A stretch of 64,000 bases of DNA from Escherichia phage AV116, in sequence record OR352946.1; one strand, 5' to 3'. A program made the translations under genes and the position numbers. How positions within the stretch are numbered: the first letter of the stretch is position 1; each line of letters begins with the position of its first letter. Positions 1 through 64,000 of this stretch are shown here, one piece after another. The notes beneath the pieces were generated by a model. The model did no database searches and had not been told where the DNA came from. It saw only the letters and a list, made by a program, of their open reading frames with translations.

Positions 1-143
1 GTCATAGACCCAATTTCATTACAACGTCCAATACGAGAATCAGTTACGAATTCCGGGTTTTCTAAAATTTCACGATTGACTGCTTTAAATGCGGTTTGAA
101 AATCTGCGGCTTTGATATATTTCATTGTGTTATGTTTTCCCAT
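1..143 (-). CDS. 42: dCMP hydroxymethylase (gene 42-like), N-terminal fragment; gene continues beyond window start
   Basis: Open minus-strand frame from ATG at 141-143 (MGKHNTMKYIKAADF...FVTDSRIGRCNEIGS) runs off the window; resembles T4 gp42 N-terminus and sits where gene 42 lies downstream of 43. Confidence 0.45.
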   Translation of the reverse strand, partial: MGKHNTMKYIKAADFQTAFKAVNREILENPEFVTDSRIGRCNEIGSM

Positions 144-422
144 GTTTACCTCAATACAATTTATTATATACTCAATTCGTAAAGCTTATTTGAATTTCTT
201 GACAATGTTGATATAACGTAAAGCTTCAGCATCGATACTTCCAAGAACACTATGAAGAAATGCGTCAGCGTAGTATTCCAATTGAACAGGTTTCTTTAAT
301 CACTTTAGCCGCTTTAGTTTTAAACAGGCCCATCAGGGCCTTTTTAAGAATTTGTTCGTTAGTGTTCAGTTTAATAGTCAAAATCTCTTCGTTAAGTTTA
401 TAATTAAAAGTTTTTCTAGAAA

Positions 423-1592
423 TCATTCCGGGTACCTCAAAGCGTCATCAGAGTTAGTTATATCAATAATAGATATAGAGTTTTCTGCTAACCCGTTTTT
501 AGATAATTGACGTTTATAATATCTTTCACAATATGTACACGTCGTCCCGCAGATTTCATTAGCACAATCGAAATCTGGATGTCTGAACCACCTTTTTTCT
601 AAAAAGCCATCTAACAAAGAGGTTTCAATATTTACTGTATGTGAAAACTCAGTTTCGTTTTCAAGAGTGAAAATGGTCTCTAAAGGCTTCCACAGTTCTA
701 ACAAATTACCTTCAAACTTTTCAGAAGCGTATGCTTCAAGAACTTTCAAAATGTAGTCTGTGCTACCTGTACGTCCTGAAACTTTGAATTGAGTGATACC
801 AATATCATTATAAAGTTTCAAATCTTGAGGACGAACAAAACGAGTTCTCAACCAGTTAAATGGGTCTGTATCACGAGCTTTAATACAGTGCTGCATAGGA
901 TATCCGTTTAAGGATTTAGCATCATCAGCGGTAACATCAGTACTATGGAAAATATAGCAAGAGTCACGATAGCTACAATGTGTTGTATACCCTTTACCAG
1001 CATTAGAACAGAACTCATTTACAAGAACTTCAAATATTATATTGTTCTTATTGCAAAACTCTGCTGCACGCTTCAGGAAAGAAACTGAACGGTTCTTATG
1101 AATTCCGCAGCAGACCTTTTTGATATTATACTGGTCATGCAAGTATTTGATTTGAGTTACAGCATCGACATGTAGAATTGTTGAAACTTCAATCTCAATG
1201 TCTTTATTGACTTCACGAACAATTTCCATAACAACAGGGTTAGCGATAGTAATACGCCATACGCCTATTGACCAAAGATACTGAACATAATCCTGAATAG
1301 CTTTCTTCTTCCACTCAACTAGTTCTCTTTTTGAACCAGGATTTATCGTGTTGAGTGTATAGTTAAAGCAAATACCTAATTCGTTACAACGTTTAACGTA
1401 GTCTTCTAACATCTTTTTGTCAACGTCAGGAAGCCTAAAATCAGGTCTGGCTGCTACAAAAGCCATTTCTCTTGTAGAGCCATATACTTCGTTTATCAAG
1501 CTATTAGGATAGGTTTTATTGAGCTCTACGATTTTATCAAGAAGAGCTAAATCAAAATTCGTTCCGATTTTAAAAGTATTCATTTTTTGCAT
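423..1592 (-). CDS. cysteine-rich hypothetical protein, candidate Fe-S/TIM-barrel enzyme or DNA sugar transferase of the hypermodification cassette
   Basis: 389-aa ORF with C-terminal CANEICGTTCTYC cluster and further conserved-looking Cys (VCCG, FCSNAG, HCSYRDSC); weak resemblance to U32-type proteins; no T4 counterpart here. Confidence 0.75.
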   Translation of the reverse strand: MQKMNTFKIGTNFDLALLDKIVELNKTYPNSLINEVYGSTREMAFVAARPDFRLPDVDKKMLEDYVKRCNELGICFNYTLNTINPGSKRELVEWKKKAIQDYVQYLWSIGVWRITIANPVVMEIVREVNKDIEIEVSTILHVDAVTQIKYLHDQYNIKKVCCGIHKNRSVSFLKRAAEFCNKNNIIFEVLVNEFCSNAGKGYTTHCSYRDSCYIFHSTDVTADDAKSLNGYPMQHCIKARDTDPFNWLRTRFVRPQDLKLYNDIGITQFKVSGRTGSTDYILKVLEAYASEKFEGNLLELWKPLETIFTLENETEFSHTVNIETSLLDGFLEKRWFRHPDFDCANEICGTTCTYCERYYKRQLSKNGLAENSISIIDITNSDDALRYPE

Positions 1593-1638
1593 CTCGCGTT
1601 AATTGATGCGATGGTTTTTGCAGGTCTTACTTAAATTA

Positions 1639-2040
1639 TTATAGATTCGGTTTATACGATTTAAATGTTTCGAATTCGCCTTTATTCATAAGAGCTTTGA
1701 ATTCGTCAGGACGCATAGCTTTGTCGTCGATAATCCAATCATATACTGGTTTATGTGTTAGCAAATTATGGTACTTCAAGCCAATGTTTGCCAAGTTCTG
1801 AATCAGACTTGGGAGAATGTCAATTGCTATACGTCCAGGACCTACTGACTTCATACCGCGAGCAGTGTAAAGCGTTATGGTATGCCCTGCATCATACAGG
1901 GCATTAATGGCAGACACCATTTCGACGTCTGGTTTGAAGTTCACGTAATCACGATTGTTATTCCACTCTGTTATACAATCATCGACATCAAAACAAAGAT
2001 TAAGCATGTTTTCTACACGGTGCATTAGATTCGTTCCCAT
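1639..2040 (-). CDS. HAD-superfamily phosphatase-like protein
   Basis: 133-aa ORF with N-terminal FDVDDCIT (DxDx[TV] HAD motif I); same operon as the isomerase and nucleotidyltransferase/kinase. Confidence 0.7.
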   Translation of the reverse strand: MGTNLMHRVENMLNLCFDVDDCITEWNNNRDYVNFKPDVEMVSAINALYDAGHTITLYTARGMKSVGPGRIAIDILPSLIQNLANIGLKYHNLLTHKPVYDWIIDDKAMRPDEFKALMNKGEFETFKSYKPNL

Positions 2041-3710
2041 TGATGAGTGATATCGCCACCGATTGGACGATAGGAAACACCAGTTTCTTTATCAGTTAGT
2101 ACCCATTTACCAGGATTTTTTGTAATCAGAGTAGCCGTTACAGGTTCTGCTACGTCATAACTAATAGAGCCGTCCTGAAGTACACGGCCCATGTTACGTA
2201 ATTGCTTAGTCAGAAGTTCCATACCTTTATAATATGCGGCTACCGCTTTAAGTGGATTATTCTTGAAATAACCACCTAATGCAATCCAGATAATTGCCAC
2301 AGCCAAATGATGATATTCATTAAACGAACTCAGCTTTCCATATTTGTAAACTAATGGATTGATGTTAATAGTCACATTACAAGTTGTTTCATCAATAGTA
2401 AACTGTCCCCAGGTCGGATTAGCATTGAATTCATCATAACCTGAAACAGCATAAAGCACTTTAGCTTCATCATACAATTTTGGCCCGTAAATCTTGGTTT
2501 CACCAAAATATCCACGAGGGTCGATAAATTTGACTTCGCCGTTATCAGTAATCATAGTATTACTGAAGTTCGGGTCACCATGAATAACAGAGTACTGTCC
2601 CTGAGAACGGTTATGATAACGAATAAGGTGTTCTAAAGCTTGTTTCAGCATTGGCTTCAGACGTCCAATCTTAGTGTAGTTCACATGTGTGATTTTACCA
2701 AATGAATCAATCAATGGTTGAATGCTTTCACAACGATCAATAACTTTCGTATAGAATTCTTTAGTGAAATCACGACGAACAGTTTCAGGACTTACAAAAT
2801 AAGTGTCTGTGCTGAATTTCAGTGCATCTAAAATTGCATCAACAATTTGTGGACGAGCAAGACTTGATTTGGATTTAATATATTCAAATGCCGGCTTACC
2901 TTTAATGCGTTCCATTTCAAAGTTATTTTCATTAACAGAAACTAACTGAGGAACTGAATCTGATTTCACTTTCAAATACCACGAAATCTCATCTTTCTGA
3001 AGAGCTCGACCTTGTTCAGTTAATGCGAATTTAGTTACAGTTTCTTCACCAATTTCAACTGCATTAAAACTACGATTAAGTTCACGAACTTCATGAGCCT
3101 TTTCAAGTTTAGGCATATCACCAAGGTCGATGATATTCATAAGCTCTGATTTATTGAATGCGCCGCTGTAAAGGAATTCTACGAAATCACGTCCTTTGCA
3201 GTATTCATGAATTTCCTCATCGGTAGAACCCATGTAGAATTCCCAGTCTTTGAACTGATAAATTCCTACAACATTACCACCTGTTGAACCTACGTTAGTG
3301 ATATTTTCACCGTCGAAATTATACCGACATTCATCACCCTTAACATAGATTGCGTTAACATTCCAAGACCATGAACCAAAATCAGGAATAATATCACACC
3401 AGTTAACAATTACATTATGGCCATCTAAATCTTTGTGTAATTTAGCAAGAGCATAAGCAGAACCATACGCTTCATCAACTGTACGAATAGTCACATTGAA
3501 CCCTTCTTGCTCACAATAAGCTCGAACAGTTTCAGCAAATTTTGAATGAACTACTACGATAATTTCATCTGCGCCAAGGTCAGAATAAATTGTATACAAA
3601 TTGCTCAGAATAGTGTCTTGTTTATAGTTAACAAGCACCTTAGGAATATGATGCGTTATTGGATACAAACGAGTTGCCAGTCCAGCACCAAGAATAACAG
3701 CTTTTTTCAT
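2025..3710 (-). CDS. bifunctional sugar-1-phosphate nucleotidyltransferase / APH-like sugar kinase
   Basis: 561 aa; N-terminal LGAGLATRL (GxGxxTRL nucleotidyltransferase signature); C-terminal HGDPNFSNTMI and IDPRG, typical of choline/aminoglycoside-type kinases. Confidence 0.8.
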   Translation of the reverse strand: MKKAVILGAGLATRLYPITHHIPKVLVNYKQDTILSNLYTIYSDLGADEIIVVVHSKFAETVRAYCEQEGFNVTIRTVDEAYGSAYALAKLHKDLDGHNVIVNWCDIIPDFGSWSWNVNAIYVKGDECRYNFDGENITNVGSTGGNVVGIYQFKDWEFYMGSTDEEIHEYCKGRDFVEFLYSGAFNKSELMNIIDLGDMPKLEKAHEVRELNRSFNAVEIGEETVTKFALTEQGRALQKDEISWYLKVKSDSVPQLVSVNENNFEMERIKGKPAFEYIKSKSSLARPQIVDAILDALKFSTDTYFVSPETVRRDFTKEFYTKVIDRCESIQPLIDSFGKITHVNYTKIGRLKPMLKQALEHLIRYHNRSQGQYSVIHGDPNFSNTMITDNGEVKFIDPRGYFGETKIYGPKLYDEAKVLYAVSGYDEFNANPTWGQFTIDETTCNVTININPLVYKYGKLSSFNEYHHLAVAIIWIALGGYFKNNPLKAVAAYYKGMELLTKQLRNMGRVLQDGSISYDVAEPVTATLITKNPGKWVLTDKETGVSYRPIGGDITHQWERI

Positions 3711-3751
3711 GTTGAAGTCCTCATTGGTAAGTAGGAGTATTGTACACTATT

Positions 3752-3895
3752 CTAGTTAAAGCATTCATACTTTGCTTGTAGTCCAATCATAATCCATCCA
3801 ATCACAAGTGTTGGAATCATTACCGGAGCCGTTAAGCTCCAGTAGATAGTCATGACAAGCATCAATAGTAAAAGTCCTATTGTTATTGCTTTCAT
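3752..3895 (-). CDS. small hydrophobic protein (47 aa, two predicted TM segments)
   Basis: Below ORF-track cutoff; ATG overlaps the stop of the upstream SIS gene (ATGA); MKAITIGLLLLMLVMTIYWSLTAPVMIPTLVIGWIMIGL. Confidence 0.35.
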   Translation of the reverse strand: MKAITIGLLLLMLVMTIYWSLTAPVMIPTLVIGWIMIGLQAKYECFN

Positions 3896-4527
3896 TGTTC
3901 GCCTCGTAACATGGCACCTAGTGCACCGCCTGGATGGAACTTAAGGAAATCATTAGAGGTAAATCCACGTTCAGACGAAAGGTTGATAGCAAACGTATCG
4001 ATAAGCGCTAACAACAATGTAGTGGACATAGTCGGAGCTAAAGAGTTCTCGTCAACTTCTACCGCGATACCGGTACAGAACGTATAATCAAAAAGAGCTT
4101 CGTATTCTTGTGGAATGTCAGGGTTACAATGTAACAGAATCTGTTTAACCTGAGGACGAATCATACGAAGATGTTTAGCAACACCTATCATTTCTTCAGT
4201 CTTACCAGAACGACTGATGTGAACTAATACATCATTAGGTGCAATAAATCCTGCGTCACCATGAGAATAATGCCCAGTGTTCAAGTACATACTTGGGATA
4301 CCGAGTGAAGCAAAAGTCTCGGAAGCTTTAGTTGCGATATTAGCGTTCTTACCAACACCTGTAATAATTACCCGGCTTTCATAATTACTAAGTCCAGGGC
4401 GTCGAAGAGTTTCTAGAATAGCGTTATAACGAGCAGGGTTTTGACTAATTACTTTAGCCATAGTGGCAAGAGATGAAGCTTGTTTTACGATTGCGTCAAT
4501 AGCGATAGTGATTGGTGTAGTTTTCAT
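3892..4527 (-). CDS. SIS-domain sugar-phosphate isomerase (KdsD/GutQ-like arabinose-5-phosphate isomerase, no CBS domains)
   Basis: 211 aa; GVGKNANIATKASETFASLGIPS...HGDAGFI...VHISRSGKTEE matches the SIS/KdsD phospho-sugar binding pattern. Confidence 0.8.
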   Translation of the reverse strand: MKTTPITIAIDAIVKQASSLATMAKVISQNPARYNAILETLRRPGLSNYESRVIITGVGKNANIATKASETFASLGIPSMYLNTGHYSHGDAGFIAPNDVLVHISRSGKTEEMIGVAKHLRMIRPQVKQILLHCNPDIPQEYEALFDYTFCTGIAVEVDENSLAPTMSTTLLLALIDTFAINLSSERGFTSNDFLKFHPGGALGAMLRGEQ

Positions 4528-4567
4528 ATTTCTCTCATTTAATTAGTTGGCCGTCCTTGGCATTATA

Positions 4568-7279
4568 TCAAAAATCAAACATATCGAACAGAGATGCTTT
4601 CTTCTCGTAATCGAGTTTAGCTGCTGATGTGAATCCTTCAAGTGGTTTAATAAATGTCTTCTCAAGGAGAACAGTGTAGTCCATCCAATGAAGTACATCG
4701 TCTTTAATTAAATCTGTGATTTCAGTACCAGAAGGCCATGCGATACATTTATCACCGAATGGGTTTCCTTCACGTAAAGGCAGAACATATACTTTTTCAC
4801 CTTCTACAACTTGCGGTGCATCGATATTACCTTTGATAGCCCGGTTATACGTCAGAATTCCACGAATATGGAACGGGCATTTAGGACCAGGGAATCCACC
4901 GACATCATATTTAGCAATGTTATTCGCAGAAGATACCGACGCGATGCTAATATAATTCAATTGACGGAATTCTTTTTCAAACTCTTTAAAATATTCTTGT
5001 AATGATTCTTCACCTTCTTGAAGCATACGACGAATACATTCTTTAAGAGCTTTCTGTACTGCTTTAGGGGTCGAAGATTTCTGAGTCTCTAGACCCATGA
5101 TTTTGAGTTTAGGCTCAGCGTAACGAGTGCCTTCCATATCCCACACGTTTAATGCATAACGTTTCTTACCAGTCCAGAATCCACCAATACCTTTAGAACC
5201 GAGCGGAGGACCAGCGATAGCTTCTCGGTCCATGAACATTAAGTGTTGTTTATTGTTCATGTATTCACACATTTCACGGAAACCTCTATCAATAGCTGGT
5301 TCCATACGTTCACGTGCAAACTTATCTAAGAAGTCTACCCAATGGTTGGTATCACGGAATTTAGATTCACCAACCTTATCGATAATTTTATCAGCAGATA
5401 CGTAAATAGAGTCTGTATCACCATAAAGAACGAAAGCTTCACCTTCTGTACCACAAACTTCATTCAGATATTCATTAACTTTACGTTCAATCCACTGTAA
5501 AGCCATTTGCCCGAATGTTGTGATTGCAGTAGCATTACGCAAATCATAATAACGGAACCAAACGTTGCCAAGTGCACCATAAAGTGAGTTGATAAGCAAT
5601 TTACGGTTAATTTGTGCAGTCATACCTGCAACTTCAGTACGTTGAGCTCTAAACAACATTTCATTAAGAGATTTAGCAGACAACTTTTTAATCTTTTCTT
5701 TAATCTCATCACTGAAGTCGAAACGATAATCAACATCTAATGGTTCGTCAATAGAAAGATTAGGATTATGCAATGCCTCTTTAATTATTTCACCATTACG
5801 TTGAGCTGCAAGCATGTAACCTTTATGTTCTTTACGTTGATTAAAGACCTTAGTGATTTCAGTTGGAACTACACCATCACGGTCTTTATAATACATCATG
5901 CCGTTAGGAGAACAACTGTACACATCTGAAGGACGTTCAGCGATTGCGTTAATATAATCATGTAATGGAGCTACTTTAAACGTTCCTGCTATTGTTTCTG
6001 GGCTAATATTCACTTGGCGAATGATGCTTGGATACAGAGATGTAAGGTCGAAACTCATTACATATTTGTATCGATTTGGAATAGGTTCCTTAACAAAAGC
6101 GCCGGGATAAGGTTGAACCGGGTGAGAACGACCTTGTGGAATCACCTTGTTCTGCTCTTTAAGGCTATTAAAAATAATAGCATCCCATGTTTTAATTGGG
6201 CTAAACACAGATTGAATCTGTATCTTAGCATAATAACCCATGTCCAAGCTCAAGTTGATGAACTGACGCTTAGCATCAATTTGCAATACACGATACACGT
6301 CGATAATGTTATAAGAAATATATCGTTGGTGATTGCTTTCACGAAGCTTAGAAATAGGGCCGTCATATTTCAGTTTACCAACGTTCAATTCAAATTCTGA
6401 AATGTAATCCAGAGAATACGACGGTTGATTGGTAAAAGAGAATTTTTTGTAAAGGTCAATGTAATCAAGAACAGAGATACCGAACAATGTAATGATTTCA
6501 CGAGAACCATACATGTTTTCGATAACTTTAACACGAGTTTTACGATGTGGCGATAAACGTTTCGCAGTAGATTCGCCAAAAATATTCTTGATTCGGTTAT
6601 ACACATATGGAATATCAAATGACTCAACGTTCCATCCGGTTAAAATGACAGGAGTTTTCTGTTGCCAGAAATTGAGATATTCCATCAATAATTCTTTTTC
6701 GTTATCGAACGGCATATAAATGATTTTATCGATAATTTCAGATGGAACTTCATCACCACCTTGTTCTTGAAGCTTAGCAGCGATTTCAATAGACCATTCT
6801 TCTACATTACCATACGGAGAATTCAATAGATCAAATACGTAGAACCTGTCGTCAATTGAGTCATAATGGGTGATAGCATCAATAGGATGCTTTGCTTGTG
6901 CCGGCTCAGGGAACCCGTCCGGAGATGTTACTTCGATGTCGAAGTTAGCCACACGAATTTTTGTATGGTCGTATTTGATTTCATAGTTATAAGTGTCAGA
7001 CAAATACGCCAATTTGAAATCGTCCATGCCAAGTGCTTCAAGTCCGATATCTTCCATGCGTTTAATCCATTGGGAGGCATCACGCATATTAGCGAACAAC
7101 TTACGAGTACACGGCTTACCGTAGATATCGAAATATTTCGTAGCCTGACTTTCTGGACAATGAGCAAACAGTGATGGTTTATATTCTACTTCACGAGTAC
7201 GTTCACGGCCATTAGAATCGATGTAACGTTCAAAAATTGAATCACCAATCTGTTCAACCGTTAAGTAAAATTCTTTCAT
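4568..7279 (-). CDS. 43: DNA polymerase (family B) gp43
   Basis: 903 aa; recognisable T4 gp43 sequence with exonuclease and polymerase motifs (YGDTDS); flanked by regA-62-44-45 as in T4. Confidence 0.97.
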   Translation of the reverse strand: MKEFYLTVEQIGDSIFERYIDSNGRERTREVEYKPSLFAHCPESQATKYFDIYGKPCTRKLFANMRDASQWIKRMEDIGLEALGMDDFKLAYLSDTYNYEIKYDHTKIRVANFDIEVTSPDGFPEPAQAKHPIDAITHYDSIDDRFYVFDLLNSPYGNVEEWSIEIAAKLQEQGGDEVPSEIIDKIIYMPFDNEKELLMEYLNFWQQKTPVILTGWNVESFDIPYVYNRIKNIFGESTAKRLSPHRKTRVKVIENMYGSREIITLFGISVLDYIDLYKKFSFTNQPSYSLDYISEFELNVGKLKYDGPISKLRESNHQRYISYNIIDVYRVLQIDAKRQFINLSLDMGYYAKIQIQSVFSPIKTWDAIIFNSLKEQNKVIPQGRSHPVQPYPGAFVKEPIPNRYKYVMSFDLTSLYPSIIRQVNISPETIAGTFKVAPLHDYINAIAERPSDVYSCSPNGMMYYKDRDGVVPTEITKVFNQRKEHKGYMLAAQRNGEIIKEALHNPNLSIDEPLDVDYRFDFSDEIKEKIKKLSAKSLNEMLFRAQRTEVAGMTAQINRKLLINSLYGALGNVWFRYYDLRNATAITTFGQMALQWIERKVNEYLNEVCGTEGEAFVLYGDTDSIYVSADKIIDKVGESKFRDTNHWVDFLDKFARERMEPAIDRGFREMCEYMNNKQHLMFMDREAIAGPPLGSKGIGGFWTGKKRYALNVWDMEGTRYAEPKLKIMGLETQKSSTPKAVQKALKECIRRMLQEGEESLQEYFKEFEKEFRQLNYISIASVSSANNIAKYDVGGFPGPKCPFHIRGILTYNRAIKGNIDAPQVVEGEKVYVLPLREGNPFGDKCIAWPSGTEITDLIKDDVLHWMDYTVLLEKTFIKPLEGFTSAAKLDYEKKASLFDMFDF

Positions 7280-7337
7280 TTAATTTCCTTTAGACGAGTT
7301 ATTGTCTTTTGTTTGTTGATGAACTTATTATACTCCA

Positions 7338-7357
7338 AATGGGACCGAAGTCCCATT
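7338..7357 (-). promoter_or_regulatory. RNA hairpin (8-bp stem, UUCG loop) between regA and gene 43
   Basis: Perfect palindrome aatgggac-cgaa-gtcccatt in the regA-43 intergenic region, upstream of the gene 43 start. Confidence 0.4.
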
Positions 7358-7360
7358 GCT

Positions 7361-7729
7361 TTAATTACCAATTGTATATTTTGCTTTCAAAGTCCAGTCA
7401 TCTTTCTGTTTAAAAGAGATAACACGGAAGTTATTAGTCAGGCCAAACAGATCTTCACGAGCAGAGTCTTCAATAACAATCAAGCCCCAGTCTTCAAGCA
7501 ACTGAGCAATCGAATCACGTCGTTGGTAGTCTTCACCATCAATATCAACCTGACGTCCGTCCATACGCAGCATTTCTTTAAAGTGGACGATGTAGTATTT
7601 ACCTTGCTTTTGGAGGATATGACAAGACTGATAAAGAACTTTATCCTTGTTATTAGCGATGCCCATACGGGTCAGAGTCTCTTTGACTTTCAGAAAATCT
7701 TCGGGGTTCTTCAATTTAATTTCGATCAT
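7361..7729 (-). CDS. regA: RegA translational repressor
   Basis: Matches T4 RegA (MIEI.LK.PEDFLKVKETLTRMGIANNKDKVLYQSCHILQK...); ORF track starts 9 nt earlier (7738), start chosen by homology. Confidence 0.9.
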   Translation of the reverse strand: MIEIKLKNPEDFLKVKETLTRMGIANNKDKVLYQSCHILQKQGKYYIVHFKEMLRMDGRQVDIDGEDYQRRDSIAQLLEDWGLIVIEDSAREDLFGLTNNFRVISFKQKDDWTLKAKYTIGN

Positions 7730-7731
7730 TT

Positions 7732-8295
7732 TTACCATTCCAATGCTAATTTTTTAAATTGTTTTTGTTCTTTCACATTTTTTGTAACTTCTTTGAGAAA
7801 CTCATCAGTGACCATGGCCTTCAGTTCTTTAAGGACTATTGGCAACTTGTTATTTTTTTCAAGGAGCCGCTTATACTCGGTAGCATCATTCATGTTGATT
7901 GTGTAATGTTTCATCAACAGTTTGATAACTAGTAACTCTGAAGTGTCTTCAACTAGTTTAGCCCATTTAGAGAATCGACGACCACGCGGAATTGCAGCCA
8001 TCATATAGTTGAAGTGCGCTTCATCACTTAATTCAGAACCGACTAAGTTCATCATGTAAACAGCTGGCATACATTCCGGGAACTGGGATAATGAGTTCTC
8101 AACCATAAATTTTGAGTAGTCGACCTGAGCAATTGACGTAGATTTCTTTTCATTAATAGCATTAATGATTTTAAAGAATTCATTCTCAGGTTTTTCTTTA
8201 AACATGTCAGCACATTTTTGAATCGCATCAGCGTCGTTAGACTTCCATGCAATTTGGTGCTCGTTAAGTTGGACGTCATCATCAAATAAGTTCAT
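7732..8295 (-). CDS. 62: clamp loader small subunit gp62
   Basis: 187 aa; T4 gene order regA-62-44-45. Confidence 0.88.
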
Positions 8296-8296
8296 A

Positions 8297-9259
8297 TTAT
8301 TTCCAAGTCAGTTCGCAGGTCAGTTGAAGAAGCATATACATAACATGTAATTCAATATTACTTGCTAATCCATGAAACTTATTGTTTTCGCCTGCAATTT
8401 CATAAAGCGAAATAATACTTTTACCAGGTGCAACTTGGTCATAACATTCTGAAACTAATTTATCGATGAACCATGAATAATCTGCGGCATATTTTGGAGC
8501 TAATGCACGAAGTTGTTTGATATCTTTATTTTTCATTGCTTCTATGACATCATCTACCGTGCCACGGTCATTAGTTACGATAGACAAAATACCCGCATCA
8601 AGAACACCTTTAGACGAGTACTGGTCTAATTGACCAATTGTACGACGAAAGTCCGGGAAGTTCTTTTTAACCAGAGCTGCAACAACTTTCATATCAGCGA
8701 TTTCGATATTTTCGTTCTTACAGATTTCAACCATACGATGAATCATTTTCTTCATCATCGAGATTTTATCTTCTTCGGTTGGACGTCCGAATTCGATAAC
8801 TCGACAACGACTACGTAACGGTTCGATAATTCCATCGATGTTGTTAGCAGTAATAATAATAGAACAGTTACTAGAGAATTCTTCCATAAACGTACGAAGG
8901 TGACGTTGTGATTCGGCGAGGCCACTACGGTCAAATTCATCGATAACGATAACTTTCGGCTTGCCTTCCATTGAGACTGAACGAGCGAATGCAGTTAATG
9001 GACCACGCACAAAATCAATCTTACAATCAGAACCGTTGACGAACATCATTTCGGCATTAATATCATTACATAATGCTTTTGCTACGGTTGTTTTACCTGT
9101 ACCAGGAGAAGGAGAGTGTAAAATAATATGAGGAAGTTTTCCTTTAGATACTAAAGACTTGAATGTTTCATGGTCATACGCAGGCAGAATACATTCGTCA
9201 ATGGAAGAAGGACGATATTTCTGTTCTAGAATGTGTTCTTTGGAATTGATAGTAATCAT
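8297..9259 (-). CDS. 44: clamp loader ATPase gp44 (AAA+)
   Basis: 320 aa; Walker [11 protein letters not shown], Walker B VIVIDEFD; close match to T4 gp44. Confidence 0.95.
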
Positions 9260-9285
9260 GTAATTTTCCTCATTATCATTAAACT

Positions 9286-9301
9286 GGAGGATTTCTCCTC
9301 C
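9286..9301 (-). promoter_or_regulatory. RNA hairpin GGAGGA-GAAA-UCCUCC between genes 45 and 44
   Basis: 6-bp stem with GAAA tetraloop on the transcript, upstream of the gene 44 ribosome-binding site. Confidence 0.35.
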
Positions 9302-9334
9302 ATAATCGTATCACAATAAACGTAAAGCTTTGAC

Positions 9335-10021
9335 TTAGAAGTCGTGAGTAGAATCGGCTTCCATCGCAATAACATAACTTACTTGAGAGCTTTCAAACTT
9401 GGCTGCAACTTTATCACCAGCTCCCCACAACATTACTTTATAGTTACCTGGCTGGATTTTCATATTAGCCATATTGATTACGAAGTTAAAGTTGTTAGAA
9501 CCATCATAATCGGTAAGAGTCAAAGAATACTTAGGACGAGTTAGTCCTGAATCTTCAACTTTATTATAGCCATTGATAACAATTTTACCATCTTTATTTG
9601 TAATAGCAATTGTATCAATCTGAAGACCACGTGAAACTCGAAGCAATTGTTGAAGGTCTTCAGCTTTAATTTCAGTAATCACAGAAGCTACTGGGAATTG
9701 AATTGGCTTATTAGGAAAAACAATTGTGCTCTTGTCAGCGGCAGGCCAATAAACTGTGGAACGTGTATCTGCAATTTTAATATTGCCATCAGTGTGCATT
9801 GAAATTTCAGCATCATCAGACACTAGACTCAAAATGCTTAAGAAGCTATTCAAATCATAAAGTGCTACGTCAAAATCAATTTCATCAGAGATATTTGCTT
9901 CCGCATAAGTGGTGCCATTAACTGCACGAGTCATAATAAATTTACCTTGACTCAGCAGAATGCCAGAGTTAATAGAAGCGAAGTTTTTCAGAATATTTAC
10001 GGTTTCACGGCTAAGTTTCAT
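9335..10021 (-). CDS. 45: sliding clamp gp45
   Basis: 228 aa; position and sequence as T4 gp45. Confidence 0.9.
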   Translation of the reverse strand: MKLSRETVNILKNFASINSGILLSQGKFIMTRAVNGTTYAEANISDEIDFDVALYDLNSFLSILSLVSDDAEISMHTDGNIKIADTRSTVYWPAADKSTIVFPNKPIQFPVASVITEIKAEDLQQLLRVSRGLQIDTIAITNKDGKIVINGYNKVEDSGLTRPKYSLTLTDYDGSNNFNFVINMANMKIQPGNYKVMLWGAGDKVAAKFESSQVSYVIAMEADSTHDF

Positions 10022-10917
10022 TTAGGTTTCCTATTAGCATAATAATTTGTCCAAGTCCGGATAGCACCTTGGTATGATTCATCATTAAAACCATGCTGAA
10101 TTGCATGTTTTCTAAATGTAATATAACTTGGTTTTCCTAAAGCAATCCACAATTCCTTTAATTTTTGTTCATGAAATATCCATGTACCTCTAGCTTTAGA
10201 TTTTCTGAATTTATCCTTAAATTCTTTGGTTGCATTTCTTTTCGAAGCTGCGATAGAGGCCTTTGCTCTATTTTCAGGTTTAGACCAATACAATGTTTTA
10301 GATATTTTTATTTTATCTTTAACATTAGGAGAATTCATTATATCTTTAAATTTTAAAGCAAAATCTCTATCGTTAAACATTTTTTTAGAACGAATAGAAA
10401 CTTTCTCTCTTCGTTCTTTGGTCCAATATGTTTTTTGAAATTCTCTAATTGCGTTTAAATGATTCTCCGACAATTTGCAATTTTTTCTAACACCGACGTA
10501 ATCTTCGTTTATTTCGTTTTTAGAAAGTTTTACTATTTTGCCTGTTTTTAAATTTTTATACGGTGCATATCCTTTAGCTGATATTCTAGACTTCTCGTTA
10601 GCATAAGCCTTATTAAAATATTTTTCATTTGAAACGGCTTTAACATTGAGTTGGAATAGTCTTTCTATTCTTCTAGGGTCTAATGTGGTTTCGCCTAAAA
10701 TTTTTACAGAATATTCGCCTTGGTCTATTAATCTGTTATATAAAGGAGAATACGAGGAATTAACACTACCGGTATATATTTTACCGGTAGAATCTTCAAT
10801 AATATCCTTTCCATTAAAATGACACGAAACTTTAGAACCTATATAATAACACGGGTATTCATTTTTAATCTCACGATTATAAAAGGTTATAAGATATATT
10901 AAATTCATAATTATCAA
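10018..10917 (-). CDS. GIY-YIG family homing endonuclease (Seg-like), free-standing
   Basis: N-terminal IYLITFYN...YYIGSK (GIY-x12-YIG); lysine-rich C-terminal half; inserted between gene 45 and rpbA-like ORF. Confidence 0.7.
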   Translation of the reverse strand: MIIMNLIYLITFYNREIKNEYPCYYIGSKVSCHFNGKDIIEDSTGKIYTGSVNSSYSPLYNRLIDQGEYSVKILGETTLDPRRIERLFQLNVKAVSNEKYFNKAYANEKSRISAKGYAPYKNLKTGKIVKLSKNEINEDYVGVRKNCKLSENHLNAIREFQKTYWTKERREKVSIRSKKMFNDRDFALKFKDIMNSPNVKDKIKISKTLYWSKPENRAKASIAASKRNATKEFKDKFRKSKARGTWIFHEQKLKELWIALGKPSYITFRKHAIQHGFNDESYQGAIRTWTNYYANRKPK

Positions 10918-11330
10918 GCAACAACCATCTGCTTTTTAATAGCTTCAGGCAGTGATTCAATATATTCTGGAATTTTAGAAGCAACAATTTCGCCAGCTGC
11001 AATTAGTTGTTCGTCGGCATCAACACAGTAAAAATCTTCAAGGCGTTCAGAACCGTCTTTATCAAGAACGATTTTAGCACCTGCTTCGATAGAATCTTTA
11101 TAGTGCTTACGCATCAAATGAATCCACATATCAGACACATCGTTATCAATAAAACCATAAATCATAAAACGAGTTTCTTGTGGCAAAGATTGGAGTTTTT
11201 TAGCACTTGCGTCATCACAATGCAGGACCCATGCTTTACGAACACGATTATGGTTATGTGGGTTAGCGTCAGTACGGATAGAAGTAACTTTCAGATCAGC
11301 AGCAGTGAAACCTTTAGCAGTAGTAAACAT
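10914..11330 (-). CDS. rpbA: RpbA-like protein (assigned by position)
   Basis: 138-aa ORF in the T4 rpbA position between 45 and 46; sequence identity not verified. Confidence 0.45.
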   Translation of the reverse strand: MFTTAKGFTAADLKVTSIRTDANPHNHNRVRKAWVLHCDDASAKKLQSLPQETRFMIYGFIDNDVSDMWIHLMRKHYKDSIEAGAKIVLDKDGSERLEDFYCVDADEQLIAAGEIVASKIPEYIESLPEAIKKQMVVA

Positions 11331-11342
11331 ATTATTTCTCTC

Positions 11343-11543
11343 TTATTCGTAGAAGTCGGTAACTGTCCATGCGGAATTGCGATTAGACATTATTTTATTA
11401 TACTCATCTTTAAAAGCAGATTTGAGCATTTGTTCAGTAACAATATGTTCTTCACCTGAAAACGTATTGGTCAAAACATATTTTTTAATTTCAGGGACAA
11501 CGAGAAGATGTTGTCCAGTTGAATACTCCATGTTGTTCTCCAT
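11343..11543 (-). CDS. hypothetical protein (45.2-like position)
   Basis: 66-aa ORF between the rpbA-like ORF and gene 46. Confidence 0.45.
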   Translation of the reverse strand: MENNMEYSTGQHLLVVPEIKKYVLTNTFSGEEHIVTEQMLKSAFKDEYNKIMSNRNSAWTVTDFYE

Positions 11544-11585
11544 TTAACACGATGTGGTCATTATAACCACATCGTGTTAAAGCGT

Positions 11586-13274
11586 TTATGAAACAGTCAT
11601 TACCGTAAATCGTCCAACTTTGCTCATTTGAAGATGTTGTCCATAAGCTTGTGGGTCATGGTCTCTGTGACTAATTATAAACACGTTTGCATCGGTTAGA
11701 GAGTTAAGAATTGTTGAAATAGCTTTAATACCTTCAGAATCAGTCGCGGAATCCATGACTTCGTCCATAATTAATGTATTGATTCTAACACCAGAGACCT
11801 TTTCAGCAATATCTCGCCATGTAAACAACAACGCGATATCGATACGTGCTTTTTCACCTTGACTAAATGAAGCATAACTGAACTCTTCACGACCACGTGA
11901 TTTTATAGATTCATTGAATTCTTCGTCAATAGAAAACACGTAATCAGCTTCCATGATTTTAAGATAATGGTTAATCTGCTTGTTGAACAGAGGCACATAT
12001 TTTTTAATGATAGCACCTTTAATACCAGAATCTTTTAACATATCTGTGATAATACCACGATGGTATTTTTCAAGAACGATATCCGATTTTGTTTTAATGA
12101 TTTTATCAAGTTCTTTTTGAAGCAAAGCTATCTCATCGGCATGGTCGATAAATTCCGCTGAGGCTTGTTCTATTGCAGCTTTAACTTTCTTAGCTTTATC
12201 AATAGTGGCAATCATTGCTTGTTTCTTGGTACGAATATCAGATGCAAGGTCCTGTTTAGTCTTAACATTAGCTCTATATTCGTCCACTAGGACACTCAGA
12301 TTATCTCTGTGGCAGGTAAGTTGCTCGAATGAGTGATTACATTCATGAAGCTTATCGGTAATCTTAGAGACAATAGGATCACCCTGGTGCAACTGTGATG
12401 CGCAAGTAGGACATGTACCGCCATCATGATACATCTTAATAACTTTGTTGTATGAGTCAATTTTAGATTTAATCAAGAATGCTTCTTGTCCTATCTTGTT
12501 GAATGCCTCAGTAGGGTCTTCATCAAGAACGATATTAAGTAGTCGCTCATTAGCTTCTTCGATTTCTGCTTTTAATGAACGAGCTTCTTTAGCTAGGTCG
12601 TCATACATATTCTGTAGACGCGCTACATTATCACCAGATAATTTCTTTTGACGTTCGATATTCTCGTTATAAATCTTAATTTGTTGGATAACACCATCTT
12701 TCTTGGCATCGAGAACTTGTCCCTGGGAATTAAGTTCTCGAACTTGAGACTTATTGATTTTATCCATTTCAGCGAGTGTGCCGACTTCTAAAAGGTCTTC
12801 GACAAGTTTTCTACGAGCAGGGGTGCTAAGAGCCATGAAAGGGGTATACCCTGCCGTCCCAAGCACAACGATCTGTTTAAAAGACGCGTATGACATTCCG
12901 ATGCTACGTTCAAATTCTTCTTGGAAGTCACGACTGCTGGCAGATTCATCAAGACGAACACCGTCAACGGAGATTTCGAAAATATTGGGCTTTTGGCCAC
13001 GTTTAATGAAGTATTTTTTATCATCGAATTCCATCCAAAGCTCAACTAAGAGCTCTTTCTTGTTCGTGCTATTAATGATTTGTCCTTTCTTAACATCACG
13101 AAATGGTTTACCGAAAAGTCCGAAAGTAATGGCTTCTAACATCGTAGATTTACCACCGCCATTTTTACCAGTGATTAATGTCTTTTGAACTTTATCTAAT
13201 TGGATATCAATAGGATTCCCACCTACCGACATGATGTTTTGATAACGAACACGATTTAATTTAAATGATTTCAT
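11586..13274 (-). CDS. 46: recombination endonuclease ATPase subunit gp46 (Rad50/SbcC-like)
   Basis: 562 aa; Walker A GKNGGGKST, central coiled coil with CPTC zinc hook, C-terminal LIMDEV; T4 46-47 synteny. Confidence 0.95.
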   Translation of the reverse strand: MKSFKLNRVRYQNIMSVGGNPIDIQLDKVQKTLITGKNGGGKSTMLEAITFGLFGKPFRDVKKGQIINSTNKKELLVELWMEFDDKKYFIKRGQKPNIFEISVDGVRLDESASSRDFQEEFERSIGMSYASFKQIVVLGTAGYTPFMALSTPARRKLVEDLLEVGTLAEMDKINKSQVRELNSQGQVLDAKKDGVIQQIKIYNENIERQKKLSGDNVARLQNMYDDLAKEARSLKAEIEEANERLLNIVLDEDPTEAFNKIGQEAFLIKSKIDSYNKVIKMYHDGGTCPTCASQLHQGDPIVSKITDKLHECNHSFEQLTCHRDNLSVLVDEYRANVKTKQDLASDIRTKKQAMIATIDKAKKVKAAIEQASAEFIDHADEIALLQKELDKIIKTKSDIVLEKYHRGIITDMLKDSGIKGAIIKKYVPLFNKQINHYLKIMEADYVFSIDEEFNESIKSRGREEFSYASFSQGEKARIDIALLFTWRDIAEKVSGVRINTLIMDEVMDSATDSEGIKAISTILNSLTDANVFIISHRDHDPQAYGQHLQMSKVGRFTVMTVS

Positions 13275-13525
13275 ATGTATTCTCTTCGAATGAAGTCCTC
13301 TACATATTTTAACATGTCATCCCTATCAGCAAAATATTCATCTAGTTCTGCATACATAACAACACCTGGTGCATACTCACAGGTAACATACATTGTTCCA
13401 AAGAAACGAGGAGTTGATTCCTCGTAATTCTCAGTCCATTCAACGATACCAATATAACCGTCACCAATACTAAATTCATGACGATGGATTTCATAATCAG
13501 TCTTCGTCATTATACGCATCCTCAA
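13271..13525 (-). CDS. hypothetical protein (46.1-like position)
   Basis: 84-aa ORF between 47 and 46, translationally coupled. Confidence 0.5.
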   Translation of the reverse strand: MRMRIMTKTDYEIHRHEFSIGDGYIGIVEWTENYEESTPRFFGTMYVTCEYAPGVVMYAELDEYFADRDDMLKYVEDFIRREYI

Positions 13526-13754
13526 TACACGCTTCAGCCATTTTAAGAATAGAGCCAGGAGTATCGTTGTCCATTATATTAAAGCTAAATTCAATAGCCC
13601 AGTCGGTGCAGACATGAACTGCTTTAACTTCATTGCCTTCAACGCGTAATGGCTCAATCCAATACTTGATAGTGTTCTCGAATCCATCGTCATCTTTAAC
13701 GTCCATTTCAACTTCAAGCCTGAGTCCAGCATTGTTAAATTCATCTAAAGTCAT
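13497..13754 (-). CDS. hypothetical protein (46.2-like position)
   Basis: 85-aa acidic ORF between 47 and 46. Confidence 0.5.
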   Translation of the reverse strand: MTLDEFNNAGLRLEVEMDVKDDDGFENTIKYWIEPLRVEGNEVKAVHVCTDWAIEFSFNIMDNDTPGSILKMAEACIEDAYNDED

Positions 13755-14773
13755 TGTGTTGCCTCAATATAAAGTTCGTTGGAATATTTGACCAGCGCTT
13801 CTCTGTCTTCATCTGAGATATCTGGAATCGCGTCAATATATTCTTTAATGATATCTTGAAGTGATTTAATCTCGATTTCCTGGTCGTCATCAGATTCAAC
13901 ACTGTTATCAACTTTAGAAACCATACGAAGAGAGTGAACTACTTTTTCAAGTTCAGATTCAAACTTAGTCAACTCTGAATCAATTTCTGATACTATAACA
14001 CGTACGGCTAGATTAGTATAATCAGAATAATTGATTTTGCCTTTAAATGGATAAGTGATTCGTCGATGCCATGTTGTTTCATTAGGAATAAATTCCATAC
14101 GTTCAACATCAGTGTCAAATACCCAGAATCCGCGCGGGTCGTTCTCATCACCTGCAGTAAGGGTCCATGGTGTCCCAATATATTTGACGTTAGCAGCTTC
14201 AGAGATTGTGTGGAAGTGGCCGGACCAGACTTGTTTATAGGTCTTTAAGAAATCAGGTTCAAGCCCATGAGACTTCATTCCTTTATAGAAATAGAAGCCA
14301 TTTAATTCCCAGTGCCCAACACAATACGCTGCAGAAGAAGTCTTGATGTGCTCTAAGATTTCACCTGTATTTTCTTCACACATCCATGGAATCAAATCAA
14401 TCAAGCACCCATCAAAATCTACTGTAGTTGGCTTATCATAAATTATTACGTTTTTACGATGGCTCAATAATTCTTGAACAGTGTTAGGATATAAGGTTGT
14501 TTTATAAAAGAGATCATGATTCCCAAGTATTGTATGGACTGTTATACCAGCGGCTTCCACCAAATCAAACATTTCACGCGTGAATTCCATACAACGTTGT
14601 GTGGTGTGGGCTCTGACATCAAATGTATCACCATATTGAATCCATGTTGTTATTCCATTTGCGACGGAATAGTCGATCATTTGTCTGAAACCGTCACGTT
14701 GTATAGCTTGAATCCAATCGTCGTCTTTTTTGACGCCTAGATGCAAATCGCCTATATTAAGTATTTTCATCAC
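13751..14773 (-). CDS. 47: recombination nuclease gp47 (Mre11/SbcD-like)
   Basis: 340 aa; calcineurin-like phosphoesterase motifs (GDLHLG, GNHD, GHFH). Confidence 0.95.
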   Translation of the reverse strand: MMKILNIGDLHLGVKKDDDWIQAIQRDGFRQMIDYSVANGITTWIQYGDTFDVRAHTTQRCMEFTREMFDLVEAAGITVHTILGNHDLFYKTTLYPNTVQELLSHRKNVIIYDKPTTVDFDGCLIDLIPWMCEENTGEILEHIKTSSAAYCVGHWELNGFYFYKGMKSHGLEPDFLKTYKQVWSGHFHTISEAANVKYIGTPWTLTAGDENDPRGFWVFDTDVERMEFIPNETTWHRRITYPFKGKINYSDYTNLAVRVIVSEIDSELTKFESELEKVVHSLRMVSKVDNSVESDDDQEIEIKSLQDIIKEYIDAIPDISDEDREALVKYSNELYIEATQ

Positions 14774-15573
14774 ATACCTTTAAATTTGGAGTAAATTATA
14801 TTGTGGTACGATATATCAGGAAACCCTTTATCGACCGCAATTTTTCTAAACTTATTAGGACTTATTTTACCACACTCCATCCATAATGCAAACAACTCGT
14901 CAAAATGCTCATATGCTGGACCTCGACGAGCTTTTGACACAGCAGCACTTATGCGAGCCTTTTTCTCAGAATCAAGGTTTTTAAGAGAATTACTTATTTT
15001 ATTTTTTTGCTCTTCTGAATTGAAGGTGCCTTTTTCCCAGCCTAAAGGTTGGCTTCCTTCATGGAACATTTTTCTTGAAGTTCCATTGGTATACCATATT
15101 TTACCTTTATTGTGCCCTGATGCTTTATATTTTGGTGAGCGTCCTTTTATAAATCCTTCAGGTATAGTAGGAGCAAATGTTTGTTCAAGGGTTTCTGGGT
15201 TATACGAATGTATGTTATTTTTGGCGTTATGAGACCCATATAATGGGTGATTTTTACCAGAAACATCACGCCCAAAGAAACCAGTTGGTGATGCCAAAGA
15301 CATATTCATATACAAAGGATTTTTATGAGCTTGAACTCTAATTTGATAGTCCTTTTCCACCTTTAAAGCTTCTTCTCGTGTTGGATGTTCGCTCAAAATA
15401 CAAGAATCAAACAACGTAGGATTTTCTAAAAGTTCTTTGTTATAAATTTTACGATAGGCTTTAGATAGAATAGTACCATGATACCCGTTTAAATGTTTTT
15501 CTAAGCTAGTCGAACCTATGTAAAAAGGTGGTAGCTTATCTCCAGAATAAATTGTCAAATAGACTATAAACAT
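14770..15573 (-). CDS. GIY-YIG homing endonuclease (Seg-like), free-standing
   Basis: MFIVYLTIY...FYIGST GIY-YIG motif, NUMOD-like HPLYGSHNAKNN; start set at internal ATG 15571-15573 preceded by AAGGAGA; track ORF start (15642) lies inside a terminator hairpin. Confidence 0.75.
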   Translation of the reverse strand: MFIVYLTIYSGDKLPPFYIGSTSLEKHLNGYHGTILSKAYRKIYNKELLENPTLFDSCILSEHPTREEALKVEKDYQIRVQAHKNPLYMNMSLASPTGFFGRDVSGKNHPLYGSHNAKNNIHSYNPETLEQTFAPTIPEGFIKGRSPKYKASGHNKGKIWYTNGTSRKMFHEGSQPLGWEKGTFNSEEQKNKISNSLKNLDSEKKARISAAVSKARRGPAYEHFDELFALWMECGKISPNKFRKIAVDKGFPDISYHNIIYSKFKGM

Positions 15574-15625
15574 ATATTTCTCCTTTGATTTAAGGAGATT
15601 ATAACACGCCTTTAATGAAGCGTAA

Positions 15626-15652
15626 ACAAAAAAAGGAAGCACTAGGCTTCCT
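15626..15652 (-). terminator. rho-independent terminator (7-bp stem AGGAAGC/GCUUCCU plus U7 tract)
   Basis: Hairpin 15634..15652 followed on the minus strand by a T-run (plus 15626..15633). Confidence 0.55.
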
Positions 15653-15718
15653 TTTGATATCGCCTAAGGCTTATAGGTCCTTAGAAATCTGGATGTTCAT
15701 CTTCAACAAAGCTAGTAT

Positions 15719-15934
15719 TCATCGCTGCCACCATTTTTTAAGTTGATGTGAATCTACCCATACCTTCGCTACAGGCTCAATATTAAAAATACCATCGGAC
15801 GTACGTCCAATCATTTTGTATTCGGTTTCAGATTGCTTGATACAAATATCACCATAAGAGCGAAGTCTAAAAGCGGCTCCTACTAGAAGCCGTTTAAACT
15901 TTGTTTGAACTAGCGCCATTAATGATGTCCTCAA
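15719..15934 (-). CDS. hypothetical protein
   Basis: 71-aa ORF downstream of gene 55. Confidence 0.4.
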   Translation of the reverse strand: MRTSLMALVQTKFKRLLVGAAFRLRSYGDICIKQSETEYKMIGRTSDGIFNIEPVAKVWVDSHQLKKWWQR

Positions 15935-16217
15935 TAGCCTGACGAGTAGTAACCCACTGGATTTTAATTAACTTGTCATTATATGGTTGTCTTAGAATAT
16001 CCCGAGATTTCTTAATAGCATATTCGTAAGCTTCGAAGTTGTTTTGAATTGCTGCTTCTTGAGCATGAGCATAAAGACGGTTTAGTTCAAAACGATTCTT
16101 TTTAAGAATCTTTTCGGATTTTTTACGTGCTTCAGCTTCATTTTTCTTTTGGATTTCTTGTAGCATTTTAGCTACTGCATCTTCTGCTTCTTTATTTTCA
16201 ATAATCTCGGTAGTCAT
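15894..16217 (-). CDS. hypothetical protein
   Basis: 107-aa lysine/glutamate-rich helical ORF. Confidence 0.45.
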   Translation of the reverse strand: MTTEIIENKEAEDAVAKMLQEIQKKNEAEARKKSEKILKKNRFELNRLYAHAQEAAIQNNFEAYEYAIKKSRDILRQPYNDKLIKIQWVTTRQAIEDIINGASSNKV

Positions 16218-16218
16218 A

Positions 16219-16434
16219 TTATCTCATTAAATTAAAATAAAAACGTCCGTCCTCTTCAATACAGAACTCATACTCAACCGGAGTCCCATTTATCGAAAAT
16301 AACACGTCATGTGGGTTCAAAGGGTCGATGTCAAAATTAATTTTAAATTCACGACCCAACAGTTTTACCAAATAAGGGATTGCTTCGTCAAAAGGTTCTT
16401 CTAAGTAGTTAGAGATGTCAATTGTCATCCTCAT
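16219..16434 (-). CDS. hypothetical protein
   Basis: Track ORF 16219..16512 overlaps the gene 55 C-terminus; internal ATG start ([10 protein letters not shown]) removes most of the overlap. Confidence 0.4.
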
Positions 16435-16993
16435 ATAAAAAATCCAAACTAGGCGAATCGCTAACAACTTCCTTCTTTTCAGCCCCAGGAGCTTTATAAG
16501 CGGATTCTTCATAATGCGTCATTTTATCGTAGATGTCTTGAATAAACGTTTCATCTACCAACGCTACCATATCATCGTCATGACTGTCGTAGACATTATG
16601 AACGAAGTAACTATATTTCTTTGCAACTTCCTTACGTTCTTTTTTGATACGTTGGACAAAAGCATTAAAACAAGCTCGAGTTATGTATGCATGTGGGTTA
16701 TTGTACTTAGTTTCGTCGAAATTATGAAGTCCCTTAATAGAGGCTTCAATCCCATCTGCAATCATCTCCTGCTTCCAAGACTGGGTATATCCTGAAAAGT
16801 TGAAACGTTTGGACAGGCCTTCGGCGATAAGCATAATTGCTAAACCGATGGTATCATTCTGACGAATAATTTTGTTTGGGTCTTTATTATTTAAGAGCTC
16901 CTTTTTCCACTCGATTATAGCGGCGAGAAGCTCTTTATTATTCACATAGTTATTTTTAGGTTTTTGTTCAGTCATAAGTACCTCTTGGCTCAA
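16418..16993 (-). CDS. 55: late-transcription sigma factor gp55
   Basis: Matches T4 gp55 (NYVNNKELL...[38 protein letters not shown]); true start may be the internal Met at ~16975. Confidence 0.93.
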
Positions 16994-17130
16994 TTCATAG
17001 GTCTATTATATCATAATATTTAGAGACCTATCTTAAAGCACGAGATACTATAAAAGATACATAACTTTTATAAAGTTGTCGACTTAAAATTCACCAATCT
17101 TTTCTTCAGTTATACTGATTCGAGTTAATT

Positions 17131-17358
17131 TCATTCTAGTTCCTTTGCTGCTTCAAGAGCAGCATCCAGCGAATCAAATTGGTCAACGAAATCAATATTT
17201 AACGCATCGTCAACCGTAGCATATAACCACCATTGTTTGAATTCGTATTCAAGAATAAATCCAGGACCTTCAATCTGAGGAAGACCTAGGCTATTTGTAC
17301 CAACTTCGTAACCAGCTAGACGCAGGTCATTAATCAAAGTTTCTGTTAATACGCTCAT
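17131..17358 (-). CDS. hypothetical protein
   Basis: 75-aa acidic ORF. Confidence 0.45.
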   Translation of the reverse strand: MSVLTETLINDLRLAGYEVGTNSLGLPQIEGPGFILEYEFKQWWLYATVDDALNIDFVDQFDSLDAALEAAKELE

Positions 17359-17687
17359 TTTACCGCCTTAACAATTTTCAGGTCAACGAATTTTTTCTTA
17401 CGTTGATTTTTCATACGACGGATAGTCTTTTCAGAGATTTCATGTTTCTGATAAGCTTTAGATTCGACACCAAATGCAGCAACGTCAAATTCAGAAAGAA
17501 TGTATTGCACTAGAATTTCACGAATAGAGTTACGTCCAATTTTCTGCTCATGTTTTTGCATGATTTCATAGAGACGATATTCCCAGGCGTCAAGAACTTG
17601 AGGAGTAACAATATTGCCGGATTCCAGAAGAGCAACAACTTTATCGAAAGCGAAAGAATTAACTACGTTTTTGATTTTAGTAGACAT
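17355..17687 (-). CDS. hypothetical protein
   Basis: Start set at internal ATG (MSTKIKNVV) preceded by GAGGAAAATAAT; track start 17726 lies inside the promoter repeat. Confidence 0.5.
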   Translation of the reverse strand: MSTKIKNVVNSFAFDKVVALLESGNIVTPQVLDAWEYRLYEIMQKHEQKIGRNSIREILVQYILSEFDVAAFGVESKAYQKHEISEKTIRRMKNQRKKKFVDLKIVKAVK

Positions 17688-17705
17688 ATTATTTTCCTCG
17701 GTTAT

Positions 17706-17754
17706 TTTATTATCCAATGAGAGCATTATACTCTGCTCTCAAGAGTTTGTAAAT
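17706..17754 (-). repeat. 49-bp exact repeat, copy 1 (early-type promoter with palindrome around the -10)
   Basis: Identical to 45512..45560; minus strand reads TTTACA-N17-TATAAT with GAGAGCA/TGCTCTC inverted repeat bracketing the -10. Confidence 0.7.
17725..17753 (-). promoter_or_regulatory. T4 early-type promoter (-35 TTTACA, 17-bp spacer, -10 TATAAT)
   Basis: Read directly from sequence; upstream of the ORF starting at 17687. Confidence 0.55.
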
Positions 17755-17756
17755 CG

Positions 17757-17969
17757 TTATCCGAACTTTTTAGCGCCTTTCCAGCCTTCGTACATAACTG
17801 CACAAGTCAGTAGCACAGCGTGTTGGCATTCTTTGTATTTGTAAATCCAGAACCAGCGTAAAAAGTCTTCATCCTCAACACCGTTGAGTTTCATGTTGGC
17901 GAAGAATTCAGCTCGTTCTTCGCGAAGTTTTTGAGATAACATAGATTCAGGATTCATTTTGTGTTCCAC
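17757..17969 (-). CDS. hypothetical protein
   Basis: 70-aa ORF. Confidence 0.4.
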   Translation of the reverse strand: MEHKMNPESMLSQKLREERAEFFANMKLNGVEDEDFLRWFWIYKYKECQHAVLLTCAVMYEGWKGAKKFG

Positions 17970-18181
17970 GCCCCGTTTTCATCGATGAACTTAATCCAGT
18001 CATTTACAGACCATTTAGTTGTATCACCCTTTGGATTAACATTTAAAGTATATAATCCCTGCTTAAAAAGCATTCGTTTGATATTCATAATTTCCTCAAC
18101 TGTAACGATAACATTCGTTAGCTTTACGTTTGGCTTCAGTATGAGAAGTATTATAATCATACTCTTCTTTACTGTAAACAT
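17954..18181 (-). CDS. hypothetical protein (start uncertain)
   Basis: 75-aa ORF overlapping its upstream neighbour; may start at an internal Met. Confidence 0.3.
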   Translation of the reverse strand: MFTVKKSMIIILLILKPNVKLTNVIVTVEEIMNIKRMLFKQGLYTLNVNPKGDTTKWSVNDWIKFIDENGAWNTK

Positions 18182-18416
18182 CTTTTTTCAACTTACGAAC
18201 TTCTTTGCGGAGTTGTCGATTCATTTCGTTCTTGACTTCAGAATCAACGCCTTTCATACGTTTCCATTTATCTGAGCGGAAGATGTTTTCAACCATGTCT
18301 TTGTGGCTAACACCGTCAGGAGCTTTACGTTTACCAAAATAGTCGTAATCACGAACTTTCAAATCTTTACGACGATACGTTTTACCCATAAGTACCTCAG
18401 AGGTTGATTGATACAA
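18096..18416 (-). CDS. hypothetical basic protein
   Basis: 106-aa Lys/Arg-rich ORF. Confidence 0.4.
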   Translation of the reverse strand: MYQSTSEVLMGKTYRRKDLKVRDYDYFGKRKAPDGVSHKDMVENIFRSDKWKRMKGVDSEVKNEMNRQLRKEVRKLKKDVYSKEEYDYNTSHTEAKRKANECYRYS

Positions 18417-18645
18417 TGCGTTTGATAAAATTCACTTCACTTACTGAAAGGTCTTTAAGACCGATTGATTCTAAACGCTGAATAAAAGTCAACATTGGGA
18501 TATAGTCCCATTGTGTTTTAGTCGTTTGATAAGTACGGACGCCATTAGCAATTTCAACATGCAAATCGGAAATGGTAATGAATACCGGTCGCTCGTCATT
18601 AACTTTAAGGGTTAGAACAACTTTCTTTGAATCTAAACTAATCAC
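18397..18645 (-). CDS. hypothetical protein
   Basis: 82-aa ORF. Confidence 0.4.
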   Translation of the reverse strand: MISLDSKKVVLTLKVNDERPVFITISDLHVEIANGVRTYQTTKTQWDYIPMLTFIQRLESIGLKDLSVSEVNFIKRIVSINL

Positions 18646-18944
18646 GGCTTAATTTCCTTCGCAATTGAACAGAAGATACCACGGTCACAAAGCATTTCAC
18701 CAATTTCTGGATATTTGATTGAACGGTACCAAACATCCAGGCTTGAAACTCTGGTTATCCGTACTGCATTACCGTTGACAGAATAGTACTGGTCAACCTT
18801 AATTTCTTTATCTTCAATTGTCATTTTATTTTCCTCTATAGTAGATGGTTTAATCTTAACACATCTATCGAGGATGTAAACTGTTTTATGAAAATATTTT
18901 TGATTTGAGAGGGGCACAAGGAGATAGTGAAGTGAAGATTCCAA
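18642..18944 (-). CDS. hypothetical protein
   Basis: 100-aa ORF. Confidence 0.45.
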   Translation of the reverse strand: MESSLHYLLVPLSNQKYFHKTVYILDRCVKIKPSTIEENKMTIEDKEIKVDQYYSVNGNAVRITRVSSLDVWYRSIKYPEIGEMLCDRGIFCSIAKEIKP

Positions 18945-18989
18945 TGGATTATATTAGAAATGAGATAAAGAAGACCAGGCGGCACCTGG

Positions 18990-19298
18990 TCAATCTTCTA
19001 TGATATCAGAGTCGTATCCTAATGAAATCAAGGACTTTTTAAACTCTGCAATATTCTTTTGTTTCTTATCATTTAAAAATATGACAGGATAACGAATATT
19101 AAGTGAAGTGAATCCTGCACGTTTAGCAAGAGATACGATTAAAGGACGGTCATATTCAATCTTACCATTATTAGTGAGGACTTTATAAAATGTATAAGGA
19201 GCATTGAGCTCCTTTAAAAGTTTTGTAACAGTATAACATCCTGGACAACGTCCAACTTCTTCAGGGATGCCATAAATTTCAATCTTGTTGTGTTCCAC
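18990..19298 (-). CDS. nrdH: glutaredoxin-like protein NrdH
   Basis: 102 aa with CPGC redox motif; directly downstream of nrdG as in T4. Confidence 0.8.
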   Translation of the reverse strand: MEHNKIEIYGIPEEVGRCPGCYTVTKLLKELNAPYTFYKVLTNNGKIEYDRPLIVSLAKRAGFTSLNIRYPVIFLNDKKQKNIAEFKKSLISLGYDSDIIED

Positions 19299-19300
19299 AA

Positions 19301-19513
19301 TTATTCCTTGCCAAGAACAGAATTCAGTTTATTAGTAATTTTGTCCAAACGTTCATTGAATTCGCTGGAGGATAAACCCTTTTCCGGAGAAATTAAACTA
19401 ATCACGAAAAATACACCAGTAAAAGGAATAAGAAAAATAGCTCCAACTGCCATAAACAAAAAGAACGTTACAGTTGTAAGAAAATCAGCTAAACCTTTAC
19501 GAAATTTGTACAT
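19301..19513 (-). CDS. small membrane protein
   Basis: 70 aa with a central hydrophobic segment. Confidence 0.45.
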   Translation of the reverse strand: MYKFRKGLADFLTTVTFFLFMAVGAIFLIPFTGVFFVISLISPEKGLSSSEFNERLDKITNKLNSVLGKE

Positions 19514-19623
19514 ATTTACCCTTAATTAACTAAGAATTGATAATCATTAAACTATATTGCGAATAAAATTCTGGACCAAAACGAAAAATCATATCATTTA
19601 TAGTATCCATAATGTAATTCAAT

Positions 19624-20094
19624 TTAATCATGTTTCCACACCCCATCGGTATTTGACCAAAGTCGCTGATTATCTGATCCTCGCCACAGTTTTTTGGTCG
19701 GAAGATTTTTCTCATACTTCCCATCAATAATAACATCAACATATTTAAGCATTTCTAGTTGTTTAATATCTTCAAACTTATATCCTGTCCACAACCAAAT
19801 GCTTTTATTGGGATAAAGATTTTTTACTGTTTGAACAATGCAATGAATAACATCTCGGTTATCAGGATAGAGAGGGTCACCTCCGGTTATAGTTAATCCT
19901 TCTATATAATCATTATTCAAACATTCAATTAATTGTTCTAGTGTTTCACCAGTGAATGGAATACCATTTCTAGCATTCCATGTTGATTTATTATAACACC
20001 CTTCGCATTTATGCAAACAACCTGTAACGAAAAGAACGACCCTACAACCAGGGCCATTCACAAAATCGCAAGGATAAAATCTATCATAATTCAT
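19624..20094 (-). CDS. nrdG: anaerobic ribonucleotide reductase activating protein NrdG (radical SAM)
   Basis: 156 aa; CLHKCEGCYN (CX3CX2C) near N-terminus; follows nrdD. Confidence 0.93.
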   Translation of the reverse strand: MNYDRFYPCDFVNGPGCRVVLFVTGCLHKCEGCYNKSTWNARNGIPFTGETLEQLIECLNNDYIEGLTITGGDPLYPDNRDVIHCIVQTVKNLYPNKSIWLWTGYKFEDIKQLEMLKYVDVIIDGKYEKNLPTKKLWRGSDNQRLWSNTDGVWKHD

Positions 20095-21908
20095 TGGTGT
20101 TTAACCCTATGCATGATTTCTTTATTTTTACCGAGATTAAATCCGCGTTCGTTCGGATTTCCCAAATAGCCGCATGTTCTTCTTATGGTGTTCATCTTTT
20201 TAGGATCAGTTTCTCCGCAAACTGAACAAACAAATCCATTTTCGGTAGGAGTCATTTCATGAGTACTTCCACATGTAAAACATTTATCTACTGGCATATT
20301 AACACCAAAATAATCTAAATGTTGTGCAGCATAATCCCAGACAGCCTCAAGTCCTTTTAAGTTATTTTTCATATCAGGAAGTTCAACATAAGAAATGTGA
20401 CCACCTGTCGCAATGAAATGATACGGCGCTTCACGAGAAATCTTTTCAAACGGAGTAGTATTTTCTTCTACTGAAACGTGGAAACTGTTAGTGTACCAGC
20501 CTTTATCGGTAACATCTTTTACACTTCCATATTTTTCTGTATCAAGTTTACAGAAGCGATAACAAAGGTTTTCAGCAGGAGTAGAATACAAACTAAAAGC
20601 AAAACCAGTTCTTTCAGTCCACTGTTTAAGATGAGCATTCATTTTAGTTAAAATTTCTTGTCCAATATCACGACCGACAAGAATATTCAATTCATGAATA
20701 CCGATGTATCCTAAAGACACTGAACTTCTACCGTTTTTAAATAGCTCAATTATATCGTCATCAGGTTTAAGACGAACCCCGAATGCACCTTCTTGGTAAA
20801 GAATAGGAGCAACAGTCGCTTTAACTCCTTTTAAGGAACTAATTCTACACATCAAAGCTTCAAAACACAGGTCCATTCGTTCATTGAATAATTCAACAAA
20901 TTTCTGTTCATTGAACTGTGTTCCAATATAAGAATCTAATGCGATACGAGGAAGATTCAGTGTTACAACGCCGAGATTATTACGACCGTCAAGAATTTCA
21001 TTTCCAGTTGAATCTTTCCATACGCTCAAGAAACTACGGCAACCCATCGGAGAAACTGGAACTGAAGAACCGGTAATAGCTTTATTATTCTTAACTGAAA
21101 TAATGTCAGGATACATTCTTTTGCTTGCACATTCTAACGCAAGTTGTTTAATATCATAGTTTGGATCATCTTTATAAAGATTAACACCTTCTTCAAAAAA
21201 CATAACAAGCTTAGGGAAAATAGGAGTTATTCCATCACGTCCAAGGCCTTTAATGCGGTTTTTAAGAATTGCCTTCTGAATCATTCGTTCAGTCCAGTCA
21301 GTTCCCGTACCAAATGTAATTGTCACAAAAGGCGTTTGTCCGTTTGAACTAAAGAGAGTGTTTACTTCATATTCATAAGCTTGGAATGCATCGTATACGT
21401 CTTTTTCTGTTTTAGATTGAGCATAATTCAGAATGTCTGGTATTTGCCATTTTTCTGCATCTTCAACATGTTTAGCGTATGTGCGTTTAACATAAGGAGA
21501 AAGAACTTTATCGACATTCGCAAATGTAGTTCCGCCATACTGGTGTGAAGCAACTTGTGCAGTAATTTGTGCCATAATTGCAGTAGCAACGCCAATAGAT
21601 TTAGGCGTTTCAATTTGAGCATTGCCTAATTTAAATCCATTCTCAAGCATTCCTTTTAAATCTACTAAACAGCAATTAGTAAAAGGCAATGATATACTAT
21701 AATCTAAATCGTGAAAATGAATTAATCCGACATTATGAGCATTTACAATATGGCTCGGAAGAATACTACAAGCGATATGTTTAGAAACAATACCGGCCAT
21801 TAAATCTCTTTTTGTTGGAAAGACACGAGAATCTTTGTTGGCATTTTCGGTATTTAATTCTTTATCTTTATTTGAAATAAAATTTAAAACATCTTTCTCT
21901 AAAGACAT
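20091..21908 (-). CDS. nrdD: anaerobic ribonucleoside-triphosphate reductase NrdD
   Basis: 605 aa, uninterrupted; C-terminal zinc-ribbon cysteines and glycyl-radical region. Confidence 0.95.
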   Translation of the reverse strand: MSLEKDVLNFISNKDKELNTENANKDSRVFPTKRDLMAGIVSKHIACSILPSHIVNAHNVGLIHFHDLDYSISLPFTNCCLVDLKGMLENGFKLGNAQIETPKSIGVATAIMAQITAQVASHQYGGTTFANVDKVLSPYVKRTYAKHVEDAEKWQIPDILNYAQSKTEKDVYDAFQAYEYEVNTLFSSNGQTPFVTITFGTGTDWTERMIQKAILKNRIKGLGRDGITPIFPKLVMFFEEGVNLYKDDPNYDIKQLALECASKRMYPDIISVKNNKAITGSSVPVSPMGCRSFLSVWKDSTGNEILDGRNNLGVVTLNLPRIALDSYIGTQFNEQKFVELFNERMDLCFEALMCRISSLKGVKATVAPILYQEGAFGVRLKPDDDIIELFKNGRSSVSLGYIGIHELNILVGRDIGQEILTKMNAHLKQWTERTGFAFSLYSTPAENLCYRFCKLDTEKYGSVKDVTDKGWYTNSFHVSVEENTTPFEKISREAPYHFIATGGHISYVELPDMKNNLKGLEAVWDYAAQHLDYFGVNMPVDKCFTCGSTHEMTPTENGFVCSVCGETDPKKMNTIRRTCGYLGNPNERGFNLGKNKEIMHRVKHQ

Positions 21909-22720
21909 AATTCTAATTTATCCTTTTGAAATTCTTCGTCTAAATATGGGTTCCAACCCATTTTAAACCTTTTGATGAAATTATCAATTCTAAATTTCGG
22001 TAAATTTAACTCCGCAAAAATAGATGATTTACTTTTAAAATCTGGACCTAAATAATCATATAAAATTTCTGCGTATTTTAACCATAATATATAAGTACCA
22101 GATTTAATTGCGTTCGGAGTTTTCCAAGGTTTTACACCATACATCGGATTTCCACTTCCTTTATGCCTGATAGAAGATGAAATTCCAATTTTAATTTTAG
22201 CTTCCTTTGTATGCGAAAATCCACGATGCGGATTTTCTTTCCAGTATTTTTTAGCAGCTTCTGATATTTTCTTTCTGGCTAAATTAGTATGATGCTTTCC
22301 ATAAAATCCATGATTTTTGCCTTTATTACGATTTCTTTTAATCATGGTTATTGATTGCTTTTCTCTAGTTTCTTTAGAAGGAGAAATACCATATGTCGTA
22401 AATTTGCCATCAGCATATGCTAAATTAAAATACTCTTTATTCCATACATCTTTTTCTATATTCTTTTGAAATTCAGCTTCAATGCTAGTTATTTGTTCAT
22501 CTCCGACTAATTGAAAATATAATATTTCAACTTTCGGCGTTTCTTTCAATAAGGCTTTTTGAAATTCGGAAGATGACGAAGACGAATAATAAAATTTACC
22601 ATTTTTATCAATAATATTCGTTCCATCAAAAGTGCAATTGGTTTTACTTCCAATGTAATAATATGGTGGGGTTTTAGCATTAATTCTATTAATAAATGAT
22701 AGTTTATATACTACATTCAT
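21899..22720 (-). CDS. GIY-YIG homing endonuclease, free-standing
   Basis: VYKLSF...YYYIGSK motif and NUMOD-like NHGFYGKHHT; N-terminus resembles the endonuclease at 10018..10917. Confidence 0.7.
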   Translation of the reverse strand: MNVVYKLSFINRINAKTPPYYYIGSKTNCTFDGTNIIDKNGKFYYSSSSSSEFQKALLKETPKVEILYFQLVGDEQITSIEAEFQKNIEKDVWNKEYFNLAYADGKFTTYGISPSKETREKQSITMIKRNRNKGKNHGFYGKHHTNLARKKISEAAKKYWKENPHRGFSHTKEAKIKIGISSSIRHKGSGNPMYGVKPWKTPNAIKSGTYILWLKYAEILYDYLGPDFKSKSSIFAELNLPKFRIDNFIKRFKMGWNPYLDEEFQKDKLELCL

Positions 22721-23190
22721 TTTAAACTCTTTCTAAGCTGCTTTTTGAATGAAGCTATTAATTGTGTTTTAGTATCAGATTCAGTATATTCAAATCCTCT
22801 TTGAAGCATCTCAGCCATCATTTCCTCTTTACCTAGTCTTGAGAACTCTTTAGTTTTGTCTGGAACAAAATTAGGATGGATATTATTATCAGAATAATCT
22901 TGTTTCAAATAAGCAAGAAGAGCTTCAAGCCATTCTAAGTAGTCAACGTTTTGACCTTTCAAACCGGAACGGTTGAACTTATGCTTCATTTGACCTTCTG
23001 CTGCGTTGCACAGATTACAGAGTAATCCACGAACTCTACCGGCTTTTGGCCCGTTTAATTCATGGTCGTGGTCAAGATGGTTACCTTGAACATCAGGGTC
23101 TAATTCACGGTGGCAAATAGGACACTTACCGTTCTGTGCATCATAAAATTTTTGTTTTTCTTCTTTATATTTTGCGCCTGATAATAACAT
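22717..23190 (-). CDS. 49: recombination endonuclease VII gp49
   Basis: 157 aa; strong match to T4 endo VII (CPICHREL...HLDHDH...LLCNLCN). Confidence 0.93.
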   Translation of the reverse strand: MLLSGAKYKEEKQKFYDAQNGKCPICHRELDPDVQGNHLDHDHELNGPKAGRVRGLLCNLCNAAEGQMKHKFNRSGLKGQNVDYLEWLEALLAYLKQDYSDNNIHPNFVPDKTKEFSRLGKEEMMAEMLQRGFEYTESDTKTQLIASFKKQLRKSLK

Positions 23191-23219
23191 GATAAACCCT
23201 TACCTTAAATAGATAAGGG

Positions 23220-23227
23220 TATTTATA
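23220..23227 (-). promoter_or_regulatory. T4 late promoter TATAAATA upstream of gene 49
   Basis: Plus-strand tatttata is TATAAATA on the minus strand, about 30 bp upstream of the gene 49 ATG. Confidence 0.6.
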
Positions 23228-23229
23228 AT

Positions 23230-23427
23230 TTAGTAAACGTTATAAAAGTTACGATGAGAACGTTTAGCTTTGCGAAGCTGACGTTTAGTTGGTCGAACCG
23301 TAAATGGTCGTCCGGAGAAAAAATTCGGATCGGTTTTAATAAGCAAATACCAATCATGCTTGCCATTTTTTAATAAACGGTACAATAATTTAACTTGCAT
23401 AATAATCTCTTCCCATTTCCAAATCAA
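23230..23427 (-). CDS. hypothetical protein
   Basis: 65-aa basic ORF. Confidence 0.35.
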   Translation of the reverse strand: MIWKWEEIIMQVKLLYRLLKNGKHDWYLLIKTDPNFFSGRPFTVRPTKRQLRKAKRSHRNFYNVY

Positions 23428-23528
23428 TCATATCGTTTACTGTAGGTTCATCATAACACGTTTCTTCGTCGTTGTAAACTGTTTCGACGTCTGGCTCGAC
23501 AGTTTCCCATCGAGCCGAATACCATGGT

Positions 23529-23864
23529 TTAACCCCGGAGTTTATTGAGCTCTTCATAATCAATCCAGGATTCTAGCCCTGACGGCAGGTCACATTCAAT
23601 GTTCCACAGAAGCTCTTCAATGGCTTGCAGGCGATTATATTCTTCAACGGTAATGGTAACCATTGGTTTTGGCTTTTTAACCATCATGTCATTCATCAGA
23701 ACGTACAGGTCTTCACAAACAGCCGGGTCGTCCCATGTCCATACTTCAGCATCTCGAACCAATGAAGTCGGAATCGAATTTAAAACTTCAAGCTTAGTAG
23801 GAGCATCAGGGCCGAGAAGAGTTGCTACAAATTTATATGCTTTGGCGAAATCAATATCGTTCAT
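23529..23864 (-). CDS. hypothetical protein
   Basis: 111-aa acidic ORF immediately downstream of nrdC. Confidence 0.5.
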   Translation of the reverse strand: MNDIDFAKAYKFVATLLGPDAPTKLEVLNSIPTSLVRDAEVWTWDDPAVCEDLYVLMNDMMVKKPKPMVTITVEEYNRLQAIEELLWNIECDLPSGLESWIDYEELNKLRG

Positions 23865-24124
23865 TTAAAATATTCTCGCAGTTGGTCAAATCCACCAATG
23901 TGACTTCCGTCAGGAGCAAACACTTGAGGCATAGTCAATCCAACTTGTGATTCGCGTCCAAGCTTAACAAGAAGCTCAGTAATTTTCTCATCGTCGAACA
24001 CACCTTTTTCTGGCATAACATTAATGAATTCGAACGGCTGTTTCTTAACAGTCAGCAATCGTTTCGCATTATCACAATAAATGCATTTATGAATAGTAGA
24101 GTCATACCCGTACACTTTAAACAT
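23861..24124 (-). CDS. nrdC: thioredoxin/glutaredoxin NrdC
   Basis: MFKVYGYDS.IHKC.YCDNAKRLLTVKKQPFEFIN matches T4 NrdC; start set at internal Met by homology. Confidence 0.9.
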   Translation of the reverse strand: MFKVYGYDSTIHKCIYCDNAKRLLTVKKQPFEFINVMPEKGVFDDEKITELLVKLGRESQVGLTMPQVFAPDGSHIGGFDQLREYFK

Positions 24125-24530
24125 TATTTTTCCTTTCATCGATTAAATATGCAACGCCAAATACAATACATGTAATAAAACCTGTGATACAGATAGAAAC
24201 CAACAACACCGTACCAAAGAACCAAATCAAGTTATCTTTAGTAGTTTGTTTGATATCCATCTCACGAATTTCTATAGCTATCGTATCACCTTTATTCAGA
24301 AGCGTATAAAACGAAGGTGATACATGCCTGTCAAAAACTCGTCCTTGCTCATCTTTATAGACTGCAATAAATTCTAATTTAGAATATTTTCCTGTAGATT
24401 GACCTGAAATTAATTCCACTACCTCCACAGGAATTACTTTAGTTTCCATGTAAGTATTCTGGCTGTTCCAAATGAATGGAATGATGGCAAAAACTAAAGC
24501 TGCGATAAAACAACGAAGGCTATATCTCAT
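24117..24530 (-). CDS. membrane protein
   Basis: 137 aa; N-terminal and C-terminal hydrophobic helices. Confidence 0.5.
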   Translation of the reverse strand: MRYSLRCFIAALVFAIIPFIWNSQNTYMETKVIPVEVVELISGQSTGKYSKLEFIAVYKDEQGRVFDRHVSPSFYTLLNKGDTIAIEIREMDIKQTTKDNLIWFFGTVLLVSICITGFITCIVFGVAYLIDERKNNV

Positions 24531-24835
24531 TATAATGTTCTCTCAAATTTGTGGAAGCATTTACGGCATTTCAATTTCAAGTTATCGGTGGTCCAGTTAA
24601 CCAGTTGGACTTGGATAGTTCCACATTCCGGGCATGGATGTTTTGCTGCCGATTTGGCAGCATTTTCACGTCGTTCAACCATTTTCATGATTTCGTTCCA
24701 TGCCGGAGGAACGAACTCTTCTTCACCGTGGATTTTATCTTGCTGAACAAATTCAATATTTGAACTATCGTCAATAAACTTAACCAAGCGGTGATTAGTG
24801 TTCATATCAATATCCTCTAAAAGACGTAGTTTCAT
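24530..24835 (-). CDS. zinc-ribbon protein
   Basis: 101 aa; CPECG...CRKC four-cysteine motif. Confidence 0.5.
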   Translation of the reverse strand: MKLRLLEDIDMNTNHRLVKFIDDSSNIEFVQQDKIHGEEEFVPPAWNEIMKMVERRENAAKSAAKHPCPECGTIQVQLVNWTTDNLKLKCRKCFHKFERTL

Positions 24836-25785
24836 TATAAAACCTCAATGGCATTTCGTAAACCATCCGCTTTCGCATTCAGAGCTTTTAACGATTTAGT
24901 TTGTTCTGCAATCTGGGCTTCGACTTCTTTAAGACGAGATTTGAGATATTCGCGTTCTTCTCTTAAGTTATCAACTTTTTCTGCTTTAGGTTCTTTAATA
25001 GTCTTAAGTTTATACCCGTTAGGGGACTTCAGCTTAATTCGGGTACGAGAACTGTATAACATTGAACCGTTATCTTCGGATTCGTCGAACGTTTCAACAA
25101 CATCCATAGTCTCTAACAATGTAATAAGTTTATAAGACAACGAACGAACGGTTTTGTTATGCTTATTAATTTCTTCGGCTTTCATGGTACCGAGATTACG
25201 TGAGTAGTAATAAGGAACCTGGATATCAATTGACAATGATGCGTTACCATTACCAGTTGGTTTGAATACTGCAGTAACCCAATCTTTAACATGAACTTTA
25301 TTTGTACGACCATCACCGCCTGTGAATAATTTACGAGAATGTTTAAAAAGCATATTCACTTGGTTATTGAATTCACAAGCAAATTTATCAGCAAATTTAG
25401 TTTCAGGAATGGTAGATAACCAATCAGCTAAATGAGTCTTTTTAACATCGTTAATAATAGTAAATTCAACCAAATCGGTTTTAGATGTCACAGATTTAAT
25501 AAAGCTCGGCTTCATAAAGTTTTTAATGTTATCGCGAGCTACAGTAGAAGATAATAAACGAGAACGTTTGAACCATTGAAGCAGTGTCCCTAATGATTGA
25601 GAATACGCATTCTGAGTATCTTTACAGATATGATTTTCTTGGCCTGTGTATGTACCAAAATCGCGAAGAATACCACTTACTACATCTCGGTGTGGAACAT
25701 CAAATCCTAGTGCACCAGAAGCGCGCTGAGCATGAATGTTAGCGATAAGACCGGCAAAGTATTCAATGTAATGTGAACGTGTCAT
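24835..25785 (-). CDS. hypothetical protein with C-terminal coiled coil
   Basis: 316-aa ORF. Confidence 0.55.
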   Translation of the reverse strand: MTRSHYIEYFAGLIANIHAQRASGALGFDVPHRDVVSGILRDFGTYTGQENHICKDTQNAYSQSLGTLLQWFKRSRLLSSTVARDNIKNFMKPSFIKSVTSKTDLVEFTIINDVKKTHLADWLSTIPETKFADKFACEFNNQVNMLFKHSRKLFTGGDGRTNKVHVKDWVTAVFKPTGNGNASLSIDIQVPYYYSRNLGTMKAEEINKHNKTVRSLSYKLITLLETMDVVETFDESEDNGSMLYSSRTRIKLKSPNGYKLKTIKEPKAEKVDNLREEREYLKSRLKEVEAQIAEQTKSLKALNAKADGLRNAIEVL

Positions 25786-25842
25786 AATATTTTCCTCTCG
25801 TTAAGATAGAAAGATTATACTCCAACCATCCTTGGTTGTACA

Positions 25843-26838
25843 TCATTCCTTAAGAAGTTTTACTACCTGAATAAGATTAGCTCGTTCTGTTTTATTTTTA
25901 CCGTTTAAGCCTGCTAATCGTGAGATTTCATCGTCAGTCTGTTGAATAGTTACATTAAGTTCGTTAATCAAAGCTTCAAAGTATTTGATTTGCTCAGCAT
26001 GTTTTGATTCAAATTTCTGAACCGGATTAACGTATTGATTCAGTTCATCAATAAGGTCTTTAAGAGCATCTTCTTGGTTGATATCATATTCAACTTCTTT
26101 TATTTCTTCAACAAGCTCGTCTTTATATCTAACGTCTTTTAGTCCTAGTGCTGGTCCTGAAATCTCTTCTTTAAGAGTACAAACATATCCAATACGGTAT
26201 CCAATGCCGTCTCGCTTGATATCAACTTCGTCGATAAATCCACAATGTTTAAGACCAGAGCCGATTAGGTTAAAATATCCTTGACGTCTTCCTTCAAACG
26301 TTACACGAACTACTAAGACGGTTTTGCCACCGACCTTTTGAAGCTCACATTTATAAAAGTCAGTTGAACCTGAATAACGTGGATGAGTTTTAAAGTTCAT
26401 CTGACGATCTAGACCCATTTGTAAGCGTGCTGATACGGCCAGAAAACGTGTTTGGTTCTCGTTAAGATGAGCAACAATCCATTTCAAAGGCATTTTACCC
26501 TGTTCACGACCGAACAAATCAGTACGTCCTAAATTACGCAGGATATTGTTAGAGTTAATCATCGACAGAACGTTAAGTTTATTCAGCGCGCTGAAGATTC
26601 CATCGGCCATTGATTTTCCGTAACCTTTACACGCTTTAATAAGCGCTCGCGGTAGATTAGTATAGATTTCAGATGGCATATGAAAATCAAATTTACTAGT
26701 CAGTAATTGATGAACTTGGATAGCAATTTGCTCATAATTAAGTGCTCTGCGATCGTTATGGTCTTTAAACCACACTTTAATCTGTGAAGCACATAAACCG
26801 TTAATTTCATGTTTTACCGCATCAGATGTAATGCTCAT
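25843..26838 (-). CDS. hypothetical protein with C-terminal coiled coil
   Basis: 331-aa ORF. Confidence 0.55.
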   Translation of the reverse strand: MSITSDAVKHEINGLCASQIKVWFKDHNDRRALNYEQIAIQVHQLLTSKFDFHMPSEIYTNLPRALIKACKGYGKSMADGIFSALNKLNVLSMINSNNILRNLGRTDLFGREQGKMPLKWIVAHLNENQTRFLAVSARLQMGLDRQMNFKTHPRYSGSTDFYKCELQKVGGKTVLVVRVTFEGRRQGYFNLIGSGLKHCGFIDEVDIKRDGIGYRIGYVCTLKEEISGPALGLKDVRYKDELVEEIKEVEYDINQEDALKDLIDELNQYVNPVQKFESKHAEQIKYFEALINELNVTIQQTDDEISRLAGLNGKNKTERANLIQVVKLLKE

Positions 26839-26900
26839 AACTATTTCCTCAGATTGAATTGGAACTCAAAACCATTATAACCCGTCCTTGGGTAAAGCGT

Positions 26901-27428
26901 TTATGCGTGAACCGTCTTTAAACGTTCTTCAAATTTCCGAAGAGTACTAATACGTTCTGCTTTCTGTTTTGTATAGTTTGCAATACGTTCTGAAGTGAGA
27001 GCGTATCGTTCGTTTACTGTTTCTTTCATGAAGTCAGGGATTTCACGAGAAGCTTTAATTTCATCAAACTTATCGAGTACTGCCTGGTCTTCAGCAATTA
27101 AATTTTCGTACATCTCGATATCTTTCTTGATGAAGTCGATATCTTCCTGGGTTACTTTGGATAAACGAGATGCTTTATCCTTTTTGTACTGCTCGTTAGT
27201 TTCACGAGACCAGAATAATGTACGTTTTTTGTTAGTGTTTTTGTAGACTTCCACAATTCCAACTGAATCGATGATAACAATCCAATTCCAGCGAGATTTG
27301 AAAATCTGACCTCCGTCCACGGTAATCTCGTTACCATAAGCAATGTCATTAAAGAACTTGCTTTGTGCTTCAGATTTAAATTTACCGTCGTTATAATTTA
27401 CCAGGTTGAAAATATCTTTAGCGTTCAT
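26901..27428 (-). CDS. hypothetical protein
   Basis: 175-aa ORF preceded by GGAGG and an early-type promoter. Confidence 0.55.
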   Translation of the reverse strand: MNAKDIFNLVNYNDGKFKSEAQSKFFNDIAYGNEITVDGGQIFKSRWNWIVIIDSVGIVEVYKNTNKKRTLFWSRETNEQYKKDKASRLSKVTQEDIDFIKKDIEMYENLIAEDQAVLDKFDEIKASREIPDFMKETVNERYALTSERIANYTKQKAERISTLRKFEERLKTVHA

Positions 27429-27455
27429 GTTTTACCTCCAGTAGTTGATAGGTCT

Positions 27456-27484
27456 ATAATAACATAACCATAGACCTTGTAAAC
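27456..27484 (-). promoter_or_regulatory. T4 early-type promoter (GTTTAC ... TATTAT)
   Basis: Minus strand GTTTACAAGGTCTATGGTTATGTTATTATAGACC upstream of the ORF at 27428. Confidence 0.5.
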
Positions 27485-27486
27485 AA

Positions 27487-27774
27487 CTAAAAGAAACTTT
27501 TTTCGGTATTTTTTCCACTGAACCAAACCGACTTCGGGATTTTTTGTAATTTTTCAGATTTAAGTTTCTCTTCCTGCTCTTTCTTATATACACCCTTGTC
27601 GTACTGGAGCATCTCTATGGCATTCTTTTGCAAACAATCTAAGGTAATTAAGGCTTTAGTTTTTCCTTTCAAGGAAGAGTCCTGGCGAACCTCCTCGCTA
27701 TATTGCATCGTAGAACTAACCATACGATGAGCATAGAGTTCGACTGCTGCTTTAATTTTTTGCATAAAATCCAT
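27487..27774 (-). CDS. hypothetical protein (frame ambiguous with 27669..27875)
   Basis: 95-aa ORF; overlaps another 68-aa ORF in a different frame. Confidence 0.35.
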   Translation of the reverse strand: MDFMQKIKAAVELYAHRMVSSTMQYSEEVRQDSSLKGKTKALITLDCLQKNAIEMLQYDKGVYKKEQEEKLKSEKLQKIPKSVWFSGKNTEKSFF

Positions 27775-27912
27775 AACATATCCTCTTTGATTTGTACATC
27801 ATTATTTTTAAATATTTCTATGCCCTCAGTAGGTTCCTGGTGTCCTTCTTTGAGGTAAGCCATATGATTATTCATCTTTATGGCTTTTGTTACCTCAGAA
27901 CTTCCTATAAGC

Positions 27913-28905
27913 TTATTTCAGTAAAGTTACTTCGGAGATTTCTTCCCAACCATCTTTATCAGTTGAAATAAAATCTGCTACATAAAGAGCCGTACGTAAT
28001 GATACATTGCGAAGACGAGATACGTTAGCCTTCATCCAGGACAATGCTTTATACGTTTCTGCATCCGTCAGACCACGTTTCTGCATCATGTCAGTAGATA
28101 ATATTACATCTTCAACTCGAACCATAATCTCTTCATTAGAGTGTACTCCAAGGTCGAGATACACTGAACGAGATACTAAAGCTTGAAGGTGTGGAGCAAG
28201 TTTCGAACCGCGTTCTAACTCTTTATCGATATCAACGTTTGTAATGAAAACGATAGTACCTTCAAACTCAAATTCTTTATCAATACCCTTATCATCGAGA
28301 TAAGATGACGCAGTGCTCCAACAAACTTTGCGTTTATCTCCGGTATCTAATGCTGCTTTAAGAAGATTCAAGATGTCCATATCTGAGAATACGTCAACGT
28401 CGTCGATTAAGAGAACGCTGTCTGCATCACGGTTGAGCCAAAGTTGTTCGTAAAGGCCAATACCAGAGATTTTACCATTAATACTTTTGTATTTGATGAA
28501 ACCATTATCATTAGCATTATTAAGTGCTTTATCCAGAGAATACGTCTTACCAATACCTGCTGCACCTGAAATAATGAGTGAACGAATTTTGCCATCAATA
28601 ATGCCATTCGTCATCATGTTCATTACTTTAAAGCGTTTGTTGATACGAGTTTTCATATCTTCAGTGCTTTCAGCAACTGCAACTGGTGATGTCTCAACTC
28701 CTTCCATTACGATGTCTGATTTGAAGACCCATACTCCACGTTCAGAACCATCAATCATAACGAAAATTTTACCATCACCTAAGTGGGAACATTCAGGATT
28801 AAGCTTTGCCGGGAACCAGGTCTTTGTGGCAACATAAGAACCAGAGATTTCGTTATTACGATAGATACCTTTTTTGATTTGAACGTTGAACATTTTATTC
28901 TCCAA
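27913..28905 (-). CDS. P-loop NTPase
   Basis: 330 aa; Walker A SGAAGIGKTY and Walker B LLIDDVD. Confidence 0.6.
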   Translation of the reverse strand: MENKMFNVQIKKGIYRNNEISGSYVATKTWFPAKLNPECSHLGDGKIFVMIDGSERGVWVFKSDIVMEGVETSPVAVAESTEDMKTRINKRFKVMNMMTNGIIDGKIRSLIISGAAGIGKTYSLDKALNNANDNGFIKYKSINGKISGIGLYEQLWLNRDADSVLLIDDVDVFSDMDILNLLKAALDTGDKRKVCWSTASSYLDDKGIDKEFEFEGTIVFITNVDIDKELERGSKLAPHLQALVSRSVYLDLGVHSNEEIMVRVEDVILSTDMMQKRGLTDAETYKALSWMKANVSRLRNVSLRTALYVADFISTDKDGWEEISEVTLLK

Positions 28906-28932
28906 ATTTACTCATTTCGTTTCGATAGGTCT

Positions 28933-28961
28933 ATAATAACATGTTTAAAGCAAAAGTAAAC
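28933..28961 (-). promoter_or_regulatory. T4 early-type promoter
   Basis: GTTTAC and TATTAT elements upstream of the ATPase gene start at 28905. Confidence 0.45.
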
Positions 28962-28963
28962 AA

Positions 28964-29182
28964 TTATTTGCGACGAGTTTTTTTGGTAAGAGGTTGAAAG
29001 AACACTGCTTTACCAGCAGGAGTCAAAGTGACTCGTAATGCATTACCGATTCCCAAGGATGCTTTAACCAGACCTTTAGATTTCAGTTCACCGAATGCTT
29101 GACGTTGGTCTGCATCACGAGTGTTAACCATAAGACCTTTATCACCAGCTTCACGAATCATTTCTAACATTTTGGTTTTCAT
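28964..29182 (-). CDS. hypothetical protein
   Basis: Start set at internal ATG (MKTKMLEMI) preceded by GAGGAG; track start 29239 lies inside promoter sequence. Confidence 0.45.
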   Translation of the reverse strand: MKTKMLEMIREAGDKGLMVNTRDADQRQAFGELKSKGLVKASLGIGNALRVTLTPAGKAVFFQPLTKKTRRK

Positions 29183-29285
29183 TTTGTTCTCCTCTTGTTT
29201 TGATAGGTCTATAATAACATATCCTAAAAGCATGTACACTACTTTTTAAAAATATTTGACCCCCTAAAGGGCCCGAAGGCCCTTA

Positions 29286-30275
29286 TCATTTATAGTATGA
29301 ATTGTGGTTTTCTAAGTAGACTTGCTCAAGAAAGTCATCCCAGAAACTCATATCTACTTTTTGTTGCATACCGTTCTTAGCGGCTTGTTCCGATGCTTGT
29401 TCAACTTGGTCAACGATATCTTCTAGGAATTCTTGTACAGTTTTAAACGTATGTTTACCAAGCTTAACATCGAGAATAAATGGAGCATCCTGAAGTGGGT
29501 AAACCAGGTCGCCGGTTTTGTAAATTTCCAATAATTGAAGTCCACCACGACATGCATGACTCAATGCTTTCCAATCAATACCTTCATTGGCTTCAGCCTT
29601 ACGAGCACGTTCACCATAGTTCTCTTCCAGTTTAACCAGGATGGCATTGAACTCTTTGTTAGTTAACGTATCTTGGAATTTACGGTCCAACAGACTATAA
29701 AATGTTTGCTTACCTGTTTTCTCGTTTTCGGTTTCAACCCATGAAGCAAATTCACCTACAGGCAGAACATTCTTCATATGTGATAAACGAATTACTGCAC
29801 CATTATCAAAGTATTGTCCCCATTCATTAGAACGTTTAAGGGCTTGACGAAGAACAGCCAGTCGAGAACCCTTGACACCGTATTTAGAAGCTTGCTTACG
29901 GACATACCCTAAATAAGATTTCATGTTAGTAGTATAGAAACGAGACCTGTTATCTTGAATATACTTCCATACATCAGGCAAATCAGATTTAACTACTAGA
30001 CTTTGTGGAGTGTGAAGCATATCTAATGCGACGGTTTCACCATCCGCAGCTAGTTTAAAGAAATATTTGAGACTGTACAACTCATGGTCCACGTCGTCTT
30101 TTGTGTTCTTAGAAGATGTGTTATTCGTGTTCTTGCTCATGTGTTCTTTAACGTTACCGGTCAAAATATCACGAGCATGAGGGACATAAATTTCTTTAAA
30201 ATCGATGTCAGATTCAGGAGTAGACGTTCCATAAAGGTGGCTGCCAAAGTAGCCTTTCATAATTGTTTTCATCAT
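29286..30275 (-). CDS. nucleotidyltransferase-fold protein (Pol-beta-like N-terminal domain)
   Basis: 329 aa; GSHLYGTSTPESDIDF resembles the hG[GS]x(9-13)[DE]h[DE]h NTase signature. Confidence 0.55.
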   Translation of the reverse strand: MMKTIMKGYFGSHLYGTSTPESDIDFKEIYVPHARDILTGNVKEHMSKNTNNTSSKNTKDDVDHELYSLKYFFKLAADGETVALDMLHTPQSLVVKSDLPDVWKYIQDNRSRFYTTNMKSYLGYVRKQASKYGVKGSRLAVLRQALKRSNEWGQYFDNGAVIRLSHMKNVLPVGEFASWVETENEKTGKQTFYSLLDRKFQDTLTNKEFNAILVKLEENYGERARKAEANEGIDWKALSHACRGGLQLLEIYKTGDLVYPLQDAPFILDVKLGKHTFKTVQEFLEDIVDQVEQASEQAAKNGMQQKVDMSFWDDFLEQVYLENHNSYYK

Positions 30276-30745
30276 TTAGCCTTATATTCAAGAGTAGGAC
30301 AGACTTTTTCTTTACGAGCTTTAAGGTATTCGCCTATTAATGATTTCTTACGTTCAATAGGCTCAAGTCCATTTTTAATTCGTTCTTGGTTTTGTGCAAT
30401 GAGCTCAATTTCTTTATAATATTTTCTGTCGTTATATTTGTCTAACAACCAAGACGGACCAATTACCAACCCGGTAGCAATAAAAGCCATGACTGCCACC
30501 ATTAAAATGCCTACACCAATTGAAGCTGGAACTAATGTCCATAGACTGCTAAAAACAAAGAATTTAGTTAAAATTTCCTGGCCAATGATTGTGACTGCTG
30601 CTAAAATAGCAAATCCAATAATTGAAACGGCCAATACCGGGATTAACGTTTTCCAAAAATAAGCACACAACGTTTTCGGCCGATTCCATGTACTATTGAA
30701 CGCGGCATAAATTTTAAAATGCCAAGAGTTTTCATTGATAATCAT
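30272..30745 (-). CDS. membrane protein
   Basis: 157 aa with several hydrophobic helices. Confidence 0.5.
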   Translation of the reverse strand: MIINENSWHFKIYAAFNSTWNRPKTLCAYFWKTLIPVLAVSIIGFAILAAVTIIGQEILTKFFVFSSLWTLVPASIGVGILMVAVMAFIATGLVIGPSWLLDKYNDRKYYKEIELIAQNQERIKNGLEPIERKKSLIGEYLKARKEKVCPTLEYKAK

Positions 30746-30754
30746 AATAATTCC

Positions 30755-31285
30755 TTATTTCAAAGTCGGGATAATGGAATCAAGATAAGCTTTAAGAGCA
30801 ACTGCTTCATCTTTGTCTAATGTAATGATATGTTGACGAAGGTCATCAATTTGACGAATAACTACGACATCACCGTCTTCATAAGAAGGATTAACGCCTA
30901 GGACTGTTGTATAGTCAGGGCGGTCCTGATTTGTAATAAAAGCATTACGGCATTTAGCCCATTGAAGTTTGGCCTTTTTGGCTGTTTCAGATTCAATGAA
31001 TTCTTTCACCTTAGCGACAAATGTTTTCCAATTATTAATAGAAAAACATTCATCTTCGGTTTCGATATTAACCCCACTATAAAGTCCGTGATAAAAACGA
31101 ACTTGAAGGTCTTCATCAATGTTAATTACAGATGCATGACCAGGTGGATTGAGTTTCAAAATCTTGTCTAGTTCCATAGGAAGAATAGTAACAACATCAT
31201 CTTCTTGCGTCAGAACATACGCATAACCACGTTTTTCGATACATAAATCGCCAAACAACTCGGTTGTTTCAATTACAGTTTTCAT
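30755..31285 (-). CDS. hypothetical protein
   Basis: Start set at ATG 31283-31285 (MKTVIETT); track extends upstream through a non-ATG codon. Confidence 0.5.
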   Translation of the reverse strand: MKTVIETTELFGDLCIEKRGYAYVLTQEDDVVTILPMELDKILKLNPPGHASVINIDEDLQVRFYHGLYSGVNIETEDECFSINNWKTFVAKVKEFIESETAKKAKLQWAKCRNAFITNQDRPDYTTVLGVNPSYEDGDVVVIRQIDDLRQHIITLDKDEAVALKAYLDSIIPTLK

Positions 31286-31286
31286 A

Positions 31287-31466
31287 TTATTCACCAATTA
31301 AAGTTTCAACAAAATTCACCAAAGCATCCTGGCAAGCATCAACCTGATTTTCATAAAAGTCTCCGTTATCATTTACCGCGTGATAAGCTACAACATTCAA
31401 ATCTGAATCGGCTTCACGTAGGTCACGGATAAGGTCCATCAATTTATTAGCTTGTTCACGGGTCAT
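31287..31466 (-). CDS. small hypothetical protein (59 aa)
   Basis: Below ORF-track cutoff; MTREQANKLMDLIRDLREAD...; stop 2 nt before the next ATG. Confidence 0.35.
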   Translation of the reverse strand: MTREQANKLMDLIRDLREADSDLNVVAYHAVNDNGDFYENQVDACQDALVNFVETLIGE

Positions 31467-31601
31467 TTTACCATACTCGTTTCAATAAGATTCACTATGC
31501 CGTTTACCATGTTATAAGTAAACATCGGATAATTGTATTGTATCACAACGTATACGATAAGCAAAAGTTTCATTTTGTTCTCCATTTGTTTTGATAGGAC
31601 T

Positions 31602-31630
31602 ACTATAACATAGTCCTATCAAGATGTAAA
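31602..31630 (-). promoter_or_regulatory. T4 early-type promoter with flanking 9-bp inverted repeat
   Basis: Minus strand GTTTACA-N17-TATAGT; GATAGGACT/AGTCCTATC arms bracket the -10 region. Confidence 0.5.
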
Positions 31631-31864
31631 CTACCGATTATGTTTTAAATGTTGATAAAGTTCTTCAACTTGTTTAGGGTCCAAAACAATTAGGTCATTT
31701 TCTTGGCGAAGATAAATCCATCCCTTATCTCCAGGACCATTTTTACAAAACATCACCACCATATCATCATCTTCAGCGCTTTCAGGTAAAAGTTCAAGTA
31801 CACCGTCTTCAGATTTTCCAGTATAATCGTAAAGCATAATATCCTCACATAATCTCGTTAACAT
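31631..31864 (-). CDS. hypothetical protein
   Basis: 77-aa acidic ORF. Confidence 0.45.
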   Translation of the reverse strand: MLTRLCEDIMLYDYTGKSEDGVLELLPESAEDDDMVVMFCKNGPGDKGWIYLRQENDLIVLDPKQVEELYQHLKHNR

Positions 31865-32093
31865 ACATTTGCAATTCGGTGTGGGCGTCAGCCATCTTTT
31901 TCATAGCTCTGTTAATGTCGATGTCTCCATCTTCGCAACCATGAGCATTTTCCCAATCAGATACCGCATTAGCGTACTCTTCAATCAAAAACATTAACTT
32001 AGAAATTTTTTCTTTACGTGACATAACGTTCTCCTCTAGTAAGTAAGGTTTACTATAACACAACCTGAGGAGAAGTAAACTGATAGATGCCAA
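31845..32093 (-). CDS. hypothetical protein
   Basis: 82-aa ORF. Confidence 0.45.
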   Translation of the reverse strand: MASISLLLLRLCYSKPYLLEENVMSRKEKISKLMFLIEEYANAVSDWENAHGCEDGDIDINRAMKKMADAHTELQMYVNEIM

Positions 32094-32118
32094 AAAGCCC
32101 CGACCTTTCGGAAGGGGC
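32092..32118 (-). terminator. rho-independent terminator (GCCCCUUCC-GAAA-GGUCGGGGC plus U5)
   Basis: GC-rich interrupted stem followed by a T-run on the minus strand, just downstream of the ORF ending at 32126. Confidence 0.55.
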
Positions 32119-32125
32119 TAGTAAA

Positions 32126-32428
32126 TTAGATAGATGTAGGCTCTAATTTTATTTTCATGAACTCGGCAAATTGTCTGGCAGTTTTTATGCCTTGTTCATG
32201 ACATTCAAATGCATCATCACAGGGACTATTTTTGTAATGCTTTGCCATATACTTATAGAATTTTTCAGAATTCTCGACATTTTGAATTTCAAACAAAGTA
32301 TATACGTTTTTAATCCCTGATTCCATAAAGTTATCAAAATATGGGTCGATATATGCAGTACCAACGATAGGAGTTGTTGCTGCAAAAAACCCCAGCATCG
32401 CCATGACAGCTATCGCTCTTAAGGCCAT
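32126..32428 (-). CDS. secreted/periplasmic protein (signal peptide)
   Basis: 100 aa; N-terminal MALRAIAVMAMLGFFAATTPIVGTA hydrophobic leader. Confidence 0.5.
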   Translation of the reverse strand: MALRAIAVMAMLGFFAATTPIVGTAYIDPYFDNFMESGIKNVYTLFEIQNVENSEKFYKYMAKHYKNSPCDDAFECHEQGIKTARQFAEFMKIKLEPTSI

Positions 32429-32440
32429 ATAGGCCTCCTG

Positions 32441-32653
32441 TTAATTTTGGCCAGTATTTATTTTTCGCCTTTGGACGGCCTTAACATCTGTGAGGTATTT
32501 TTCCAGCTTGCGCTTGCGTGTATAATCAGCTTTAGAACCAGTTTGACGGATATCCTCGTTTAAATGAGAAATAGAATGTCCTAATTCTCTTCGGATTTCA
32601 TCCAATTGGGTTACAGTAAGATTACGAAGTTGTCTTTCGTTTAATTGCTGCAT
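32441..32653 (-). CDS. hypothetical protein
   Basis: 70-aa basic ORF. Confidence 0.4.
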
Positions 32654-32680
32654 ATATACCTCTTGGTTAGATATTAGTAT

Positions 32681-33262
32681 TTATAACAACCCTGTCAAAT
32701 CGTTCCAATGCTTCCGGCATAATGACACATATCTATCGGTATCACCAATTTCAATTTGACTGCCATCTGTAATTGGAAGTCCGTCTTCCGTGACTCTAGC
32801 TACCATTGTGGCCTTTTTACCACAATGACAAACACCTTTAAGTTCAACAAGTTTATCGGCAATAGCCATTAATGCTTGAGAACCTTCAAATAGATTACCT
32901 TTAAAATCTGTTCGTAGTCCATATGCCATTACCGGCACATTGTACACGTCAACAATACGACTAAGTTGATACACCTTTTCAGTAGTTAAGAACTGAGCTT
33001 CGTCAACAAATACACAATGAATATCCTTTTGTGCTGCAGCCCATTTATAAAATTCAAAGATATCCATGTCTTTTGTAATTATATTGGCATCCTGACGAAT
33101 ACCAATACGAGAGACTATTTCACCTTTTGAATCACGAGTATCAATAGCCGGTTTAAGAACTAATACACCCATGCCACGTTCTTTATAGTTATGTGCGGCA
33201 GTAAGTAATGAAGCAGACTTACCAGCGTTCATAGCGGCATAGGTAAAAATTAAACTAGCCAT
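32681..33262 (-). CDS. tk: thymidine kinase
   Basis: 193 aa; P-loop YAAMNAGKS, Walker B VFVDEAQF, C-terminal zinc cysteines (CHCGKKA...CRKH). Confidence 0.95.
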   Translation of the reverse strand: MASLIFTYAAMNAGKSASLLTAAHNYKERGMGVLVLKPAIDTRDSKGEIVSRIGIRQDANIITKDMDIFEFYKWAAAQKDIHCVFVDEAQFLTTEKVYQLSRIVDVYNVPVMAYGLRTDFKGNLFEGSQALMAIADKLVELKGVCHCGKKATMVARVTEDGLPITDGSQIEIGDTDRYVSLCRKHWNDLTGLL

Positions 33263-33271
33263 AAGAGTCCC

Positions 33272-33454
33272 TTATAGTGAATTCACGTAGTCAATGAGTT
33301 CTTGTTCTTTCCTGTCAAATGATTCCAACAATGCTTGATATTCTTCGTCCGTCAAAGGAGCATATTCATCATACGCATTGGTGGCTGCTTGCTCATCCAA
33401 TAGGTCATGGATAAGTTCAAACAGTTTAGTTTTCTCTTCTTTAGTCAATTTCAT
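33272..33454 (-). CDS. hypothetical protein
   Basis: 60-aa acidic ORF. Confidence 0.4.
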   Translation of the reverse strand: MKLTKEEKTKLFELIHDLLDEQAATNAYDEYAPLTDEEYQALLESFDRKEQELIDYVNSL

Positions 33455-33945
33455 TTAGGTTCCCAATCAACAATCACAATTTCTAGTTTAGTGGAATACG
33501 TATCTAAAATCTCTTCGATGACATCCCAGTTTCCACCACCAATACCTGCACCAATTCTTGGCATATAAATTACAGGCTTTGTTATCTTATTCTTTCCGAA
33601 TTCATTTAATTCTATTATACAATTCATTAAAGCAGAGTACTCAAAATTAGGTCCCGGCTCAAACTGTGTATAAAGATTAAAGCAATAAGCTTTATGGGTC
33701 TTAAAATATTTTTCATAAACCGAATAAGTCCCGAGTTTAGACTTGTCTCCGAATTCGGTTTGAAGTTTATCGGCTTCCAGAATTTTTGGATAAGCCTTTG
33801 CTAATTGTCCTGCCACACCAGCGCCCATTGTATGAAAACAATTACACCCGTGAGCAATATTATTACCTTTAGAAAACAGGGCGACAATATCGCCCTTGAT
33901 ATAGTTTTTAATCACTTGCTGCAAGTCCTCTAGTATAAGAGTCAA
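33451..33945 (-). CDS. macro-domain-like protein (putative ADP-ribose binding/hydrolase)
   Basis: 164 aa; HGCNCFHTMGAGVAGQLAKAYP and IGAGIGGG resemble macro-domain glycine-rich loops. Confidence 0.45.
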   Translation of the reverse strand: MTLILEDLQQVIKNYIKGDIVALFSKGNNIAHGCNCFHTMGAGVAGQLAKAYPKILEADKLQTEFGDKSKLGTYSVYEKYFKTHKAYCFNLYTQFEPGPNFEYSALMNCIIELNEFGKNKITKPVIYMPRIGAGIGGGNWDVIEEILDTYSTKLEIVIVDWEPK

Positions 33946-34255
33946 CTAGACGGTCCACCATAGAATTGCATGCCGCCTTATCTTTAGGTTCCGCCACCGA
34001 GCATTCTAATATTTGCCATTTTTTATAGTATCTTTTAATTAAGGTAGACGCCTTGAACCTACTAGACGCCCCATCTTTTTCTCCGTCTTTATACGCATAT
34101 AACAATTTTTGTGAAAAATCTACTTTACACTCTTGACTTTTACCACAATAATCAGACGCCGTTCTGTTTGTATACTCCGTTACATCAGTATATGTAGTAT
34201 TAGCAAGAGCGTTAAATGAAACCAAGCCAACTATTAAAGCCAACATTTTGGTCAT
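33908..34255 (-). CDS. secreted cysteine-containing protein
   Basis: 115 aa; signal peptide MTKMLALIVGLVSFNALA; four Cys. Confidence 0.5.
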   Translation of the reverse strand: MTKMLALIVGLVSFNALANTTYTDVTEYTNRTASDYCGKSQECKVDFSQKLLYAYKDGEKDGASSRFKASTLIKRYYKKWQILECSVAEPKDKAACNSMVDRLVDSYTRGLAASD

Positions 34256-34794
34256 TCTTTTATTTCCAGTAGTTTATTTGATTTAAGGTAATTAGCCTTT
34301 TCTAGGACTTCAGAAGCATATTTACTTCCAGCACTTGTCTTCCATCCCGCATTATATGAGGATATGGCTTTCCTTATATCCCCGTTATGTATATTTAACC
34401 AATAAGAAAATTCGATATAAGCCCATCTGGCTGAATTAGACCGCTTAGATAGCATTTTCTTAATTTGGGCATCAGTCATATTATAACCAAGCTGGTTAAT
34501 TCTTGCCCTCATTGTTGGTAGATAGTTTTGGAACATTCCATACGCATGGTGACCTTTCTTATCTTTAAGATTAATACCGGCAGATGATTCCTGCCATAGT
34601 ATTGCGGCCATTATGTATCCAAGTCCTTTCTTATGCATATTTTCATGCGTTTTAAATTTTCCGTCCTTAGAAAACTGTTCCCCAAACTGATAAGCATAAT
34701 TCAAGTTATCGAGTTGGACATTACTAAAAGTATGCTCGGAGCTATGTGCTGATAACGAAAGAGCAAATAGACCAGCGAGTAGTGCTTTTCTCAT
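34252..34794 (-). CDS. secreted lytic transglycosylase (SLT domain)
   Basis: 180 aa; signal peptide plus WQESS...YGMFQ...SYNAG motifs of family-1 lytic transglycosylases. Confidence 0.6.
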   Translation of the reverse strand: MRKALLAGLFALSLSAHSSEHTFSNVQLDNLNYAYQFGEQFSKDGKFKTHENMHKKGLGYIMAAILWQESSAGINLKDKKGHHAYGMFQNYLPTMRARINQLGYNMTDAQIKKMLSKRSNSARWAYIEFSYWLNIHNGDIRKAISSYNAGWKTSAGSKYASEVLEKANYLKSNKLLEIKE

Positions 34795-34802
34795 GTTTAC
34801 CT

Positions 34803-35261
34803 CTAGATTTTAATCACTGCTTTAGAAGCTTTTCCTGGTAGTCGTTTACTGTTAATAATAGCCATTCTACATTGAAGAGTCTTCATTTTGAATGCCGGAT
34901 TTTCGCGACAAACTGTAAGTCCTAACCAAAGATTTCCGTCAGTTATTTCTAAACGGCCTGGGCGATATTCGACACCTTCGACAAAATCTTCATCAACATC
35001 CGGACGTGCCGGCATTGATAAAAATTCTGCAACTTCTTTAACGTGATTTTTTACTTTATGAAATAATTCAAAAACGTAATTCTCATCTATTTCTCTCTGG
35101 ATGGCACGATCTAAGAGATGTTGAGAATACTTGATATGAAAGCCTGGTAGTCCAAGAGACTTTGCAGCATCTTTTATACCGGCATTTATTTTGCGGAACT
35201 CCGTTTCAAAGATTCGACGGAGTTTATTACGGCGGATAAAAACATCCGAATTGATAGTCAT
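34803..35261 (-). CDS. regB: RegB endoribonuclease
   Basis: 152 aa; close match to T4 RegB (FIRRNKLRR.FE.EFR...HLLDRAIQREIDE.YVFELFHK). Confidence 0.93.
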   Translation of the reverse strand: MTINSDVFIRRNKLRRIFETEFRKINAGIKDAAKSLGLPGFHIKYSQHLLDRAIQREIDENYVFELFHKVKNHVKEVAEFLSMPARPDVDEDFVEGVEYRPGRLEITDGNLWLGLTVCRENPAFKMKTLQCRMAIINSKRLPGKASKAVIKI

Positions 35262-35322
35262 TTTGATTTCTCCTCTAGTTGACAGGTCTATAGTAACACA
35301 ACTAGAGGAGAAGTAAACTACT

Positions 35323-35538
35323 TTATTGATAAAATGGAGTTAAAGCCCAGGATTCTTTAGATACTATATTGGCGAAATGCCTCATCTCTTCGATTTGGCG
35401 ACGACGCTGGTCAGCATAGTCTTCTTCGCCTTCTTCCTTACAGTCTTCAAGGTCTTCTTCAAGATACTTTAAGTATTCACTACAAATTTTGTTGACCTTT
35501 TCTTGGAAGTCCAATAACCCAGTAATAGTAGAAGCCAT
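35323..35538 (-). CDS. hypothetical protein
   Basis: 71-aa acidic ORF. Confidence 0.4.
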   Translation of the reverse strand: MASTITGLLDFQEKVNKICSEYLKYLEEDLEDCKEEGEEDYADQRRRQIEEMRHFANIVSKESWALTPFYQ

Positions 35539-35804
35539 TAGTATTTTTCCTCAGGTCGAAATACCGCACGACATGCCCACATGCTGGCTTCTTTTAGATG
35601 TTGCTTAGCATACTTAAGAGCCTGCACTGCATCCATATCTTCTTTGGTTTGTTGCTCTGTTTCATTTTCTTTCAAGATATATGCTTCTTCAATCAGAGCA
35701 TCAAACATCAATCCAAGACGGACTTCGGCATCTTTAATAGCGTTCACTTTACTGATTTTATCATCGGTATGCGGCTTGTAGCCTTTGATGTCTTCAATCG
35801 ACAT
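35538..35804 (-). CDS. hypothetical protein
   Basis: Track ORF 35538..35972 overlaps its neighbour; internal Met (MSIEDIKGY) chosen. Confidence 0.35.
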   Translation of the reverse strand: MSIEDIKGYKPHTDDKISKVNAIKDAEVRLGLMFDALIEEAYILKENETEQQTKEDMDAVQALKYAKQHLKEASMWACRAVFRPEEKY

Positions 35805-36018
35805 AAGGAATTTCCTCATCAGTGGCAAGGTCATATTCGACCAATTGGATAGGCTCATTAATACCATATCCACGTACAGTGATATCGGTTGACGGATAGT
35901 TTCCAGTAATATCACCCATTCTAAATGCTTCAATGAATGATTGCTCGCCTGAGCAACTAAACCAGGCGGCAAAACATTTTAAAACATCTTCAGACCCTTC
36001 TATAATCAATTTAGCCAT
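35794..36018 (-). CDS. hypothetical protein
   Basis: 74-aa ORF translationally coupled to the GrcA-like gene. Confidence 0.4.
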   Translation of the reverse strand: MAKLIIEGSEDVLKCFAAWFSCSGEQSFIEAFRMGDITGNYPSTDITVRGYGINEPIQLVEYDLATDEEIPYVD

Positions 36019-36380
36019 TATAGACTCTCAGTAAAGGTACGAGCGATAACGTCGCGCTGCTGTTCCGGAGTCAGAGAGTTAAAGCGAACTGCATAACCGG
36101 ATACACGGATGGTCAGCTGCGGATATTTTTCTGGATGCTTAACTGCATCTTCTAGAGTTTCACGACGCAGAACGTTAACGTTCAGATGTTGACCACCTTC
36201 AATTTTAACTTTAGGTTGATGTTCAATTTCAATTTCACGGGCATGCAAACCGTAGAAAATTTCCGGGTCTACAATAGTGTCTTCTTTAAAAGTCTTAGAG
36301 ACAATAATCCGGGCTTGAGTACCATCTTCAAAATAAATAGTGCCTTTATGTGCACCTTCAAGAATTTGATATGCTTTCAT
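36018..36380 (-). CDS. autonomous glycyl radical cofactor (GrcA/YfiD-like)
   Basis: 120 aa; C-terminal [59 protein letters not shown] carries the RVSGYAV glycyl-radical motif. Confidence 0.8.
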
Positions 36381-36386
36381 ATAACC

Positions 36387-36758
36387 TCAATTAGAAAATA
36401 AATTTATCCAAGTTTTTTCTTTAATCAAAAATGGGTCGGAATTAAACGCCATTAAACTTTGAGTGATTAATCCCTTAAATGGCCCATCAATAAATTCCAT
36501 TTTGAAATGCGGAATACTAGTCATCAACCGTGCATTAGGAGCAGTACAAAGAACCTGCTGCCCTGCGAACGGACCTTTAGTCAAACGATATCGTTTAGGT
36601 TTAAAATGGTAAATCTCGTAATTTTCTACAAGAGCCCTTTTATTGCATACTGGGCTGTTATAACAATACTCAAAAACTTCAATAGTGGTCATCATTGCAT
36701 TCCAATCACAAAAAATTGAGGACGAGCAATACCGCCGATGCAATATTTGCTTTTGCAA
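36387..36758 (-). CDS. hypothetical protein
   Basis: 123-aa ORF. Confidence 0.45.
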   Translation of the reverse strand: MQKQILHRRYCSSSIFCDWNAMMTTIEVFEYCYNSPVCNKRALVENYEIYHFKPKRYRLTKGPFAGQQVLCTAPNARLMTSIPHFKMEFIDGPFKGLITQSLMAFNSDPFLIKEKTWINLFSN

Positions 36759-37231
36759 CAGTGTTGGACTGTTTTAATATGGACATTGTAAATCTTATCC
36801 ATATCAGGAGCTTTAATAGGCTCGTCAATTATGTACAGAATACGAGAAAGCGTTAATCCACGGAATTTAGAACCTTCATTGCCAATAAAACTACGAACAG
36901 AATCAGTAAATAAACGGAATCGAATATCGTCGCTAGAATAACGAGAAAATTCTTTTTTAATGTTGCCGGCAGAAATTTTAGCATAAGCTGAAGTATTAGA
37001 AAGAACAATAACTGTTCCACCATCATACAGCCAATTAACAGCAAAATTAGTTACTGCGGTCGATTTACCTGATTGTCTGCCGCCGTCTAAACGAAGTGTA
37101 CAGTACTGCTTGAGTACGTCTTCAAATGGTGGGACATAACCGTTCTTACAAATTTCTTCTACTCTAGCATCAGAATGGTGTGTAAAAGCATTCATCAGGG
37201 ATAGATAAGGACCAGTTAAAAATGTTCTCAT
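36692..37231 (-). CDS. P-loop-containing hypothetical protein
   Basis: 179 aa; GGRQSGKST Walker A-like motif and IDEP Walker B-like motif. Confidence 0.45.
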   Translation of the reverse strand: MRTFLTGPYLSLMNAFTHHSDARVEEICKNGYVPPFEDVLKQYCTLRLDGGRQSGKSTAVTNFAVNWLYDGGTVIVLSNTSAYAKISAGNIKKEFSRYSSDDIRFRLFTDSVRSFIGNEGSKFRGLTLSRILYIIDEPIKAPDMDKIYNVHIKTVQHCCKSKYCIGGIARPQFFVIGMQ

Positions 37232-37344
37232 TTAGTTTCTCTTTTAGGTTGGGCCATTCCGTGGCGCATGAATTGTCCATTTCTGTATTTACCCCTCCAA
37301 GTAATTATGAATATACTATCACAATTCTAGGAGAAAGTAAACTG

Positions 37345-37647
37345 TTATTTACCTTTAATTACTTTAGCTGCTTCGATAGCCGCTTGCTGAAGGTCATCCA
37401 TAGACATACCAAATTTAGAAGCAAAGTTATCAATTTTCTTTTCGACAGCATTCAAAGGCTTGGCCTGTTTACCTTCATTAGCGCCAGGAAGAGCGAGAAT
37501 ACGCTCTTTGTCAATATAAAGGCTTACAAGTTTCTTACGGTCTTTATCGGACAAATCATGAAATGAATGGGCCTTTTTATTTATAGCGGCTTCTAATTTA
37601 CCTGCACTCACTCGCGCTTCAGTAATAAATTCTTGATATGTTTTCAT
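37345..37647 (-). CDS. ipII: internal protein II-like (capsid-targeted)
   Basis: 100 aa; N-terminal MKTYQEFITEA capsid-targeting sequence; resembles T4 IPII. Confidence 0.75.
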   Translation of the reverse strand: MKTYQEFITEARVSAGKLEAAINKKAHSFHDLSDKDRKKLVSLYIDKERILALPGANEGKQAKPLNAVEKKIDNFASKFGMSMDDLQQAAIEAAKVIKGK

Positions 37648-37710
37648 TTTTGTTTCCTTGTTTGTTTTGATAGAGTAATTATACCATATTAATACTTAAG
37701 CGTAAACAAT

Positions 37711-37971
37711 TTAAGCTTTACCGCCAGAAATAATTCCGAAGTTGTTAAAATCGTATCCAATATCGTCAACATCTACTTTAGGACTTACTACAACATAAGC
37801 AATTTCACTACGTTTTGCATAGGTGTTGATTTCTTTACCATCGCCACCTAAGAAAGAATACCCATTACGTTTTAATGAGCCAAAGTCTTCGGCATCACCA
37901 ATGAAAGCTTTAACTTTAAATTTAGGACCTTTGGCATCTGCTTCAGCGATAAATTCTTGATACATTTTCAT
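37711..37971 (-). CDS. internal protein with capsid-targeting sequence
   Basis: 86 aa; N-terminal MKMYQEFIAEA. Confidence 0.6.
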   Translation of the reverse strand: MKMYQEFIAEADAKGPKFKVKAFIGDAEDFGSLKRNGYSFLGGDGKEINTYAKRSEIAYVVVSPKVDVDDIGYDFNNFGIISGGKA

Positions 37972-37977
37972 TTTTCC

Positions 37978-38391
37978 TTAGTAAATTGATTTACCATAGT
38001 ATTTGTACCAAGTCGGACGTTGAGCAATTTTTTCATCTAAGCGTGCTTGACTTATCGCAATGGACGCTTCAGACGGGACGTAATTATTACGAAATTCTAT
38101 AGGAATGTCGGAAATATCCTGGACAGTCGTGTCCTTGATTTTGAAACCACGTTTCAAACATTCGGCTATTAGCTCGATTTGACGTAAACGTAAAAATTCG
38201 AGTTTGTCGTAAAAGAATGTTACGTGACCTGTGCCTAAGATAAATGTTGGAGAGATTTTAAAATCCTTTACACGTTTACCGTTTTGAACATGTTTACGGA
38301 CTGCACCAAATACGCGTGGTAATTCACGATACTCAGCCATAAGATGTTGGTCGGTCAGTTCAGAAACAAGTGTTAAATTGATACGGGTCAT
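37978..38391 (-). CDS. denV: pyrimidine dimer DNA glycosylase (endonuclease V) DenV
   Basis: Close match to T4 DenV ([34 protein letters not shown]); start set at internal Met by homology. Confidence 0.95.
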
Positions 38392-38449
38392 AATTTCCTC
38401 CAAGTAGTTGATGAATGTATAGTATCAAAGTCCTTGGAGGAAGTAAACA

Positions 38450-38731
38450 CTATTTTTCTGAAGCGCCTGAAATATATTTTTCAAGACGCTGTTTCATCAA
38501 CGAGCCGTTCTTAGCGATTTCTTCCGGTTTATCGCACATACGCAACAATGCTTCAAGCTTAGCGATATCGCTGGTACGTTCAAATTTGCGAGTATCTATC
38601 TTACTAGCAAGTTCAGAAATACGTGCTAATAGACTTTCAGCTTCAACCAAAGCTGCACCTAGCTTAGTTGCAAATGTGTCAGTAGCTTCGTTAAGAATAG
38701 ATTCTGATAAAAATTCACTATATGTTTTCAT
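38450..38731 (-). CDS. internal-protein-like protein with capsid-targeting sequence
   Basis: [11 protein letters not shown]-terminus; ATG overlaps the lysozyme stop (ATGA). Confidence 0.55.
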
Positions 38732-39216
38732 ATATACGCTTTCCAAGTTCCTGTTTTAAATGTTGAGATTACGCGTTTCGCGCGATTAGGTGTCTGACGA
38801 TACCATTTAGATTGGGCTAGATTTACTGCCGCTTCATCCCAACGTTTCTGTTGAAGCATACGAAGAGAATTAGTAAAACCGGCGACTCCTGCTACACCCA
38901 TTTGGAAGACCATATTGACCAATGCACACCGACGAACTGCATCTAAAGAATCATATACCGGTTTAAGTTTAGCATTACCCAAGATTCCGCGGACGGCTTT
39001 ATCAACGTCTTCATTAAATAGCTTTTCAGCCTCATCAAGGGTAATTGTACCGTTGCATTTACGACCGATCATTCTGTCAAGTTCAGCTTTAGCTATGGCT
39101 AAAGACGGGTTCTTTGTTACTAAATGGCCTATGCCAATTGTCCAAAAGCCTTCAGTGTCTTTGTATAAAGTCAGTCTAAGACCTTCGTCATTACGAAGCA
39201 TTTCAAATATATTCAT
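38728..39216 (-). CDS. e: lysozyme (endolysin) e
   Basis: [27 protein letters not shown] matches T4 lysozyme; GGAGG before the ATG at 39214-39216. Confidence 0.95.
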
Positions 39217-39250
39217 AATACCTCCCACGTTTATAGGAGGTATTTATTAC

Positions 39251-39709
39251 TTATAGGAGGGTAGTGAGCACCTTATATAATGATTTGCCCATTACATATT
39301 CCCATTGAGAAGGTTTAATTAAAGCGAATGCATCAAATTCAGGAATCTGTCGTCCGTCTGGGAATGTATGATAGGAATTACAAACACTGTTTCTGAATTG
39401 CTCGTGCTCTACAGGGATGGTATATAGGAACAGATGAATATTCTTATTGTCTGAGTAATGATGTTCACCTAGGTCTTTCAGGAAGGCAGGGTCATATTGT
39501 GTAAACCCAGTTTCTTCTTCGCATTCGCGAATAGCGGCTTCAATAGGAGATTCGCCAGGTTCGACACGGCCTTTAGGAATATCCCACCGATGAGCTAAAG
39601 AACCTTTAGGACGAGAACCAGTTACACGCCCCATGAATAATTCTTTATCTTCGGTAAGGAAAATAATACCGGCTGATAGTTCTTTCACTTTATTTTTCTT
39701 ACTCATCAT
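39251..39709 (-). CDS. nudE: Nudix hydrolase NudE
   Basis: 152 aa; Nudix box GRVEPGESPIEAAIRECEEETG. Confidence 0.85.
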   Translation of the reverse strand: MMSKKNKVKELSAGIIFLTEDKELFMGRVTGSRPKGSLAHRWDIPKGRVEPGESPIEAAIRECEEETGFTQYDPAFLKDLGEHHYSDNKNIHLFLYTIPVEHEQFRNSVCNSYHTFPDGRQIPEFDAFALIKPSQWEYVMGKSLYKVLTTLL

Positions 39710-39935
39710 CTCGGTCCCATGATTTGGCCATTAATTCGGACATAAATTCTTCAATGCGCGTTTCTTTAGATGGACTTTCACTATTAGAGACCGCAAGTTT
39801 GTAATCTGCAATAGGACAGAACATATCAAGGTCCATATTAAGGTCGTCTTTGATTTTTTCTTCTGACACATCTTTATCGTATGTGTACAGATAACTATCA
39901 CATGATTCTGATTTAATGTAAATTGCTATACTCAT
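39699..39935 (-). CDS. hypothetical protein
   Basis: Start set at internal ATG (MSIAIYIK) overlapping the upstream stop. Confidence 0.4.
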   Translation of the reverse strand: MSIAIYIKSESCDSYLYTYDKDVSEEKIKDDLNMDLDMFCPIADYKLAVSNSESPSKETRIEEFMSELMAKSWDRDDE

Positions 39936-40156
39936 CTCAAATTCCTGCATTCGGTAATAAAACGTTCAACTTCATTATTCTTGTCTTTATGTTCTTGTAA
40001 ACTACTTTTAATAAGATTAATAATGATAGCGACAGTGCCGCCGCCAATGATGCCACCAATAATACTTACGATAGTAGATGTTAATAAGATAGCAATAATA
40101 TCAACAAAACCGAAAGAACTCACCTTAGTACTAAAAAAACCATATAGACGGTACAA
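39932..40156 (-). CDS. small membrane protein, FIxECR C-terminal family
   Basis: 74 aa; one TM helix; C-terminus ...VERFITECRNLR. Confidence 0.45.
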   Translation of the reverse strand: MYRLYGFFSTKVSSFGFVDIIAILLTSTIVSIIGGIIGGGTVAIIINLIKSSLQEHKDKNNEVERFITECRNLR

Positions 40157-40400
40157 ATATAATCCATCCTGTTATCCATTGGCACTTATTGAAAAACTTT
40201 TCAAGCTCAGCTTGAGTTGTTCGTATTACTTCATCGATAGGTTGATATCCGTTAATGTATCTGTTCACGATAATACCTGCTGACTGGTCGATTTTAAATT
40301 CTTGGCAAATATGTTTCACTAAGTATGATGGACATCCTGTCCAATCTACTGAATAGTATGAAATACCTTCATTGCCGTCGTCTATATTATTGTTAATCAT
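40131..40400 (-). CDS. hypothetical protein
   Basis: 89-aa ORF. Confidence 0.4.
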   Translation of the reverse strand: MINNNIDDGNEGISYYSVDWTGCPSYLVKHICQEFKIDQSAGIIVNRYINGYQPIDEVIRTTQAELEKFFNKCQWITGWIIFVPSIWFF

Positions 40401-41086
40401 TACCAGCCTTCCATAGGGAATTCCAGATAAACTTGAGCATTGACACGAATTTCATTGGTAATCTTTTTAACTCGGTCTGTATTACGAGATACACGTCCGA
40501 ACCAACGCCATCCGTTACTAATTGCACGAGAACCAGTGTGCCATGTTTGCCAATCAAACTGAAGAAGAGTACGATCTGGAGCTTCCCATTTCTCTAGTTC
40601 GCCTTTTTCGATTTTTTCGAGGACTTCTTTGTGCCACTGGCGATAGATAAGTTCGCCATCAGGAATCTGACTGAACTCTGCAGTTCCTGTTGCAAAATGA
40701 GTAGGACACACATCAGCGTTAACAAGACCAAGAATATGTTCAGACAAATAGCGAGGATTGTCATAGTCAGGTTGTCCTGCAGTAATAAAATGTTGACCAA
40801 CCGGAATATCCGGGCGTGGTACGTCATCATGGTGATAACCAGGAATAGCAGGATACCAAACAGGCATCAGCATGTGGACTCGTGAATCAAATACTACATC
40901 CGAGTCTTTCCAATCGTCAGGGAGATTTTGGATAAAGCTACGAGTAATTGGACCGCCATTATCAAAAGCAAAATTCAAATCGCAATTAAAGAACATAGGC
41001 TCGTTTTTAATCTGGTCATTTTTAATCGCATGAGCAAAACCACCTACTGCACGAGCTTGACTATTAAACACTTTAGAACTATTCAT
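40400..41086 (-). CDS. hypothetical protein
   Basis: 228-aa ORF preceded by GAGGAAAATAAT. Confidence 0.55.
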   Translation of the reverse strand: MNSSKVFNSQARAVGGFAHAIKNDQIKNEPMFFNCDLNFAFDNGGPITRSFIQNLPDDWKDSDVVFDSRVHMLMPVWYPAIPGYHHDDVPRPDIPVGQHFITAGQPDYDNPRYLSEHILGLVNADVCPTHFATGTAEFSQIPDGELIYRQWHKEVLEKIEKGELEKWEAPDRTLLQFDWQTWHTGSRAISNGWRWFGRVSRNTDRVKKITNEIRVNAQVYLEFPMEGW

Positions 41087-41087
41087 A

Positions 41088-41393
41088 TTATTTTCCTCGG
41101 CATTCTTTAATGAAATTTTCTAGATTGGTAGATTCAATAGCTTTTTTACGAGCTTCTGCATGTTCTTCTTCGGACAATTTACATTTATAATTGACCCAGA
41201 CATTATGGTCGAAACTAGTCGTGGCATATAATAACAATGCTCCAGCGAATAGCAAAAACGGTGATAAGAATACAAAACCAGGAACACCATCCATACTGTA
41301 AGCCTTTTGTAATACTGCAACAGAAAGAGCTGCGTAAAAAGGTGATGCAAATATTGTTAAAAGACCAATTCGGTTGGTTTCGCCTAATTTCAT
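41088..41393 (-). CDS. membrane protein, FIxECR C-terminal family
   Basis: 101 aa; two TM helices; C-terminus ...LENFIKECRGK. Confidence 0.5.
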   Translation of the reverse strand: MKLGETNRIGLLTIFASPFYAALSVAVLQKAYSMDGVPGFVFLSPFLLFAGALLLYATTSFDHNVWVNYKCKLSEEEHAEARKKAIESTNLENFIKECRGK

Positions 41394-41420
41394 AATATTC
41401 TCCTCATGTTTTAATAGGAC

Positions 41421-41449
41421 TACTATAACATAATCCTATAATTATGTAA
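41421..41449 (-). promoter_or_regulatory. T4 early-type promoter (TTTACA-N17-TATAGT)
   Basis: Read from sequence upstream of the ORF at 41393. Confidence 0.5.
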
Positions 41450-41463
41450 ACAGTTTTGCGAAA

Positions 41464-42420
41464 TTATTTGAAAGGTTTTACCATATGAAAATTTTCTTTA
41501 AACCGTTTGATGTAATCATTTTTGCCGAGCTTATGATACATAGCCACTACTTCATAATAGTTCTCGTATGCGTACTCACGGAACCAACCGGAGGTGATGC
41601 TTGTGCAGACTTTTTCTAATGCCATCATGAAACTGGCTTCAGGGTTAATTTTAAAGTCATTAGGAATCTGAGAACGTTCTAACGCTAGTACACATGATTC
41701 TTCGTATACGCCGGCCAATTTGACCATTTCCGGTAATGATTCGAACTTCTCGCGTGAGGTCATGACTTCAGAACCATCTTTCATATAAAATGTATACGCT
41801 GGACGGTCTGTTAGTGCAATGGCTTCATGAATAGTATCATGGTCATATGTATAGATGTCATCTTTAAAGAACGCACTTTTAGAAGTGTCAAGAACTGGGT
41901 GAGCATAATTCAAGGTTTCTTTCTGGCGTTTCAGCATAATTTCAGTAAGTTCATCGTTCAGTGTAACACCTTTACCACGAAGATACTGAATATGGTTCAT
42001 AGTCTTTAAAAAGAATGGATTATTTTTCTTGAAACGATGAGACATCTTAATTGCAAGACATATCTCAGGAGTTGCCCAGTAAAACCCGTTCAAACGGTCT
42101 TTAGTCAAATTTTTCTTGGCGTATTTTAAAAGGTCATAAGAAGACGTGAAATCTTCAGGAGTGAGTTCACCGACTAATTCACGGACATTAGTGATTGCCG
42201 GAACAATATATGCTTCAAAATGAGTTTCGCGTCCATTATGGAAGCATTTGAAAACTTGGACATCAGGGTTATCTTGGTGAACATATACACCCATCATTTG
42301 ATTTTTGAATGCGTTCCAAGAACCTTGGTCCGCAATAAAGTCCCAATCACTATTTTTAATAGCGCTAGAATCAATAAGACCGTGATAGTGAAGTGCACGA
42401 GAACCAATAACTAACATCAT
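41464..42420 (-). CDS. hypothetical protein
   Basis: 318-aa ORF. Confidence 0.55.
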   Translation of the reverse strand: MMLVIGSRALHYHGLIDSSAIKNSDWDFIADQGSWNAFKNQMMGVYVHQDNPDVQVFKCFHNGRETHFEAYIVPAITNVRELVGELTPEDFTSSYDLLKYAKKNLTKDRLNGFYWATPEICLAIKMSHRFKKNNPFFLKTMNHIQYLRGKGVTLNDELTEIMLKRQKETLNYAHPVLDTSKSAFFKDDIYTYDHDTIHEAIALTDRPAYTFYMKDGSEVMTSREKFESLPEMVKLAGVYEESCVLALERSQIPNDFKINPEASFMMALEKVCTSITSGWFREYAYENYYEVVAMYHKLGKNDYIKRFKENFHMVKPFK

Positions 42421-42448
42421 AATATTTTCCTCGGATTAATTCATTAAC

Positions 42449-42700
42449 TTAAATTTCACGACATGCGATATTATATTCATCCCAGAGGTCATCATGTGAA
42501 GCTTCTACCAATGGAACGATTGTACCGTTTATGTCTTCATTATAAGGGCAAATTGTACAGTGCGCATCTTCGAATCGGATGCCTTTGTGTTCAGATTTTT
42601 TATAACGCATATCGAATATCTTTGCAAACTTTTCACGAGTAATAGTTTTAGCAACCACTTTGGTTCCAATACTTTCGTAATAAATCATTGTGGACTCCAT
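42449..42700 (-). CDS. hypothetical protein
   Basis: 83-aa ORF with four Cys. Confidence 0.45.
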   Translation of the reverse strand: MESTMIYYESIGTKVVAKTITREKFAKIFDMRYKKSEHKGIRFEDAHCTICPYNEDINGTIVPLVEASHDDLWDEYNIACREI

Positions 42701-42720
42701 TTAATTTGATAGGACTACTA

Positions 42721-42749
42721 TAACATAGCCCTATCTTGTTGTAAACTGT
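42721..42749 (-). promoter_or_regulatory. T4 early-type promoter (TTTACA-N17-TATAGT) with flanking inverted repeat
   Basis: Read from sequence upstream of the ORF at 42700. Confidence 0.5.
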
Positions 42750-42750
42750 T

Positions 42751-42948
42751 TTAGCAAGAATAACTAGATGATACCCAGCCTTGAACAGTGATACTATTGT
42801 GGGATAATGAGATCGCGTCCTGGAGATTCAGACCTGCGTTATCTTCAATCCATAATGTAACTTCTTCACGTTCTTCTGTTGCAATTTGGAACAGGTTTTC
42901 CAGGGCAGCTACTGCCGTACGTACAGCACAATCTAATTCACGAGACAT
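42751..42948 (-). CDS. small protein, GWVSSSxxC C-terminal family (paralog 3)
   Basis: 65 aa; ends ...QGWVSSSYSC. Confidence 0.5.
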   Translation of the reverse strand: MSRELDCAVRTAVAALENLFQIATEEREEVTLWIEDNAGLNLQDAISLSHNSITVQGWVSSSYSC

Positions 42949-42957
42949 ATTGTTTCC

Positions 42958-43230
42958 TTAGCAAGTGTGAGAAGATGCGACCCAACCACCAGTTTCGAGG
43001 CTCAGGTTGTAGTCGTATTGGTAAACGTCGGCCCATTCAGCATAGCCGTTTTTTGTACAACGTTCAAGATCAGCTTTAAGATGTCCGGGTGAATGATAGG
43101 TTCCGCCCATACCATAAGCCGGATACAAATTAAACGTGGTGTTTTGTTTATCAGCAATTTCTTTGGCAGCCTCAATAGCTGCATAGATTTTTGCTACAGC
43201 TTCAGCCAGTTCGGTTTGTTCTTTAGACAT
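42958..43230 (-). CDS. small protein, GWVSSSxxC C-terminal family (paralog 2)
   Basis: 90 aa; ends ...GGWVASSHTC. Confidence 0.5.
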   Translation of the reverse strand: MSKEQTELAEAVAKIYAAIEAAKEIADKQNTTFNLYPAYGMGGTYHSPGHLKADLERCTKNGYAEWADVYQYDYNLSLETGGWVASSHTC

Positions 43231-43239
43231 AATGATTCC

Positions 43240-43545
43240 TTAGCACAACGCAGAAGACGAAACCCAAGCACCTTCAGTAATAACGTAACCATTACCTTCA
43301 CGCTTAACATCGCCACCATTATTTTCAATTTCATTTTTCATCCACTGGGATACGATTTCACCCTTAGGATAATAAGTACGACCGCTACCATAATCACCTA
43401 CAGAAAATGATACGGCATATTGGTCTGCGATCTTTGTTGCTTCTTCTTCGATACGTTCAGCTTGATTCAGAAGTTTATAAATTGCATCTGAAGCGGATTT
43501 GGCATCATTAAACTCTGGTACTTTAATTTCAATAATCTTACTCAT
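43240..43545 (-). CDS. small protein, GWVSSSxxC C-terminal family (paralog 1)
   Basis: 101 aa; ends ...GAWVSSSALC. Confidence 0.5.
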   Translation of the reverse strand: MSKIIEIKVPEFNDAKSASDAIYKLLNQAERIEEEATKIADQYAVSFSVGDYGSGRTYYPKGEIVSQWMKNEIENNGGDVKREGNGYVITEGAWVSSSALC

Positions 43546-43901
43546 TTTCTACATTCCTTAATAAAGTTTTCGATTGTTTCATTTTCACGTTTAGCTAGAA
43601 GTTCATTATAACTAATCATTTGAGAAGCGTAAATCTTTTTATTTTTCTTGTTATGGTTTATAAAATCGTAGTAAAAATAGACTACAGTACAAAATGATGC
43701 GATGGATGCAAAGGCTTGGGTATACCGTAAGTCCTGCCATTGGTCTGTGAATCCACCAGTGTTCCCTATAAATCCTAACACAACGCCGTCAATAAGAAAT
43801 CCAACTAATCCAAAGGCAAATCCCATGCCAATACTCATAATAAAAATTAGAATGTTCTCACCAAGAGAAGGCCATATGGTTAAGAGTTGAGGCTTTTGCA
43901 T
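43542..43901 (-). CDS. membrane protein, FIxECR C-terminal family
   Basis: 119 aa; TM helices; C-terminus ...IENFIKECRK. Confidence 0.5.
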   Translation of the reverse strand: MQKPQLLTIWPSLGENILIFIMSIGMGFAFGLVGFLIDGVVLGFIGNTGGFTDQWQDLRYTQAFASIASFCTVVYFYYDFINHNKKNKKIYASQMISYNELLAKRENETIENFIKECRK

Positions 43902-44305
43902 CTTATTTCCTTAACGAATTCCATAGCTTCTTCATATTCATACTTTTTAACAGCTTCATCATACTGAGCTTGGGCTTTTGCGCACTGAACTTTCCATTCT
44001 CTTAATCGGGCTCTGTGATGACGGCCTTGGTGCCAATATCCTACCCAATTAATAGGCATTAATAAAAACGGTACAATAAGTGGTGCGACGAACATTAATG
44101 AAAATGCTGCATCAGACGATATAACTTCACTAGAATCTAAAACAGCTCCTATAATCATAAAGATTAAAAATGCTAAAGCTAAAATAGGGCCAAATAATAC
44201 TTCATTTGGGATTAATTTACGCTTGTATTCATACGCCCAGGGCTTACTTGGCATGTATAGGGTTGGCTTTGACATATTCTCTACATTCCATAATAAATTG
44301 CTCAA
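43880..44305 (-). CDS. membrane protein (related C-terminal motif EFVKEIRC)
   Basis: 141 aa; two TM helices. Confidence 0.5.
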   Translation of the reverse strand: MSNLLWNVENMSKPTLYMPSKPWAYEYKRKLIPNEVLFGPILALAFLIFMIIGAVLDSSEVISSDAAFSLMFVAPLIVPFLLMPINWVGYWHQGRHHRARLREWKVQCAKAQAQYDEAVKKYEYEEAMEFVKEIRCKSLNS

Positions 44306-44867
44306 GGATTAAATTGTTAGTGAAATTAGGACTAACAACCATAGTTTCATAAAGCGCATCAATAGCACTTAAAGCATCAACTCTTTTAAGCAAAGGCTTG
44401 CCTTCATACATAGTTTCAGAATCGATGATTAACGTAAAGTAATATTTTTTATTATCGACTAGAACTTCTGTATCGATATAAAACATATTAGACCTCAGAA
44501 GCTTATCTCTAAAGCCATAATAATCTTCAGAGCGTTCGCTGATATATTCCCATTCAGTGTTTAAACAACAAACAGACCACGTAGGAGCAACGAAATCAGT
44601 GAATCTAATATCATGGTCTGCAACTAGTTTAGCAATAGCTCCGATATCATGAATCATAATACCTGGGGCTAATAAAGATTTTCTGCTATGGCTAGCCGTT
44701 TTCTCGGTGGTCTCATAAGAAGACGACCAGTACCATTTACGTCCAGTTGCAACATATCGTAATGAATCAACTAAAGACGTAGGTGGATTTACCTTATCTC
44801 GGAACTCTTCGAACATTGAGTCAATATCATTATTTTGGTTTCGCATGTTAACTCCTTTATTATCCAA
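44244..44867 (-). CDS. hypothetical protein (C-terminal QFIMECR motif)
   Basis: 207-aa ORF. Confidence 0.5.
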   Translation of the reverse strand: MDNKGVNMRNQNNDIDSMFEEFRDKVNPPTSLVDSLRYVATGRKWYWSSSYETTEKTASHSRKSLLAPGIMIHDIGAIAKLVADHDIRFTDFVAPTWSVCCLNTEWEYISERSEDYYGFRDKLLRSNMFYIDTEVLVDNKKYYFTLIIDSETMYEGKPLLKRVDALSAIDALYETMVVSPNFTNNLILEQFIMECREYVKANPIHAK

Positions 44868-44895
44868 AAGGAGGACCGGAGTCCTCCGTATTATT

Positions 44896-45489
44896 TTATT
44901 TCAAAGAGTTAATATATTCTTGTACATCAGCAGAAGTGGTTTCGACACCAGCTGGAGTGCCATTGAACGTTTCAACACGAGTCAGAGTGTCTTCGATATC
45001 AACCTTAGTCAGTGCAGCGATTTCAATTACATCATCAGCCGTAGAGATACCAAGGGCATTAGCTGCTCGAGTTTCACGAATGTATTCGAGTTTGATTGCC
45101 AGATTCTGACGAGCATCATCAAGTTCAACCACCTTACGAGCAATTTCAATTCGCATAGCGGCATACCCGTCAGCTTTTGTATTAAGTTGTTCGGCAGTTC
45201 GACGATACAGAAGACCAAGCTTAGCATGCATGGTAACATCTTGTCCTTCAGCCAAGAGCTTACGAATTTCACGTTCCTTAGAAGCGGCTTGCTTGTTCTT
45301 TTCATTAACAAGTTCGCGAATACGTTTTTCTTCATTAATAGATTTAACAGAAGCCGTTTTTAGTTCTTTGATTTGGGTAATCAACTTATCTGCAGCTGCG
45401 TTATACTGTTCTTCGACAGTCAGATTTTTAGCCATAGCAGTACCCAGTTTAGTGCGGATGAATTCAACAAGTTTTTTCAGTGTGTTCAT
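44896..45489 (-). CDS. coiled-coil protein (possibly PspA/IM30-like)
   Basis: Start set at ATG ([10 protein letters not shown]) preceded by AAAGG; long heptad-like helical sequence. Confidence 0.5.
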
Positions 45490-45511
45490 ATTATTACCTT
45501 TCAATTGGTGG

Positions 45512-45560
45512 TTTATTATCCAATGAGAGCATTATACTCTGCTCTCAAGAGTTTGTAAAT
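45512..45560 (-). repeat. 49-bp exact repeat, copy 2 (early-type promoter with palindrome)
   Basis: Identical to 17706..17754. Confidence 0.7.
45531..45559 (-). promoter_or_regulatory. T4 early-type promoter (TTTACA-N17-TATAAT)
   Basis: Same element as at 17725..17753; upstream of the ORF at 45489. Confidence 0.55.
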
Positions 45561-45787
45561 TATTTTTTAATCAAATTGACATAAAACTCGGCGTCTTCCG
45601 GGTGCATGCCTTCACAGTATTCTTCAACCATGAACTTCTTAACGGCTTCATAAGGACCACTCAGATTAAGCTCAGTTGTCCAGAACTTGGAATCTTGGGC
45701 TGAATCGATATGAACTTCAGGGTGACGGTTGCGAATAACTTCTTCTGTGTATTCATAATCAACGACATCAATACTAACTTTAGCCAT
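45560..45787 (-). CDS. hypothetical protein
   Basis: 75-aa acidic ORF with upstream GAGAGGAAAATAAA. Confidence 0.45.
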   Translation of the reverse strand: MAKVSIDVVDYEYTEEVIRNRHPEVHIDSAQDSKFWTTELNLSGPYEAVKKFMVEEYCEGMHPEDAEFYVNLIKK

Positions 45788-45819
45788 TTTATTTTCCTCT
45801 CATTTGATTTGATAGGTCT

Positions 45820-45848
45820 ATAGTAACACCGTCCTTGGTGTTTGTACA
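45820..45848 (-). promoter_or_regulatory. T4 early-type promoter-like element
   Basis: TGTACA and TACTAT elements with 17-bp spacing on the minus strand. Confidence 0.4.
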
Positions 45849-46352
45849 TCATTTATTTTTAATTTTGCAAATTTTTCCAGCTTCAATGCACGCAGCATAG
45901 ATGATGCTCTGGGCAATTTTATTGCTAGTGGACCTTGCAATCACACTAAGAACAATTTCTTTTTCTTCACCACCACATCCCCAGCTATTTTGCCCATGTG
46001 TACCTTTAACTACGGCTGAAACTTCAACAGAACGTCCACCATCAGAAGTCTTAACATCCACAACCCAATCACCGTCTTTCTCATTAACCTGTGGTTTATC
46101 CCAAGAAATACTAATATATGATTCGCCGTCAATAGAAGTCGCCGGGTTTTTCTCTACAGTAAGACCTTCGCTTTCTAACCATTCAATAGTATTTGAGCAT
46201 AAATCTGTAGAACATCTCATCGGAAAGCGGCATGATTTTTCACCTTTAGATGCAGCGTCATACATCTTTTCCAAAATACGCTTTTGTACATTTTTAAAAA
46301 CAACGTCACGCGATTCTTCAGATTTTTTATTCAGTTCAGTATAAAGACTCAT
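45849..46352 (-). CDS. hypothetical protein
   Basis: 167-aa ORF. Confidence 0.5.
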   Translation of the reverse strand: MSLYTELNKKSEESRDVVFKNVQKRILEKMYDAASKGEKSCRFPMRCSTDLCSNTIEWLESEGLTVEKNPATSIDGESYISISWDKPQVNEKDGDWVVDVKTSDGGRSVEVSAVVKGTHGQNSWGCGGEEKEIVLSVIARSTSNKIAQSIIYAACIEAGKICKIKNK

Positions 46353-46383
46353 AATGTTTTCCTCATTTGTTTTGATAGGTCTA

Positions 46384-46412
46384 TAGTATCATACCTCAAG
46401 GAGAAGTAAACA
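46384..46412 (-). promoter_or_regulatory. T4 early-type promoter-like element
   Basis: GTTTAC-N17-TACTAT on the minus strand upstream of the ORF at 46352. Confidence 0.4.
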
Positions 46413-46449
46413 ACTTTGTGAAAAATTTATCTGCCCTAGATGCCCGAAA

Positions 46450-46470
46450 GCCCCAACCATAGGAAGGGGC
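46450..46470 (-). terminator. terminator-like hairpin (GCCCCUUCC...GGUUGGGGC family), weak U tract
   Basis: Same hairpin architecture as 32097..32118 and 47167..47188; immediately 3' of the ORF ending at 46490. Confidence 0.4.
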
Positions 46471-46489
46471 TTAAGTGATTGTAACTTAA

Positions 46490-47116
46490 TTATTTACGGG
46501 TTTTTGCATACTGAGCAGCGTCAGCAGCCAAACGACCTGCCTGACGAAGTTTTTCTTTAATCTCATCGTGAAGTGGTTGAGTGTACTTCAAACCTTCAAT
46601 AGTCAAATAAAGACGATAAAGGTCTGGGGTATCAAGGTTGTTGATATGTTGGCCATTACGAAGACTGTTGAATTCACGAACGAGTGAAGATGTATCGGAT
46701 TCAATATCACGAACAAGCGAAGATAGTTGTTTATATTTTTTTTCCAGGCTAGAAGTATCAAACTTAAGAGCAGGAGCTTTAGGAGTTGCTTTTACTTCCG
46801 GCTTAGGCTCAGGTTTTGCTACTGCTTTAGGGGTCGCAGGTTTAGGAGTGGTAGGAGCAGGTTTTACTTTAGGCGAACCAGATTTAGCAGAAACACCACC
46901 ACTAACAATATCTTTGAATGCTTTAGAAGCTCTGTAATATTCTTTTTGGCTGGAAGTGTCGATACCGTACATGGCTTGAACGTTTTTGAAAAACTCTGTA
47001 CTAGTTTTTGTACCAGAAATAGCATCGTAAGCAGCTTGCCACTTCTCTTTTGTCATACGTACACCGGCTTCGGTGATTACTTCCGTTTCGGCTAAAAATT
47101 CATTAAAAGTATACAT
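46490..47116 (-). CDS. internal-protein-like protein with capsid-targeting-like N-terminus and Pro/Lys/Ala-rich linker
   Basis: 208 aa; N-terminal MYTFNEFLAETE; central PKVKPAPTTPKPATPKAVAKPEPKPEVKATPKAP. Confidence 0.55.
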   Translation of the reverse strand: MYTFNEFLAETEVITEAGVRMTKEKWQAAYDAISGTKTSTEFFKNVQAMYGIDTSSQKEYYRASKAFKDIVSGGVSAKSGSPKVKPAPTTPKPATPKAVAKPEPKPEVKATPKAPALKFDTSSLEKKYKQLSSLVRDIESDTSSLVREFNSLRNGQHINNLDTPDLYRLYLTIEGLKYTQPLHDEIKEKLRQAGRLAADAAQYAKTRK

Positions 47117-47151
47117 TGATGGTCCTTAGAAAGTAGGTTTATTATTTACTA

Positions 47152-47159
47152 TATTTATA
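47152..47159 (-). promoter_or_regulatory. T4 late promoter TATAAATA
   Basis: Plus tatttata is TATAAATA on the minus strand, about 35 bp upstream of the ATG at 47116. Confidence 0.55.
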
Positions 47160-47160
47160 C

Positions 47161-47188
47161 AAAAAAGCCCCAACCTTTCGGAAGGGGC
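47161..47188 (-). terminator. rho-independent terminator (GCCCCUUCC-GAAA-GGUUGGGGC plus U6)
   Basis: Hairpin 47167..47188 followed by a six-T run on the minus strand; terminates the tRNA-region transcript. Confidence 0.6.
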
Positions 47189-47231
47189 TATATACCTTGT
47201 CGGGGTTTCCACCTACTAGATAAGTGTTTGT

Positions 47232-47305
47232 ACGAAACGCCGGGATTCGAACCCGGTTATTAAGTAGTTGACGCTACTCAATATTTTTAAAAAGGCCATA
47301 TCTCG
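47232..47305 (-). ncRNA. tRNA-like element / degenerate tRNA (canonical T-arm, aberrant D and anticodon arms)
   Basis: Minus strand CCGGG-TTCGAAT-CCCGG T-arm and pairable acceptor (CGAGATA/CGTTTCG) but no clean cloverleaf; 6-nt anticodon-like loop. Confidence 0.25.
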
Positions 47306-47497
47306 ACCGTATCCGAACGTTCCGTCAAAAACGCTACTCGGCTTACGGCAAAGATATTTCCTCGAATCGATAATTCTGTGCGCCGTTTCTGCTGTGATGT
47401 AAGGGGATATTAACAAATCGTAAAGATTTATTAAGACCAGTCCTTACTCAGGGAACATCAGTCCGACGACTTGCCGGTAGCGACCCGGCTTCTTGTT

Positions 47498-47574
<77 letters not shown>

Positions 47575-47577
47575 TAA

Positions 47578-48243
47578 TTAAAATTTCATTTTTCGACCTT
47601 TAAACCATCCTTCTGGAATTGGGTCAGTTTTCTTAATACGTTTAGAAACTTTTTCATCTAATGAATGAATCCACATCATACCAAATTGGGAATTCTTTTC
47701 GCCCTGTTGATGTTTATTTCTGGCGTGAGATTCTTTCATTTTATTAATAGTTTCAAGAGTATGGGTCTTACCCAAGAAAGATTTAGTATTTAAAAATTTC
47801 TCTCTATACTTAGGATTATCCCAAAGCTGTTTAAACCTTTCTGAACCCATTTTACGATATTTTTCTTTAAGGTCTGGGTCGTTCTCAAATCTGGTTTTAA
47901 AAGCAGCAGCCCCTTTTAAGGAAGCTTCTTTCTTTTTATCCAAATATTCTTTAGTGTTTAAATGGTCCCAACCACCTTCACCACCTAATTTCAAATTATA
48001 AACATCAGGGCGCTTTAAAAACTCTTCAGTCACAATATTCTTTTCTGACTCAAACATAGAGGTTTTATCGTCAAAGAACTCTAATATTTCTTTAGAGAAA
48101 TTTTCTATACCATACTTGTCTTGGGCTCTTTTTAATAATTTACCAGAACCCATATATCCATCATCTAAATTTTCGGTAGAATGGGCGCCTATATAGATTT
48201 TATTATTAATTTTATTTGTTATTTTATAAGTGTAATGGAACAT
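47578..48243 (-). CDS. segB: GIY-YIG homing endonuclease (SegB-like) within the tRNA cluster
   Basis: 221 aa; YKITNKINNKIYIGAHS GIY-YIG motif; lies between two tRNA genes as segB does in T4. Confidence 0.75.
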   Translation of the reverse strand: MFHYTYKITNKINNKIYIGAHSTENLDDGYMGSGKLLKRAQDKYGIENFSKEILEFFDDKTSMFESEKNIVTEEFLKRPDVYNLKLGGEGGWDHLNTKEYLDKKKEASLKGAAAFKTRFENDPDLKEKYRKMGSERFKQLWDNPKYREKFLNTKSFLGKTHTLETINKMKESHARNKHQQGEKNSQFGMMWIHSLDEKVSKRIKKTDPIPEGWFKGRKMKF

Positions 48244-48284
48244 AAATATCTCCTATTTCTAAGAGTATTTATGTTCCCAAAATA

Positions 48285-48356
48285 TGGCCCTGGCTGGTTT
48301 CGATCCAGCTACCTATCAGTTATGAGCTGACAGCTCTCCCATTGAGCTACAGGGCC
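48285..48356 (-). tRNA. tRNA with CAU anticodon (Met, or Ile2 if lysidine-modified); CCA not encoded
   Basis: Manual cloverleaf: acceptor GGCCCTG/CAGGGCC, D-stem GCTC/GAGC, anticodon arm GTCAG-CTCATAA-CTGAT, T-arm GCTGG-ATCGAAA-CCAGC. Confidence 0.85.
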
Positions 48357-48452
48357 TAAATAACTTTCTATTATGAAAGGCACTTGAGGGAGCACCTTTG
48401 GTAATAGAGGGTAGATTAATAATAACACATAATTCTTAAAGCAAATTACGTT

Positions 48453-48743
48453 TTACCGTACCATATTAATGTAGTTATATTCAATGCAACGTAATTTCAA
48501 AGGGTTCTTGAAAATATCATATTCAAGAGGGCCTTTTTCTGTTTCAATAAAGAAATCAAAGTTAACTGTGTTAAATTTAACGTCTTCACAGAGTAATTTA
48601 ACTTGTGAAGATGAACGGTCGATATAAACCTTTTCAACCTCAAAGATAGTCAGAATACCGTAGTCATTAACCAGTGCTTTAGCTGCACGTTGGTCGCTTT
48701 CATATCCGTTCTCAATGGACGATACTTTAGCATAAAGAATCAT
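48453..48743 (-). CDS. hypothetical protein
   Basis: 96-aa ORF. Confidence 0.45.
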   Translation of the reverse strand: MILYAKVSSIENGYESDQRAAKALVNDYGILTIFEVEKVYIDRSSSQVKLLCEDVKFNTVNFDFFIETEKGPLEYDIFKNPLKLRCIEYNYINMVR

Positions 48744-49102
48744 GAATGTTCCACCATTTCAAAGGTATGAGCATCAACAATATGATACCAGTCAAAATTT
48801 TCTTCCGCGTTTTTATAAATTTCGCGAAGAGCTTCAACAGTTTTTCCTGTAGCAACAAGATCGTCAATACCACCAAGAGGATAACAGTAATAACCAGCAA
48901 ACAGAAGGAAATTAATAGTTTCTGTAGGTTCTGGATGCAGAACACCGTTATCATCTACCACTTCAAAGAAAGTGTAAGAAGGAGTACAAGTTTTAATCCA
49001 AGCCCATGCTTGGGCTGCTGAATCAAATGGTCTGCGTATCAAACGACAATCAGGGTCTTTAGAAGGATTTGCGTCAAAATCTGCATATACATGATATTTC
49101 AT
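48740..49102 (-). CDS. hypothetical protein
   Basis: 120-aa ORF. Confidence 0.5.
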   Translation of the reverse strand: MKYHVYADFDANPSKDPDCRLIRRPFDSAAQAWAWIKTCTPSYTFFEVVDDNGVLHPEPTETINFLLFAGYYCYPLGGIDDLVATGKTVEALREIYKNAEENFDWYHIVDAHTFEMVEHS

Positions 49103-49309
49103 TTACTCACCTTTTGCAATTTTATCCATAACGATAGCGATTAAGCCGATTAGAAATGCTACTACCAATGAGATAGAATTTTCTGTTGTTGTCAGTAGTC
49201 CACAAATGAATCCTACAAACATCGAAAAACTAAAAGCCATTGAAGCAATTACTACAGCAACATTACGAATCAGTTCAGCGCGTTTCATTTTATTTCTCCA
49301 TTTACTCAT
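49103..49309 (-). CDS. small membrane protein
   Basis: 68 aa with two hydrophobic helices. Confidence 0.45.
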   Translation of the reverse strand: MSKWRNKMKRAELIRNVAVVIASMAFSFSMFVGFICGLLTTTENSISLVVAFLIGLIAIVMDKIAKGE

Positions 49310-49357
49310 TTGTTTTGATAGGACTACTATAACATATCCCTATAGGCTTGTATACCT

Positions 49358-49621
49358 TTATTTCAAATATATTGCGTATTTTTTATAGCCACCAGGCTCG
49401 TGTCGAAGACCTTTATCATTCGCAAAACGTTGAATGTTATTGAACTGATTTTCATCAAGTTCGGATGTGTCAAATACGAAAAAGTTTCGTTTGTTACCAA
49501 GCGTGATATGCGGAGTTAAGTCAATATTATACAAATTAAGAATATCAGCAATAACCTGATTGACCGCTTTGTTAATTTTCACACCAGATGATTCTGAGAT
49601 GAATTCGTTGAAAGTTTTCAT
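49358..49621 (-). CDS. internal-protein-like protein with capsid-targeting sequence
   Basis: N-terminal MKTFNEFISES; start set at internal Met of the track ORF. Confidence 0.5.
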   Translation of the reverse strand: MKTFNEFISESSGVKINKAVNQVIADILNLYNIDLTPHITLGNKRNFFVFDTSELDENQFNNIQRFANDKGLRHEPGGYKKYAIYLK

Positions 49622-49643
49622 TTTAGGTTCCATTTGGTTGTTT

Positions 49644-49672
49644 TGATAGGACTACTATAACATAGTCCTATC
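49644..49672 (-). promoter_or_regulatory. T4 early-type promoter (TTTACA-N17-TATAGT) with perfect 9-bp flanking inverted repeat
   Basis: GATAGGACT/AGTCCTATC arms bracket the -10 region. Confidence 0.5.
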
Positions 49673-49682
49673 GTGTTGTAAA

Positions 49683-49994
49683 TTATTTTATGCCTTTAGA
49701 AGAAATGGTATTTTGGCGTTTAACCCCTGTTTGTGAAAAATCGTGGTTATCGATTTGGTCGACTCGCATAACACCAAATGCAGATTTAATTTTAGCCTTT
49801 GAACCTTTTTTGATACTAATTATCATATAAGTATCATTTTTCTTATATTCGAAATTTGTTACTTCAACGCCTTGATTAGAAATTGACTTAATAATAGCAT
49901 TAGCGTATTCATCATCTAACGGACCGGTGGTGTTAATAATAAAATTTTTATCGGCTTTAGTAGCTTCAGCGATAAACTCTTGATAAGTTTTCAT
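49683..49994 (-). CDS. ipI: internal protein I-like (capsid-targeted)
   Basis: 103 aa; N-terminal MKTYQEFIAEA; immediately downstream of 57B as ipI is in T4. Confidence 0.6.
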   Translation of the reverse strand: MKTYQEFIAEATKADKNFIINTTGPLDDEYANAIIKSISNQGVEVTNFEYKKNDTYMIISIKKGSKAKIKSAFGVMRVDQIDNHDFSQTGVKRQNTISSKGIK

Positions 49995-50073
49995 TTGTTT
50001 TTTCCGTTTGGTTTGTGATTTGATATGATGATAGTATCACACCATCATCCTTATGTAAACTGTTTTGTGAAAA

Positions 50074-50759
<686 letters not shown>

Positions 50760-50763
50760 TTTA

Positions 50764-51498
50764 TTACCTTAAGATTGTTTCAATTTTAGAATAAAGCTCT
50801 TCTAAAGAGCCGTCGTTTGTAATAACTAAATCGCCTTCTTCAATAGGCAACCCAGCTTCTGTAATATGTTTATCAGTGGATTCCGTACCAGAGCGAACCA
50901 CATGAATAACTGTAGCACCCATCGCTCTAGCGGTTTCCATTTCATGGACTTGACGTGTATCGGTTACAACATAGTAATCGAAATCACTTCCAATATAATC
51001 CATATAGTTTAATGCAAAAAGCTTAACCCAATACATACGGTCAAATAAATTAACGACAACATCCGTACCGAGGGCTTGCATAAGACGGCGGATTGACCAT
51101 GTGTCGTTGATATTATTTATAGCTTCACGCAGGGCTTCATATGGTTTAATATCTAGATACGAATATCCACCTTCTAACGATGATAATACTTTAACATTAT
51201 TAATTGGTAAATATTGACTTTGCAAATAAATTAGCGCTTCTTCCAATAATTCAATAACATCCAACTTATTGATATTTAATGGCGTTTCACGGTCATATCC
51301 GATACCTTCAAAGTATTCGTATTTCAACTCTGTGAATACATCAGGATTTTCAGCATGCCTACGTCCCCAGGCTATTGCTAGAGAGTCTTTAATTGGATAT
51401 GCTAATTGGTATTTTACGGATTTAAAGTTTGAATTGATGTAATCAGCAGTAGTGTCTTTACCACTACGTTTGATGCCACTTAAAAAGATTAGCTCCAT
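50764..51498 (-). CDS. 1: deoxynucleoside monophosphate kinase gp1
   Basis: 244 aa; P-loop LSGIKRSGKDTTADYI and extended similarity to T4 gp1. Confidence 0.93.
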   Translation of the reverse strand: MELIFLSGIKRSGKDTTADYINSNFKSVKYQLAYPIKDSLAIAWGRRHAENPDVFTELKYEYFEGIGYDRETPLNINKLDVIELLEEALIYLQSQYLPINNVKVLSSLEGGYSYLDIKPYEALREAINNINDTWSIRRLMQALGTDVVVNLFDRMYWVKLFALNYMDYIGSDFDYYVVTDTRQVHEMETARAMGATVIHVVRSGTESTDKHITEAGLPIEEGDLVITNDGSLEELYSKIETILR

Positions 51499-51551
51499 AG
51501 GTTTTCCTCATATAATTTATGAGTGATTATAACATACGGAGCTAGAAGCGA

Positions 51552-52142
51552 TTAACGCAAGGAAGGGTGTCTAGAAATGGATTTAGATTCGACCGCTTGA
51601 CGTGGTTGTTGAGATACAATGACTTCACCATCCTTTTCTATCGTCATATACGCATAGTGAATAGTTGCTACGCACGTAACGGCAGGGTCAGAATCTTCAG
51701 TGTAACTAAATTCAATTTCACTCAAATCAGAAATCCATGGTTTATAGAAATTTGCCGTCAAAACTACTTCTGTCTTATTGTTATTTAAAATGTGCAAAGT
51801 AACAAACTCAGGACCATCGGAGTGGGCCGTATTATGTCCGGTTATATAGTTATTAGTGCTGAGCATCCATTTATACATGTTCATCCAGGACGTCATGTCT
51901 TCATCAACTATAAATCGTACAACAAAAGGGTCATATTCAAATGTGGTGCCTGCACGCATTGCACGTCCTAACCCCATCGTGCCTGTCACAGTTTCAACAA
52001 CAGGAATTCTCACACCTGGCAACGGTGCCGTTTGGGCATTGAGCACAAAACCTGAAGTTCGTGTACTATCTGGGATATCCACAACAAAGTTTGTTATATT
52101 TGTTTGGTTAAAAATCTGTCTCGTTGGACGAGTCATAAGCAC
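51552..52142 (-). CDS. 3: tail completion / sheath stabiliser protein gp3
   Basis: 196-aa ORF between genes 1 and 2 as in T4; start may be slightly internal. Confidence 0.7.
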   Translation of the reverse strand: MLMTRPTRQIFNQTNITNFVVDIPDSTRTSGFVLNAQTAPLPGVRIPVVETVTGTMGLGRAMRAGTTFEYDPFVVRFIVDEDMTSWMNMYKWMLSTNNYITGHNTAHSDGPEFVTLHILNNNKTEVVLTANFYKPWISDLSEIEFSYTEDSDPAVTCVATIHYAYMTIEKDGEVIVSQQPRQAVESKSISRHPSLR

Positions 52143-52238
52143 CTCAAAAACGCTTTAATAAAAATGCAGTATAATGGTTTTAGGTCTCTTCCATTAATCT
52201 GGTTCAACAGAATATCAGAAGAACGGAAGAGAATAGAA

Positions 52239-53060
52239 TTAAGATTTCCAAACAGTATTCGCAGAGAAACGTTTTCCTTTTGACATAAACTGCTGAGTAG
52301 GTAACATGATTATGTTAGCCCAGTCTTTAGGAGCTATTTCTGTTATTGTTCCTCTAATGTGGCCTGGCAGGTATGCTTTAATCATTTTGTCAGCACCTTG
52401 AAATCCTTTCACCTTGCTCCAGTCTATCTTCAACTTTGTGTTATTAGTAATAGTAGTTGTGCTAGCATATTGCTTCAGCAATTCTTCAAGAAACTGTTGT
52501 CGTGCTTTAGGTGGGATATAGTGCAAGTTTAACCCATACATCAAATTATGTTTACCTAATCCTAAATAAATAATCAAAGGATAACGGTCCCAGTATGGCA
52601 GAGTATCTTTATGTTTAGCATCATACACGTAAGTATAAATTTTGCCTGGCGTAGGCTTGACTACTTTATGACCTTTTACACTTTTCTTAATTGTTTCAAC
52701 AAACCACTTAGATGATTTGTTGTTTACTGCTGCGCCTTCATTTCTAATCTTTTCTCGTATTGAACTGCGAAACGAGTTTATCATCAGAAGTTGACGTTCT
52801 TGCTTATTGAGTTTATTTTTAGGTTTAGATTCAAGCGTTTCAATTTTCTGTGCAGTCTTAATAGATGATGCATATCTAGACATTGCAGATGTAAACGACG
52901 AGTATTTTATTCCTTTTGATTCTGCAAATGCTTTTGCAGTGATTCCTTTCTCTTTAGCTTTCTTGTATTCTAATCCTATCTCAATCCATTTTCTTTCATT
53001 CATAGACTGAGCAATCTTAGGGGCTTGTGCGCCTTCAGATATAATTTGGAATATGCTCAT
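52239..53060 (-). CDS. 2: DNA end protector protein gp2
   Basis: 273 aa; T4 gene order 4-2-3-1. Confidence 0.8.
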
Positions 53061-53062
53061 AA

Positions 53063-53512
53063 TTACCCCTTGTATCCGAGTTTTCTAAGTCCGTCTTCGG
53101 TTAGAACTCGAAATTTTATATTTCTCTTTTCAGCAACAGCTGAGGCAGCTTTCCATTTGTCACAGTTCACAGACCAGGTATATATTTCATTCATATAACG
53201 TTTCTTTGCTGCGGTCGTAAGATTTGCGGGCTTAATAGGTGGCTGAGTTTCTTTCTTTGGTTTTATTTCTACAAAAAACTCTTGACCTGATGCATCTTTC
53301 ATCCATATGTCCATATAGTATCGACGTTTCTTACCTTCAGCATTACAAAAATATGGAATTACTGCTGTTTCACTACCCCATGCAATAATTTCTGGATTTT
53401 TATCCAACCATTCGAAAAAGAATTTTTCCCAGTTTGAACGATACGTTATTTTGGTATGGTCTCCACGGTATTTTTTTAAATTTTTTGGGACCCATTTACC
53501 AGAGTAGGCCAT
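53063..53512 (-). CDS. 4: head completion protein gp4
   Basis: 150 aa from internal ATG ([12 protein letters not shown]...); the track's extension reads as intergenic sequence. Confidence 0.85.
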
Positions 53513-53523
53513 GTTGTCCTCCT

Positions 53524-53531
53524 TATAAATA
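53524..53531 (+). promoter_or_regulatory. T4 late promoter TATAAATA for gene 53
   Basis: Exact TATAAATA about 43 bp upstream of the gene 53 ATG. Confidence 0.6.
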
Positions 53532-53538
53532 GTATTAT

Positions 53539-53546
53539 TATTTATA
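53539..53546 (-). promoter_or_regulatory. T4 late promoter TATAAATA for gene 4 (divergent)
   Basis: Plus tatttata is TATAAATA on the minus strand, about 27 bp upstream of the gene 4 ATG. Confidence 0.55.
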
Positions 53547-53573
53547 CCAATTTCATATTGGAAGGAGACTATC

Positions 53574-54149
53574 TTGTTATTTACATTCTTCGACCCAATA
53601 GGATATAGTGCTAAAACAGTTAATAAGAATGCACCTACTATTCCTATGACAGACATATTTCGTAACTATAAAGAGTACTTTAAGCGTGTGGCTGCCAATT
53701 ATAGATTACGTTCTTATTACATTAAAGGCTCTCCACGTCCTGAAGAACTAGCGAATATCATTTATGGCAACCCGCAATTATACTGGGTTCTTTTGATGTG
53801 CAACGATAACTACGACCCGTATTATGGTTGGATTACATCTCAGGAAGCAGCGTATCAAGCTTCTATTCAGAAATATGCTAATGCAGGCGGCGACCAAATT
53901 CTTTACCATATTAATGAGAACCGTGAGAAATTTTACAATTTAGTTTCATATCCAGACGAGCCTTTAGTGTGGTATGATAAAGGTGATGAAGCTCGTAAGT
54001 ATCCGCAATATAAAGGACCTTTAGCTGCAGTAGATACTTATGAAGCGGCAGTATTAGATAATGAAAAACTTCGTAAAATAAAAATTGTTGCAAAAGAAGA
54101 TATAAACTCGTTTATCACAGATTTGATTCGTGAGATGGAGATTGCATAA
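53574..54149 (+). CDS. 53: baseplate wedge protein gp53
   Basis: 191 aa; N-terminus matches T4 gp53 (MLFTFFDPI.Y.AKTVNKNAPTIPMTDIFRNYK). Confidence 0.92.
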   Translation: MLFTFFDPIGYSAKTVNKNAPTIPMTDIFRNYKEYFKRVAANYRLRSYYIKGSPRPEELANIIYGNPQLYWVLLMCNDNYDPYYGWITSQEAAYQASIQKYANAGGDQILYHINENREKFYNLVSYPDEPLVWYDKGDEARKYPQYKGPLAAVDTYEAAVLDNEKLRKIKIVAKEDINSFITDLIREMEIA

Positions 54150-55882
54150 TGGAAATGATTAGCAGTAGCCTTAATTGGTTCGTGGGTGTTGTCGAGGACA
54201 GAATGGACCCATTAAAACAAGGGCGAGTTCGAGTTCGAGTCGTTGGTCTTCATCCGGCACAGAGAGCACAAGGTGATGTACAAGGTATTCCTACAGAAAA
54301 ACTTCCATGGATGACTGTTATTCAACCTATTACGTCTGCATCAATGTCAGGTATTGGTGGTTCTGTTACAGGTCCTGTTGAAGGAACTCGAGTATATGGT
54401 CATTTCTTAGACAAATGGAAAACAAACGGGATTGTACTTGGTACGTATGGCGGAATTGTACGTGAAAAGCCTAATAAACTTGAAGGTTTTTCAGACCCGA
54501 CAGGCCAGTATCCGCGACGTTTAGGTAATGATACGAACGTATTAAACCAAGGTGGTGAAGCTGGTTATTATTCGAACTCTAACGTAATTCAAGATAACAA
54601 CTTGGATTATGGTATAAACCCAGACGATACAGATTTAGCAAATATTCCAGAAGATGATGACCCTAATTTTACAATAACAGAAATGTTACGTCGTGACGAA
54701 GGTCTTCGTGATAAAGTGTATTGGGACCATCTCGGATATCCTACCGTAGGTATTGGTCACCTTATCGTAATGGAAAAGACCCGAGATATGTCTCGAATTA
54801 ATAAATTGTTATCTGATCAAGTAGGGCGTGAAGTAACAGGAAATCCCGGAACTATTACATTAGAAGAAGCAACAGCGTTATTTGAGAAAGACCTTGCTAA
54901 GATGCAGAAAGACATTCGTTCTAATTCTAAAGTAGGTCCTGTTTATGCTAAAATGAACAGGTCTCGTCAAATGGCATTAGAAAACATGTGTTTCCAAATG
55001 GGCGTTGGTGGTGTAGCAAAATTCAATACTATGCTTAAAGCAATGGCCACAGGTGATTGGAAAACCGCATACAAATCTGGTCGCGATTCGTTATGGTTCC
55101 AACAGACTAAAGGGCGTGCTTCACGTGTAACAACAATTATTTTAACTGGTAACATGGAATCATATGGCGTTCCTGTTAAAACACCACCTTCGCCAGGAGT
55201 TGGTGCTGATTTAGTTACTAGAAATACCGATCCAGAAGACCCAGCCGGTCCTCCTGTTCCATTAGATTCACGCATCCTTTTTAAAGAACCGGAATCAAGT
55301 TATCGTGGTGAGTACCCATATGTTCATGCTATGGAAACAGAAAGTGGTCATATCCAAGAATTTGACGATACTCCAGGTAATGAACGTTATCGCTTAGTTC
55401 ATCCAACAGGGTCATATGAGGAAGTTTCTCCGTCTGGGCGTCGTACTCGTAAAACTGTAGAAGACCTTTTTGACATCACTAATGGTGATGGGAACTTCTT
55501 GATTTCTGGCGATAAGCTTGTTAACGTTGGTGCTAATGAAATATATTATAACATGGCAGACCGCCTCCATCAAATAGACGGCAATGACACAATCTTTATT
55601 CGTGGTAACCAATCTAAAACTGTTGAAGGCGATGGAACTCTTTACGTTAAGGGTAATATCAAAATAGTTGTTGACGGAAATGCAGATATTCTTGTTAAAG
55701 GTGATGCTAAAACTCAGGTCGAAGGGAATCATGATTACACCGTCAACGGAAACGTTAAATGGACTGTTAATGGTAATGTTGATATGACTGTTGCCGGGGA
55801 TTGGGCAGAAACAATGTCTACAATGAGCTCAGTAGCTTCAGGACAATACACTGTTGACGGATCTCGTATTGATATTGGGTAA
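54149..55882 (+). CDS. 5: baseplate hub / tail lysozyme gp5 (cell-puncturing device)
   Basis: 577 aa; central lysozyme domain (RRDEGLRDKVYWDHLGYPTVGIGHL) and C-terminal VxGxxxxxV beta-helix repeats. Confidence 0.95.
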   Translation: MEMISSSLNWFVGVVEDRMDPLKQGRVRVRVVGLHPAQRAQGDVQGIPTEKLPWMTVIQPITSASMSGIGGSVTGPVEGTRVYGHFLDKWKTNGIVLGTYGGIVREKPNKLEGFSDPTGQYPRRLGNDTNVLNQGGEAGYYSNSNVIQDNNLDYGINPDDTDLANIPEDDDPNFTITEMLRRDEGLRDKVYWDHLGYPTVGIGHLIVMEKTRDMSRINKLLSDQVGREVTGNPGTITLEEATALFEKDLAKMQKDIRSNSKVGPVYAKMNRSRQMALENMCFQMGVGGVAKFNTMLKAMATGDWKTAYKSGRDSLWFQQTKGRASRVTTIILTGNMESYGVPVKTPPSPGVGADLVTRNTDPEDPAGPPVPLDSRILFKEPESSYRGEYPYVHAMETESGHIQEFDDTPGNERYRLVHPTGSYEEVSPSGRRTRKTVEDLFDITNGDGNFLISGDKLVNVGANEIYYNMADRLHQIDGNDTIFIRGNQSKTVEGDGTLYVKGNIKIVVDGNADILVKGDAKTQVEGNHDYTVNGNVKWTVNGNVDMTVAGDWAETMSTMSSVASGQYTVDGSRIDIG

Positions 55883-55885
55883 TAT

Positions 55886-56401
55886 ATGGCACAAATACTT
55901 CCTTTAAATACCGACTTAGGAGAAGACATGGAAGGGGCGTCTATTGACGTCCTTTTTACTCCGCAGTTAGAAACAACCGAAACTTTAGTGTCAATAAATA
56001 TAACAGATTATGAACCGACACAAGGCATTACGGTAGATGGTAATCGTTTATATGGAACATATGAAAGTGTGTTTAGCTTTTCTTCGGACGCATTGAAATA
56101 CCGATTAAATGATGATTTTGAAACCGCATCTTCATGGGATGATTTACCAAAAGATGAGTCCACACAGTTATATTTGTGGAGAGCTCCTCAGAATCTTCGT
56201 AAAGTGTTTAGTTATACGGTTGAAATGATTTATAACTACCAAGAAGAAAGTTCATCAGGCGGTTCTAGAAGCGACTCTGGTACAGAACCTCCACCGGCTC
56301 CAGTACAAAAAACTCTTACTAAGGTTTATACAAAAACTATAGTAGGAAATTGGAGCAAATGGGCTCATCAATTACGAAACTATGTTTATGAGAGGCCGTG
56401 A
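55886..56401 (+). CDS. 5.1: gp5.1-like protein
   Basis: 171-aa ORF between gp5 and the PAAR protein. Confidence 0.65.
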
Positions 56402-56697
56402 AAATGTCTGGCTTAAGTTACGACAAGTGCGTTACAACAGGTCATGAAGCATGGCCTCCTACTGTAATAAATGCTTCCCAATCTAAAGTGTTCACCGGCG
56501 GTATTCCTGTTCTTGTGGCAGGAGACCAAATAACACCTCATACAGAAATTAAAAAACCATACGAGACTCATGGAGGTGTTACTGAACCTCGTACATCTAA
56601 AGTATACGTCACCGGTAAAAAGGCCGTTCAAATGGCTGACCCAATTTCATGCGGGGATACTGTTTCTCAGGCCTCGTCAAAAGTCTTTATAAAATAG
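56398..56697 (+). CDS. 5.4: PAAR-repeat spike tip protein gp5.4
   Basis: 99 aa; small Gly/Thr-rich protein downstream of gp5. Confidence 0.8.
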
Positions 56698-56705
56698 GAA
56701 TTAAA

Positions 56706-58679
56706 ATGGCAAACACTCCTGTAAATTATCAATTAACCCGAACAGCGAATGCTATTCCCGAGATTTTTATCGGGGGCACATTTGCCGAAATCAAACAGAA
56801 CATTATCGAATGGCTTAATGGGCAGAATGAATTTCTTGATTATGATTTTGAAGGTTCACGCTTAAACGTATTGTGCGACCTTTTAGCATATAACACTCTT
56901 TACATCCAACAGTTCAGTAATAGTGCAGTGTATGAAAGTTTTATGCGTACTGCAAACTTGCGTAGTTCTGTTGTACAAGCGGCTCAAGATAATGGATATC
57001 TGCCTTCATCTAAATCAGCAGCACAAACAGAAATTATGCTAACATGTACAGATGCATTAAATAGAAACTATATCACCATTCCACGTGGCACTCGTTTCTT
57101 AGCATACGCTAAAGATACTTCTGTTAACCCGTATAACTTTGTTTCTACTGAAGATGTCATTGTAGTTAAAGACAAAAATAACCAATATTTTCCACGTCTT
57201 CGATTAGCTCAAGGACGTATTGTTCGCACTGAATTAACATTTGATAGATTAAAACCTATCATTATTCGTGATAAGAATATTGACCGTAATTTGGTTAAGT
57301 TGTATGTTGACGGAGCAGAATGGATTAACTGGACTCGTAAGTCGATGGTTCACGCTGGTTCTACGTCAACAATCTATTATATGCGTGAAACAGTTGATGG
57401 GAACACCGAATTTTATTTTGGTGAAGGCGAAATCTCTATTAACACGTCAGAAGGTGCGTTAACATCTAACTATATTGGTGGCCTTAAACCTGTTCAGGGT
57501 TCTAAAATCGTAATTGAGTATATTTCTACTAATGGCGCAGATGCTAACGGTGCTGTAGGATTTTCTTATGCTGATACATTAGCTAATATCACGGTAATCG
57601 ATATTAATGAGAACCCTAGCAATAACCCAGACTTTGTTGGGGCCGACGGCGGTGGTGACCCTGAAGATATTGAACGTATCCGCGAATTAGGCACAATTAA
57701 ACGCGAAACTCAACAACGTTGTGTAACCGCTTCCGACTATGACACATTCGTTTCTGAGCGGTTTGGTTCTATTATTCAAGCGGTTCAAACATTCACAGAT
57801 TCATCTAAACCAGGGTACGCCTATATTGCTGCTAAGCCTAAATCTGGATTGTATTTGACTTCTGTCCAACGTGATGATATCAAAAACTATTTGAATGATT
57901 ATAACTTAGGGACTATTACACCTGTTGTTATTTCGCCTGATTATTTGTTTATCAAAATGAATATCAAAGTTACATATGCGTTGAATAAACTCCAAGAATC
58001 AGAACAATATCTTGAAGGGCAAATTATTAATAAAATTGACCGATATTATATTGAAGATGTAGAAATTTTTAACTCATCGTTTGCAAAATCTAAAATGCTA
58101 ACTTATGTCGATGATGCAGATATTTCTATTATTGGTTCTTCAGCTACTATTCAAATGGTTCGCGAAGTACAAAACTTCTATAAAACGCCTGAGGCCGGTA
58201 TTAAATACAATAATCAGATTAAAGATAGATCGATGGAATCTAATATATTCTCGTTTGATTCGCACAGACCTAATCCGGAAAATGCAAACGAAACTATTAA
58301 ATACGGTGTTCGCATAGTATCTTCTGACCGTAATGACCGTGGCATAGGTCAAGTTATTATTGGTCCATTTGCAGATGGTGATGTTGTTGAAAACGAAAAT
58401 ATACAACCTTATACAGGTAATGATTTTAATAAACTTACTGTTACTGACGGACGAAACAAATACTATTCAATTGGTGAAGTGAATTATCCTGCCGATTCGA
58501 TTTATTGGAACATTGCTAAAATTGACCTCACTTCAGACCGTTTTGAAGTTCAAACAATTGAACTTTATTCCGACCCTGCAGATGATATTATTTTTACAAA
58601 GGATGGTTCTTTAATCGTATTCGAAAATGACTTACGTCCTCAGTACTTAACTATAGATTTGGAGCCTATTTCACAATGA
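56706..58679 (+). CDS. 6: baseplate wedge protein gp6
   Basis: Start set at MANTPVNYQLTRTANAIPEIF matching the T4 gp6 N-terminus; track ORF begins 57 nt upstream. Confidence 0.93.
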   Translation: MANTPVNYQLTRTANAIPEIFIGGTFAEIKQNIIEWLNGQNEFLDYDFEGSRLNVLCDLLAYNTLYIQQFSNSAVYESFMRTANLRSSVVQAAQDNGYLPSSKSAAQTEIMLTCTDALNRNYITIPRGTRFLAYAKDTSVNPYNFVSTEDVIVVKDKNNQYFPRLRLAQGRIVRTELTFDRLKPIIIRDKNIDRNLVKLYVDGAEWINWTRKSMVHAGSTSTIYYMRETVDGNTEFYFGEGEISINTSEGALTSNYIGGLKPVQGSKIVIEYISTNGADANGAVGFSYADTLANITVIDINENPSNNPDFVGADGGGDPEDIERIRELGTIKRETQQRCVTASDYDTFVSERFGSIIQAVQTFTDSSKPGYAYIAAKPKSGLYLTSVQRDDIKNYLNDYNLGTITPVVISPDYLFIKMNIKVTYALNKLQESEQYLEGQIINKIDRYYIEDVEIFNSSFAKSKMLTYVDDADISIIGSSATIQMVREVQNFYKTPEAGIKYNNQIKDRSMESNIFSFDSHRPNPENANETIKYGVRIVSSDRNDRGIGQVIIGPFADGDVVENENIQPYTGNDFNKLTVTDGRNKYYSIGEVNYPADSIYWNIAKIDLTSDRFEVQTIELYSDPADDIIFTKDGSLIVFENDLRPQYLTIDLEPISQ

Positions 58680-61600
58680 CAGTAAAAGCGCCAGCAGTCA
58701 CAAGTCTCAGAATATCCAAGTTGTCCGCTAACCAAGTTCAAATACGCTGGGATGACGTTGGTGCTAATTTCTACTATTTCGTAGAAATCGCTGAGACTAA
58801 AACGGCAGACGGGGGAATAATTCCCACTGCCAGCTACAGATGGATAAATTTAGGATATACTCCTAATAGCAACTGGTTCGAAAGTAGCTTAGACCCATTA
58901 ACTTCTTATATTATTCGTGTATCAACTGCCGCCGAAGGCTTCGAGAGATCTGATTGGGTATATACCGAAATATTTGAATCATTTCAGACTAACGCGTATA
59001 CATTTCAACATATGATTGAAATGCAATTGGCTAACACTTTTATTAGAGAAAAATTTACAAATAACAACATGTCTTATGTCGATTTTAATAACGACACTAT
59101 AATGGCAGCTCTAATGAATGAATCGTTCCAATTTAGCCCTGCTTATGCGGATATTTCATCTATTAAAAATTTCATTATTGGCGAAAATGAGTATCATGAA
59201 ATTCAAGGTTCGATTCAACAGGTGTGTCATGATATAAACCGTGTTTATTTGATGGAATCCGAAGGAATTCTTTATTTGTTTGAACGGTATCAGCCTGTGG
59301 TTAAAGTCTCTAATGATAAGGGACAAACCTGGAAATCGGTTAAATTGTTTAATGACCGTGTAGGGTACCCTGTATCAAGAACAGTGTATTACCAGACAGG
59401 TTATACCACGTATGTTCTTGGGTATGATAAATTATTTTACGGCCGTAAATCAACTGACGTTCGTTGGTCTGCTGATGATGTGAGATTTAGTTCTCAAGAT
59501 ATAACATTTGCTAAAATTGGTGACCAGTTAAATTTAGGATTTGATGTAGAAATATTTGGTAACTACGCATCATTACCTGCTAACGTATCACGTATTGCAG
59601 AAGCTATCGTTTGCAATGACGATTATGTATACGTTGCTGCTCGAGATAAAGTTCGTTTTATTAAAACTAGTAATGCCCCTATTGATTCAGACCCGTTATC
59701 TCCGACATATTCCGAACGTTTGTTTGAACAAGAAACATTTAACATCACAGGTAACCCTAAGGCCGTTTGCTATAAAATGGATTCTGTCGGTGGTAAAATA
59801 TTTGCACTGATTATCGGTGAAGTTGTTAATCTTAACGATGACCCGAGGACTACTCCTATTGTTGATTCTGCTGATAAGGGTATTTACGTTCTAGACCATG
59901 ACGCTGGCACATTTAAACGTGTGTTTGGTAATACTGAAGAAGAACGTCGCCGTATTGAACCAGGGTACACCAGTATGTCTACTGATGGTGTTGAGTTATC
60001 TATTTCATCTAGTAATTTTAAATTTCTAGAATCGGACATTGTTGATGACCCAAAAACACAAGTCAAGTACGGTTTAATCGGTGCTGTTAAATATGAGTAT
60101 CCTCGTGAATGGCTGGCTGATAAACATTATCATATGATGGCATTTATTTCAACTGAAGACTCTCAATGGGAATCGTTCACTCCTCAACCAATGGAATACT
60201 ACGCTGAGCCATTCTTTAGTTATTCTAGAAAGTCTGGTACTCGTTGTTGGATTAATAACTCAGACAAGGCCGTTGTAATTTATTCTGATTTACTTTACAC
60301 TAAGGTTATTGAGAATCATCCACTTAGTTCTTCAGACCGTGAAGTTCATGAATATTGGAAGGACGGTGACTGTACAATAGTGATGCCTAACGTAGATTTC
60401 ACCGGATTTAAAAAATATGCATCCGGCATGATTTTCTATAAATCATCAGGTGAGATTATTTCTTATTATGATTTTAGTTATCGTGTTAGAGATAATGTTT
60501 CTATAATTTGGAAGCCTACTAATATATTCTTAACAGCATCGTTACAAAACCAAGAAAAAGATACCACATGGACTCCTGTAGAAGAGAACGGCATTGCAGA
60601 CCCAGATTTACGACCATTGCTCACTACAATGATGCCGGAGTCTTATCTTTTAGATAATACAAACTTCGAAGCATTCTGCGAGGCTTATATTCAGTATCTT
60701 TCTGACGGTTATGGGACCCATTATAACAACCTTTTGAATCTTATTAAAAATCAATATCCGCGCGAAGAACATGCGTGGGAATACTTATGGTCTGAGATTT
60801 ATAAACGAAACATTTACTTAAACGCCGAAAAACGCGATTTAGTGTCTCGTTTCTTTGAATCAAGAAGTTATGACTTCTATTCAACTAAAGGAACTGAAGC
60901 ATCATATAAATTCTTGTTTAAAGTGCTTTATAACGAAGATGTTGAAATTGAAATTGAATCTAGTTCCGGGACTGAATATGATATCATCATTGAATCTGAT
61001 TCGTTGACAGAAGATTTGGTCGGACAAACCATATACACCGCGACAGGGCGTTGTAATGTGACGTATATCGAGAGAAGTTACTCTAAAGGTAAATTACAAT
61101 GGACAGTAACAATTCACAACCTCTTAGGTCGTTTAATCCAAGGACAGGAAGTTAAAGCTGAAAGACTCCCTGGTTTTGAAGGTGAAATTGTTCGTGGTAT
61201 TAAAGGTAAAGAGCTTTCTCAGAACAACATTGATTACATAAATCGTGGTAGAGCATACTACGTAATGAAGATTAAATCTAAACTTCCATCATCTCGTTGG
61301 AAATCAGACGTATTACGTTTTGTTCATCCGGTTGGATTTGGATTTATCGCAATTACACTTCTCACAATGTTTATTAACACTGGATTAACACTTAAACATG
61401 TTGAAACCATTATTAATAAATACAAAAACTATAAGTGGGATTCTGGATTACCGACTAAATATGCAGACCGAGTGGCTAAATTAGACCCACAAGGAAATTT
61501 TGAGTTTGACCCTATTACAGGTAAAGCGATATATGAAATAGGCCCTATGGCTGGTCAAGATTATCCATTGCCTGAAGATTATAACGCTGAAAACAATAAC

Positions 61601-61774
61601 TCCATATTTCAAGGTCAACTTCCATCGGAACGACGTAAACTGATGAGCCCGTTATTTGATGCTTCCGGAACAACATTCTCTAGATTTAGAGATTTGGTTG
61701 AACAACGGTTAATCGATAATGTGGGAAATCCAAGAGACCCCGTGAATCCACCACAGGTTAAATTAGATGAATGA
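58676..61774 (+). CDS. 7: baseplate wedge protein gp7
   Basis: 1032 aa; length and order as T4 gp7. Confidence 0.93.
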   Translation: MTVKAPAVTSLRISKLSANQVQIRWDDVGANFYYFVEIAETKTADGGIIPTASYRWINLGYTPNSNWFESSLDPLTSYIIRVSTAAEGFERSDWVYTEIFESFQTNAYTFQHMIEMQLANTFIREKFTNNNMSYVDFNNDTIMAALMNESFQFSPAYADISSIKNFIIGENEYHEIQGSIQQVCHDINRVYLMESEGILYLFERYQPVVKVSNDKGQTWKSVKLFNDRVGYPVSRTVYYQTGYTTYVLGYDKLFYGRKSTDVRWSADDVRFSSQDITFAKIGDQLNLGFDVEIFGNYASLPANVSRIAEAIVCNDDYVYVAARDKVRFIKTSNAPIDSDPLSPTYSERLFEQETFNITGNPKAVCYKMDSVGGKIFALIIGEVVNLNDDPRTTPIVDSADKGIYVLDHDAGTFKRVFGNTEEERRRIEPGYTSMSTDGVELSISSSNFKFLESDIVDDPKTQVKYGLIGAVKYEYPREWLADKHYHMMAFISTEDSQWESFTPQPMEYYAEPFFSYSRKSGTRCWINNSDKAVVIYSDLLYTKVIENHPLSSSDREVHEYWKDGDCTIVMPNVDFTGFKKYASGMIFYKSSGEIISYYDFSYRVRDNVSIIWKPTNIFLTASLQNQEKDTTWTPVEENGIADPDLRPLLTTMMPESYLLDNTNFEAFCEAYIQYLSDGYGTHYNNLLNLIKNQYPREEHAWEYLWSEIYKRNIYLNAEKRDLVSRFFESRSYDFYSTKGTEASYKFLFKVLYNEDVEIEIESSSGTEYDIIIESDSLTEDLVGQTIYTATGRCNVTYIERSYSKGKLQWTVTIHNLLGRLIQGQEVKAERLPGFEGEIVRGIKGKELSQNNIDYINRGRAYYVMKIKSKLPSSRWKSDVLRFVHPVGFGFIAITLLTMFINTGLTLKHVETIINKYKNYKWDSGLPTKYADRVAKLDPQGNFEFDPITGKAIYEIGPMAGQDYPLPEDYNAENNNSIFQGQLPSERRKLMSPLFDASGTTFSRFRDLVEQRLIDNVGNPRDPVNPPQVKLDE

Positions 61775-62771
61775 TTCAAGTGTTATCTATCGTGCAATAG
61801 TTACATCAAAATTTAGAACAGAGAAAATGCTGAATTTTTATAATTCAGTTGGGGATGGAGATGATAAGAACTCCATTTATATTACGTTTGGACGTTCAGA
61901 GCCTTGGGCGTCAAATGAAAATGAGGTGGGCTTCGCCCCACCTTATCCTACAGATTCTGTTCTTGGTGTTACTGATATGTGGACCCATATGATGGGCACC
62001 GTTAAAGTTTTACCTTCAATGTTAGATTCTGTTATTCCTAGACGTGATTGGGGAGATGTGCGATATCCAGACCCTTACACGTTTAGAATTAACGATATAG
62101 TCGCATGTAATACTGCTCCGTACAACGCGACAGAAGTTGGAGCCGGTTGGTTAATTTACCGTTGTTTAGATGTCCCTGACGTAGGGCTCTGTTCAATAGA
62201 ATCTTTAGATAATAAAGATGAATGTCTTAAATTGGGTGGTAAATGGACTCCGTCTGTTCGTTCTATGTCTCCTCCTGAAGGCAGAGGCGATGCTAATGGG
62301 GTTATCGAAACCGGTGATGGATATATTTGGGAATATCTTTATGAGATTCCTGCCGATGTGTCAATTAACCGTTGCACTAATGAATATCTTGTAGTTCCAT
62401 GGCCGGAAGAAATTAAAGAAGACCCCACCCGTTGGGGATATGAAAATAACTTAACTTGGCAACAAGATGACTACGGTTTGATTTACCGTGTTAAAGCTAA
62501 TACGATGCGGTTTAAAGCATATTTTGATTCTGTTTATTTCCCTGAGGCAGCTTTGCCTGGTAACAAGGGTTTTAGACAGATATCAATTATCGCAAACCCG
62601 TTAGAAGCTAAGAAAAATCCAAATGACCCTAATGTTAAAGCAGAAAAGGATTATTACGACCCTAGAGACCTGCAACGTCATTCTGGTGAAATGATTTATA
62701 TGGAAAACCGACCACCTGTTATTATGGCAATGGACCAAACAGAAGAAATTAACATTTTGTTTATGTTTTAA
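61767..62771 (+). CDS. 8: baseplate wedge protein gp8
   Basis: 334 aa; length and order as T4 gp8. Confidence 0.93.
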   Translation: MNDSSVIYRAIVTSKFRTEKMLNFYNSVGDGDDKNSIYITFGRSEPWASNENEVGFAPPYPTDSVLGVTDMWTHMMGTVKVLPSMLDSVIPRRDWGDVRYPDPYTFRINDIVACNTAPYNATEVGAGWLIYRCLDVPDVGLCSIESLDNKDECLKLGGKWTPSVRSMSPPEGRGDANGVIETGDGYIWEYLYEIPADVSINRCTNEYLVVPWPEEIKEDPTRWGYENNLTWQQDDYGLIYRVKANTMRFKAYFDSVYFPEAALPGNKGFRQISIIANPLEAKKNPNDPNVKAEKDYYDPRDLQRHSGEMIYMENRPPVIMAMDQTEEINILFMF

Positions 62772-62774
62772 TTA

Positions 62775-62798
62775 GGGAGCCTTCGGGCTCCCATTTTT
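62775..62798 (+). terminator. rho-independent terminator after gene 8 (GGGAGCC-UUCG-GGCUCCC plus U5)
   Basis: 7-bp GC stem with UUCG tetraloop followed by ATTTTTGT. Confidence 0.65.
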
Positions 62799-62803
62799 GT
62801 ATC

Positions 62804-62811
62804 TATAAATA
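62804..62811 (+). promoter_or_regulatory. T4 late promoter TATAAATA for gene 9
   Basis: Exact TATAAATA about 33 bp upstream of the gene 9 ATG. Confidence 0.6.
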
Positions 62812-62843
62812 GAATATAATATCGGACAACAAAAGGCAGAATT

Positions 62844-63716
62844 ATGGCATTTTTTAAGCAAACTCCTAAACAATTAATCGATACCGGCGAAATTGGTAAT
62901 GCCTCAACAGGTGATATCTTATTCGACGGTGGTAATAAAATAAATGACGATATCAACGCTATTTACAATGCATTTGGCGATCAACGTAAAATGGCCGTAG
63001 CAGATGGAACCGGACCTACAGGTCAAACTATTCATGCCACAGGCTATTATCAAAAAGGAAAGGCGGTCGATTATCAAACTCCTATTAAACCAGGCACTAT
63101 GCATGATATTGATGCTTCTGATGGCGGTGTGATTGTTATTATTGACCGTCCTGAATTAGGTGACTCTGTAGAATTCATAAACTCTAATGGGTCTATTTCT
63201 GTTAACAATCCTTTAAGTATCCAAGTAACCGATGGTTCGATTAAAGGTGTTCTTAATAATCTTGTTATTTCAACCCCTTATACCCATGTTGTTCTTCGTT
63301 GTGTTGAACTTAATGGGCCAACTTCAGTATGGAATTATTCTACTGATAGCATGTTTGGGCAGAAAGAATCTCCTGTCGATGGGACTTGGAGTCTTACAGG
63401 AAACACAGTTTCTATTCCTCTGTTTTATCGCACTGATTATAACATGGCCAAATTGCTTGTTACATGCCAATCCGCCGACGGTAGAAAAATAAAAACATGC
63501 GAAATAAATATTCTAATAGATACAATTAACTCAGAAGTTCTTTCTACCGAATTTGCAGTAATGCGAGTTGGTAATGTAGATGAAACCGACGAGATTGCTA
63601 ATATTAGCTTTAGTATTATTAACAACTTTGCTACTATGACGATTACATCCGATATTATTGGATTACGTTCGGCAGTTAAAATTATCTCAACTCAGAAAAT
63701 TGGGGTCGCTCAATAA
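62844..63716 (+). CDS. 9: baseplate wedge / long tail fibre socket protein gp9
   Basis: 290 aa; matches T4 gp9 (LIDTGEIGNASTGDILFDGGNKIN...AIYNAFGDQRKMAV). Confidence 0.93.
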   Translation: MAFFKQTPKQLIDTGEIGNASTGDILFDGGNKINDDINAIYNAFGDQRKMAVADGTGPTGQTIHATGYYQKGKAVDYQTPIKPGTMHDIDASDGGVIVIIDRPELGDSVEFINSNGSISVNNPLSIQVTDGSIKGVLNNLVISTPYTHVVLRCVELNGPTSVWNYSTDSMFGQKESPVDGTWSLTGNTVSIPLFYRTDYNMAKLLVTCQSADGRKIKTCEINILIDTINSEVLSTEFAVMRVGNVDETDEIANISFSIINNFATMTITSDIIGLRSAVKIISTQKIGVAQ

Positions 63717-64000
63717 TGAAACAAAATATTAAAATTGGTAACGTCGTTGATGACGGACAAGGCGATTACCTTCGTCGAGGTGGTGAAAAAATAAATGAGA
63801 ACTTTGACGAAATCTATTATGAATTAGGTGATGGTGAAGTTCCTTATGCCGCTGGCGCATGGAAGACTTATGATGCGGCTGATGGTCTTAATCTTAAGGC
63901 TGCTTGGGGTAAATCTTATGCAATTAATACTACTTCTGGGCGAGTTTCGGTAAATCTTCCTAAAGGGACAATTGCAGACTATAATAAAGTTATTCGTGCT
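63717..64000 (+). CDS. 10: baseplate wedge protein gp10, N-terminal part (continues beyond window end)
   Basis: ATG overlaps the gene 9 stop (TAATG); MKQNIKIGNVVDDGQGDYLRRGGEKINENFDEIYYELGDG matches the T4 gp10 N-terminus. Confidence 0.9.

Follow-up and report, generated by a model that had tools for sequence, protein, structure and literature searches.

The window, a stretch of 64,000 nucleotides of Escherichia phage AV116 (sequence record OR352946.1), belongs to an RB69-like Mosigvirus, with 98-99% DNA identity to Mosigvirus genomes. It contains a cassette flanked by the DNA polymerase gene (gp43) on one side and a thymidylate-synthase (TS) homolog on the other. The five co-oriented, tightly packed ORFs described in an earlier note on this DNA are real: an ORF check of the window located all of them on the minus strand, with neighbouring ORFs either overlapping (by 4 nt and 1 nt) or separated by gaps of approximately 40-46 nt. 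The GC content of the cassette (0.35-0.41) resembles that of its flanks and its composition is unremarkable. A sixth, small ORF is placed between the gene of the U32-family protein and the TS homolog, and a dNMP kinase gene lies 46 kb away from the cassette. The features are as follows:

3..143, minus strand: first 47 codons of the TS homolog (RB69 gp48 type, 5-hydroxy-dCMP synthase), 47/47 identical to RB69 gp48; the remainder is past the left window edge
265..426, minus strand: small ORF, equivalent of RB69 gp49 / phrog_8601, 53 aa here
423..1592, minus strand: Cys-rich U32-family protein, 389 aa, RB69 gp50 (Pfam PF01136, E 7.4e-11)
1639..2025, minus strand: HAD-family phosphatase AfhF / RB69 gp51 (identity to PDB 9iqw_A; TIGR01689, E 4.3e-13)
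2025..3710, minus strand: bifunctional AfhE / RB69 ORF53_52c, 561 aa (Pfam, NCBIfam, identity to HY126 and RB69)
3752..3895, minus strand: hydrophobic 47-aa membrane protein, RB69 gp54, phrog_3610 (PHROGs family, RB69 equivalent)
3892..4527, minus strand: SIS-domain arabinose-5-phosphate isomerase, RB69 gp55, 211 aa (Pfam, NCBIfam and PDB profile matches)
4568..7279, minus strand: DNA polymerase gp43, a landmark (900/903 identical to the RB69 polymerase; annotated so in relatives)
50764..51498, minus strand: dNMP kinase, gene 1, equivalent of RB69 gp159 (Pfam DNMK, E 2.3e-96; 98.8% identity to the JK45 protein)

The flanking gene taken for gene 42 in the earlier note is the TS homolog, which does adjoin the cassette, although only its first 47 codons fall within the window; it is seen entire in the JK45 and RB69 genomes. 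A single additional A at 291..293 shortens the gp49-like ORF to 53 aa (79 aa in JK45); at full length it would cover about 186..426. Decay of a chorismate mutase does not explain this ORF, since other phages carry both a homolog of it and a chorismate mutase. For the HAD gene the most likely start is 2025 (128 aa) and not 2040, because 9iqw_A matches residues 6-133 of the ORF and that ATG is the annotated start in relatives. The U32 gene probably begins at Met4 (window position 1583), as most homologs do. The RB69 annotation of gp54 is shorter, at 36 aa.

Pfam, NCBIfam, PHROGs and PDB concur on the family assignments of the cassette, and profile searches placed three of the proteins as had been predicted. 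The SIS protein (Pfam SIS, E 8.2e-10; KpsF/GutQ, E 8.8e-32; KdsD, E 3.8e-30; PDB 3etn, E 9.6e-25, and 2xhz, E 2e-18) resembles KdsD/GutQ without the CBS pair, and converts ribulose-5-P to arabinose-5-P. AfhE does possess both domains of the expected kinase and nucleotidyltransferase fusion, the nucleotidyltransferase forming its N-terminal half (Pfam NTP_transferase at residues 3-99, E 8.4e-10; also NCBIfam nucleotidyltransferase models) and the kinase-like region its C-terminal part (weak kinase-family matches at about 308-409). It is an arabinose-5-P 1-kinase and UDP-arabinose pyrophosphorylase, identical at 543/561 positions to its HY126 counterpart and at 555/561 to that of RB69; its gene is unsplit in AV116, whereas the RB69 GenBank record splits it via a sequencing error (PMC6024577). 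Residues 6-133 of the HAD ORF (128 aa) match both the crystallised chain 9iqw_A and the HY126 protein with 100% identity; this phosphatase, AfhF, takes the 5-phosphate off arabinose-1,5-bisphosphate.

Phage HY126 (Afh proteins) and RB69 (gp45-gp55) have the same cassette in the same gene order, with proteins 97-100% identical to those of AV116 and no difference of substance apart from the frameshifted gp49-like ORF of the AV116 isolate. RB69-like (Mosigvirus) phages hypermodify their DNA with arabinosyl-5-hydroxycytosine, and the cassette is considered, with a probability of about 0.9, to be the sugar-donor half of that system; essentially nothing speaks against the core pathway. A phage pathway leading from a pentose phosphate to NDP-arabinose for DNA hypermodification, as had been proposed from the sequence, is borne out by the protein families and by the identity to RB69 and HY126. 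The earlier note could not tell whether such a pathway had been described; its core has been, and is not new. A 2018 paper on RB69 predicted it (Thomas 2018, PMC6024577), and according to PMC13326640 the HY126 AfhE/AfhF route was demonstrated biochemically by He et al. (Nat Chem Biol 2026). In the account given there, ribulose-5-P is converted to arabinose-5-P by the SIS isomerase, to arabinose-1,5-bisphosphate by the kinase half of AfhE, to arabinose-1-P by AfhF and to UDP-arabinofuranose by the nucleotidyltransferase half of AfhE, with UDP-arabinose formation needing no more than AfhE and AfhF. The AV116 proteins would act likewise, as shown for near-identical proteins: the C-terminal half of AfhE would yield arabinofuranose-1,5-bisphosphate, AfhF would then strip the 5-phosphate and the N-terminal half of AfhE would form UDP-arabinofuranose.

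The modified base of RB69 has been described as arabosylated 5-hydroxycytosine, NMR and MS placing the ether link straight on C5 (PMC13326640, Lee et al. NAR 2026). The TS homolog gp48 is a 5-hydroxy-dCMP synthase that binds FMN and incorporates 18O from O2, and dNMP-kinase activity has been reported for gp159 (PMC13326640). The AV116 dNMP kinase is a member of the same modification system as the cassette and phosphorylates 5-hydroxy-dCMP. The TS homolog would hydroxylate dCMP using FMN and O2, after which the dNMP kinase and host enzymes would carry 5-hydroxy-dCMP to the triphosphate for incorporation by the polymerase; arabinosyltransferases would put one or two arabinoses on the 5-hydroxyl. 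The arabinosyltransferases are encoded outside the window.

This chemistry bears on two other readings of the cassette. In the reading closest to the earlier note, all five genes would form one linear route, through free arabinose, ending on hmC supplied by a gene-42 dCMP hydroxymethylase. The modification was indeed called arabinosyl-hmC in the 2018 RB69 paper (PMC6024577), and putative functions in Table 1 of PMC13326640 include 'dephosphorylates Araf5P to Ara' and 'phosphorylates Ara to Araf1P'. The C5 ether link and the FMN- and O2-dependent gp48 argue against both hmC and a hydroxymethylase, and the published schemes give neither the U32 protein nor the 47-aa protein a step (PMC13326640); the sugar route takes up just three of the five genes, and these two lie outside it. 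Such a linear route is very unlikely and largely refuted by the published chemistry. Its order of steps (isomerase, phosphatase to free arabinose, kinase to arabinose-1-P, nucleotidyltransferase) is at odds with the text of PMC13326640, which, after He et al., has the kinase acting before the phosphatase, through the 1,5-bisphosphate. Some annotations ('capsule biosynthesis protein', 'KpsF/GutQ' and 'phosphoheptose isomerase' among them) could instead suggest that the cassette makes KDO or capsule precursors for the host surface. KdsA, KdsB and a capsule polymerase were not found in the cassette, however, and the genes are grouped with a 5-hydroxy-dCMP synthase and a DNA arabinosyltransferase. 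This reading is contradicted by the published DNA chemistry, arabinose being present on RB69 DNA (PMC13326640; PMC6024577), and has almost no probability.

The arabinosyl-5-hydroxycytosine system shares with the glucosyl-hmC system of T4 (gp42, alpha- and beta-glucosyltransferase) a TS-family enzyme modifying dCMP, a dNMP kinase and polymerase, glycosyltransferases acting after replication and the genomic neighbourhood beside gp43. T4 differs in using host UDP-glucose, with no need of sugar-activation genes, and in its base, hmC made via methylene-tetrahydrofolate, as opposed to 5-hydroxycytosine made via FMN and O2 (PMC13326640). The arabinosylation clusters of Acinetobacter phages DLP3/DLP1 and of Dhakavirus JS98 contain an AfhE-like fusion, HAD phosphatase, TS homolog, thymidylate-kinase-like gene and glycosyltransferases in a similar order; these lack the U32 gene and chorismate mutase. 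The SIS isomerase is shared with DLP3/DLP1, while a SIS query gave no match in the JS98 locus, which has an unassigned 166-aa orf43 at that position. Among T4-like phages, the 47-aa protein is confined to loci that also hold the SIS gene, JS98 possibly excepted.

Characterised U32 proteins are required for O2-independent, prephenate-dependent hydroxylation of the ubiquinone ring (UbiU-UbiV), tRNA U34 (TrhP) and 23S rRNA C2501 (RlhA, whose product is 5-hydroxycytidine). The phage protein resembles these in having PF01136 on a TIM-barrel fold, conserved cysteines in the Fe-S region and a genomic link to the supply of prephenate. Each product also has an O2-dependent counterpart enzyme (TrhO; UbiH/F/I; in the phage, this would be the TS homolog). 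The AF2 model of the phage protein (pLDDT 91) has a U32 peptidase, 5d88, as top PDB fold match. Ten cysteines are invariant across 32 homologs, four of them in the region where UbiU binds a 4Fe-4S cluster, along with a C-terminal CX4CX3CX2C motif that the characterised proteins lack. The spacing is CX10CX5CX23C, in contrast to the canonical CX6CX15CX3/4C. At approximately 18% identity to the E. coli proteins, phage U32 forms a distinct subfamily, located among phage DNA-modification genes. RlhA is its closest E. coli paralog (hhalign, moderate, probability 69%), and its profile resembles those of TrhP and UbiU weakly.

In every T4-like locus, the U32 gene is flanked by the phosphatase on one side and has the TS homolog on the other. 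A Pfam-validated chorismate mutase lies between U32 and the TS homolog in 13/15 T4-like viral loci with this U32, and in Erwinia phage Virsaitis27 the U32 and chorismate mutase genes overlap by 4 nt; the two are translationally coupled in relatives. In unrelated viral loci (n=35; metagenomic loci covering 10 kb each side), recurring neighbours of U32 include Aat1-like or TAGT-like glycosyltransferases, SIS plus AfhE-like genes, thymidylate-kinase-like, dUTPase/DCD, dCMP deaminase and DAHP-synthase(+chorismate-mutase) genes. A TS-family gene was identified within 10 kb of U32 in only 1/35. That chorismate mutase and DAHP synthase genes turn up with U32 again and again points to prephenate, on which U32-dependent hydroxylations draw as co-substrate. 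In one contig, a TAGT-like glycosyltransferase gene (weak Pfam match) directly follows U32, recalling the 'make a hydroxyl, then glycosylate it' order of phage TET/JBP dioxygenase and TAGT cassettes. TET enzymes act on 5-methylcytosine in DNA and require O2 and 2-oxoglutarate, whereas the U32 protein is proposed to work without O2 on an unmethylated pyrimidine.

Judging from sequence and gene neighbourhood, we infer that the U32 protein in mid-cassette is not a sugar enzyme, and it may be a prephenate-dependent, O2-independent pyrimidine 5-hydroxylase. Several observations count against this: RB69 gp48 and gp159 suffice for 5-hydroxy-dC in E. coli given O2 (PMC13326640), JS98 and the Acinetobacter phages do without U32, chorismate mutase is missing from Mosigviruses and Marfa, the Cys spacing is non-canonical, and similarity to characterised members is weak or, for RlhA, moderate. 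Lee et al. mention the gene (RB69p050) only in a table, as a 'sugar or heterocycle reductase' (PMC13326640). A reductase of a sugar nucleotide or of the TS homolog's flavin, which would put U32 in the sugar/cofactor branch, would fit this label, the presence of U32 together with SIS and AfhE-like genes in at least seven unrelated phage lineages and the epimerase-like ORFs that follow U32 in some contigs. It appears unlikely: AfhE and AfhF alone explain UDP-arabinose in the account of PMC13326640, U32 also adjoins glycosyltransferase and nucleotide-metabolism genes where SIS and AfhE are absent, and the chorismate mutase and DAHP synthase linkage fits prephenate. We know of no sugar reductase among U32 family members.

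Action on RNA, with host or phage tRNA U34 or 23S rRNA C2501 hydroxylated to tune translation during infection and the DNA-modification locus incidental, is favoured by RlhA being the top E. coli paralog, by TrhP and RlhA being the family's characterised nucleic-acid members and by the phage having its own tRNAs. Quite improbable is nonetheless our estimate, given the fixed position between phosphatase and TS homolog in T4-like loci, the absence of the long extensions that RlhA and TrhP have at the C-terminus, and neighbours elsewhere that include DNA glycosyltransferases, dNMP kinases, dUTPase, dCMP deaminase and DNA polymerase but not RNA-modification genes. The database labels 'peptidase' and 'collagenase-like protease' are copied on from the family name; characterised members serve hydroxylation pathways, not proteolysis, and the ten invariant cysteines and genomic context suit a redox enzyme, making a collagenase-like peptidase highly improbable.

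The lineages whose clusters include U32 are all on Enterobacterales or Shewanella hosts, a host-lifestyle pattern drawn from very few independent lineages. U32 is absent from JS98 (E. coli host) and the Acinetobacter phages, where the remaining system is present, and is therefore not essential but an accessory element of some lineages. Genes for NrdD, NrdG and a GrcA-like glycyl-radical protein are also present in the window, and the phage is therefore equipped for anoxic replication. As a pyrimidine 5-hydroxylase, the U32 protein would be a second such enzyme beside the TS homolog, fed by prephenate and independent of O2. If this is true, the phage could hydroxylate cytosine without oxygen.

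Five co-oriented ORFs were present on the minus strand at 423..4527, as an earlier note had described, directly downstream of the DNA polymerase gene gp43. Neighbouring genes of this cassette either overlap by 1-4 nt or lie about 40-46 nt apart, and its GC content is the same as that of the flanks. The earlier inventory held for the five ORFs, while two start codons were corrected and a sixth small ORF was added. The first 8 kb share 98-99% identity with about 155 Mosigvirus (RB69-like) genomes.

Genes of the cassette and its flanks in phage AV116, with identical residues relative to phages RB69 and HY126
4568..7279, minus strand: DNA polymerase gp43; RB69 900/903, HY126 900/903
3892..4527, minus strand: SIS isomerase, 211 aa (RB69 p055); RB69 204/211, HY126 206/211
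3752..3895, minus strand: hydrophobic ORF, 47 aa (RB69 p054)
2025..3710, minus strand: fusion protein AfhE, 561 aa (RB69 p053+p052); RB69 (ORF53_52c) 555/561, HY126 543/561
1639..2040 as listed, minus strand: HAD-like protein (RB69 p051); RB69 127/128, HY126 128/128
423..1592, minus strand: Cys-rich (U32) protein, 389 aa (RB69 p050); RB69 387/389, HY126 385/386
265..426, minus strand: small gp49-like ORF (RB69 p049)
3..143, minus strand: TS homolog, first 47 codons only, running off the window (RB69 p048)

RB69 p053 and p052 are one gene, encoding the fusion protein, that was split in GenBank by a sequencing error. The 47-aa ORF belongs to a phage family of unknown function. It was absent from all T4-like loci lacking a SIS gene, with Dhakavirus JS98 as a possible exception (the SIS query gave no match there). 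Klebsiella phage Marfa (L013) and loci L016, L020, L021 and L027 keep AfhE, the HAD protein, U32 and the TS homolog and have neither SIS nor the 47-aa ORF; presumably such SIS-less T4-like phages use the KdsD/GutQ of the host for arabinose-5-P. The gp49-like ORF is 53 aa long in the window against 79 aa in both JK45 and RB69, and the HY126 annotation gives 40 aa. The window copy differs by one extra A in a short A-run (291..293), which could be a sequencing error or a sign that the gene is decaying in Mosigviruses. Its reading as a decayed chorismate mutase was rejected: it showed no Pfam or BLASTP similarity, and gp49 homologs adjoin a genuine chorismate mutase in L017, L022, L025 and L030. 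A promoter and terminator scan of 1..4700 found fewer promoter-like sites than in shuffled sequences. One sigma-70-like match (TTTAAA-16-TATAAT, 1638..1665, minus strand) falls within the last part of the HAD gene and precedes the U32 start by about 45 nt; such sites did not exceed those in shuffles.

This cassette is already known, the same genes having been characterised in RB69 and HY126. Thomas et al. 2018 (PMC6024577) found arabinose on RB69 DNA and showed ORF053c and ORF052c to form a single 561-residue protein. In the eight genes between the polymerase gene and uvsX, which they regarded as one module, this protein and ORF055c were their UDP-arabinose candidates. Lee et al. 2026 (PMC13326640) have since shown an ether link from the sugar straight to C5; the base is accordingly 5-hydroxycytosine and not the hmC proposed earlier. 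The gp48 TS homolog makes 5-hydroxy-dCMP using flavin and oxygen derived from O2, and this product is phosphorylated by a dNMP kinase (PMC13326640). The dNMP kinase gene of the window is at 50764..51498. The gene previously taken for gene 42, a dCMP hydroxymethylase, is of this gp48 type over its visible part (first 47 codons, product 47/47 identical to RB69 gp48, the remainder lying outside the window). On this ground, and with RB69-like phages described as lacking the T4 glucosyltransferases (PMC6024577), the T4-type glucosyl-hmC system (gp42, alpha- and beta-glucosyltransferases, host UDP-glucose) was judged not to apply. Genes for the arabinosyltransferase and the kinase lie beyond the left window edge and are present in near-identical relatives.

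As far as He et al. 2026 is cited in PMC13326640, AfhE of HY126 converts arabinose-5-P to the 1,5-bisphosphate, AfhF removes the 5-phosphate, and the nucleotidyltransferase half of AfhE then yields UDP-arabinofuranose. By this cited account the kinase acts first, via the 1,5-bisphosphate, which replaces the phosphatase-then-kinase order of the list in the earlier note. The central prediction of that note, a route from a pentose phosphate to NDP-arabinose for DNA modification, was correct but already known, since HY126 carries the same cassette.

The enzymes of the phage UDP-arabinofuranose module, namely a SIS-domain arabinose-5-phosphate isomerase, a bifunctional AfhE (N-terminal nucleotidyltransferase and C-terminal kinase) and a small HAD-family phosphatase (AfhF), are all encoded here. 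The SIS protein matched Pfam SIS (E 8.2e-10) and the KpsF/GutQ (E 8.8e-32) and KdsD (E 3.8e-30) models, falling short of both full-length cut-offs for lack of the CBS pair, and it resembles the solved arabinose-5-P isomerases PDB 3etn and 2xhz. AfhE possesses an NTP_transferase (sugar-1-P nucleotidyltransferase) domain at residues 3-99 (E 8.4e-10) and weak kinase-family matches at residues 308-409 (E 0.002-0.03). The HAD protein had no Pfam match and matched TIGR01689 (E 4.3e-13); from Met6 it is identical to PDB chain 9iqw_A (128/128), so its true start is placed at 2025. A bacterial KDO/capsule pathway does not account for these genes: its KdsD bears CBS domains, whereas the SIS protein of the window is without a CBS pair and aligns with the KdsD model (328 positions) at 47-202 alone, and neither KdsA nor KdsB homologs were found in the cassette by ORF listing and Pfam.

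The remaining protein of the cassette, gp50, appears in Lee et al. (PMC13326640) as a table entry only ('sugar or heterocycle reductase') and is never discussed, although their discussion does mention two RNA pyrimidine-hydroxylation pathways. It was examined here as a hydroxylase because one such pathway depends on U32 proteins. Its match to Peptidase_U32 (PF01136) scored 42.2 bits (cut-off 22.4; E 7.4e-11), and the AlphaFold (AF2) model (pLDDT 91) had as its top PDB fold match 5d88, the U32 peptidase Mk0906. A fold search of a viral library returned solely the same protein from another Mosigvirus. A sequence search of the PDB gave no match with the single sequence and one chance-level match with the profile. 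RlhA was the best single E. coli paralog in hhalign comparisons, at a moderate level (probability 69%, 203 columns), and those with TrhP and UbiU were uninformative.

Members of this family are required for 5-hydroxycytidine at 23S rRNA C2501 (RlhA), for tRNA 5-hydroxyuridine (TrhP) and for O2-independent ubiquinone hydroxylation (UbiU/UbiV), in which prephenate donates the oxygen and conserved cysteines bind 4Fe-4S clusters. These cysteines are typically spaced CX6CX15CX3/4C (CX6CX16CX38C in UbiU). Homologs of gp50 in a large protein collection numbered 282, with T4-like phage copies at 76-87% identity and a large metagenomic group at 46-58%. Ten cysteines were invariant over 32 homologs (C161, C180, C195, C206, C212, C236, C343, C348, C352 and C355), the last four forming the C-terminal motif C343-X4-C348-X3-C352-X2-C355. 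On alignment with four E. coli U32 proteins, C195 and C206 align with the first two cluster cysteines of RlhA, TrhP and UbiU, and C212 and C236 come next in that region, giving a non-canonical CX10CX5CX23C spacing.

Phage records with a U32 homolog numbered 221, none below 80% identity, with hosts among the matches listed belonging to the Enterobacterales and Shewanella and none to Acinetobacter. The AfhE-like gene was found in 373 records, 57 of them Acinetobacter phages. The U32 gene is accessory, since Acinetobacter phage DLP1 and E. coli Dhakavirus JS98 possess the rest of the system without it. Its absence from Acinetobacter records (0/57) hints weakly at confinement to phages of facultative anaerobes, a pattern drawn from few independent lineages and with E. 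coli Dhakaviruses also lacking U32. In Erwinia phage Virsaitis27, a chorismate mutase type II gene (above the Pfam threshold) overlaps U32 by 4 nt and is followed by the TS homolog. The product of chorismate mutase is prephenate. Among the matches listed for this mutase (54 phage records), it always adjoins the TS homolog, with a U32 'peptidase' alongside wherever annotated. A local survey placed it in 13/15 T4-like viral loci, the Mosigvirus locus and Marfa being those without it.

Searching IMG/VR by means of the U32 alignment yielded 50 loci, of which 35 were not T4-like. A Pfam survey of three genes on each side of U32 in 23 dereplicated loci, counted as matching ORFs, found thymidylate kinase (7), DAHP synthase (5), chorismate mutase (4), DNA polymerase III alpha (4), two dUTPase families (3 each), SIS (3), dCMP deaminase (2), UDG (2), nucleotidyltransferase (2) and GT47 glycosyltransferase (2). 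Genes for DAHP synthase, some with chorismate mutase, adjoin U32 in at least six unrelated loci (L029, L041, L042/L044, L046, L054 and L067). Together with the chorismate mutase of T4-like loci, these neighbours lend indirect support to a prephenate dependence of U32. Nine loci have SIS and AfhE-like genes next to U32, and thirteen have an Aat1-like glycosyltransferase nearby. L068 has the order U32, a weak TAGT-like glycosyltransferase match and dUTPase/DCD, with UDP-galactopyranose mutase nearby, and in huge-phage contigs U32 has dCMP deaminase on one side and an epimerase-like ORF on the other. With a five-sequence TS-family profile, a TS homolog was detected in every T4-like locus and in 1/35 of the others (ThyA-like).

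Shikimate-pathway entry and prephenate-forming enzymes occur as phage auxiliary genes on U32-bearing contigs, fused as DAHP synthase/chorismate mutase in uncultivated contigs (L041:8411-9430, L044:7302-8354, L046:8332-9384 and L054:11085-12200) or as DAHP synthase alone adjoining U32 (L029:9384-10127 and L067:11145-11891). On a 466-kb contig and related 12-60 kb contigs, the U32 homolog follows dCMP deaminase (L003:7447-9086, L004:7504-9083), and near U32 are a thymidylate kinase and a UDG that is either joined to a PHP/DnaE polymerase or next to one. Such phages may have their own DNA modification based on a hydroxypyrimidine. In L039 (8695-9954), an IS605 OrfB/TnpB (Cas12f1-like) gene lies between the AfhE-like gene and U32.

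Within the limited flanks covered, U32 genes of this subfamily recur alongside DNA glycosyltransferase genes and genes for pyrimidine-nucleotide metabolism, sugar activation and the supply of prephenate. Outside the T4-like phages it co-occurs with modification genes without an O2-dependent hydroxylase, and is therefore predicted to supply the 5-hydroxyl. On this genomic context gp50 is predicted to be a hydroxylase, with a probability of about 0.55. Against this reading stand the dispensability of the protein in some lineages, its unusual Cys spacing and its weak similarity to characterised family members. No paper linking U32, chorismate mutase or prephenate to phage 5-hydroxycytosine was found in a search that did not cover He et al. 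2026 and Mahler et al. 2025, and the idea is probably unpublished. Taken jointly, hydroxylase and unpublished, gp50 is put forward tentatively, at somewhat below even odds, as the putative first DNA-serving U32 hydroxylase, an Fe-S protein that would place a 5-hydroxyl on dCMP or DNA cytosine by prephenate-dependent, O2-independent chemistry.

Under the hydroxylase reading, U32 would back up gp48 in RB69-like phages when O2 is absent. Gut phages would thereby gain an anaerobic route to arabinosyl-5-hydroxycytosine parallel to the O2/FMN-dependent TS homolog, a pairing that resembles UbiU/V versus UbiH/F/I and TrhP versus TrhO. For many large phages that are uncultivated and have no TS homolog, U32 would be the sole hydroxylase upstream of pyrimidine glycosylation. 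One prephenate would be consumed per hydroxylation, and such stoichiometric use would explain the phage-borne chorismate mutase and DAHP synthase. An anaerobic toolkit encoded in the window fits the backup role, and bears on how a cytosine hydroxylase that needs O2 could be enough for growth in the gut.

Anaerobic genes of the window
19624..20094, minus strand: NrdG activase
20091..21908, minus strand: NrdD anaerobic ribonucleotide reductase, intact, 605 aa
36021..36380, minus strand: GrcA-like glycyl-radical protein, 120 aa

Unlike this intact gene, NrdD of JK45 is split around an I-TevII-type homing endonuclease. Just upstream of NrdD in the window, a 273-aa ORF (21899..22720, minus strand) possesses a NUMOD3 motif and is probably another mobile nuclease. 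A 221-aa GIY-YIG (Seg-like) homing-endonuclease ORF (47578..48243, minus strand) lies between tRNA-Arg (47498..47574) and tRNA-Met (48285..48356), genes that are just 6 nt apart in JK45. A homolog of a JK45 'sulfurtransferase' (43883..44275) had no Pfam match and was dropped.

According to the authors of the prephenate work, an in vitro activity assay has yet to be devised even for bacterial U32 members; gp50, if a hydroxylase, would provide the first U32 substrate that is easy to handle in vitro. The published phage hydroxylase requires O2, yet these phages replace all of their cytosine, infect gut bacteria and carry an anaerobic ribonucleotide reductase. If the prediction is true, a U32 hydroxylase that uses prephenate and has a small soluble nucleotide as its substrate would account for modification of their DNA in the absence of O2.

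Follow-up and report, generated by a model that had tools for sequence, protein, structure and literature searches.

A U32-family protein of RB69-like phages as a candidate prephenate-dependent, oxygen-independent hydroxylase for 5-hydroxycytosine synthesis

We analysed a 64,000-nucleotide stretch of Escherichia phage AV116 (OR352946.1; hereafter the window) and propose that one of its genes, the homolog of RB69 gp50 (RB69p050), encodes an enzyme that hydroxylates C5 of a pyrimidine with prephenate and without O2 and thereby opens an anaerobic route to 5-hydroxycytosine (5hoC), a reading to which we assign a probability of about 0.55. The new evidence is the genomic linkage of this gene, a member of the U32 family, to genes for chorismate mutase (CM) and DAHP synthase (DAHPS), and its distribution among phages. 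The gut is largely anoxic, and the phages concerned infect enteric bacteria and destroy dCTP with a dCTPase of their own. Because the published 5hoC route needs O2 and dCTP is destroyed, such a phage would have no cytosine nucleotide for anaerobic replication without an oxygen-free hydroxylase, and a prephenate-dependent U32 enzyme would solve this problem.

RB69 DNA contains arabinosylated 5hoC and not hmC (PMC13326640, 2026). The ThyA homolog gp48 binds flavin and hydroxylates dCMP with oxygen that comes from O2, as established by 18O2 labelling, and gp48 alone is enough for 5hodC formation under air, also in recombinant E. coli (PMC13326640). The RB69 sugar genes lead to UDP-arabinofuranose, the transferases are gp46:47 and gp3, and triarabinosylation on DNA by the DLP3 enzymes has been verified experimentally (PMC13326640). 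RB69p050 appears in that study in Table 1 only, labelled “Sugar or heterocycle reductase” and with 5d88 given for its structural hits, and the discussion cites the RlhA and TrhP pathways as unrelated systems without connecting them to gp50. We found no link between U32 proteins, CM or prephenate and phage cytosine modification in the full-text literature that we covered; He et al. (2026, Nat Chem Biol) and Mahler et al. (2025, Cell Host Microbe) lie outside that coverage and may treat the gene. The gene is not a topic of the Thanatos or Durham-collection papers, and the phage Tn-seq preprint gives no data at gene level for LC53 or Bas46.

Family membership, fold and conserved cysteine sites

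The window spans a T4-like replication module (gp43 polymerase, regA, gp62, gp44, gp45, rpbA and gp46) and shares 98–99% identity with RB69-like coliphages of the genus Mosigvirus; its top match is Escherichia phage AV118 (99.2%). The U32 gene occupies positions 423–1592, as the initial annotation had it, lies on the minus strand and encodes 389 residues from its first ATG; it is identified by its Pfam match, by PHROG 5757 and by synteny with RB69p050. A second ATG at M4 (nucleotide 1583), which would yield 386 residues, has better Shine-Dalgarno spacing than the first and is the annotated start in phages HY126 and AV118, and so may be the real start. The protein is 99–100% identical across 142 Mosigvirus records, and its gene has a dN/dS of 0.01–0.06 (0.01–0.04 inside the genus), which reflects strong purifying selection.

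Residues 97–289 (positions 726–1304, minus strand), which form the TIM-barrel core, match Pfam Peptidase_U32 (PF01136) with an E value of 7.4e-11 and 42.2 bits against a gathering cut-off of 22.4, and the same domain is matched in the orthologs and in nearly all of the listed homologs. The initial annotation had called the middle of the protein loosely U32-like; the resemblance was borne out, but “loosely” understates a match so far above the cut-off. It had also recommended structure prediction followed by a fold search, and an AlphaFold2 model built from a 111-sequence alignment (pLDDT 93.3, pTM 0.91) has a U32-type TIM-barrel fold, with U32 proteins and generic TIM barrels as its top fold matches and no GT-A or GT-B fold. 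We regard it as virtually certain that the phage protein is a true member of the U32 family. The subfamily to which it belongs is large and separate, with 494 representatives at E ≤ 1e-30 among 1.84 billion sequences in an exhaustive profile search. Neither the protein nor the family profile had a meaningful match in the PDB, and an NCBIfam search returned only a weak match to UbiU (18 bits). Mk0906 (PDB 5d88), the sole solved U32 structure, shows 14% identity (247 aa) to the phage protein. When the phage profile was aligned with the four E. coli U32 paralogs (hhalign), RlhA was the best match (E 5.6e-6 over 202 columns); TrhP gave an E value of 1.5e-3, UbiU gave 6e-3, and UbiV gave no match.

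With 13 cysteines (3.3%, compared with 1.1% pooled over the 61 ORFs of the window), the protein is indeed cysteine-rich, as first described; it ranks third in the window, where the radical-SAM activase NrdG ranks first. Four of the cysteines form the C-terminal cluster singled out by the initial annotation, C343-ANEI-C348-GTT-C352-TY-C355 (positions 528–566, minus strand), which is the only CX4CX3CX2C motif in the window. All four are invariant in 121 of 121 close and mid-distance homologs and in the wider family they are kept in 121–123 of 129 representatives; a motif so conserved is not a product of chance. In total, nine cysteines are invariant among the 121 homologs, down to ~48% identity.

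A second conserved site, overlooked in the initial annotation, lies in the centre of the protein (positions 885–1010, minus strand) and comprises C195 (codon 1008–1010), C206 (975–977), C212 (957–959) and C236 (885–887). The [4Fe-4S] ligands of U32 proteins, which have been defined by mutagenesis and spectroscopy (PMC6747719; PMC5727448), are four cysteines of the CX6CX15CX3/4C type (PMC6747719). In a direct alignment, C206, C212 and C236 of the phage protein fall on the first three of these ligands (C169/C176/C192 in RlhA and C169/C176/C193 in UbiU), but the phage spacing is CX10CX5CX23C and the fourth canonical cysteine is absent. Among 129 diverse full-length representatives, C195 is present in 128 and C206 and C236 in all 129, whereas C161 is not conserved; position 212 is occupied by cysteine in 76 and by histidine in 52. 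To judge from this alignment, C195 is likely to be the fourth ligand of the central site, and the alternation of cysteine and histidine at position 212 is what a metal ligand, as opposed to a disulfide partner, typically shows. From the conservation of the central and C-terminal cysteines and from this alternation, we infer that the family has two four-ligand metal sites, the central one predicted to hold [4Fe-4S] and the C-terminal one [4Fe-4S] or Zn.

RlhA (YdcP), the best of the E. coli matches, is needed for 5-hydroxycytidine at C2501 of 23S rRNA, depends on prephenate and on Fe-S biogenesis, and has essential cysteines in the U32 motif and also in its C-terminal region (PMC5727448), a two-region requirement that parallels the two cysteine sites of the phage protein. 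The two proteins have in common the U32 domain and the motifs “C...(S/Q)CYxxHA” and “FK(V/I)xGR”, and the C5 hydroxylation of cytosine is the chemistry that we propose for the phage protein. They differ in that RlhA has 653 residues, a DUF3656 region and a pre-50S rRNA substrate, whereas the phage protein has 389 residues, a C-terminal domain of its own and the altered set of central cysteines, and its predicted substrate is a deoxynucleotide or DNA. UbiU and UbiV tolerate variant ligand spacings (CX6CX16CX38C and CXnCX12CX3C) and carry two clusters per heterodimer (PMC6747719). They resemble the phage protein, as we picture it, in being U32 Fe-S proteins with displaced ligands and two clusters per functional unit, but they act as a heterodimer on a lipid substrate with the UbiT carrier, and their profile similarity to the phage family is weak (UbiU) or absent (UbiV). 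For UbiU-UbiV, prephenate has been shown to be the oxygen donor, for whose supply the PheA chorismate mutase domain suffices; direct hydroxylase activity of RlhA, TrhP or UbiU/V has not been reconstituted in vitro (PMC10990095).

Linkage to prephenate supply and distribution among phages

On the minus strand of the window, the genes for the isomerase, the kinase/pyrophosphorylase and the HAD phosphatase of the sugar pathway lie upstream of the U32 gene, and a small ORF and the start of the ThyA-like gene lie downstream. The last of these, the 5′ end of the gene for the ThyA-like 5-hydroxy-dCMP synthase (RB69 gp48 homolog), occupies positions 1–143 and is truncated at base 1 of the window; it was assigned by alignment to RB69 and HY126 and from the AV118 annotation, and its function is taken from PMC13326640. 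Only gp49 and, in other genera, a gene for CM part the synthase gene from the U32 gene.

In Erwinia phage Virsaitis27, the U32 gene, a 114-codon gene and the ThyA-like gene follow one another with overlapping stop and start codons, and the 114-residue product belongs to the type II chorismate mutases (Pfam CM_2, with 44.6 bits and a cut-off of 27; NCBIfam CM models). HMM searches detected a CM gene in 14 of 16 T-even-type loci, placed between the U32 gene and the ThyA-like synthase gene, and tblastn located the same CM in phages of 13 genera (56 records), without exception in this neighbourhood. Even in Shewanella phage Thanatos-2, where the cluster is rearranged, the U32 and CM genes overlap. 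Chorismate mutase makes prephenate, and prephenate is what RlhA and TrhP need (PMC5727448; PMC6599085). CmoA is another consumer of prephenate (PMC12783734), and neither the annotations nor our searches revealed a CmoA-like gene in the clusters that we inspected. The record of Proteus phage Pm5461 has an annotated rho-independent terminator just before the start of U32 (L009, positions 4442–4486), which suggests that U32, CM and ThyA may form a transcription unit of their own, apart from the sugar genes.

By tblastn, neither the window nor the Mosigviruses contain a CM gene, and the corresponding slot holds only the gp49 homolog. The Mosigvirus U32 gene is under strong purifying selection even without CM; the prephenate would then come from the host enzymes PheA/TyrA. 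We considered whether the two short ORFs in the slot (positions 265–426, 53 residues, and 186–281, 31 residues) are a decayed CM gene, but tblastn drew a blank; they are a frameshifted copy of gp49 (positions 186–426, minus strand), homologous to gp051 of Yersinia phage TG1, a small protein encoded between U32 and CM. Intact RB69 gp49 has 79 residues. In the run AAAG(A)nCC, n is 2 in RB69 and phiE142, where the gene is intact, and 3 in the window, AV118 and HY126; the HY126 copy additionally carries TT where the others have T. Decay, phase variation or a sequencing artefact could each account for the frameshift in this small gene, which separates U32 from the synthase gene.

The linkage to CM and DAHPS recurs in two diverged clades. 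U32 homologs that are 44–58% identical to the window protein occur on viral contigs of 8–466 kb, and we tabulated the neighbours of U32 in 34 distant loci. A homolog of 5hoC arabinosyltransferase-1 (GT1; E 1e-13 to 3e-16) is present in 24 of the 34 and often abuts or overlaps the U32 gene; an AfhE homolog is found in 16 and an arabinose-5-phosphate (A5P) isomerase homolog in 9. A CM gene adjoins U32 in 10 loci and a DAHPS gene in 6, four of which are DAHPS::CM fusions, and either or both are adjacent in 12 of the 34. A ThyA-family gene is clear in only one locus (L034), with one marginal match (L062), in the 8–10 kb that were tabulated on each side of U32; such a gene could lie farther out. 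The ThyA-family HMM used for this search was built with E. coli ThyA and Rhizobium RL38J1 and recovers 19 of 19 positive controls.

The arrangement in locus L047 illustrates the pattern: GT1, A5P isomerase, AfhE, kinase, DAHPS::CM, HAD and U32 follow in that order, and both domains of the fusion (positions 7302–8357) score above their Pfam gathering thresholds. DAHPS::CM fusions also adjoin U32 in L044, L045 and L057, and a free-standing CM gene directly follows U32 in L049, L051, L054, L055, L058 and L059 (contigs of 195–294 kb). A neighbour of U32 in L011 that would have pointed to a sugar link through arabinose-5-phosphate, as a Kdo8P synthase, proved to be a DAHP synthase (237 against 63 bits). 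In L014 (positions 5777–14179 of a 61-kb contig), U32 lies with GT1, a TAGT-family transferase, dUTPase/DCD, Gly_transf_sug and UDP-galactopyranose mutase, and without a ThyA-like gene; this phage may make a furanosyl-hexose hydroxypyrimidine modification through U32. In L001 (11175–11939) and L012 (9080–9826), large phage contigs that encode PolIII-alpha, a dCMP deaminase gene precedes U32, and a conserved, weakly Epimerase-like protein of 248–254 residues, 58% identical between the contigs, is encoded directly after it. Overall, three configurations are found: the ThyA-like gene may stand alone, it may be joined by U32 and in some cases also by CM, or U32 may occur in its absence, in some cases accompanied by CM or DAHPS. 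Such a pattern is expected if U32 carries out the hydroxylation step, as a case of non-orthologous displacement.

Close homologs of the 5hodCMP synthase are present in 373 phage records (Escherichia, 176; Acinetobacter, 57; Klebsiella, 26; Rhizobium, 20; others). The 221 phage records with U32, which share at least 80% identity, all belong to Straboviridae that infect Enterobacterales or Shewanella; none is a phage of the aerobes Acinetobacter or Rhizobium, despite the 57 and 20 synthase records from these hosts. At the junction where other phages hold U32, alone or with CM, the HAD gene of Acinetobacter phage Lazarus and of Pseudomonas phage PspYZU05 is followed immediately by the ThyA-like gene. 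This distribution fits an oxygen-related role, although it is one-sided, covers few lineages and is confounded by phylogeny. A strict rule that an enteric host entails U32 is broken by the E. coli Dhakavirus JS10 (L015), which has a synthase homolog (80% identical), AfhE, HAD, kinase and GT genes and lacks U32, CM and an annotated A5P isomerase.

Proposed function and alternative readings

We propose that the phage protein, as a U32 Fe-S TIM-barrel enzyme like RlhA, TrhP and UbiU/V, would hydroxylate C5 of a pyrimidine DNA precursor and take the oxygen atom from prephenate instead of O2. The substrate would most likely be dCMP, yielding 5-hydroxy-dCMP, and less likely cytosine already in DNA; action on dCMP is favoured because 5hodCTP is needed once dCTP has been destroyed, and because kinase, dCMP deaminase and DCD genes lie near U32 in distant loci. 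The central Cys/His site would hold a [4Fe-4S] cluster, and the C-terminal four-cysteine site a second cluster for electron relay, as has been proposed for the UbiU-UbiV heterodimer. In Mosigviruses, the enzyme would provide a second, anaerobic route to 5hoC, the product of which would then be arabinosylated, and would act as a backup to the ThyA-like synthase. Prephenate would be drawn from the host in Mosigviruses and made by phage CM, sometimes together with DAHPS, in most other lineages. The synthase (gp48 and its counterparts HY126 and DLP3 gp80) would have the product 5hodCMP in common with the U32 protein but differs in its ThyA fold, its flavin and its use of O2, and in being found in phages of aerobes that lack U32. 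Since gp48 alone suffices for 5hodC aerobically (PMC13326640), gp50 would be dispensable under laboratory conditions.

There is a precedent for such a dual route: TrhP, a prephenate-dependent U32 protein, and the unrelated, O2-dependent TrhO lead to the same ho5U34 in tRNA (PMC6599085), which is the logic that we propose for gp50 and gp48. The systems differ in that TrhP modifies a tRNA uridine and resembles the phage protein in its N-terminal half only, and in that TrhO is a rhodanese whereas the O2-dependent partner here is a flavoenzyme with a ThyA fold. A parallel within the window would be the anaerobic ribonucleotide reductase pair (positions 19624–21908, minus strand), formed by NrdG (19624–20094, 156 residues) and NrdD (20091–21908, 605 residues) and identified by Pfam matches to NRDD (567 bits), Gly_radical and Fer4_12/Radical_SAM: here, too, an O2-independent enzyme for DNA precursors would stand beside an O2-dependent one.

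If this proposal is true, U32/prephenate chemistry would extend from RNA and quinones to DNA precursors, and there would be a reason why phages carry shikimate-pathway genes. The U32 family, for which reconstitution in vitro is lacking, would also gain for this purpose an enzyme that is small, highly expressed and made of one polypeptide. For phage therapy, the modification state, and hence the evasion of restriction and CRISPR, could vary with oxygen and with host aromatic amino-acid metabolism, and the combination of U32, CM/DAHPS and GT1 genes could mark hydroxypyrimidine-based hypermodifications in metagenomes. A wider generalisation, to which we give slightly less than even odds, is that the phage U32 subfamily (at least 494 clusters at 50% identity) comprises hydroxylases that use prephenate in place of O2 and are the first of this kind to act on DNA precursors, serving as an anaerobic bypass in gut T-even-like phages and as the sole hydroxylase in many uncultivated phages, in which phage CM and DAHPS would redirect host shikimate flux.

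The strongest competitor, which we nevertheless consider unlikely, is that the protein has an accessory redox role, either re-reducing the flavin of the ThyA-like synthase or acting as the “sugar or heterocycle reductase” of Table 1 in PMC13326640. Two predicted metal sites would suit electron transfer, and the U32 gene adjoins those for the synthase and for sugar activation. Yet 32–33 of the 34 distant loci have U32 without any ThyA-like gene, and neither Acinetobacter phages nor recombinant E. coli need U32 for the synthase to function. RB69, which has U32, and DLP3, which lacks it, share the same arabinosyl-5hoC chemistry, so the product gains nothing distinctive from U32. Nor would a reductase role account for the linkage to CM and DAHPS.

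Somewhat less probable still is that the protein is, like RlhA and TrhP, an RNA hydroxylase, for tRNA or rRNA of the host or the phage, and that its gene lies in a DNA-modification cluster by chance. T-even phages encode their own tRNAs, and the closest characterised relatives, with RlhA as the best E. coli match, act on RNA pyrimidines. The phage protein, however, lacks the C-terminal domains of RlhA and TrhP (453 residues). In two deeply diverged clades, U32 co-occurs only with 5hoC-type glycosylation clusters, where it often overlaps a DNA glycosyltransferase gene, and all 221 U32-positive records belong to the Straboviridae group that carries such clusters.

The initial annotation was right about the U32 relationship but also noted a radical-SAM-like spacing and entertained a DNA sugar transferase; neither a radical-SAM nor a glycosyltransferase reading held up. 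The radical-SAM-like spacing of the last three cysteines is real (C348-X3-C352-X2-C355, with an aromatic residue ahead of the last), but that they serve to cleave SAM is highly improbable. No Radical_SAM (PF04055) match was found in Pfam at E ≤ 1, and the top fold matches are U32 and generic TIM barrels. The motif (residues 348–355) lies after the barrel and not after strand 1, and the invariant C343 would occupy the site that has to stay open for SAM. NrdG, which has the sole other CX3CX2C motif in the window, carries it at the classical N-terminal position and does match Radical_SAM. Least probable of all is that the protein is a collagenase-type U32 peptidase like PrtC, as the database names “peptidase” and “collagenase-like protease” imply, or the missing DNA sugar transferase that the initial annotation guessed at: the peptidase name is historical, the mechanism of the supposed activity is unknown (PMC5727448) and characterised U32 members are linked to hydroxylation, while GT families were matched neither in Pfam, PHROG or NCBIfam nor among the top fold matches, and the transferases, including the GT1 homologs, are separate genes (PMC13326640).

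Sugar-pathway genes and other features of the window

Directly upstream of the U32 gene lies a gene for a HAD-type phosphatase (positions 1639–2040, minus strand), assigned as the homolog of AfhF/RB69 gp51 from PHROG 1238, synteny and PMC13326640. It is preceded by the gene for a bifunctional sugar kinase/NDP-sugar pyrophosphorylase (2025–3710, minus strand; homolog of AfhE/RB69 gp52:53), assigned from Pfam NTP_transferase and kinase-like matches and PMC13326640. The latter is a single intact frame of 561 residues, in agreement with the published claim that a sequencing error produced the separate gp52 and gp53 of the RB69 reference. The arabinose-5-phosphate isomerase gene (homolog of RB69 gp55; Pfam SIS, PHROG 5670) occupies positions 3892–4527 on the same strand.

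A promoter and terminator scan of the window was uninformative, with 11 promoter-like sites against 16.8 expected. Between gp45 and rpbA lies an ORF of 299 residues with a TTG start (positions 10018–10917, minus strand) and no Pfam match; its N-terminal sequence, “IYLITF...YYIGS”, is GIY-YIG-like, and the ORF may be the insertion of a Seg-type homing endonuclease.

Follow-up and report, generated by a model that had tools for sequence, protein, structure and literature searches.

Organization of the locus

The analyzed window comprises 64,000 nucleotides of Escherichia phage AV116 (OR352946.1) and belongs to a Mosigvirus, i.e. an RB69-like phage of the T4 type. The features considered here are all located on the minus strand (Table 1), and the central one is a single open reading frame encoding a protein of 561 amino acids. 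The sequence-only reading had interpreted this frame as a fusion of a nucleotidyltransferase with an APH-like kinase. Our analysis confirmed the fusion at exactly the coordinates given there (2025..3710, without a strand) and recovered the motifs GxGxxTRL, HGDxxxxN and IDPRG on which this interpretation was based as GAGLATRL, HGDPNFSN and IDPRG.

Table 1. Positions of genes, domains, motifs and the promoter-like site in the window
Feature	Position	Strand	Remarks
ThyA homolog (5-hydroxy-dCMP synthase, RB69 gp48), first ~47 codons, cut by the window edge	1..143	minus	alignment to RB69 and JK45
U32-family protein, ortholog of RB69 gp50, within the cluster	423..1592	minus	Pfam Peptidase_U32
HAD-type phosphatase (AfhF / RB69 gp51 ortholog), 128 aa	1639..2025	minus	PDB and TIGR matches
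AfhE-type bifunctional gene, RB69 gp52:53 ortholog	2025..3710	minus	ORF from ATG to TAA, 561 aa
APH/choline-kinase-fold domain, ~residues 206-561, proposed Ara5P C1-kinase	2028..3095	minus	
IDPRG metal-binding motif, residues 396-400	2511..2525	minus	D397, P398, R399 and G400 invariant
HGDPNFSN catalytic loop, residues 377-384	2559..2582	minus	motif and conservation
Nucleotidyltransferase domain, ~residues 1-205, proposed Araf-1-P uridylyltransferase	3096..3710	minus	Pfam PF00483, LicC 1jyk, Foldseek, invariant residues
GAGLATRL signature, residues 8-15	3666..3689	minus	motif search; aligned to LicC GLGTRL
T4 middle-promoter-like site (MotA box TGCTTTA, 12 nt, TACAAT)	3739..3763	minus	ends 28 nt upstream of the fused-gene ATG
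Hydrophobic ORF between isomerase and fused gene, 47 aa	3752..3895	minus	start overlaps isomerase stop (ATGA)
SIS-domain D-arabinose-5-phosphate isomerase (RB69 gp55 ortholog), 211 aa	3892..4527	minus	TIGR, PDB, PHROG

The isomerase matched KpsF/GutQ (TIGR00393, E 9e-32), KdsD (E 4e-30), the PDB entries 3etn, 5uqi and 2xhz and the family phrog_5670. The positional equivalent of the adjacent small hydrophobic ORF in LC53 is annotated as 'Transmembrane segment(s)'. The HAD phosphatase is identical to PDB 9iqw at all 128 positions, with 1xpj as the next match (E 5e-10), and it also matched the capsule biosynthesis phosphatase family TIGR01689 (E 4e-13). Its ATG shares one base with the TAA of the fused gene (TAATG), and an overlapping or abutting pair of these two genes is also found in JS98, Berthold, LC53 and a jumbo-phage contig. 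In several records this phosphatase partner is labelled 'phosphoheptose isomerase'. RB69 gp48, the ThyA homolog, is ~99% identical to PDB 9iqc, 9ir2 and 9iqu, and glycosyltransferase genes adjoin the window just beyond its left edge.

The order isomerase, nucleotidyltransferase-kinase, HAD phosphatase and ThyA homolog is kept in Mosigvirus, Winklervirus, Acinetobacter phages and a 350-kb jumbo-phage contig; in JS98 (Dhakavirus) this order is complete except for an annotated isomerase. In Serratia phage LC53 the positional equivalent of RB69p049, a small ORF beside the U32 gene, is a chorismate mutase; we rejected the corresponding assignment for RB69p049 after finding no Pfam match and no BLASTP similarity (E 0.16).

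A scan for generic sigma-70 promoters and terminators showed no enrichment. The T4 middle-promoter-like pattern occurred 11 times in the window at an expectation of 1.68, and none of 100 shuffles reached this number. The copy upstream of the fused gene is a putative promoter, as judged from its sequence pattern.

The N-terminal nucleotidyltransferase domain

Residues 3-99 of the fused protein passed the gathering threshold of Pfam NTP_transferase (PF00483) with 39.1 bits (cut-off 21.2, E 8.4e-10), and LicC (1jyk) matched the domain at the sequence level with an E of 2e-5. Using the full domain, a Foldseek search revealed RmlA, LicC, IPCT, GMPP, HddC (5xhw) and MurU as structural neighbours (E ~1e-8, 220 to 260 aligned columns). 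The polypeptide carries the signature GxGxxTRL...K in this domain, and a comparison of 46 homologs, with identities as low as 29%, showed G10, R14, K24, D106, D195, D198 and K201 to be invariant. When the fused protein was compared with PDB sequences, the matches were confined to this domain, and no structure of the fused enzyme was found in the PDB copy searched.

The C-terminal kinase domain

In the same 46 homologs, again down to 29% identity, the residues K227, E241, G378, D379, N384 and D397 of the kinase domain are invariant, and H377 is kept in at least 90% of them. Because the catalytic signatures are invariant over this range, the motifs cannot be attributed to chance. The tail of the domain (residues ~510-561) is present only in the versions from T4-like phages. 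Besides the ATP lysine, five further basic residues of the domain are invariant (R213, R326, R399, K417 and K488), and such a set would fit an anionic substrate.

The fold comparison showed a bilobal protein-kinase-like fold that resembles solved structures of the APH/choline-kinase-like group. Choline kinases, APHs and sugar kinases were matched about equally, so a match to antibiotic or choline kinases does not discriminate between these classes, as the fold is equally near to sugar kinases. The score for Pfam APH (PF01636) was 14.4 bits and thus below the gathering threshold of 23.2, and the best hit of a profile of the kinase domain against PDB sequences had an insignificant E of 0.08. The domain belongs to the APH fold superfamily only and not to the Pfam APH family. 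Since the Pfam cut-off was missed and no PDB sequence was significantly related, the substrate of the kinase cannot be read from homology.

Relationship to RB69 gp52:53 and distribution

Thomas 2018 described RB69 ORF053c and ORF052c as one gene of 561 codons, attributed the extra base in NC_004928 to a sequencing error, and proposed that gp52:53 has a part in making UDP-arabinose. After removal of the extra C from NC_004928 the AV116 protein is identical to the RB69 product at 555 of 561 positions (98.9%). We found no substantive difference between the two proteins beyond the six substitutions (from RB69 to AV116) H92Y, S182G, G183S, I193L, Q233H and L460M. AfhE of HY126, RB69 gp52:53 (ORF53_52c) and DLP3 gp82 have the two-domain architecture of 561 amino acids and the gene neighbourhood in common with the AV116 protein. 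The fused ORF is very probably the Mosigvirus ortholog of RB69 gp52:53 and HY126 AfhE, that is, a bifunctional enzyme on the way to UDP-D-arabinofuranose for the arabinosylation of 5-hydroxycytosine in phage DNA. On the strength of its 98.9% identity to the RB69 copy, the AV116 enzyme should do the same as the characterised one.

The fused protein was detected in 373 phage records, in 364 of them with a match spanning 80% or more of the protein, and 152 records carry a copy with at least 95% identity. Among members of the kinase clade, fusion is the rule. The view that the fusion is uncommon could thus not be maintained. Nor could the view that its substrate is unknown, as the substrate has been published (Thomas 2018; Lee 2026, citing He 2026). 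The finding is real, ordinary and already known, and its practical value lies in the correction of annotations. The RB69 reference genome still has the gene split by the one-base error, and most of ~150 near-identical GenBank records label it 'hypothetical protein' or 'bifunctional protein GlmU'. The family phrog_4098, which matches the fused protein from end to end (E 1.7e-294), is listed in PHROGs as of unknown function.

Homologs of 890 to 955 amino acids, some of them on giant-virus-like contigs, combine HAD, SIS, nucleotidyltransferase and APH-like domains in one chain. These 'Rosetta stone' fusions link all four activities and support the assignment to a common pathway.

Proposed pathway to UDP-arabinofuranose

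In the proposed pathway the phage SIS isomerase would convert host ribulose-5-phosphate to D-arabinose-5-phosphate. The kinase domain, with K227, E241, D379, N384 and D397, would then use ATP to phosphorylate the anomeric C1 hydroxyl group, yielding arabinofuranose-1,5-bisphosphate, from which the translationally coupled downstream HAD phosphatase would remove the 5-phosphate. Finally, the N-terminal domain, with G10, R14 and K24, would convert Araf-1-P and UTP to UDP-Araf and PPi, and GT-B arabinosyltransferases encoded beyond the window would move the sugar onto 5-hydroxycytosine. Because a separate HAD phosphatase step intervenes, the two fused domains would catalyze the second and the fourth step of the four-step path to UDP-Araf and not consecutive ones.

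Steps two to four (activities of HY126 AfhE and AfhF) and the final transfer come from the literature; our own analysis contributed the domains, motifs and fold, the near-identity to RB69, the gene context, the identity of the HAD neighbour to a solved structure and the four-activity fusions. With reference to He et al. 2026, Lee et al. 2026 (PMC13326640) reports for AfhE the activities of an Ara5P kinase and a UDP-Ara pyrophosphorylase, with D-arabinose 5-phosphate and not the free sugar as the kinase substrate, and describes that the HAD protein AfhF trims Araf-1,5-P2 before the N-terminal domain uses the product. The step order is therefore taken from a secondary description of the biochemistry of He et al. 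Phage DNA arabinosyltransferases accept UDP-Araf as their donor in vitro. The Thanatos homolog TH1_060 (54% identical) is indispensable for the growth of its phage, and it does not accept xylose-1-P, whichever NTP is offered. Lee 2026 also mentions a crystal structure of the ThyA homolog from HY126 (He et al.). The PDB entries 9iqw, 9iqc, 9ir2 and 9iqu form one consecutive accession series and appear to be the HY126 deposits of these authors; if so, the characterised phage is probably near-identical to AV116 at this locus.

UDP-Ara is the sugar donor for arabinosyl-5-hydroxycytosine, a hypermodification that confers resistance to restriction enzymes in RB69-like phages, many of which are candidates for phage therapy. 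The arabinose on the cytosines shields the phage DNA from host nucleases, and according to published work it shapes the sensitivity of these phages to type IV systems.

Alternative interpretations

The sequence-only reading had suggested that one protein channels a free sugar to sugar-1-P and on to an NDP-sugar. The NDP-sugar product and D-arabinose as the sugar were retained, whereas the free sugar and the consecutive channel disagree with the text of Lee 2026, which describes an Ara5P kinase and a separate HAD enzyme. In such a free-sugar order, D-arabinose would be released from Ara5P by the HAD protein or come from the cell, the kinase would act on its C1 and the N-terminal domain would directly form NDP-Ara, so that the two domains work one after the other. 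This order appears improbable to us. It corresponds exactly to Table 1 of PMC13326640, where the HAD protein 'dephosphorylates Araf5P to Ara' and the kinase 'phosphorylates Ara to Araf1P', but this table conflicts with the text of the same paper, which assigns Ara5P to AfhE and Araf-1,5-P2 to AfhF. Maltokinase, MTR kinase and NahK, the characterised anomeric kinases found in the fold comparison, all act on phosphate-free sugars, and gene content alone fits either order. In contrast, Lee 2026 likens the HAD neighbour to GmhB-type bisphosphate phosphatases, and the five invariant Arg/Lys residues would agree with an anionic substrate.

The idea that the fused protein is itself a DNA glycosyltransferase with a GT-A-like N-terminal domain goes back to an old CDD match to 'glycosyltransferase family A', a superfamily assignment also noted by Thomas 2018, and to Thanatos TH1_060, which is retained by its authors as a glycosyltransferase candidate. 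We regard it as very improbable. The N-terminal domain has the pyrophosphorylase signature, all the folds near to it are those of sugar-1-P nucleotidyltransferases, and in vitro the arabinose is attached to DNA by separate GT-B enzymes. Moreover, no transfer of xylose by TH1_060 was seen when UDP-xylose was offered with plasmid DNA, dCMP, dCTP or cytosine. An enzyme that activates a phospho-alcohol apart from DNA modification (e.g. choline via phosphocholine to CDP-choline) is likewise very improbable and was rejected on context and motifs; LicA-LicC (choline kinase and CTP:phosphocholine cytidylyltransferase) differs in substrate class and genomic context and has no isomerase or phosphatase partners.

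Comparison with known pathways

The heptose pathway consists of the SIS isomerase GmhA, the anomeric kinase that forms a bisphosphate, the HAD phosphatase GmhB and a nucleotidyltransferase, with kinase and transferase provided by HldE or by HddA and HddC. In E. coli HldE these two activities are fused, and the phosphatase is separate. The phage arabinose route follows the same four-step logic, but the relationship is one of functional analogy. The phage sugar is a pentofuranose and not a heptose, and in HldE the kinase has a ribokinase fold and the transferase a cytidylyltransferase fold; the two are joined in the opposite order and are not homologous to the domains of the phage enzyme. In agreement with this, Pfam and TIGR searches with the fused protein revealed no PfkB or CTP_transf_like matches.

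AmgK-MurU (MurNAc/GlcNAc anomeric kinase and MurNAc-1-P uridylyltransferase) and NahK are separate proteins that act consecutively on an unphosphorylated sugar. Phage AfhE differs in that both activities are fused, that a sugar 5-phosphate is reported as its substrate and that a phosphatase acts between the two steps. The 5-methylthioribose kinase MtnK is a stand-alone enzyme of methionine salvage with 16 to 17% identity over the aligned region, and its substrate carries a methylthio group instead of a phosphate at position 5.

A further reading, which we consider possible yet rather doubtful, is that the kinase half founds a distinct, unclassified APH/choline-kinase clade that is specialised for phosphorylating a sugar phosphate at its anomeric position and nearly always occurs fused to a nucleotidyltransferase. 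The four-domain giant-virus-like versions would then mean that eukaryotic giant viruses make NDP-D-arabinofuranose, or a related pentose nucleotide, for an undescribed modification of glycans or nucleic acids. With its confidently fixed arrangement of domains and with the phosphatase coupled to it in translation, the phage enzyme might be part of a complex of three activities in which the bisphosphate is handed from one enzyme to the next.

The U32-family gene

The U32-family protein encoded inside the cluster scored 42.2 bits against Pfam Peptidase_U32 (cut-off 22.4). It showed only 20% identity to each of E. coli UbiU and UbiV in the alignment, and the pairwise comparison with UbiU was insignificant (E 0.08). 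The assignment to the U32 family is based on the Pfam HMM. A strict association of the gene with facultatively anaerobic hosts is only partial, since JS98-type E. coli phages also do not have it. The gene is possibly a candidate for an O2-independent cytosine hydroxylase and might offer a more novel lead than the fused enzyme.

Domain composition and fold of the fused protein

The fused gene comprises a single 561-aa ORF in which the motifs GAGLATRL (residues 8-15), HGDPNFSN (377-384) and IDPRG (396-400) were found. Both domains were recognised, and the fusion of a nucleotidyltransferase (NTase) with a kinase in one polypeptide, as proposed by the sequence-only reading, is confirmed. The N-terminal half passed the Pfam cut-off for NTP_transferase (39.1 bits, cut-off 21.2), and an alignment with LicC (1jyk, E 2e-5) spans the signature KAxILxAGLxTRLxPxTxxxPKxLV of this domain. 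The C-terminal half remained under every curated sequence threshold. It reached 14.4 bits with Pfam APH versus a cut-off of 23.2 bits, the Pfam matches to fructosamine kinase, EcKL and RIO1 were as weak, and no PDB sequence was matched significantly by a profile of the C-terminal domain alone, the best hit (E 0.08) being confined to the catalytic loop. Therefore the fold was examined by modelling. AF2 models built on 46-50 homologs were confident, with a pLDDT of 93.7 and a pTM of 0.90 for the C-terminal domain, and 93.8 and 0.90 for the full-length protein. A Foldseek search with the full model revealed RmlA, LicC, IPCT, GMPP, HddC and MurU as matches of the N-domain and APH(2'')-IIa (3ham) as match of the C-domain; no solved chain spanning both domains was among these matches. 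The earlier designation of the kinase as APH-like is correct for the fold, but not at the level of the Pfam family.

In 46 homologs with identities down to 29%, none of the catalytic residues of either half varies. The alignment of homologs also revealed invariant basic residues in the kinase domain (R213, R326, R399, K417 and K488), which would fit a phosphorylated kinase substrate. The C-terminal tail (residues about 510-561) is phage-specific.

Relationship to the AfhE / RB69 gp52:53 family

Architecture, motifs, identity and genomic context place the fused gene in the AfhE / RB69 gp52:53 family, AfhE being the name of the fused Ara5P kinase and UDP-Ara pyrophosphorylase in coliphage HY126. 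This family is already known and its substrate is published; the activity of the protein from AV116 is a prediction from its sequence. The sequence-only reading had regarded the substrate as unknown, a view superseded by the D-arabinose pathway role already in print. After removal of one extra C from the RB69 reference, 555 of the 561 aa are identical to RB69 ORF053c plus ORF052c. The extra C is a sequencing error fixed through re-sequencing by Thomas et al. 2018 (PMC6024577), who reported ORF53_52c as a single 561-aa product and proposed UDP-arabinose synthesis by ORF53_52c and the SIS protein ORF055c. In the RB69 RefSeq record (NC_004928, L002 6095..7781) the gene is still divided into ORF052c and ORF053c by this C, and most near-identical records name the fused gene 'hypothetical protein' or 'bifunctional protein GlmU'.

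Mono- and di-arabinosylated 5-hydroxycytosine is present in RB69 DNA, and the published model of gp52:53 consists of an NTase N-domain and a kinase C-domain, the highest-ranking matches being 3ham, choline kinase and glucosamine kinase (Lee et al. 2026, PMC13326640). These top structural matches were reproduced by our searches. Lee et al., who refer to He et al. 2026 and Mahler et al., describe AfhF as a Mg-dependent phosphatase that turns Araf-1,5-P2 into Araf-1-P, and credit He et al. with the structure of the HY126 ThyA homolog (PMC13326640). The HAD protein in the window, the AfhF ortholog, is identical to PDB chain 9iqw_A in 128 of 128 residues, and the RB69 ThyA homolog is about 99% identical to PDB 9iqc, 9ir2 and 9iqu. 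As the accession numbers run consecutively and the HY126 ThyA-homolog structure is that of He et al., the phage characterised by them is probably almost identical to the present phage at this locus. Several near-identical records name the HAD phosphatase 'phosphoheptose isomerase' or 'capsule biosynthesis protein'. A 54%-identical homolog of the fused protein, TH1_060 of Shewanella phage Thanatos, is essential for phage growth and did not form NDP-xylose from xylose-1-P with the five NTPs tried (PMC12838424).

Proposed pathway

The best-supported pathway is a bisphosphate route from Ru5P via Ara5P, Araf-1,5-P2 and Araf-1-P to UDP-Araf. The SIS isomerase would convert Ru5P to Ara5P (step 1), the kinase domain Ara5P to Araf-1,5-P2 (step 2), the HAD phosphatase Araf-1,5-P2 to Araf-1-P (step 3) and the NTase domain Araf-1-P to UDP-Araf (step 4), and GT-B enzymes would move the arabinose onto 5-hydroxycytosine (step 5). 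UDP-Araf is a working donor for DNA arabinosyl transfer in vitro. In this route the fused domains act on non-consecutive steps (2 and 4). The heptose-nucleotide pathway with GmhA, HldE and GmhB follows formally the same logic, but its domains are non-homologous to the phage enzymes.

Homologs of about 890-955 aa contain in one chain a HAD (about residues 1-190), a SIS (about 260-390), an NTase (about 425-560) and an APH-like domain (about 646-845). All four activities are therefore linked by fusion, which provides independent support for the route. Two of these proteins, P0084 and P0108, are located on contigs that look like giant viruses, judged from neighbouring genes for MutS7-HNH, RNA polymerase Rpb2 and RNA_pol_N, a SNF2 helicase, Peptidase_C48 and asparagine synthase. 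P0091, a further four-domain homolog, originates from a eukaryote transcriptome. The conversion of a free sugar to sugar-1-P and then to NDP-sugar within one protein, as assumed in the sequence-only reading, still appears in Table 1 of Lee et al. 2026 (PMC13326640), and we consider this order improbable.

Distribution of the fusion and of the gene cluster

A tblastn search detected the fused protein in 373 phage records; in 364 of these the match covers 80% or more of the protein. The identities range from 100% to about 25%, and Escherichia, Acinetobacter, Klebsiella, Vibrio and Serratia are among the hosts. An exhaustive HMMER search of 1.84 billion representatives with the kinase domain alone yielded 455 proteins at E <= 1e-10. 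A manual count of the best 150 of these showed about 88 of two-domain size with a kinase start near residue 170-250, about 19 long multi-domain proteins and about 13 of stand-alone size (about 300 aa), the rest being fragments or intermediates. Because two-domain sizes dominate this count, the NTase-kinase fusion is the default state of the kinase clade; together with the 373 phage records, this contradicts the earlier statement that the fusion is uncommon.

The order NTase-kinase then HAD, with overlapping or abutting genes, also occurs in JS98 (Dhakavirus), Acinetobacter phage Berthold, Serratia phage LC53 and a 350-kb jumbo-phage-like metagenomic contig. On this contig (L006 5135..11689) SIS, GT2, NTase-kinase (35% identical to the fused protein), overlapping HAD, ThyA homolog and a T4 EndoIV-like nuclease were found, with a dCMP deaminase nearby. 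It represents a distant lineage carrying an arabinosylation-type module. In the JS98 cluster (L012 5062..10175) the genes for NTase-kinase, HAD, kinase, ThyA homolog and GT are present. It has neither an annotated SIS isomerase nor a U32 gene; their place is occupied by an imm gene and a 166-aa ORF. Ara5P in JS98 is presumably supplied via host KdsD/GutQ.

A U32-family gene in the cluster

For RB69 gp50, the U32-family member of the cluster, Lee et al. 2026 (PMC13326640) gave no label beyond "sugar or heterocycle reductase". The U32 proteins RlhA (ho5C in 23S rRNA; PMC5727448), TrhP (ho5U in tRNA; PMC6599085) and UbiU/UbiV (PMC10990095) are O2-independent, prephenate-dependent hydroxylases. 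The phage U32 protein is at least 82% identical over 221 phage records of Enterobacterales and Shewanella; Acinetobacter phages were not in the organism tally of these records. In LC53 the U32 gene is followed by a chorismate mutase (L008 6158..6502; CM_2, E 1.7e-11) and the ThyA homolog. Chorismate mutase is the prephenate-making enzyme. Because the known U32 proteins are hydroxylases of this type and the LC53 chorismate mutase adjoins, the phage U32 protein may allow 5-hydroxycytosine to be formed without oxygen, as a back-up to the flavin/O2-dependent synthase. Three observations weaken this suggestion: a pairwise comparison of the phage U32 protein with UbiU showed no significant similarity, the RB69 positional equivalent of the LC53 chorismate mutase (RB69p049) shows no homology to it, and JS98-type E. 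coli phages lack the U32 gene.

Organization and possible regulation of the locus

The window belongs to an RB69-like T4-type phage of the genus Mosigvirus. Over its first 4.6 kb it shares 95-99% nucleotide identity with 152 phage records, of which Escherichia phage AV118 is the closest (99.2%). The arabinosylation cluster genes from U32 to SIS are all located on the minus strand directly downstream of gene 43; adjoining ORFs encode gp43 DNA polymerase, RegA, clamp loader and clamp.

Features of the arabinosylation locus and of related loci (window coordinates unless a contig is named)
Feature	Coordinates	Strand	Remarks
5-hydroxy-dCMP synthase (ThyA homolog), first ~47 codons	left edge	-	cut by window end
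Small ORF, homolog of RB69p049 / JK45 gp044 (79 aa)	about 187..426	-	frameshifted by one extra A in A-run
U32-family gene	423..1592	-	left of HAD gene
HAD phosphatase (AfhF ortholog)	1639..2025	-	
Fused NTase-kinase gene	2025..3710	-	single ORF, C-terminus ...HQWERI-TAA
Very hydrophobic 47-aa ORF, MKAITIGLLLLMLVMTIYWSLTAPVMIPTLVIGWIMIGLQAKYECFN	3752..3895	-	between isomerase and fused gene; start overlaps isomerase stop (ATGA)
SIS Ara5P isomerase	3892..4527	-	KpsF/GutQ E 9e-32; PDB 3etn, 5uqi, 2xhz; upstream of fused gene
gp1-type deoxynucleoside monophosphate kinase	50764..51498	-	T4 1dek, E 3e-91; RB69p159 equivalent
MotA-type site	10120..10144		pattern match
MotA-type site	10337..10360		pattern match
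MotA-type site	33609..33634		pattern match
P0084, 926 aa, HAD-SIS-NTase-kinase	L003 8001..10781		contig neighbours giant-virus-like
P0108, 912 aa, HAD-SIS-NTase-kinase	L010 5545..8283		contig neighbours giant-virus-like

Of the frameshifted RB69p049 homolog a 53-aa ORF (265..426) and an out-of-frame remainder are left; the gene may be a true pseudogene, or the homopolymer may have been misread in sequencing. No Pfam match was obtained with the intact RB69p049-type protein. The position of the hydrophobic ORF is kept in JK45 and in LC53, and the LC53 equivalent carries the annotation 'Transmembrane segment(s)'. RB69p159 was co-expressed with the ThyA homolog by Lee et al. to put 5hoC into DNA (PMC13326640).

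A MotA-box middle-promoter-like site at 3739..3763 (-) consists of TGCTTTA, 12 nt and TACAAT, and its end lies 28 nt upstream of the ATG of the fused gene. The pattern TGCTTYA-N11-13-TANNNT occurs 11 times in the window (1.68 expected; none of 100 shuffles reached 11), with nine matches on the minus (early/middle) strand. The ATG of the HAD gene uses the last A of the TAA stop codon of the fused gene (TAATG), and this stop/start overlap suggests translational coupling of the two genes.

Follow-up and report, generated by a model that had tools for sequence, protein, structure and literature searches.

The stretch of DNA analyzed here, 64,000 nucleotides from Escherichia phage AV116 (OR352946.1; hereafter the window), belongs to the genome of a Mosigvirus, a T4-like coliphage, and its sequence agrees with that of phage AV109 at about 99%. 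Exactly four homing-endonuclease-like open reading frames are present, all on the minus strand and all at the sites given in a preliminary description of this DNA; a search of the window for additional ORFs of this kind found none beyond the four. ORF1 (10018..10908, 296 aa) lies at the rpbA/45 junction, ORF2 (14770..15573, 267 aa) directly upstream of gene 47 in the 47–55 interval, ORF3 (21899..22720, 273 aa) between gene 49 and nrdD, and ORF4 (47578..48243, 221 aa) between genes for tRNA-Arg and tRNA-Met. These are the core-gene junctions first described, although the tRNA "cluster" around ORF4 consists of two tRNAs only. All four ORFs are intergenic, share the orientation of their neighbors, lie outside any intron or intein, and have start or stop codons that abut or overlap the adjacent genes. 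The locus of ORF1 was also placed correctly, but the initial extent began at a TTG codon at 10917. The ATG at 10908 is the most likely start, because it is annotated as such in AV109 and all homologues begin MN(L/C)(I/V)Y.

ORF1, a candidate SegG-like GIY-YIG homing endonuclease gene (HEG), has rpbA (10914-11330) as its upstream and gene 45 (9335-10021) as its downstream neighbor. Its stop codon overlaps the start of gene 45 (ATGA), whose Shine-Dalgarno sequence is contained in the 3' end of ORF1. The GC content of ORF1 is 0.29 versus 0.37 for the window. Homology to a HEG-less relative breaks at 9995, and across the first ~9 codons of gene 45 (9995..10021, minus strand) the encoded MKLSRETVN stands in place of MKLSKDTIA, with an identity of 57-65% over the initial 30 nt that rises to 93-100% beyond them. 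Codons 3-9 are altered in all four HEG-carrying lineages, which differ from one another in this short tract (about 26 nt), and ATGAAACTGTCTAAAGATACTA is common to HEG-less Mosigvirus and T4. The segment 9995..10021 is predicted to be either a cleavage-resistant allele or the target region for the ORF1 enzyme. Members of the ORF1 family are invariably found at rpbA/45, in four lineages with 49-63% mutual identity; 9 of ~150 close records contain the gene, and a search of 1.84 billion protein representatives gave only 111 distant relatives. The lineage is annotated everywhere as "hypothetical." A strict MotA-box match within ORF1 (10363-10337) was dropped as it is not conserved in homologues, whereas a looser MotA-box-like motif (10144-10120) is conserved but overlaps a conserved peptide.

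ORF2, also a candidate GIY-YIG homing endonuclease gene, stands in place of a-gt.2 and most of a-gt.3, and its family adjoins gene 47 (13751-14773) in three genera, with 4 of about 150 close records carrying it. Linked to it is a divergent 5' third of gene 47 covering the first ~124 codons (about 370 nt; 14401..14773, minus strand), which has 52-76% nucleotide identity to HEG-less Mosigvirus, versus 94-100% in the remainder of the gene; at the protein level the identity of gp47 is 61% in the tract versus 99% elsewhere. The tract was found in AV109, AV114, AV115, and AV118 only, and a donor search returned only the AV109 group, at 100%, with the next best match at 77%. We regard 14401..14773 as a putative co-converted, cleavage-resistant tract. 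Pattern scanning and folding of the region upstream of ORF2 (15579..15655, minus strand) gave consensus matches for a terminator-like hairpin (15655-15631), a promoter-like TTTACG-17-TATAAT (15626-15598), and a hairpin (15598-15579) in which the ORF2 Shine-Dalgarno sequence is base-paired, the fold having a free energy of -8.6 kcal/mol (z -3.2). By likeness to the regulation of HEGs in T4 (PMC2988022), we infer that this region would regulate ORF2.

ORF3 overlaps both gene 49 (22717-23190) upstream and nrdD (20091-21908) downstream, and has a GC content of 0.29. It was found at at least 96% identity in 49 phage records from Mosigvirus and Tequatrovirus, and its counterpart in AV109 is annotated "homing endonuclease." Traveling with ORF3 is an nrdD 5' allele of the first ~86 codons (about 255 nt; 21650..21908, minus strand), with a similarly low GC content of 0.286. 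This tract has 44-78% identity to the HEG-less p000v and 93-100% to the HEG-carrying Tequatrovirus Shinka, whereas the other allele is common to HEG-less p000v and T4 at 90-100%. The nrdD allele is contiguous with ORF3 in 48 records (48 of the 49 that contain ORF3), and an allele with 60-80% identity occurs in 312 others. The cassette of ORF3 plus 255 nt of nrdD is 96-100% identical across the two genera, with flanks that differ by 10-30%, and therefore appears to have been transferred recently. As with gene 47, 21650..21908 is a putative cleavage-resistant, co-converted tract.

ORF4 aligns with T4 SegB over 221 of 221 aa with 83% amino acid identity (E 5e-139) and is, judged by sequence, a SegB orthologue. 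A tRNA-Arg(tct) gene (47498-47574, minus strand; 71 bits) lies 3 nt downstream of segB in a T4-like position, and a tRNA-Met(cat) gene (48285-48356, minus strand; 62 bits) lies upstream. Both were found by ARAGORN and by the Rfam tRNA model, and the Rfam scan of the segB region returned these two tRNAs and nothing else. The segment 47157-48297 is 95.6% identical in nucleotide sequence to Tequatrovirus SHFML-11, and another Mosigvirus segB copy is 84% identical. The gene is absent from moskry and AV109; where the window has segB and tRNA-Arg, AV109 has a tRNA-Asn with the exact SegB core GGTTCGAATCC, and tRNA-Asn is the preferred site of T4 SegB in T2L (PMC2330249). A hairpin sequestering the segB Shine-Dalgarno sequence and AUG (48237..48277, minus strand; -21.4 kcal/mol, z -6.2), whose 5' arm contains a late-promoter-like CATAAATA, is kept in T4, SHFML-11, and p000v with a single compensatory change of A-U to G-C. 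The same arrangement of hairpin and late promoter has been described for T4 segB (PMC2988022). A scan for the T4 late promoter TATAAATA in or near all four genes gave no match.

When aligned with characterized T4 Seg proteins, as the preliminary description had proposed, all four products gave matches (E 1e-6 to 1e-139), and because of these values and of same-site homologues in other phages the similarities are not due to chance. ORF1, ORF2, and ORF3 all match T4 SegG residues 1-130, with N-terminal identities of 38, 31, and 40%, respectively (for ORF3, residues 1-124, E 5e-26); the alignment is limited to their N-terminal ~110-138 aa. The module is also recognizable in pairwise comparison (E 2e-18 for ORF1 and ORF3, and 1.5e-11 for ORF1 and ORF2), so that the N-terminal sharing described at the outset holds, for three ORFs rather than two. 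The two tyrosines and the glycine of the GIY...YIG motif are present; in ORF1 and ORF3 they are spaced further apart than is canonical. In ORF1, Y5, Y22-I23-G24, Y45, E82, and N99 are invariant among 68 SegG-like sequences, and in ORF2, Y5, Y18-I19-G20, E73, and N90 are invariant among 70 family members; these positions align with I-TevI Y6, Y17, G19, E75, and N90, E75 and N90 being the catalytic Glu and Asn. Profile–profile comparison with T4 SegA-F plus I-TevI gave a match in register (E 6.5e-5). The N-terminal domains of ORF1 and ORF2 have the α/β GIY-YIG fold, a three-stranded sheet flanked by helices, and their best structural match is the I-TevI catalytic domain (1LN0; 76-80 of 92 residues, root mean square deviation about 3 Å). 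Searches of solved structures by sequence, with phmmer (ORF1) and hmmsearch (SegG-like profile), gave no relevant match.

Among the four products, only that of ORF4 passes the Pfam PF01541 cut-off of 22.6 bits (25.7 bits); ORF2 scores 17.8, the PF01541 search gave no match for ORF1 or ORF3, and the NCBIfam search returned nothing for ORF1 or ORF2. Precomputed PF01541 matches exist for 1 of ~90 relatives of the SegG-like clade, which is beyond the reach of this model. ORF3 has NUMOD3 repeats, and NUMOD3 exceeds its Pfam cut-off there, with 29.6 bits. Several database entries label relatives of ORF2 as HNH enzymes, wrongly. No arginine equivalent to I-TevI R27, the conserved catalytic Arg that follows the YIG motif, is aligned in ORF1-3, T4 SegG, or SegA-E; the SegG-like group has a near-invariant Lys after YIGS. 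T4 Seg proteins that lack the aligned Arg, SegG included, have been reported as active, and its absence is therefore not disqualifying.

Comparison with relatives that lack the insertions showed each gene to be missing from close relatives with precise boundaries, and all four are thus polymorphic for presence among near-identical genomes. The HEG-less arrangements are rpbA-42 bp-45, 47-a-gt.2, gene 49 overlapping nrdD, and tRNA-Arg beside tRNA-Met, with breakpoints at 9995/10911, 14770/15888, 21849/22716, and 47574/48279, respectively. At the sites of ORF1-3, the divergent tract begins exactly at the HEG junction and lies in the downstream gene only (about 26 nt in 45, 370 nt in 47, and 255 nt in nrdD), the upstream gene being 98-100% identical up to the junction. 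Such diverged alleles are as expected of co-conversion, and that of nrdD is shared across genera together with its HEG. Relatives also contain decaying copies, some of them frameshifted, which fits the HEG life cycle. In other genera, same-site homologues are 58-65% identical for ORF1 and ORF2 and at least 96% identical for ORF3, and ORF1-3 are best regarded as old, separately acquired, site-specific lineages.

Taken together, the four ORFs are very probably free-standing GIY-YIG HEGs of the T-even "Seg" type, with ORF4 being SegB and ORF1-3 SegG-like, each at its own site, that spread through double-strand-break repair with co-conversion, the nuclease activity being deduced from homology. Profile searches gave no indication of non-nuclease proteins. 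When HEG-carrying and HEG-less phages infect the same cell, the HEG-less allele of the neighboring gene would be bound by the enzyme's C-terminal DNA-binding module, made up of NUMOD3 or of helical repeats together with a small helix-turn-helix-like domain, and the N-terminal GIY-YIG domain would make a double-strand break in that allele. The phage recombination machinery would mend the break from the HEG-carrying genome as template, copying the HEG and the stretch from the insertion point to the cut, and differences within that stretch would make the new host resistant to re-cutting. The predicted targets are the stretch around AAACTGTCTAAAGATACT that opens gene 45 (its first ~25 bp) for ORF1; a site inside the first ~370 bp of gene 47 for ORF2; a site inside the first ~255 bp of nrdD for ORF3; and tRNA T-psi-C-arm sequences, such as that of the AV109 tRNA-Asn gene, for ORF4/SegB. 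The earlier suggestion that marker exclusion would occur at the cleavage targets agrees with the divergent tracts on one side of the HEGs.

A bolder reading, which we consider improbable, is that ORF1 represents a long-lived Seg lineage locked to rpbA/45 that persists by supplying translation and transcription signals for the essential clamp gene 45, that HEGs more generally drive the exchange, across genera, of the N-terminal parts of proteins essential for replication and recombination, with 33-39% of residues replaced in gp47 and NrdD, and that the SegB copy could also serve to amplify the tRNA locus against host defense, as was recently demonstrated in T6 (PMC13096335). Still less probable is the alternative that some, or even all, of the ORF1-3 products have lost catalysis or have been domesticated for DNA binding or regulation; they would no longer home, and would be retained for the ribosome-binding site or promoter that they hold for an essential downstream gene. 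The gene 45 Shine-Dalgarno sequence and conserved MotA-box-like motif inside ORF1, the retention of its family at one site across such divergent lineages, the missing Arg27 equivalent, and the fact that neither Pfam nor NCBIfam assigns GIY-YIG to ORF1 or ORF3 all point in this direction. T4 SegD is reportedly non-homing and would be a precedent. Against loss of function, the Tyr, Tyr-Ile-Gly, Glu, and Asn residues are invariant in the 68-70 family members, the reading frames of ORF1-3 are intact, and the ORF3 cassette is nearly identical across two genera despite its diverged flanks. Moreover, relatives contain frameshifted copies, and therefore selection does not simply retain any copy.

It is very improbable that the tracts in 45, 47, and nrdD reflect ordinary mosaicism from general recombination and abut HEGs by coincidence. 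T-even genomes are indeed mosaic, differences between the window and AV109 exist at several other, HEG-free places, and the donor search for the gene 47 tract was empty outside the AV109 group. However, three independent sites have a tract that starts at the exact HEG junction and extends to the downstream side only, and the nrdD allele accompanies its HEG almost without exception and resembles it in GC content. In addition, between two genera, the HEG-less nrdD alleles match at 90-100% in the tract, better than over the remainder of nrdD. That a single endonuclease gene was recently duplicated and spread inside the genome, the "paralogous spread" of the preliminary description, was rejected as scarcely credible: ORF1-3 share the SegG-like N-terminal domain, and ORF1 and ORF2 a C-terminal motif, but their mutual identity is only 24-31%, their same-site counterparts in other genera are closer, and their C-terminal modules are unlike (NUMOD3 in ORF3 and helical repeats in ORF1).

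Free-standing homing endonucleases influence which alleles survive when related phages co-infect, which is relevant to how phages evolve and to how stable therapeutic phage cocktails remain. The ORF3 cassette provides a clean natural example, having moved nearly unchanged between Mosigvirus and Tequatrovirus, and two rarer cassettes adjoin the sliding clamp gene and the gene for the Mre11-like nuclease. The analysis provides concrete target predictions, and the SegG-like nuclease clade is shown to escape standard domain models. The window is a new instance of the well-known T-even HEG phenomenon, and the established picture is unchanged.

Among known systems, I-TevI, the GIY-YIG endonuclease of the td intron, shares with ORF1-3 the two-domain layout of nuclease, linker, and DNA-binding part, with similarity to its NUMOD3-type linker in ORF3; unlike I-TevI, ORF1-3 lie outside introns, have ~20% identity to it, a longer GIY-to-YIG spacing, and no aligned Arg27. 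T4 SegF, the enzyme of "intronless homing" (Belle et al. 2002, as cited in PMC2330249), is in that account likewise encoded by a free-standing GIY-YIG gene between genes with its target in the adjacent gene of HEG-less phages, and causes localized marker exclusion with co-conversion of flanks, an activity that would be expected here by inference; its sequence similarity is weak, however (E 1e-3 to 0.04, in C-terminal regions). T4 SegG (gene 32.1) cuts T2 gene 32 and co-converts from a distant site (Liu et al. 2003, as cited in PMC2988022). The N-terminal domain of ORF1-3 resembles that of SegG (31-40% identity; motif MN.VY...PPYYIGSK...Y.GS...E...YFN..YA), as does their position just upstream of an essential gene into which the putative co-conversion tract extends. 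In contrast to SegG, which is found at 59/32 and has 210 aa, they are located at rpbA/45, upstream of 47, and at 49/nrdD, have other C-terminal DNA-binding modules, and are longer, with 267-296 aa. ORF1-3 are thus classed as members of a SegG-like clade and not as SegG orthologues, because the alignment is N-terminal only and both the C-terminal modules and the sites are different. The known counterpart of ORF4 is T4 SegB, a GIY-YIG homing endonuclease encoded within the cluster of tRNA genes (Brok-Volchanskaya et al. 2008, PMC2330249). ORF4 differs in residing in a Mosigvirus that has only two tRNA genes, with tRNA-Met and not tRNA-Ile as its upstream neighbor, but it agrees with SegB in length, amino acid identity, location directly upstream of tRNA-Arg, and ribosome-binding-site hairpin with a late-promoter-like element, and the preferred type of target, tRNA-Asn, occupies the segB position in AV109.

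The window is a T-even-type genome of the genus Mosigvirus (RB69-like) and matches Escherichia phage AV109 (OR352939.1) at 99.1% over 9000-12000. Direct comparison of the two aligned 1-31358 and 48285-64000 at 98.8-99.6%, apart from a few replaced segments. AV109 carries approximately 0.6 kb extra at each of two points, approximately 32100 and 37640 of the window. Gene names were taken from the annotations of AV109, mar005P1, and T4. The four ORFs of the preliminary description were present at the core-gene junctions named there, all on the minus strand and all with similarity to T4 Seg proteins: ORF1 (10018-10908, 296 aa from an ATG start) between rpbA and gene 45, ORF2 (14770-15573, preceded by a strong Shine-Dalgarno sequence) directly upstream of gene 47, ORF3 overlapping both of its neighbours, gene 49 and nrdD, and ORF4 flanked by tRNA-Arg(tct) and tRNA-Met, which are the only tRNAs of the window. 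For ORF1, the ATG at 10908 appears better placed than the mechanical TTG at 10917; it is the start annotated in AV109, and every ORF1 homologue begins MN(L/C)(I/V)Y, its start either overlapping the rpbA stop or following it directly. No further homing endonuclease gene (HEG) was found in the window by BLAST of all six-frame ORFs of at least 70 aa against T4 Seg, Mob, and I-Tev proteins.

T4 comparison proteins were extracted from AF158101. ORF4 is 83% identical to T4 SegB across all 221 residues (E 5e-139), whereas the other three align with SegG over its N-terminal ~110-138 residues (ORF3, 40%, E 5e-26; ORF1, 38%, E 1e-14; ORF2, 31%, E 2e-6). At their C-termini, ORF1 and ORF2 show weak matches to those of SegA and MobD. 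In Pfam, GIY-YIG scored above threshold for ORF4 only and below it for ORF2; ORF3 matched NUMOD3 only, and ORF1 matched nothing. All four fall in PHROGs "homing endonuclease" families, the best family of ORF2 being labelled "HNH endonuclease." Structure models of ORF1 and ORF2, built from alignments of 68 and 70 homologues (pLDDT 87 and 88), matched the GIY-YIG enzyme I-TevI best, then the GIY-YIG proteins PD-T4-3, UvrC, T4 EndoII, Eco29kI, and SLX1, and their C-termini matched small DNA-binding domains of Myb-, homeodomain-, and winged-helix-like type. Residues Y5, Y22-I23-G24, Y45, E82, and N99 (ORF1 numbering) are invariant across the family and line up with I-TevI Y6, Y17, G19, E75, and N90; these motifs were also brought into alignment by a profile-profile comparison with T4 SegA-F and I-TevI (E 6.5e-5, probability 64%). 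I-TevI Arg27 has no aligned counterpart in the SegG-like ORFs, and T4 SegG likewise lacks one. The possibility that profile searches would show such ORFs not to be nucleases was examined for ORF1 and ORF2, and both the GIY-YIG matches of the models and the invariant motif residues speak against it. The "HNH endonuclease" label, widespread among ORF2 relatives in PHROG 10820 and GenBank records, is, judging by motifs and modelled fold, both GIY-YIG, a propagated misannotation.

The three SegG-like ORFs share only 24-31% pairwise identity and are therefore separate site-specific lineages rather than recent paralogues, so that the paralogous spread proposed earlier is not borne out. The identification of four free-standing GIY-YIG HEGs is essentially right, as one SegB orthologue and three SegG-like lineages; for their cleavage activity, their exact targets, and marker exclusion we rely on inference. 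ORF3 already carries a homing endonuclease annotation, in one case "SegG," and occurs at at least 96% nucleotide identity in 49 records from both Mosigvirus and Tequatrovirus. Annotations of ORF1 and ORF2 read hypothetical or, mistakenly, HNH, and the literature searched made no mention of a Seg enzyme linked to 45/rpbA or gene 47, which is weak evidence. ORF2 homologues (58-65% aa identity, many missing the C-terminal third) adjoin gene 47 in Tequatrovirus (G28) and QL01/LQ5-type phages. The complete ORF1 architecture is rare: a word-indexed search found four full-length homologues, and of 111 matches at E <= 1e-3 in an exhaustive search of 1.84 billion representatives, nearly all span residues 1-150 only. 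Every full-length ORF1 homologue examined sits at the rpbA/gene 45 junction; these homologues come from Tequatrovirus phages G10400, N2, S1P5QW, CP, and EC121 (~59% aa identity) and from metagenome contigs (49 and 63%).

Empty sites were found for all four: rpbA-42 bp-45 (ORF1) and 47 followed by a-gt.2 (ORF2) in mar005P1, 49 overlapping nrdD (ORF3) in p000v and T4, and tRNA-Arg 7 bp from tRNA-Met (ORF4) in moskry. When divergence from relatives lacking the HEG was profiled in 50-nt bins, the upstream gene was 98-100% identical up to the HEG edge, whereas the 5' end of the downstream gene was strongly diverged. Nucleotide identity fell to 65% in the last bin of gene 45 (9985-10021) and 52-76% in gene 47 (14401-14773), against 94-100% in the rest of each gene, and to 44-78% in nrdD (21650-21908), against mostly 96-100%. 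At the protein level, these tracts are 61% identical in gp47 (residues 1-124) and 67% in NrdD (residues 1-86), compared with 99% for either remainder; Mre11-type motifs are intact in the translated gp47, and the linked gene 47 tract occurs only in the AV109 group. HEG-less Mosigvirus and T4 have ATGAAACTGTCTAAAGATACTA in common at the start of gene 45, whereas codons 3-9 are altered in all four HEG-containing lineages (including Ser TCT to AGC/AGT, Lys to Arg, and Asp to Glu), as a resistant target allele should look.

Across genera, the window and the HEG-containing Tequatrovirus phage Shinka are 93-100% identical in the nrdD tract and all of ORF3, dropping to 68-90% in upstream gene 49. The cassette they share extends from ~22830 to ~21640. 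HEG-less p000v and T4 share the alternative nrdD allele (90-100%). In the phage collection, ORF3 and the tract were contiguous in 48 records, with the other allele in 312. The GC content of the tract (0.286) is low, as in the HEG, versus 0.352 for whole nrdD. For spread by double-strand-break repair with co-conversion, sequence comparison gives strong evidence in the case of ORF3, good evidence for ORF2 and ORF4, and suggestive evidence for ORF1.

In the ORF1 copy of phage G2285 (2519-3408 of the sequence analysed), one base is deleted at nt 523, and the frameshift cuts the protein off after the nuclease domain, which fits an invasion-decay-loss cycle of HEGs. Phage OLB35, with the HEG-linked nrdD 5' allele (96%) without ORF3, and phage FL18, with ORF3 shortened to its 5' ~600 nt, look like stages of loss and decay. 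G2285 also has an extra 238-aa ORF on the opposite strand between 45.2 and 46 (4112-4828, plus strand), a Mob-like HNH homing endonuclease with 44% identity to the T4 MobE N-terminus and I-TevIII-like zinc-finger repeats.

Upstream of ORF2 are a terminator-like hairpin, a promoter-like TTTACG-17-TATAAT, and a small hairpin pairing the Shine-Dalgarno sequence, an arrangement that, by analogy with the regulation of T4 HEGs, could limit translation to transcripts starting at the promoter-like site. Inside ORF1, a near-consensus MotA box and -10 element, TGCTTTAGGAAAACCAAGTTATATT (10120-10144, minus strand), sits ~125 nt before the start of gene 45. All four lineages of the ORF1 family conserve it, but it also codes for the conserved peptide ALGKPSY, and may be read either as a promoter or as mere coding conservation.

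The segB segment (47157-48297) is 95.6% identical to Tequatrovirus SHFML-11 but only 84% identical to the Mosigvirus p000v copy. In AV109, which is 99% identical to the window elsewhere, another segment takes its place, in which tRNA-Asn adjoins tRNA-Met. T4 SegB prefers the T2L tRNA-Asn gene and recognises the T-psi-C motif GGTTCGAATCC (PMC2330249); this exact core is present in the AV109 tRNA-Asn and absent from tRNA-Arg and tRNA-Met of the window. The sole exact core in the window (47253, minus strand) lies downstream of tRNA-Arg in a homologue of the T4 rnaC/rnaD (species 1 and 2 RNA) region, 47157-47497, for which no Rfam family matched. A stretch of ~2.8 kb at 43272-46062, which holds several ORFs of unknown function on the minus strand, is missing from AV109; next to it, the segment 46470-48285, including segB, stands where AV109 has a different one of 677 bp. 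The two may represent a single long conversion tract or independent mosaicism. A hairpin (48237-48277; -21.4 kcal/mol, z -6.2), kept in T4 with one compensatory pair, encloses the ribosome-binding site and AUG of segB. That pair is A-U in T4 and SHFML-11 and G-C in the window and p000v, and its 3' change also turns codon 3 from Tyr to His. The same hairpin arrangement has been described for T4 segB, and HEGs of this kind are familiar from studies of T4 SegA-G (PMC2988022).
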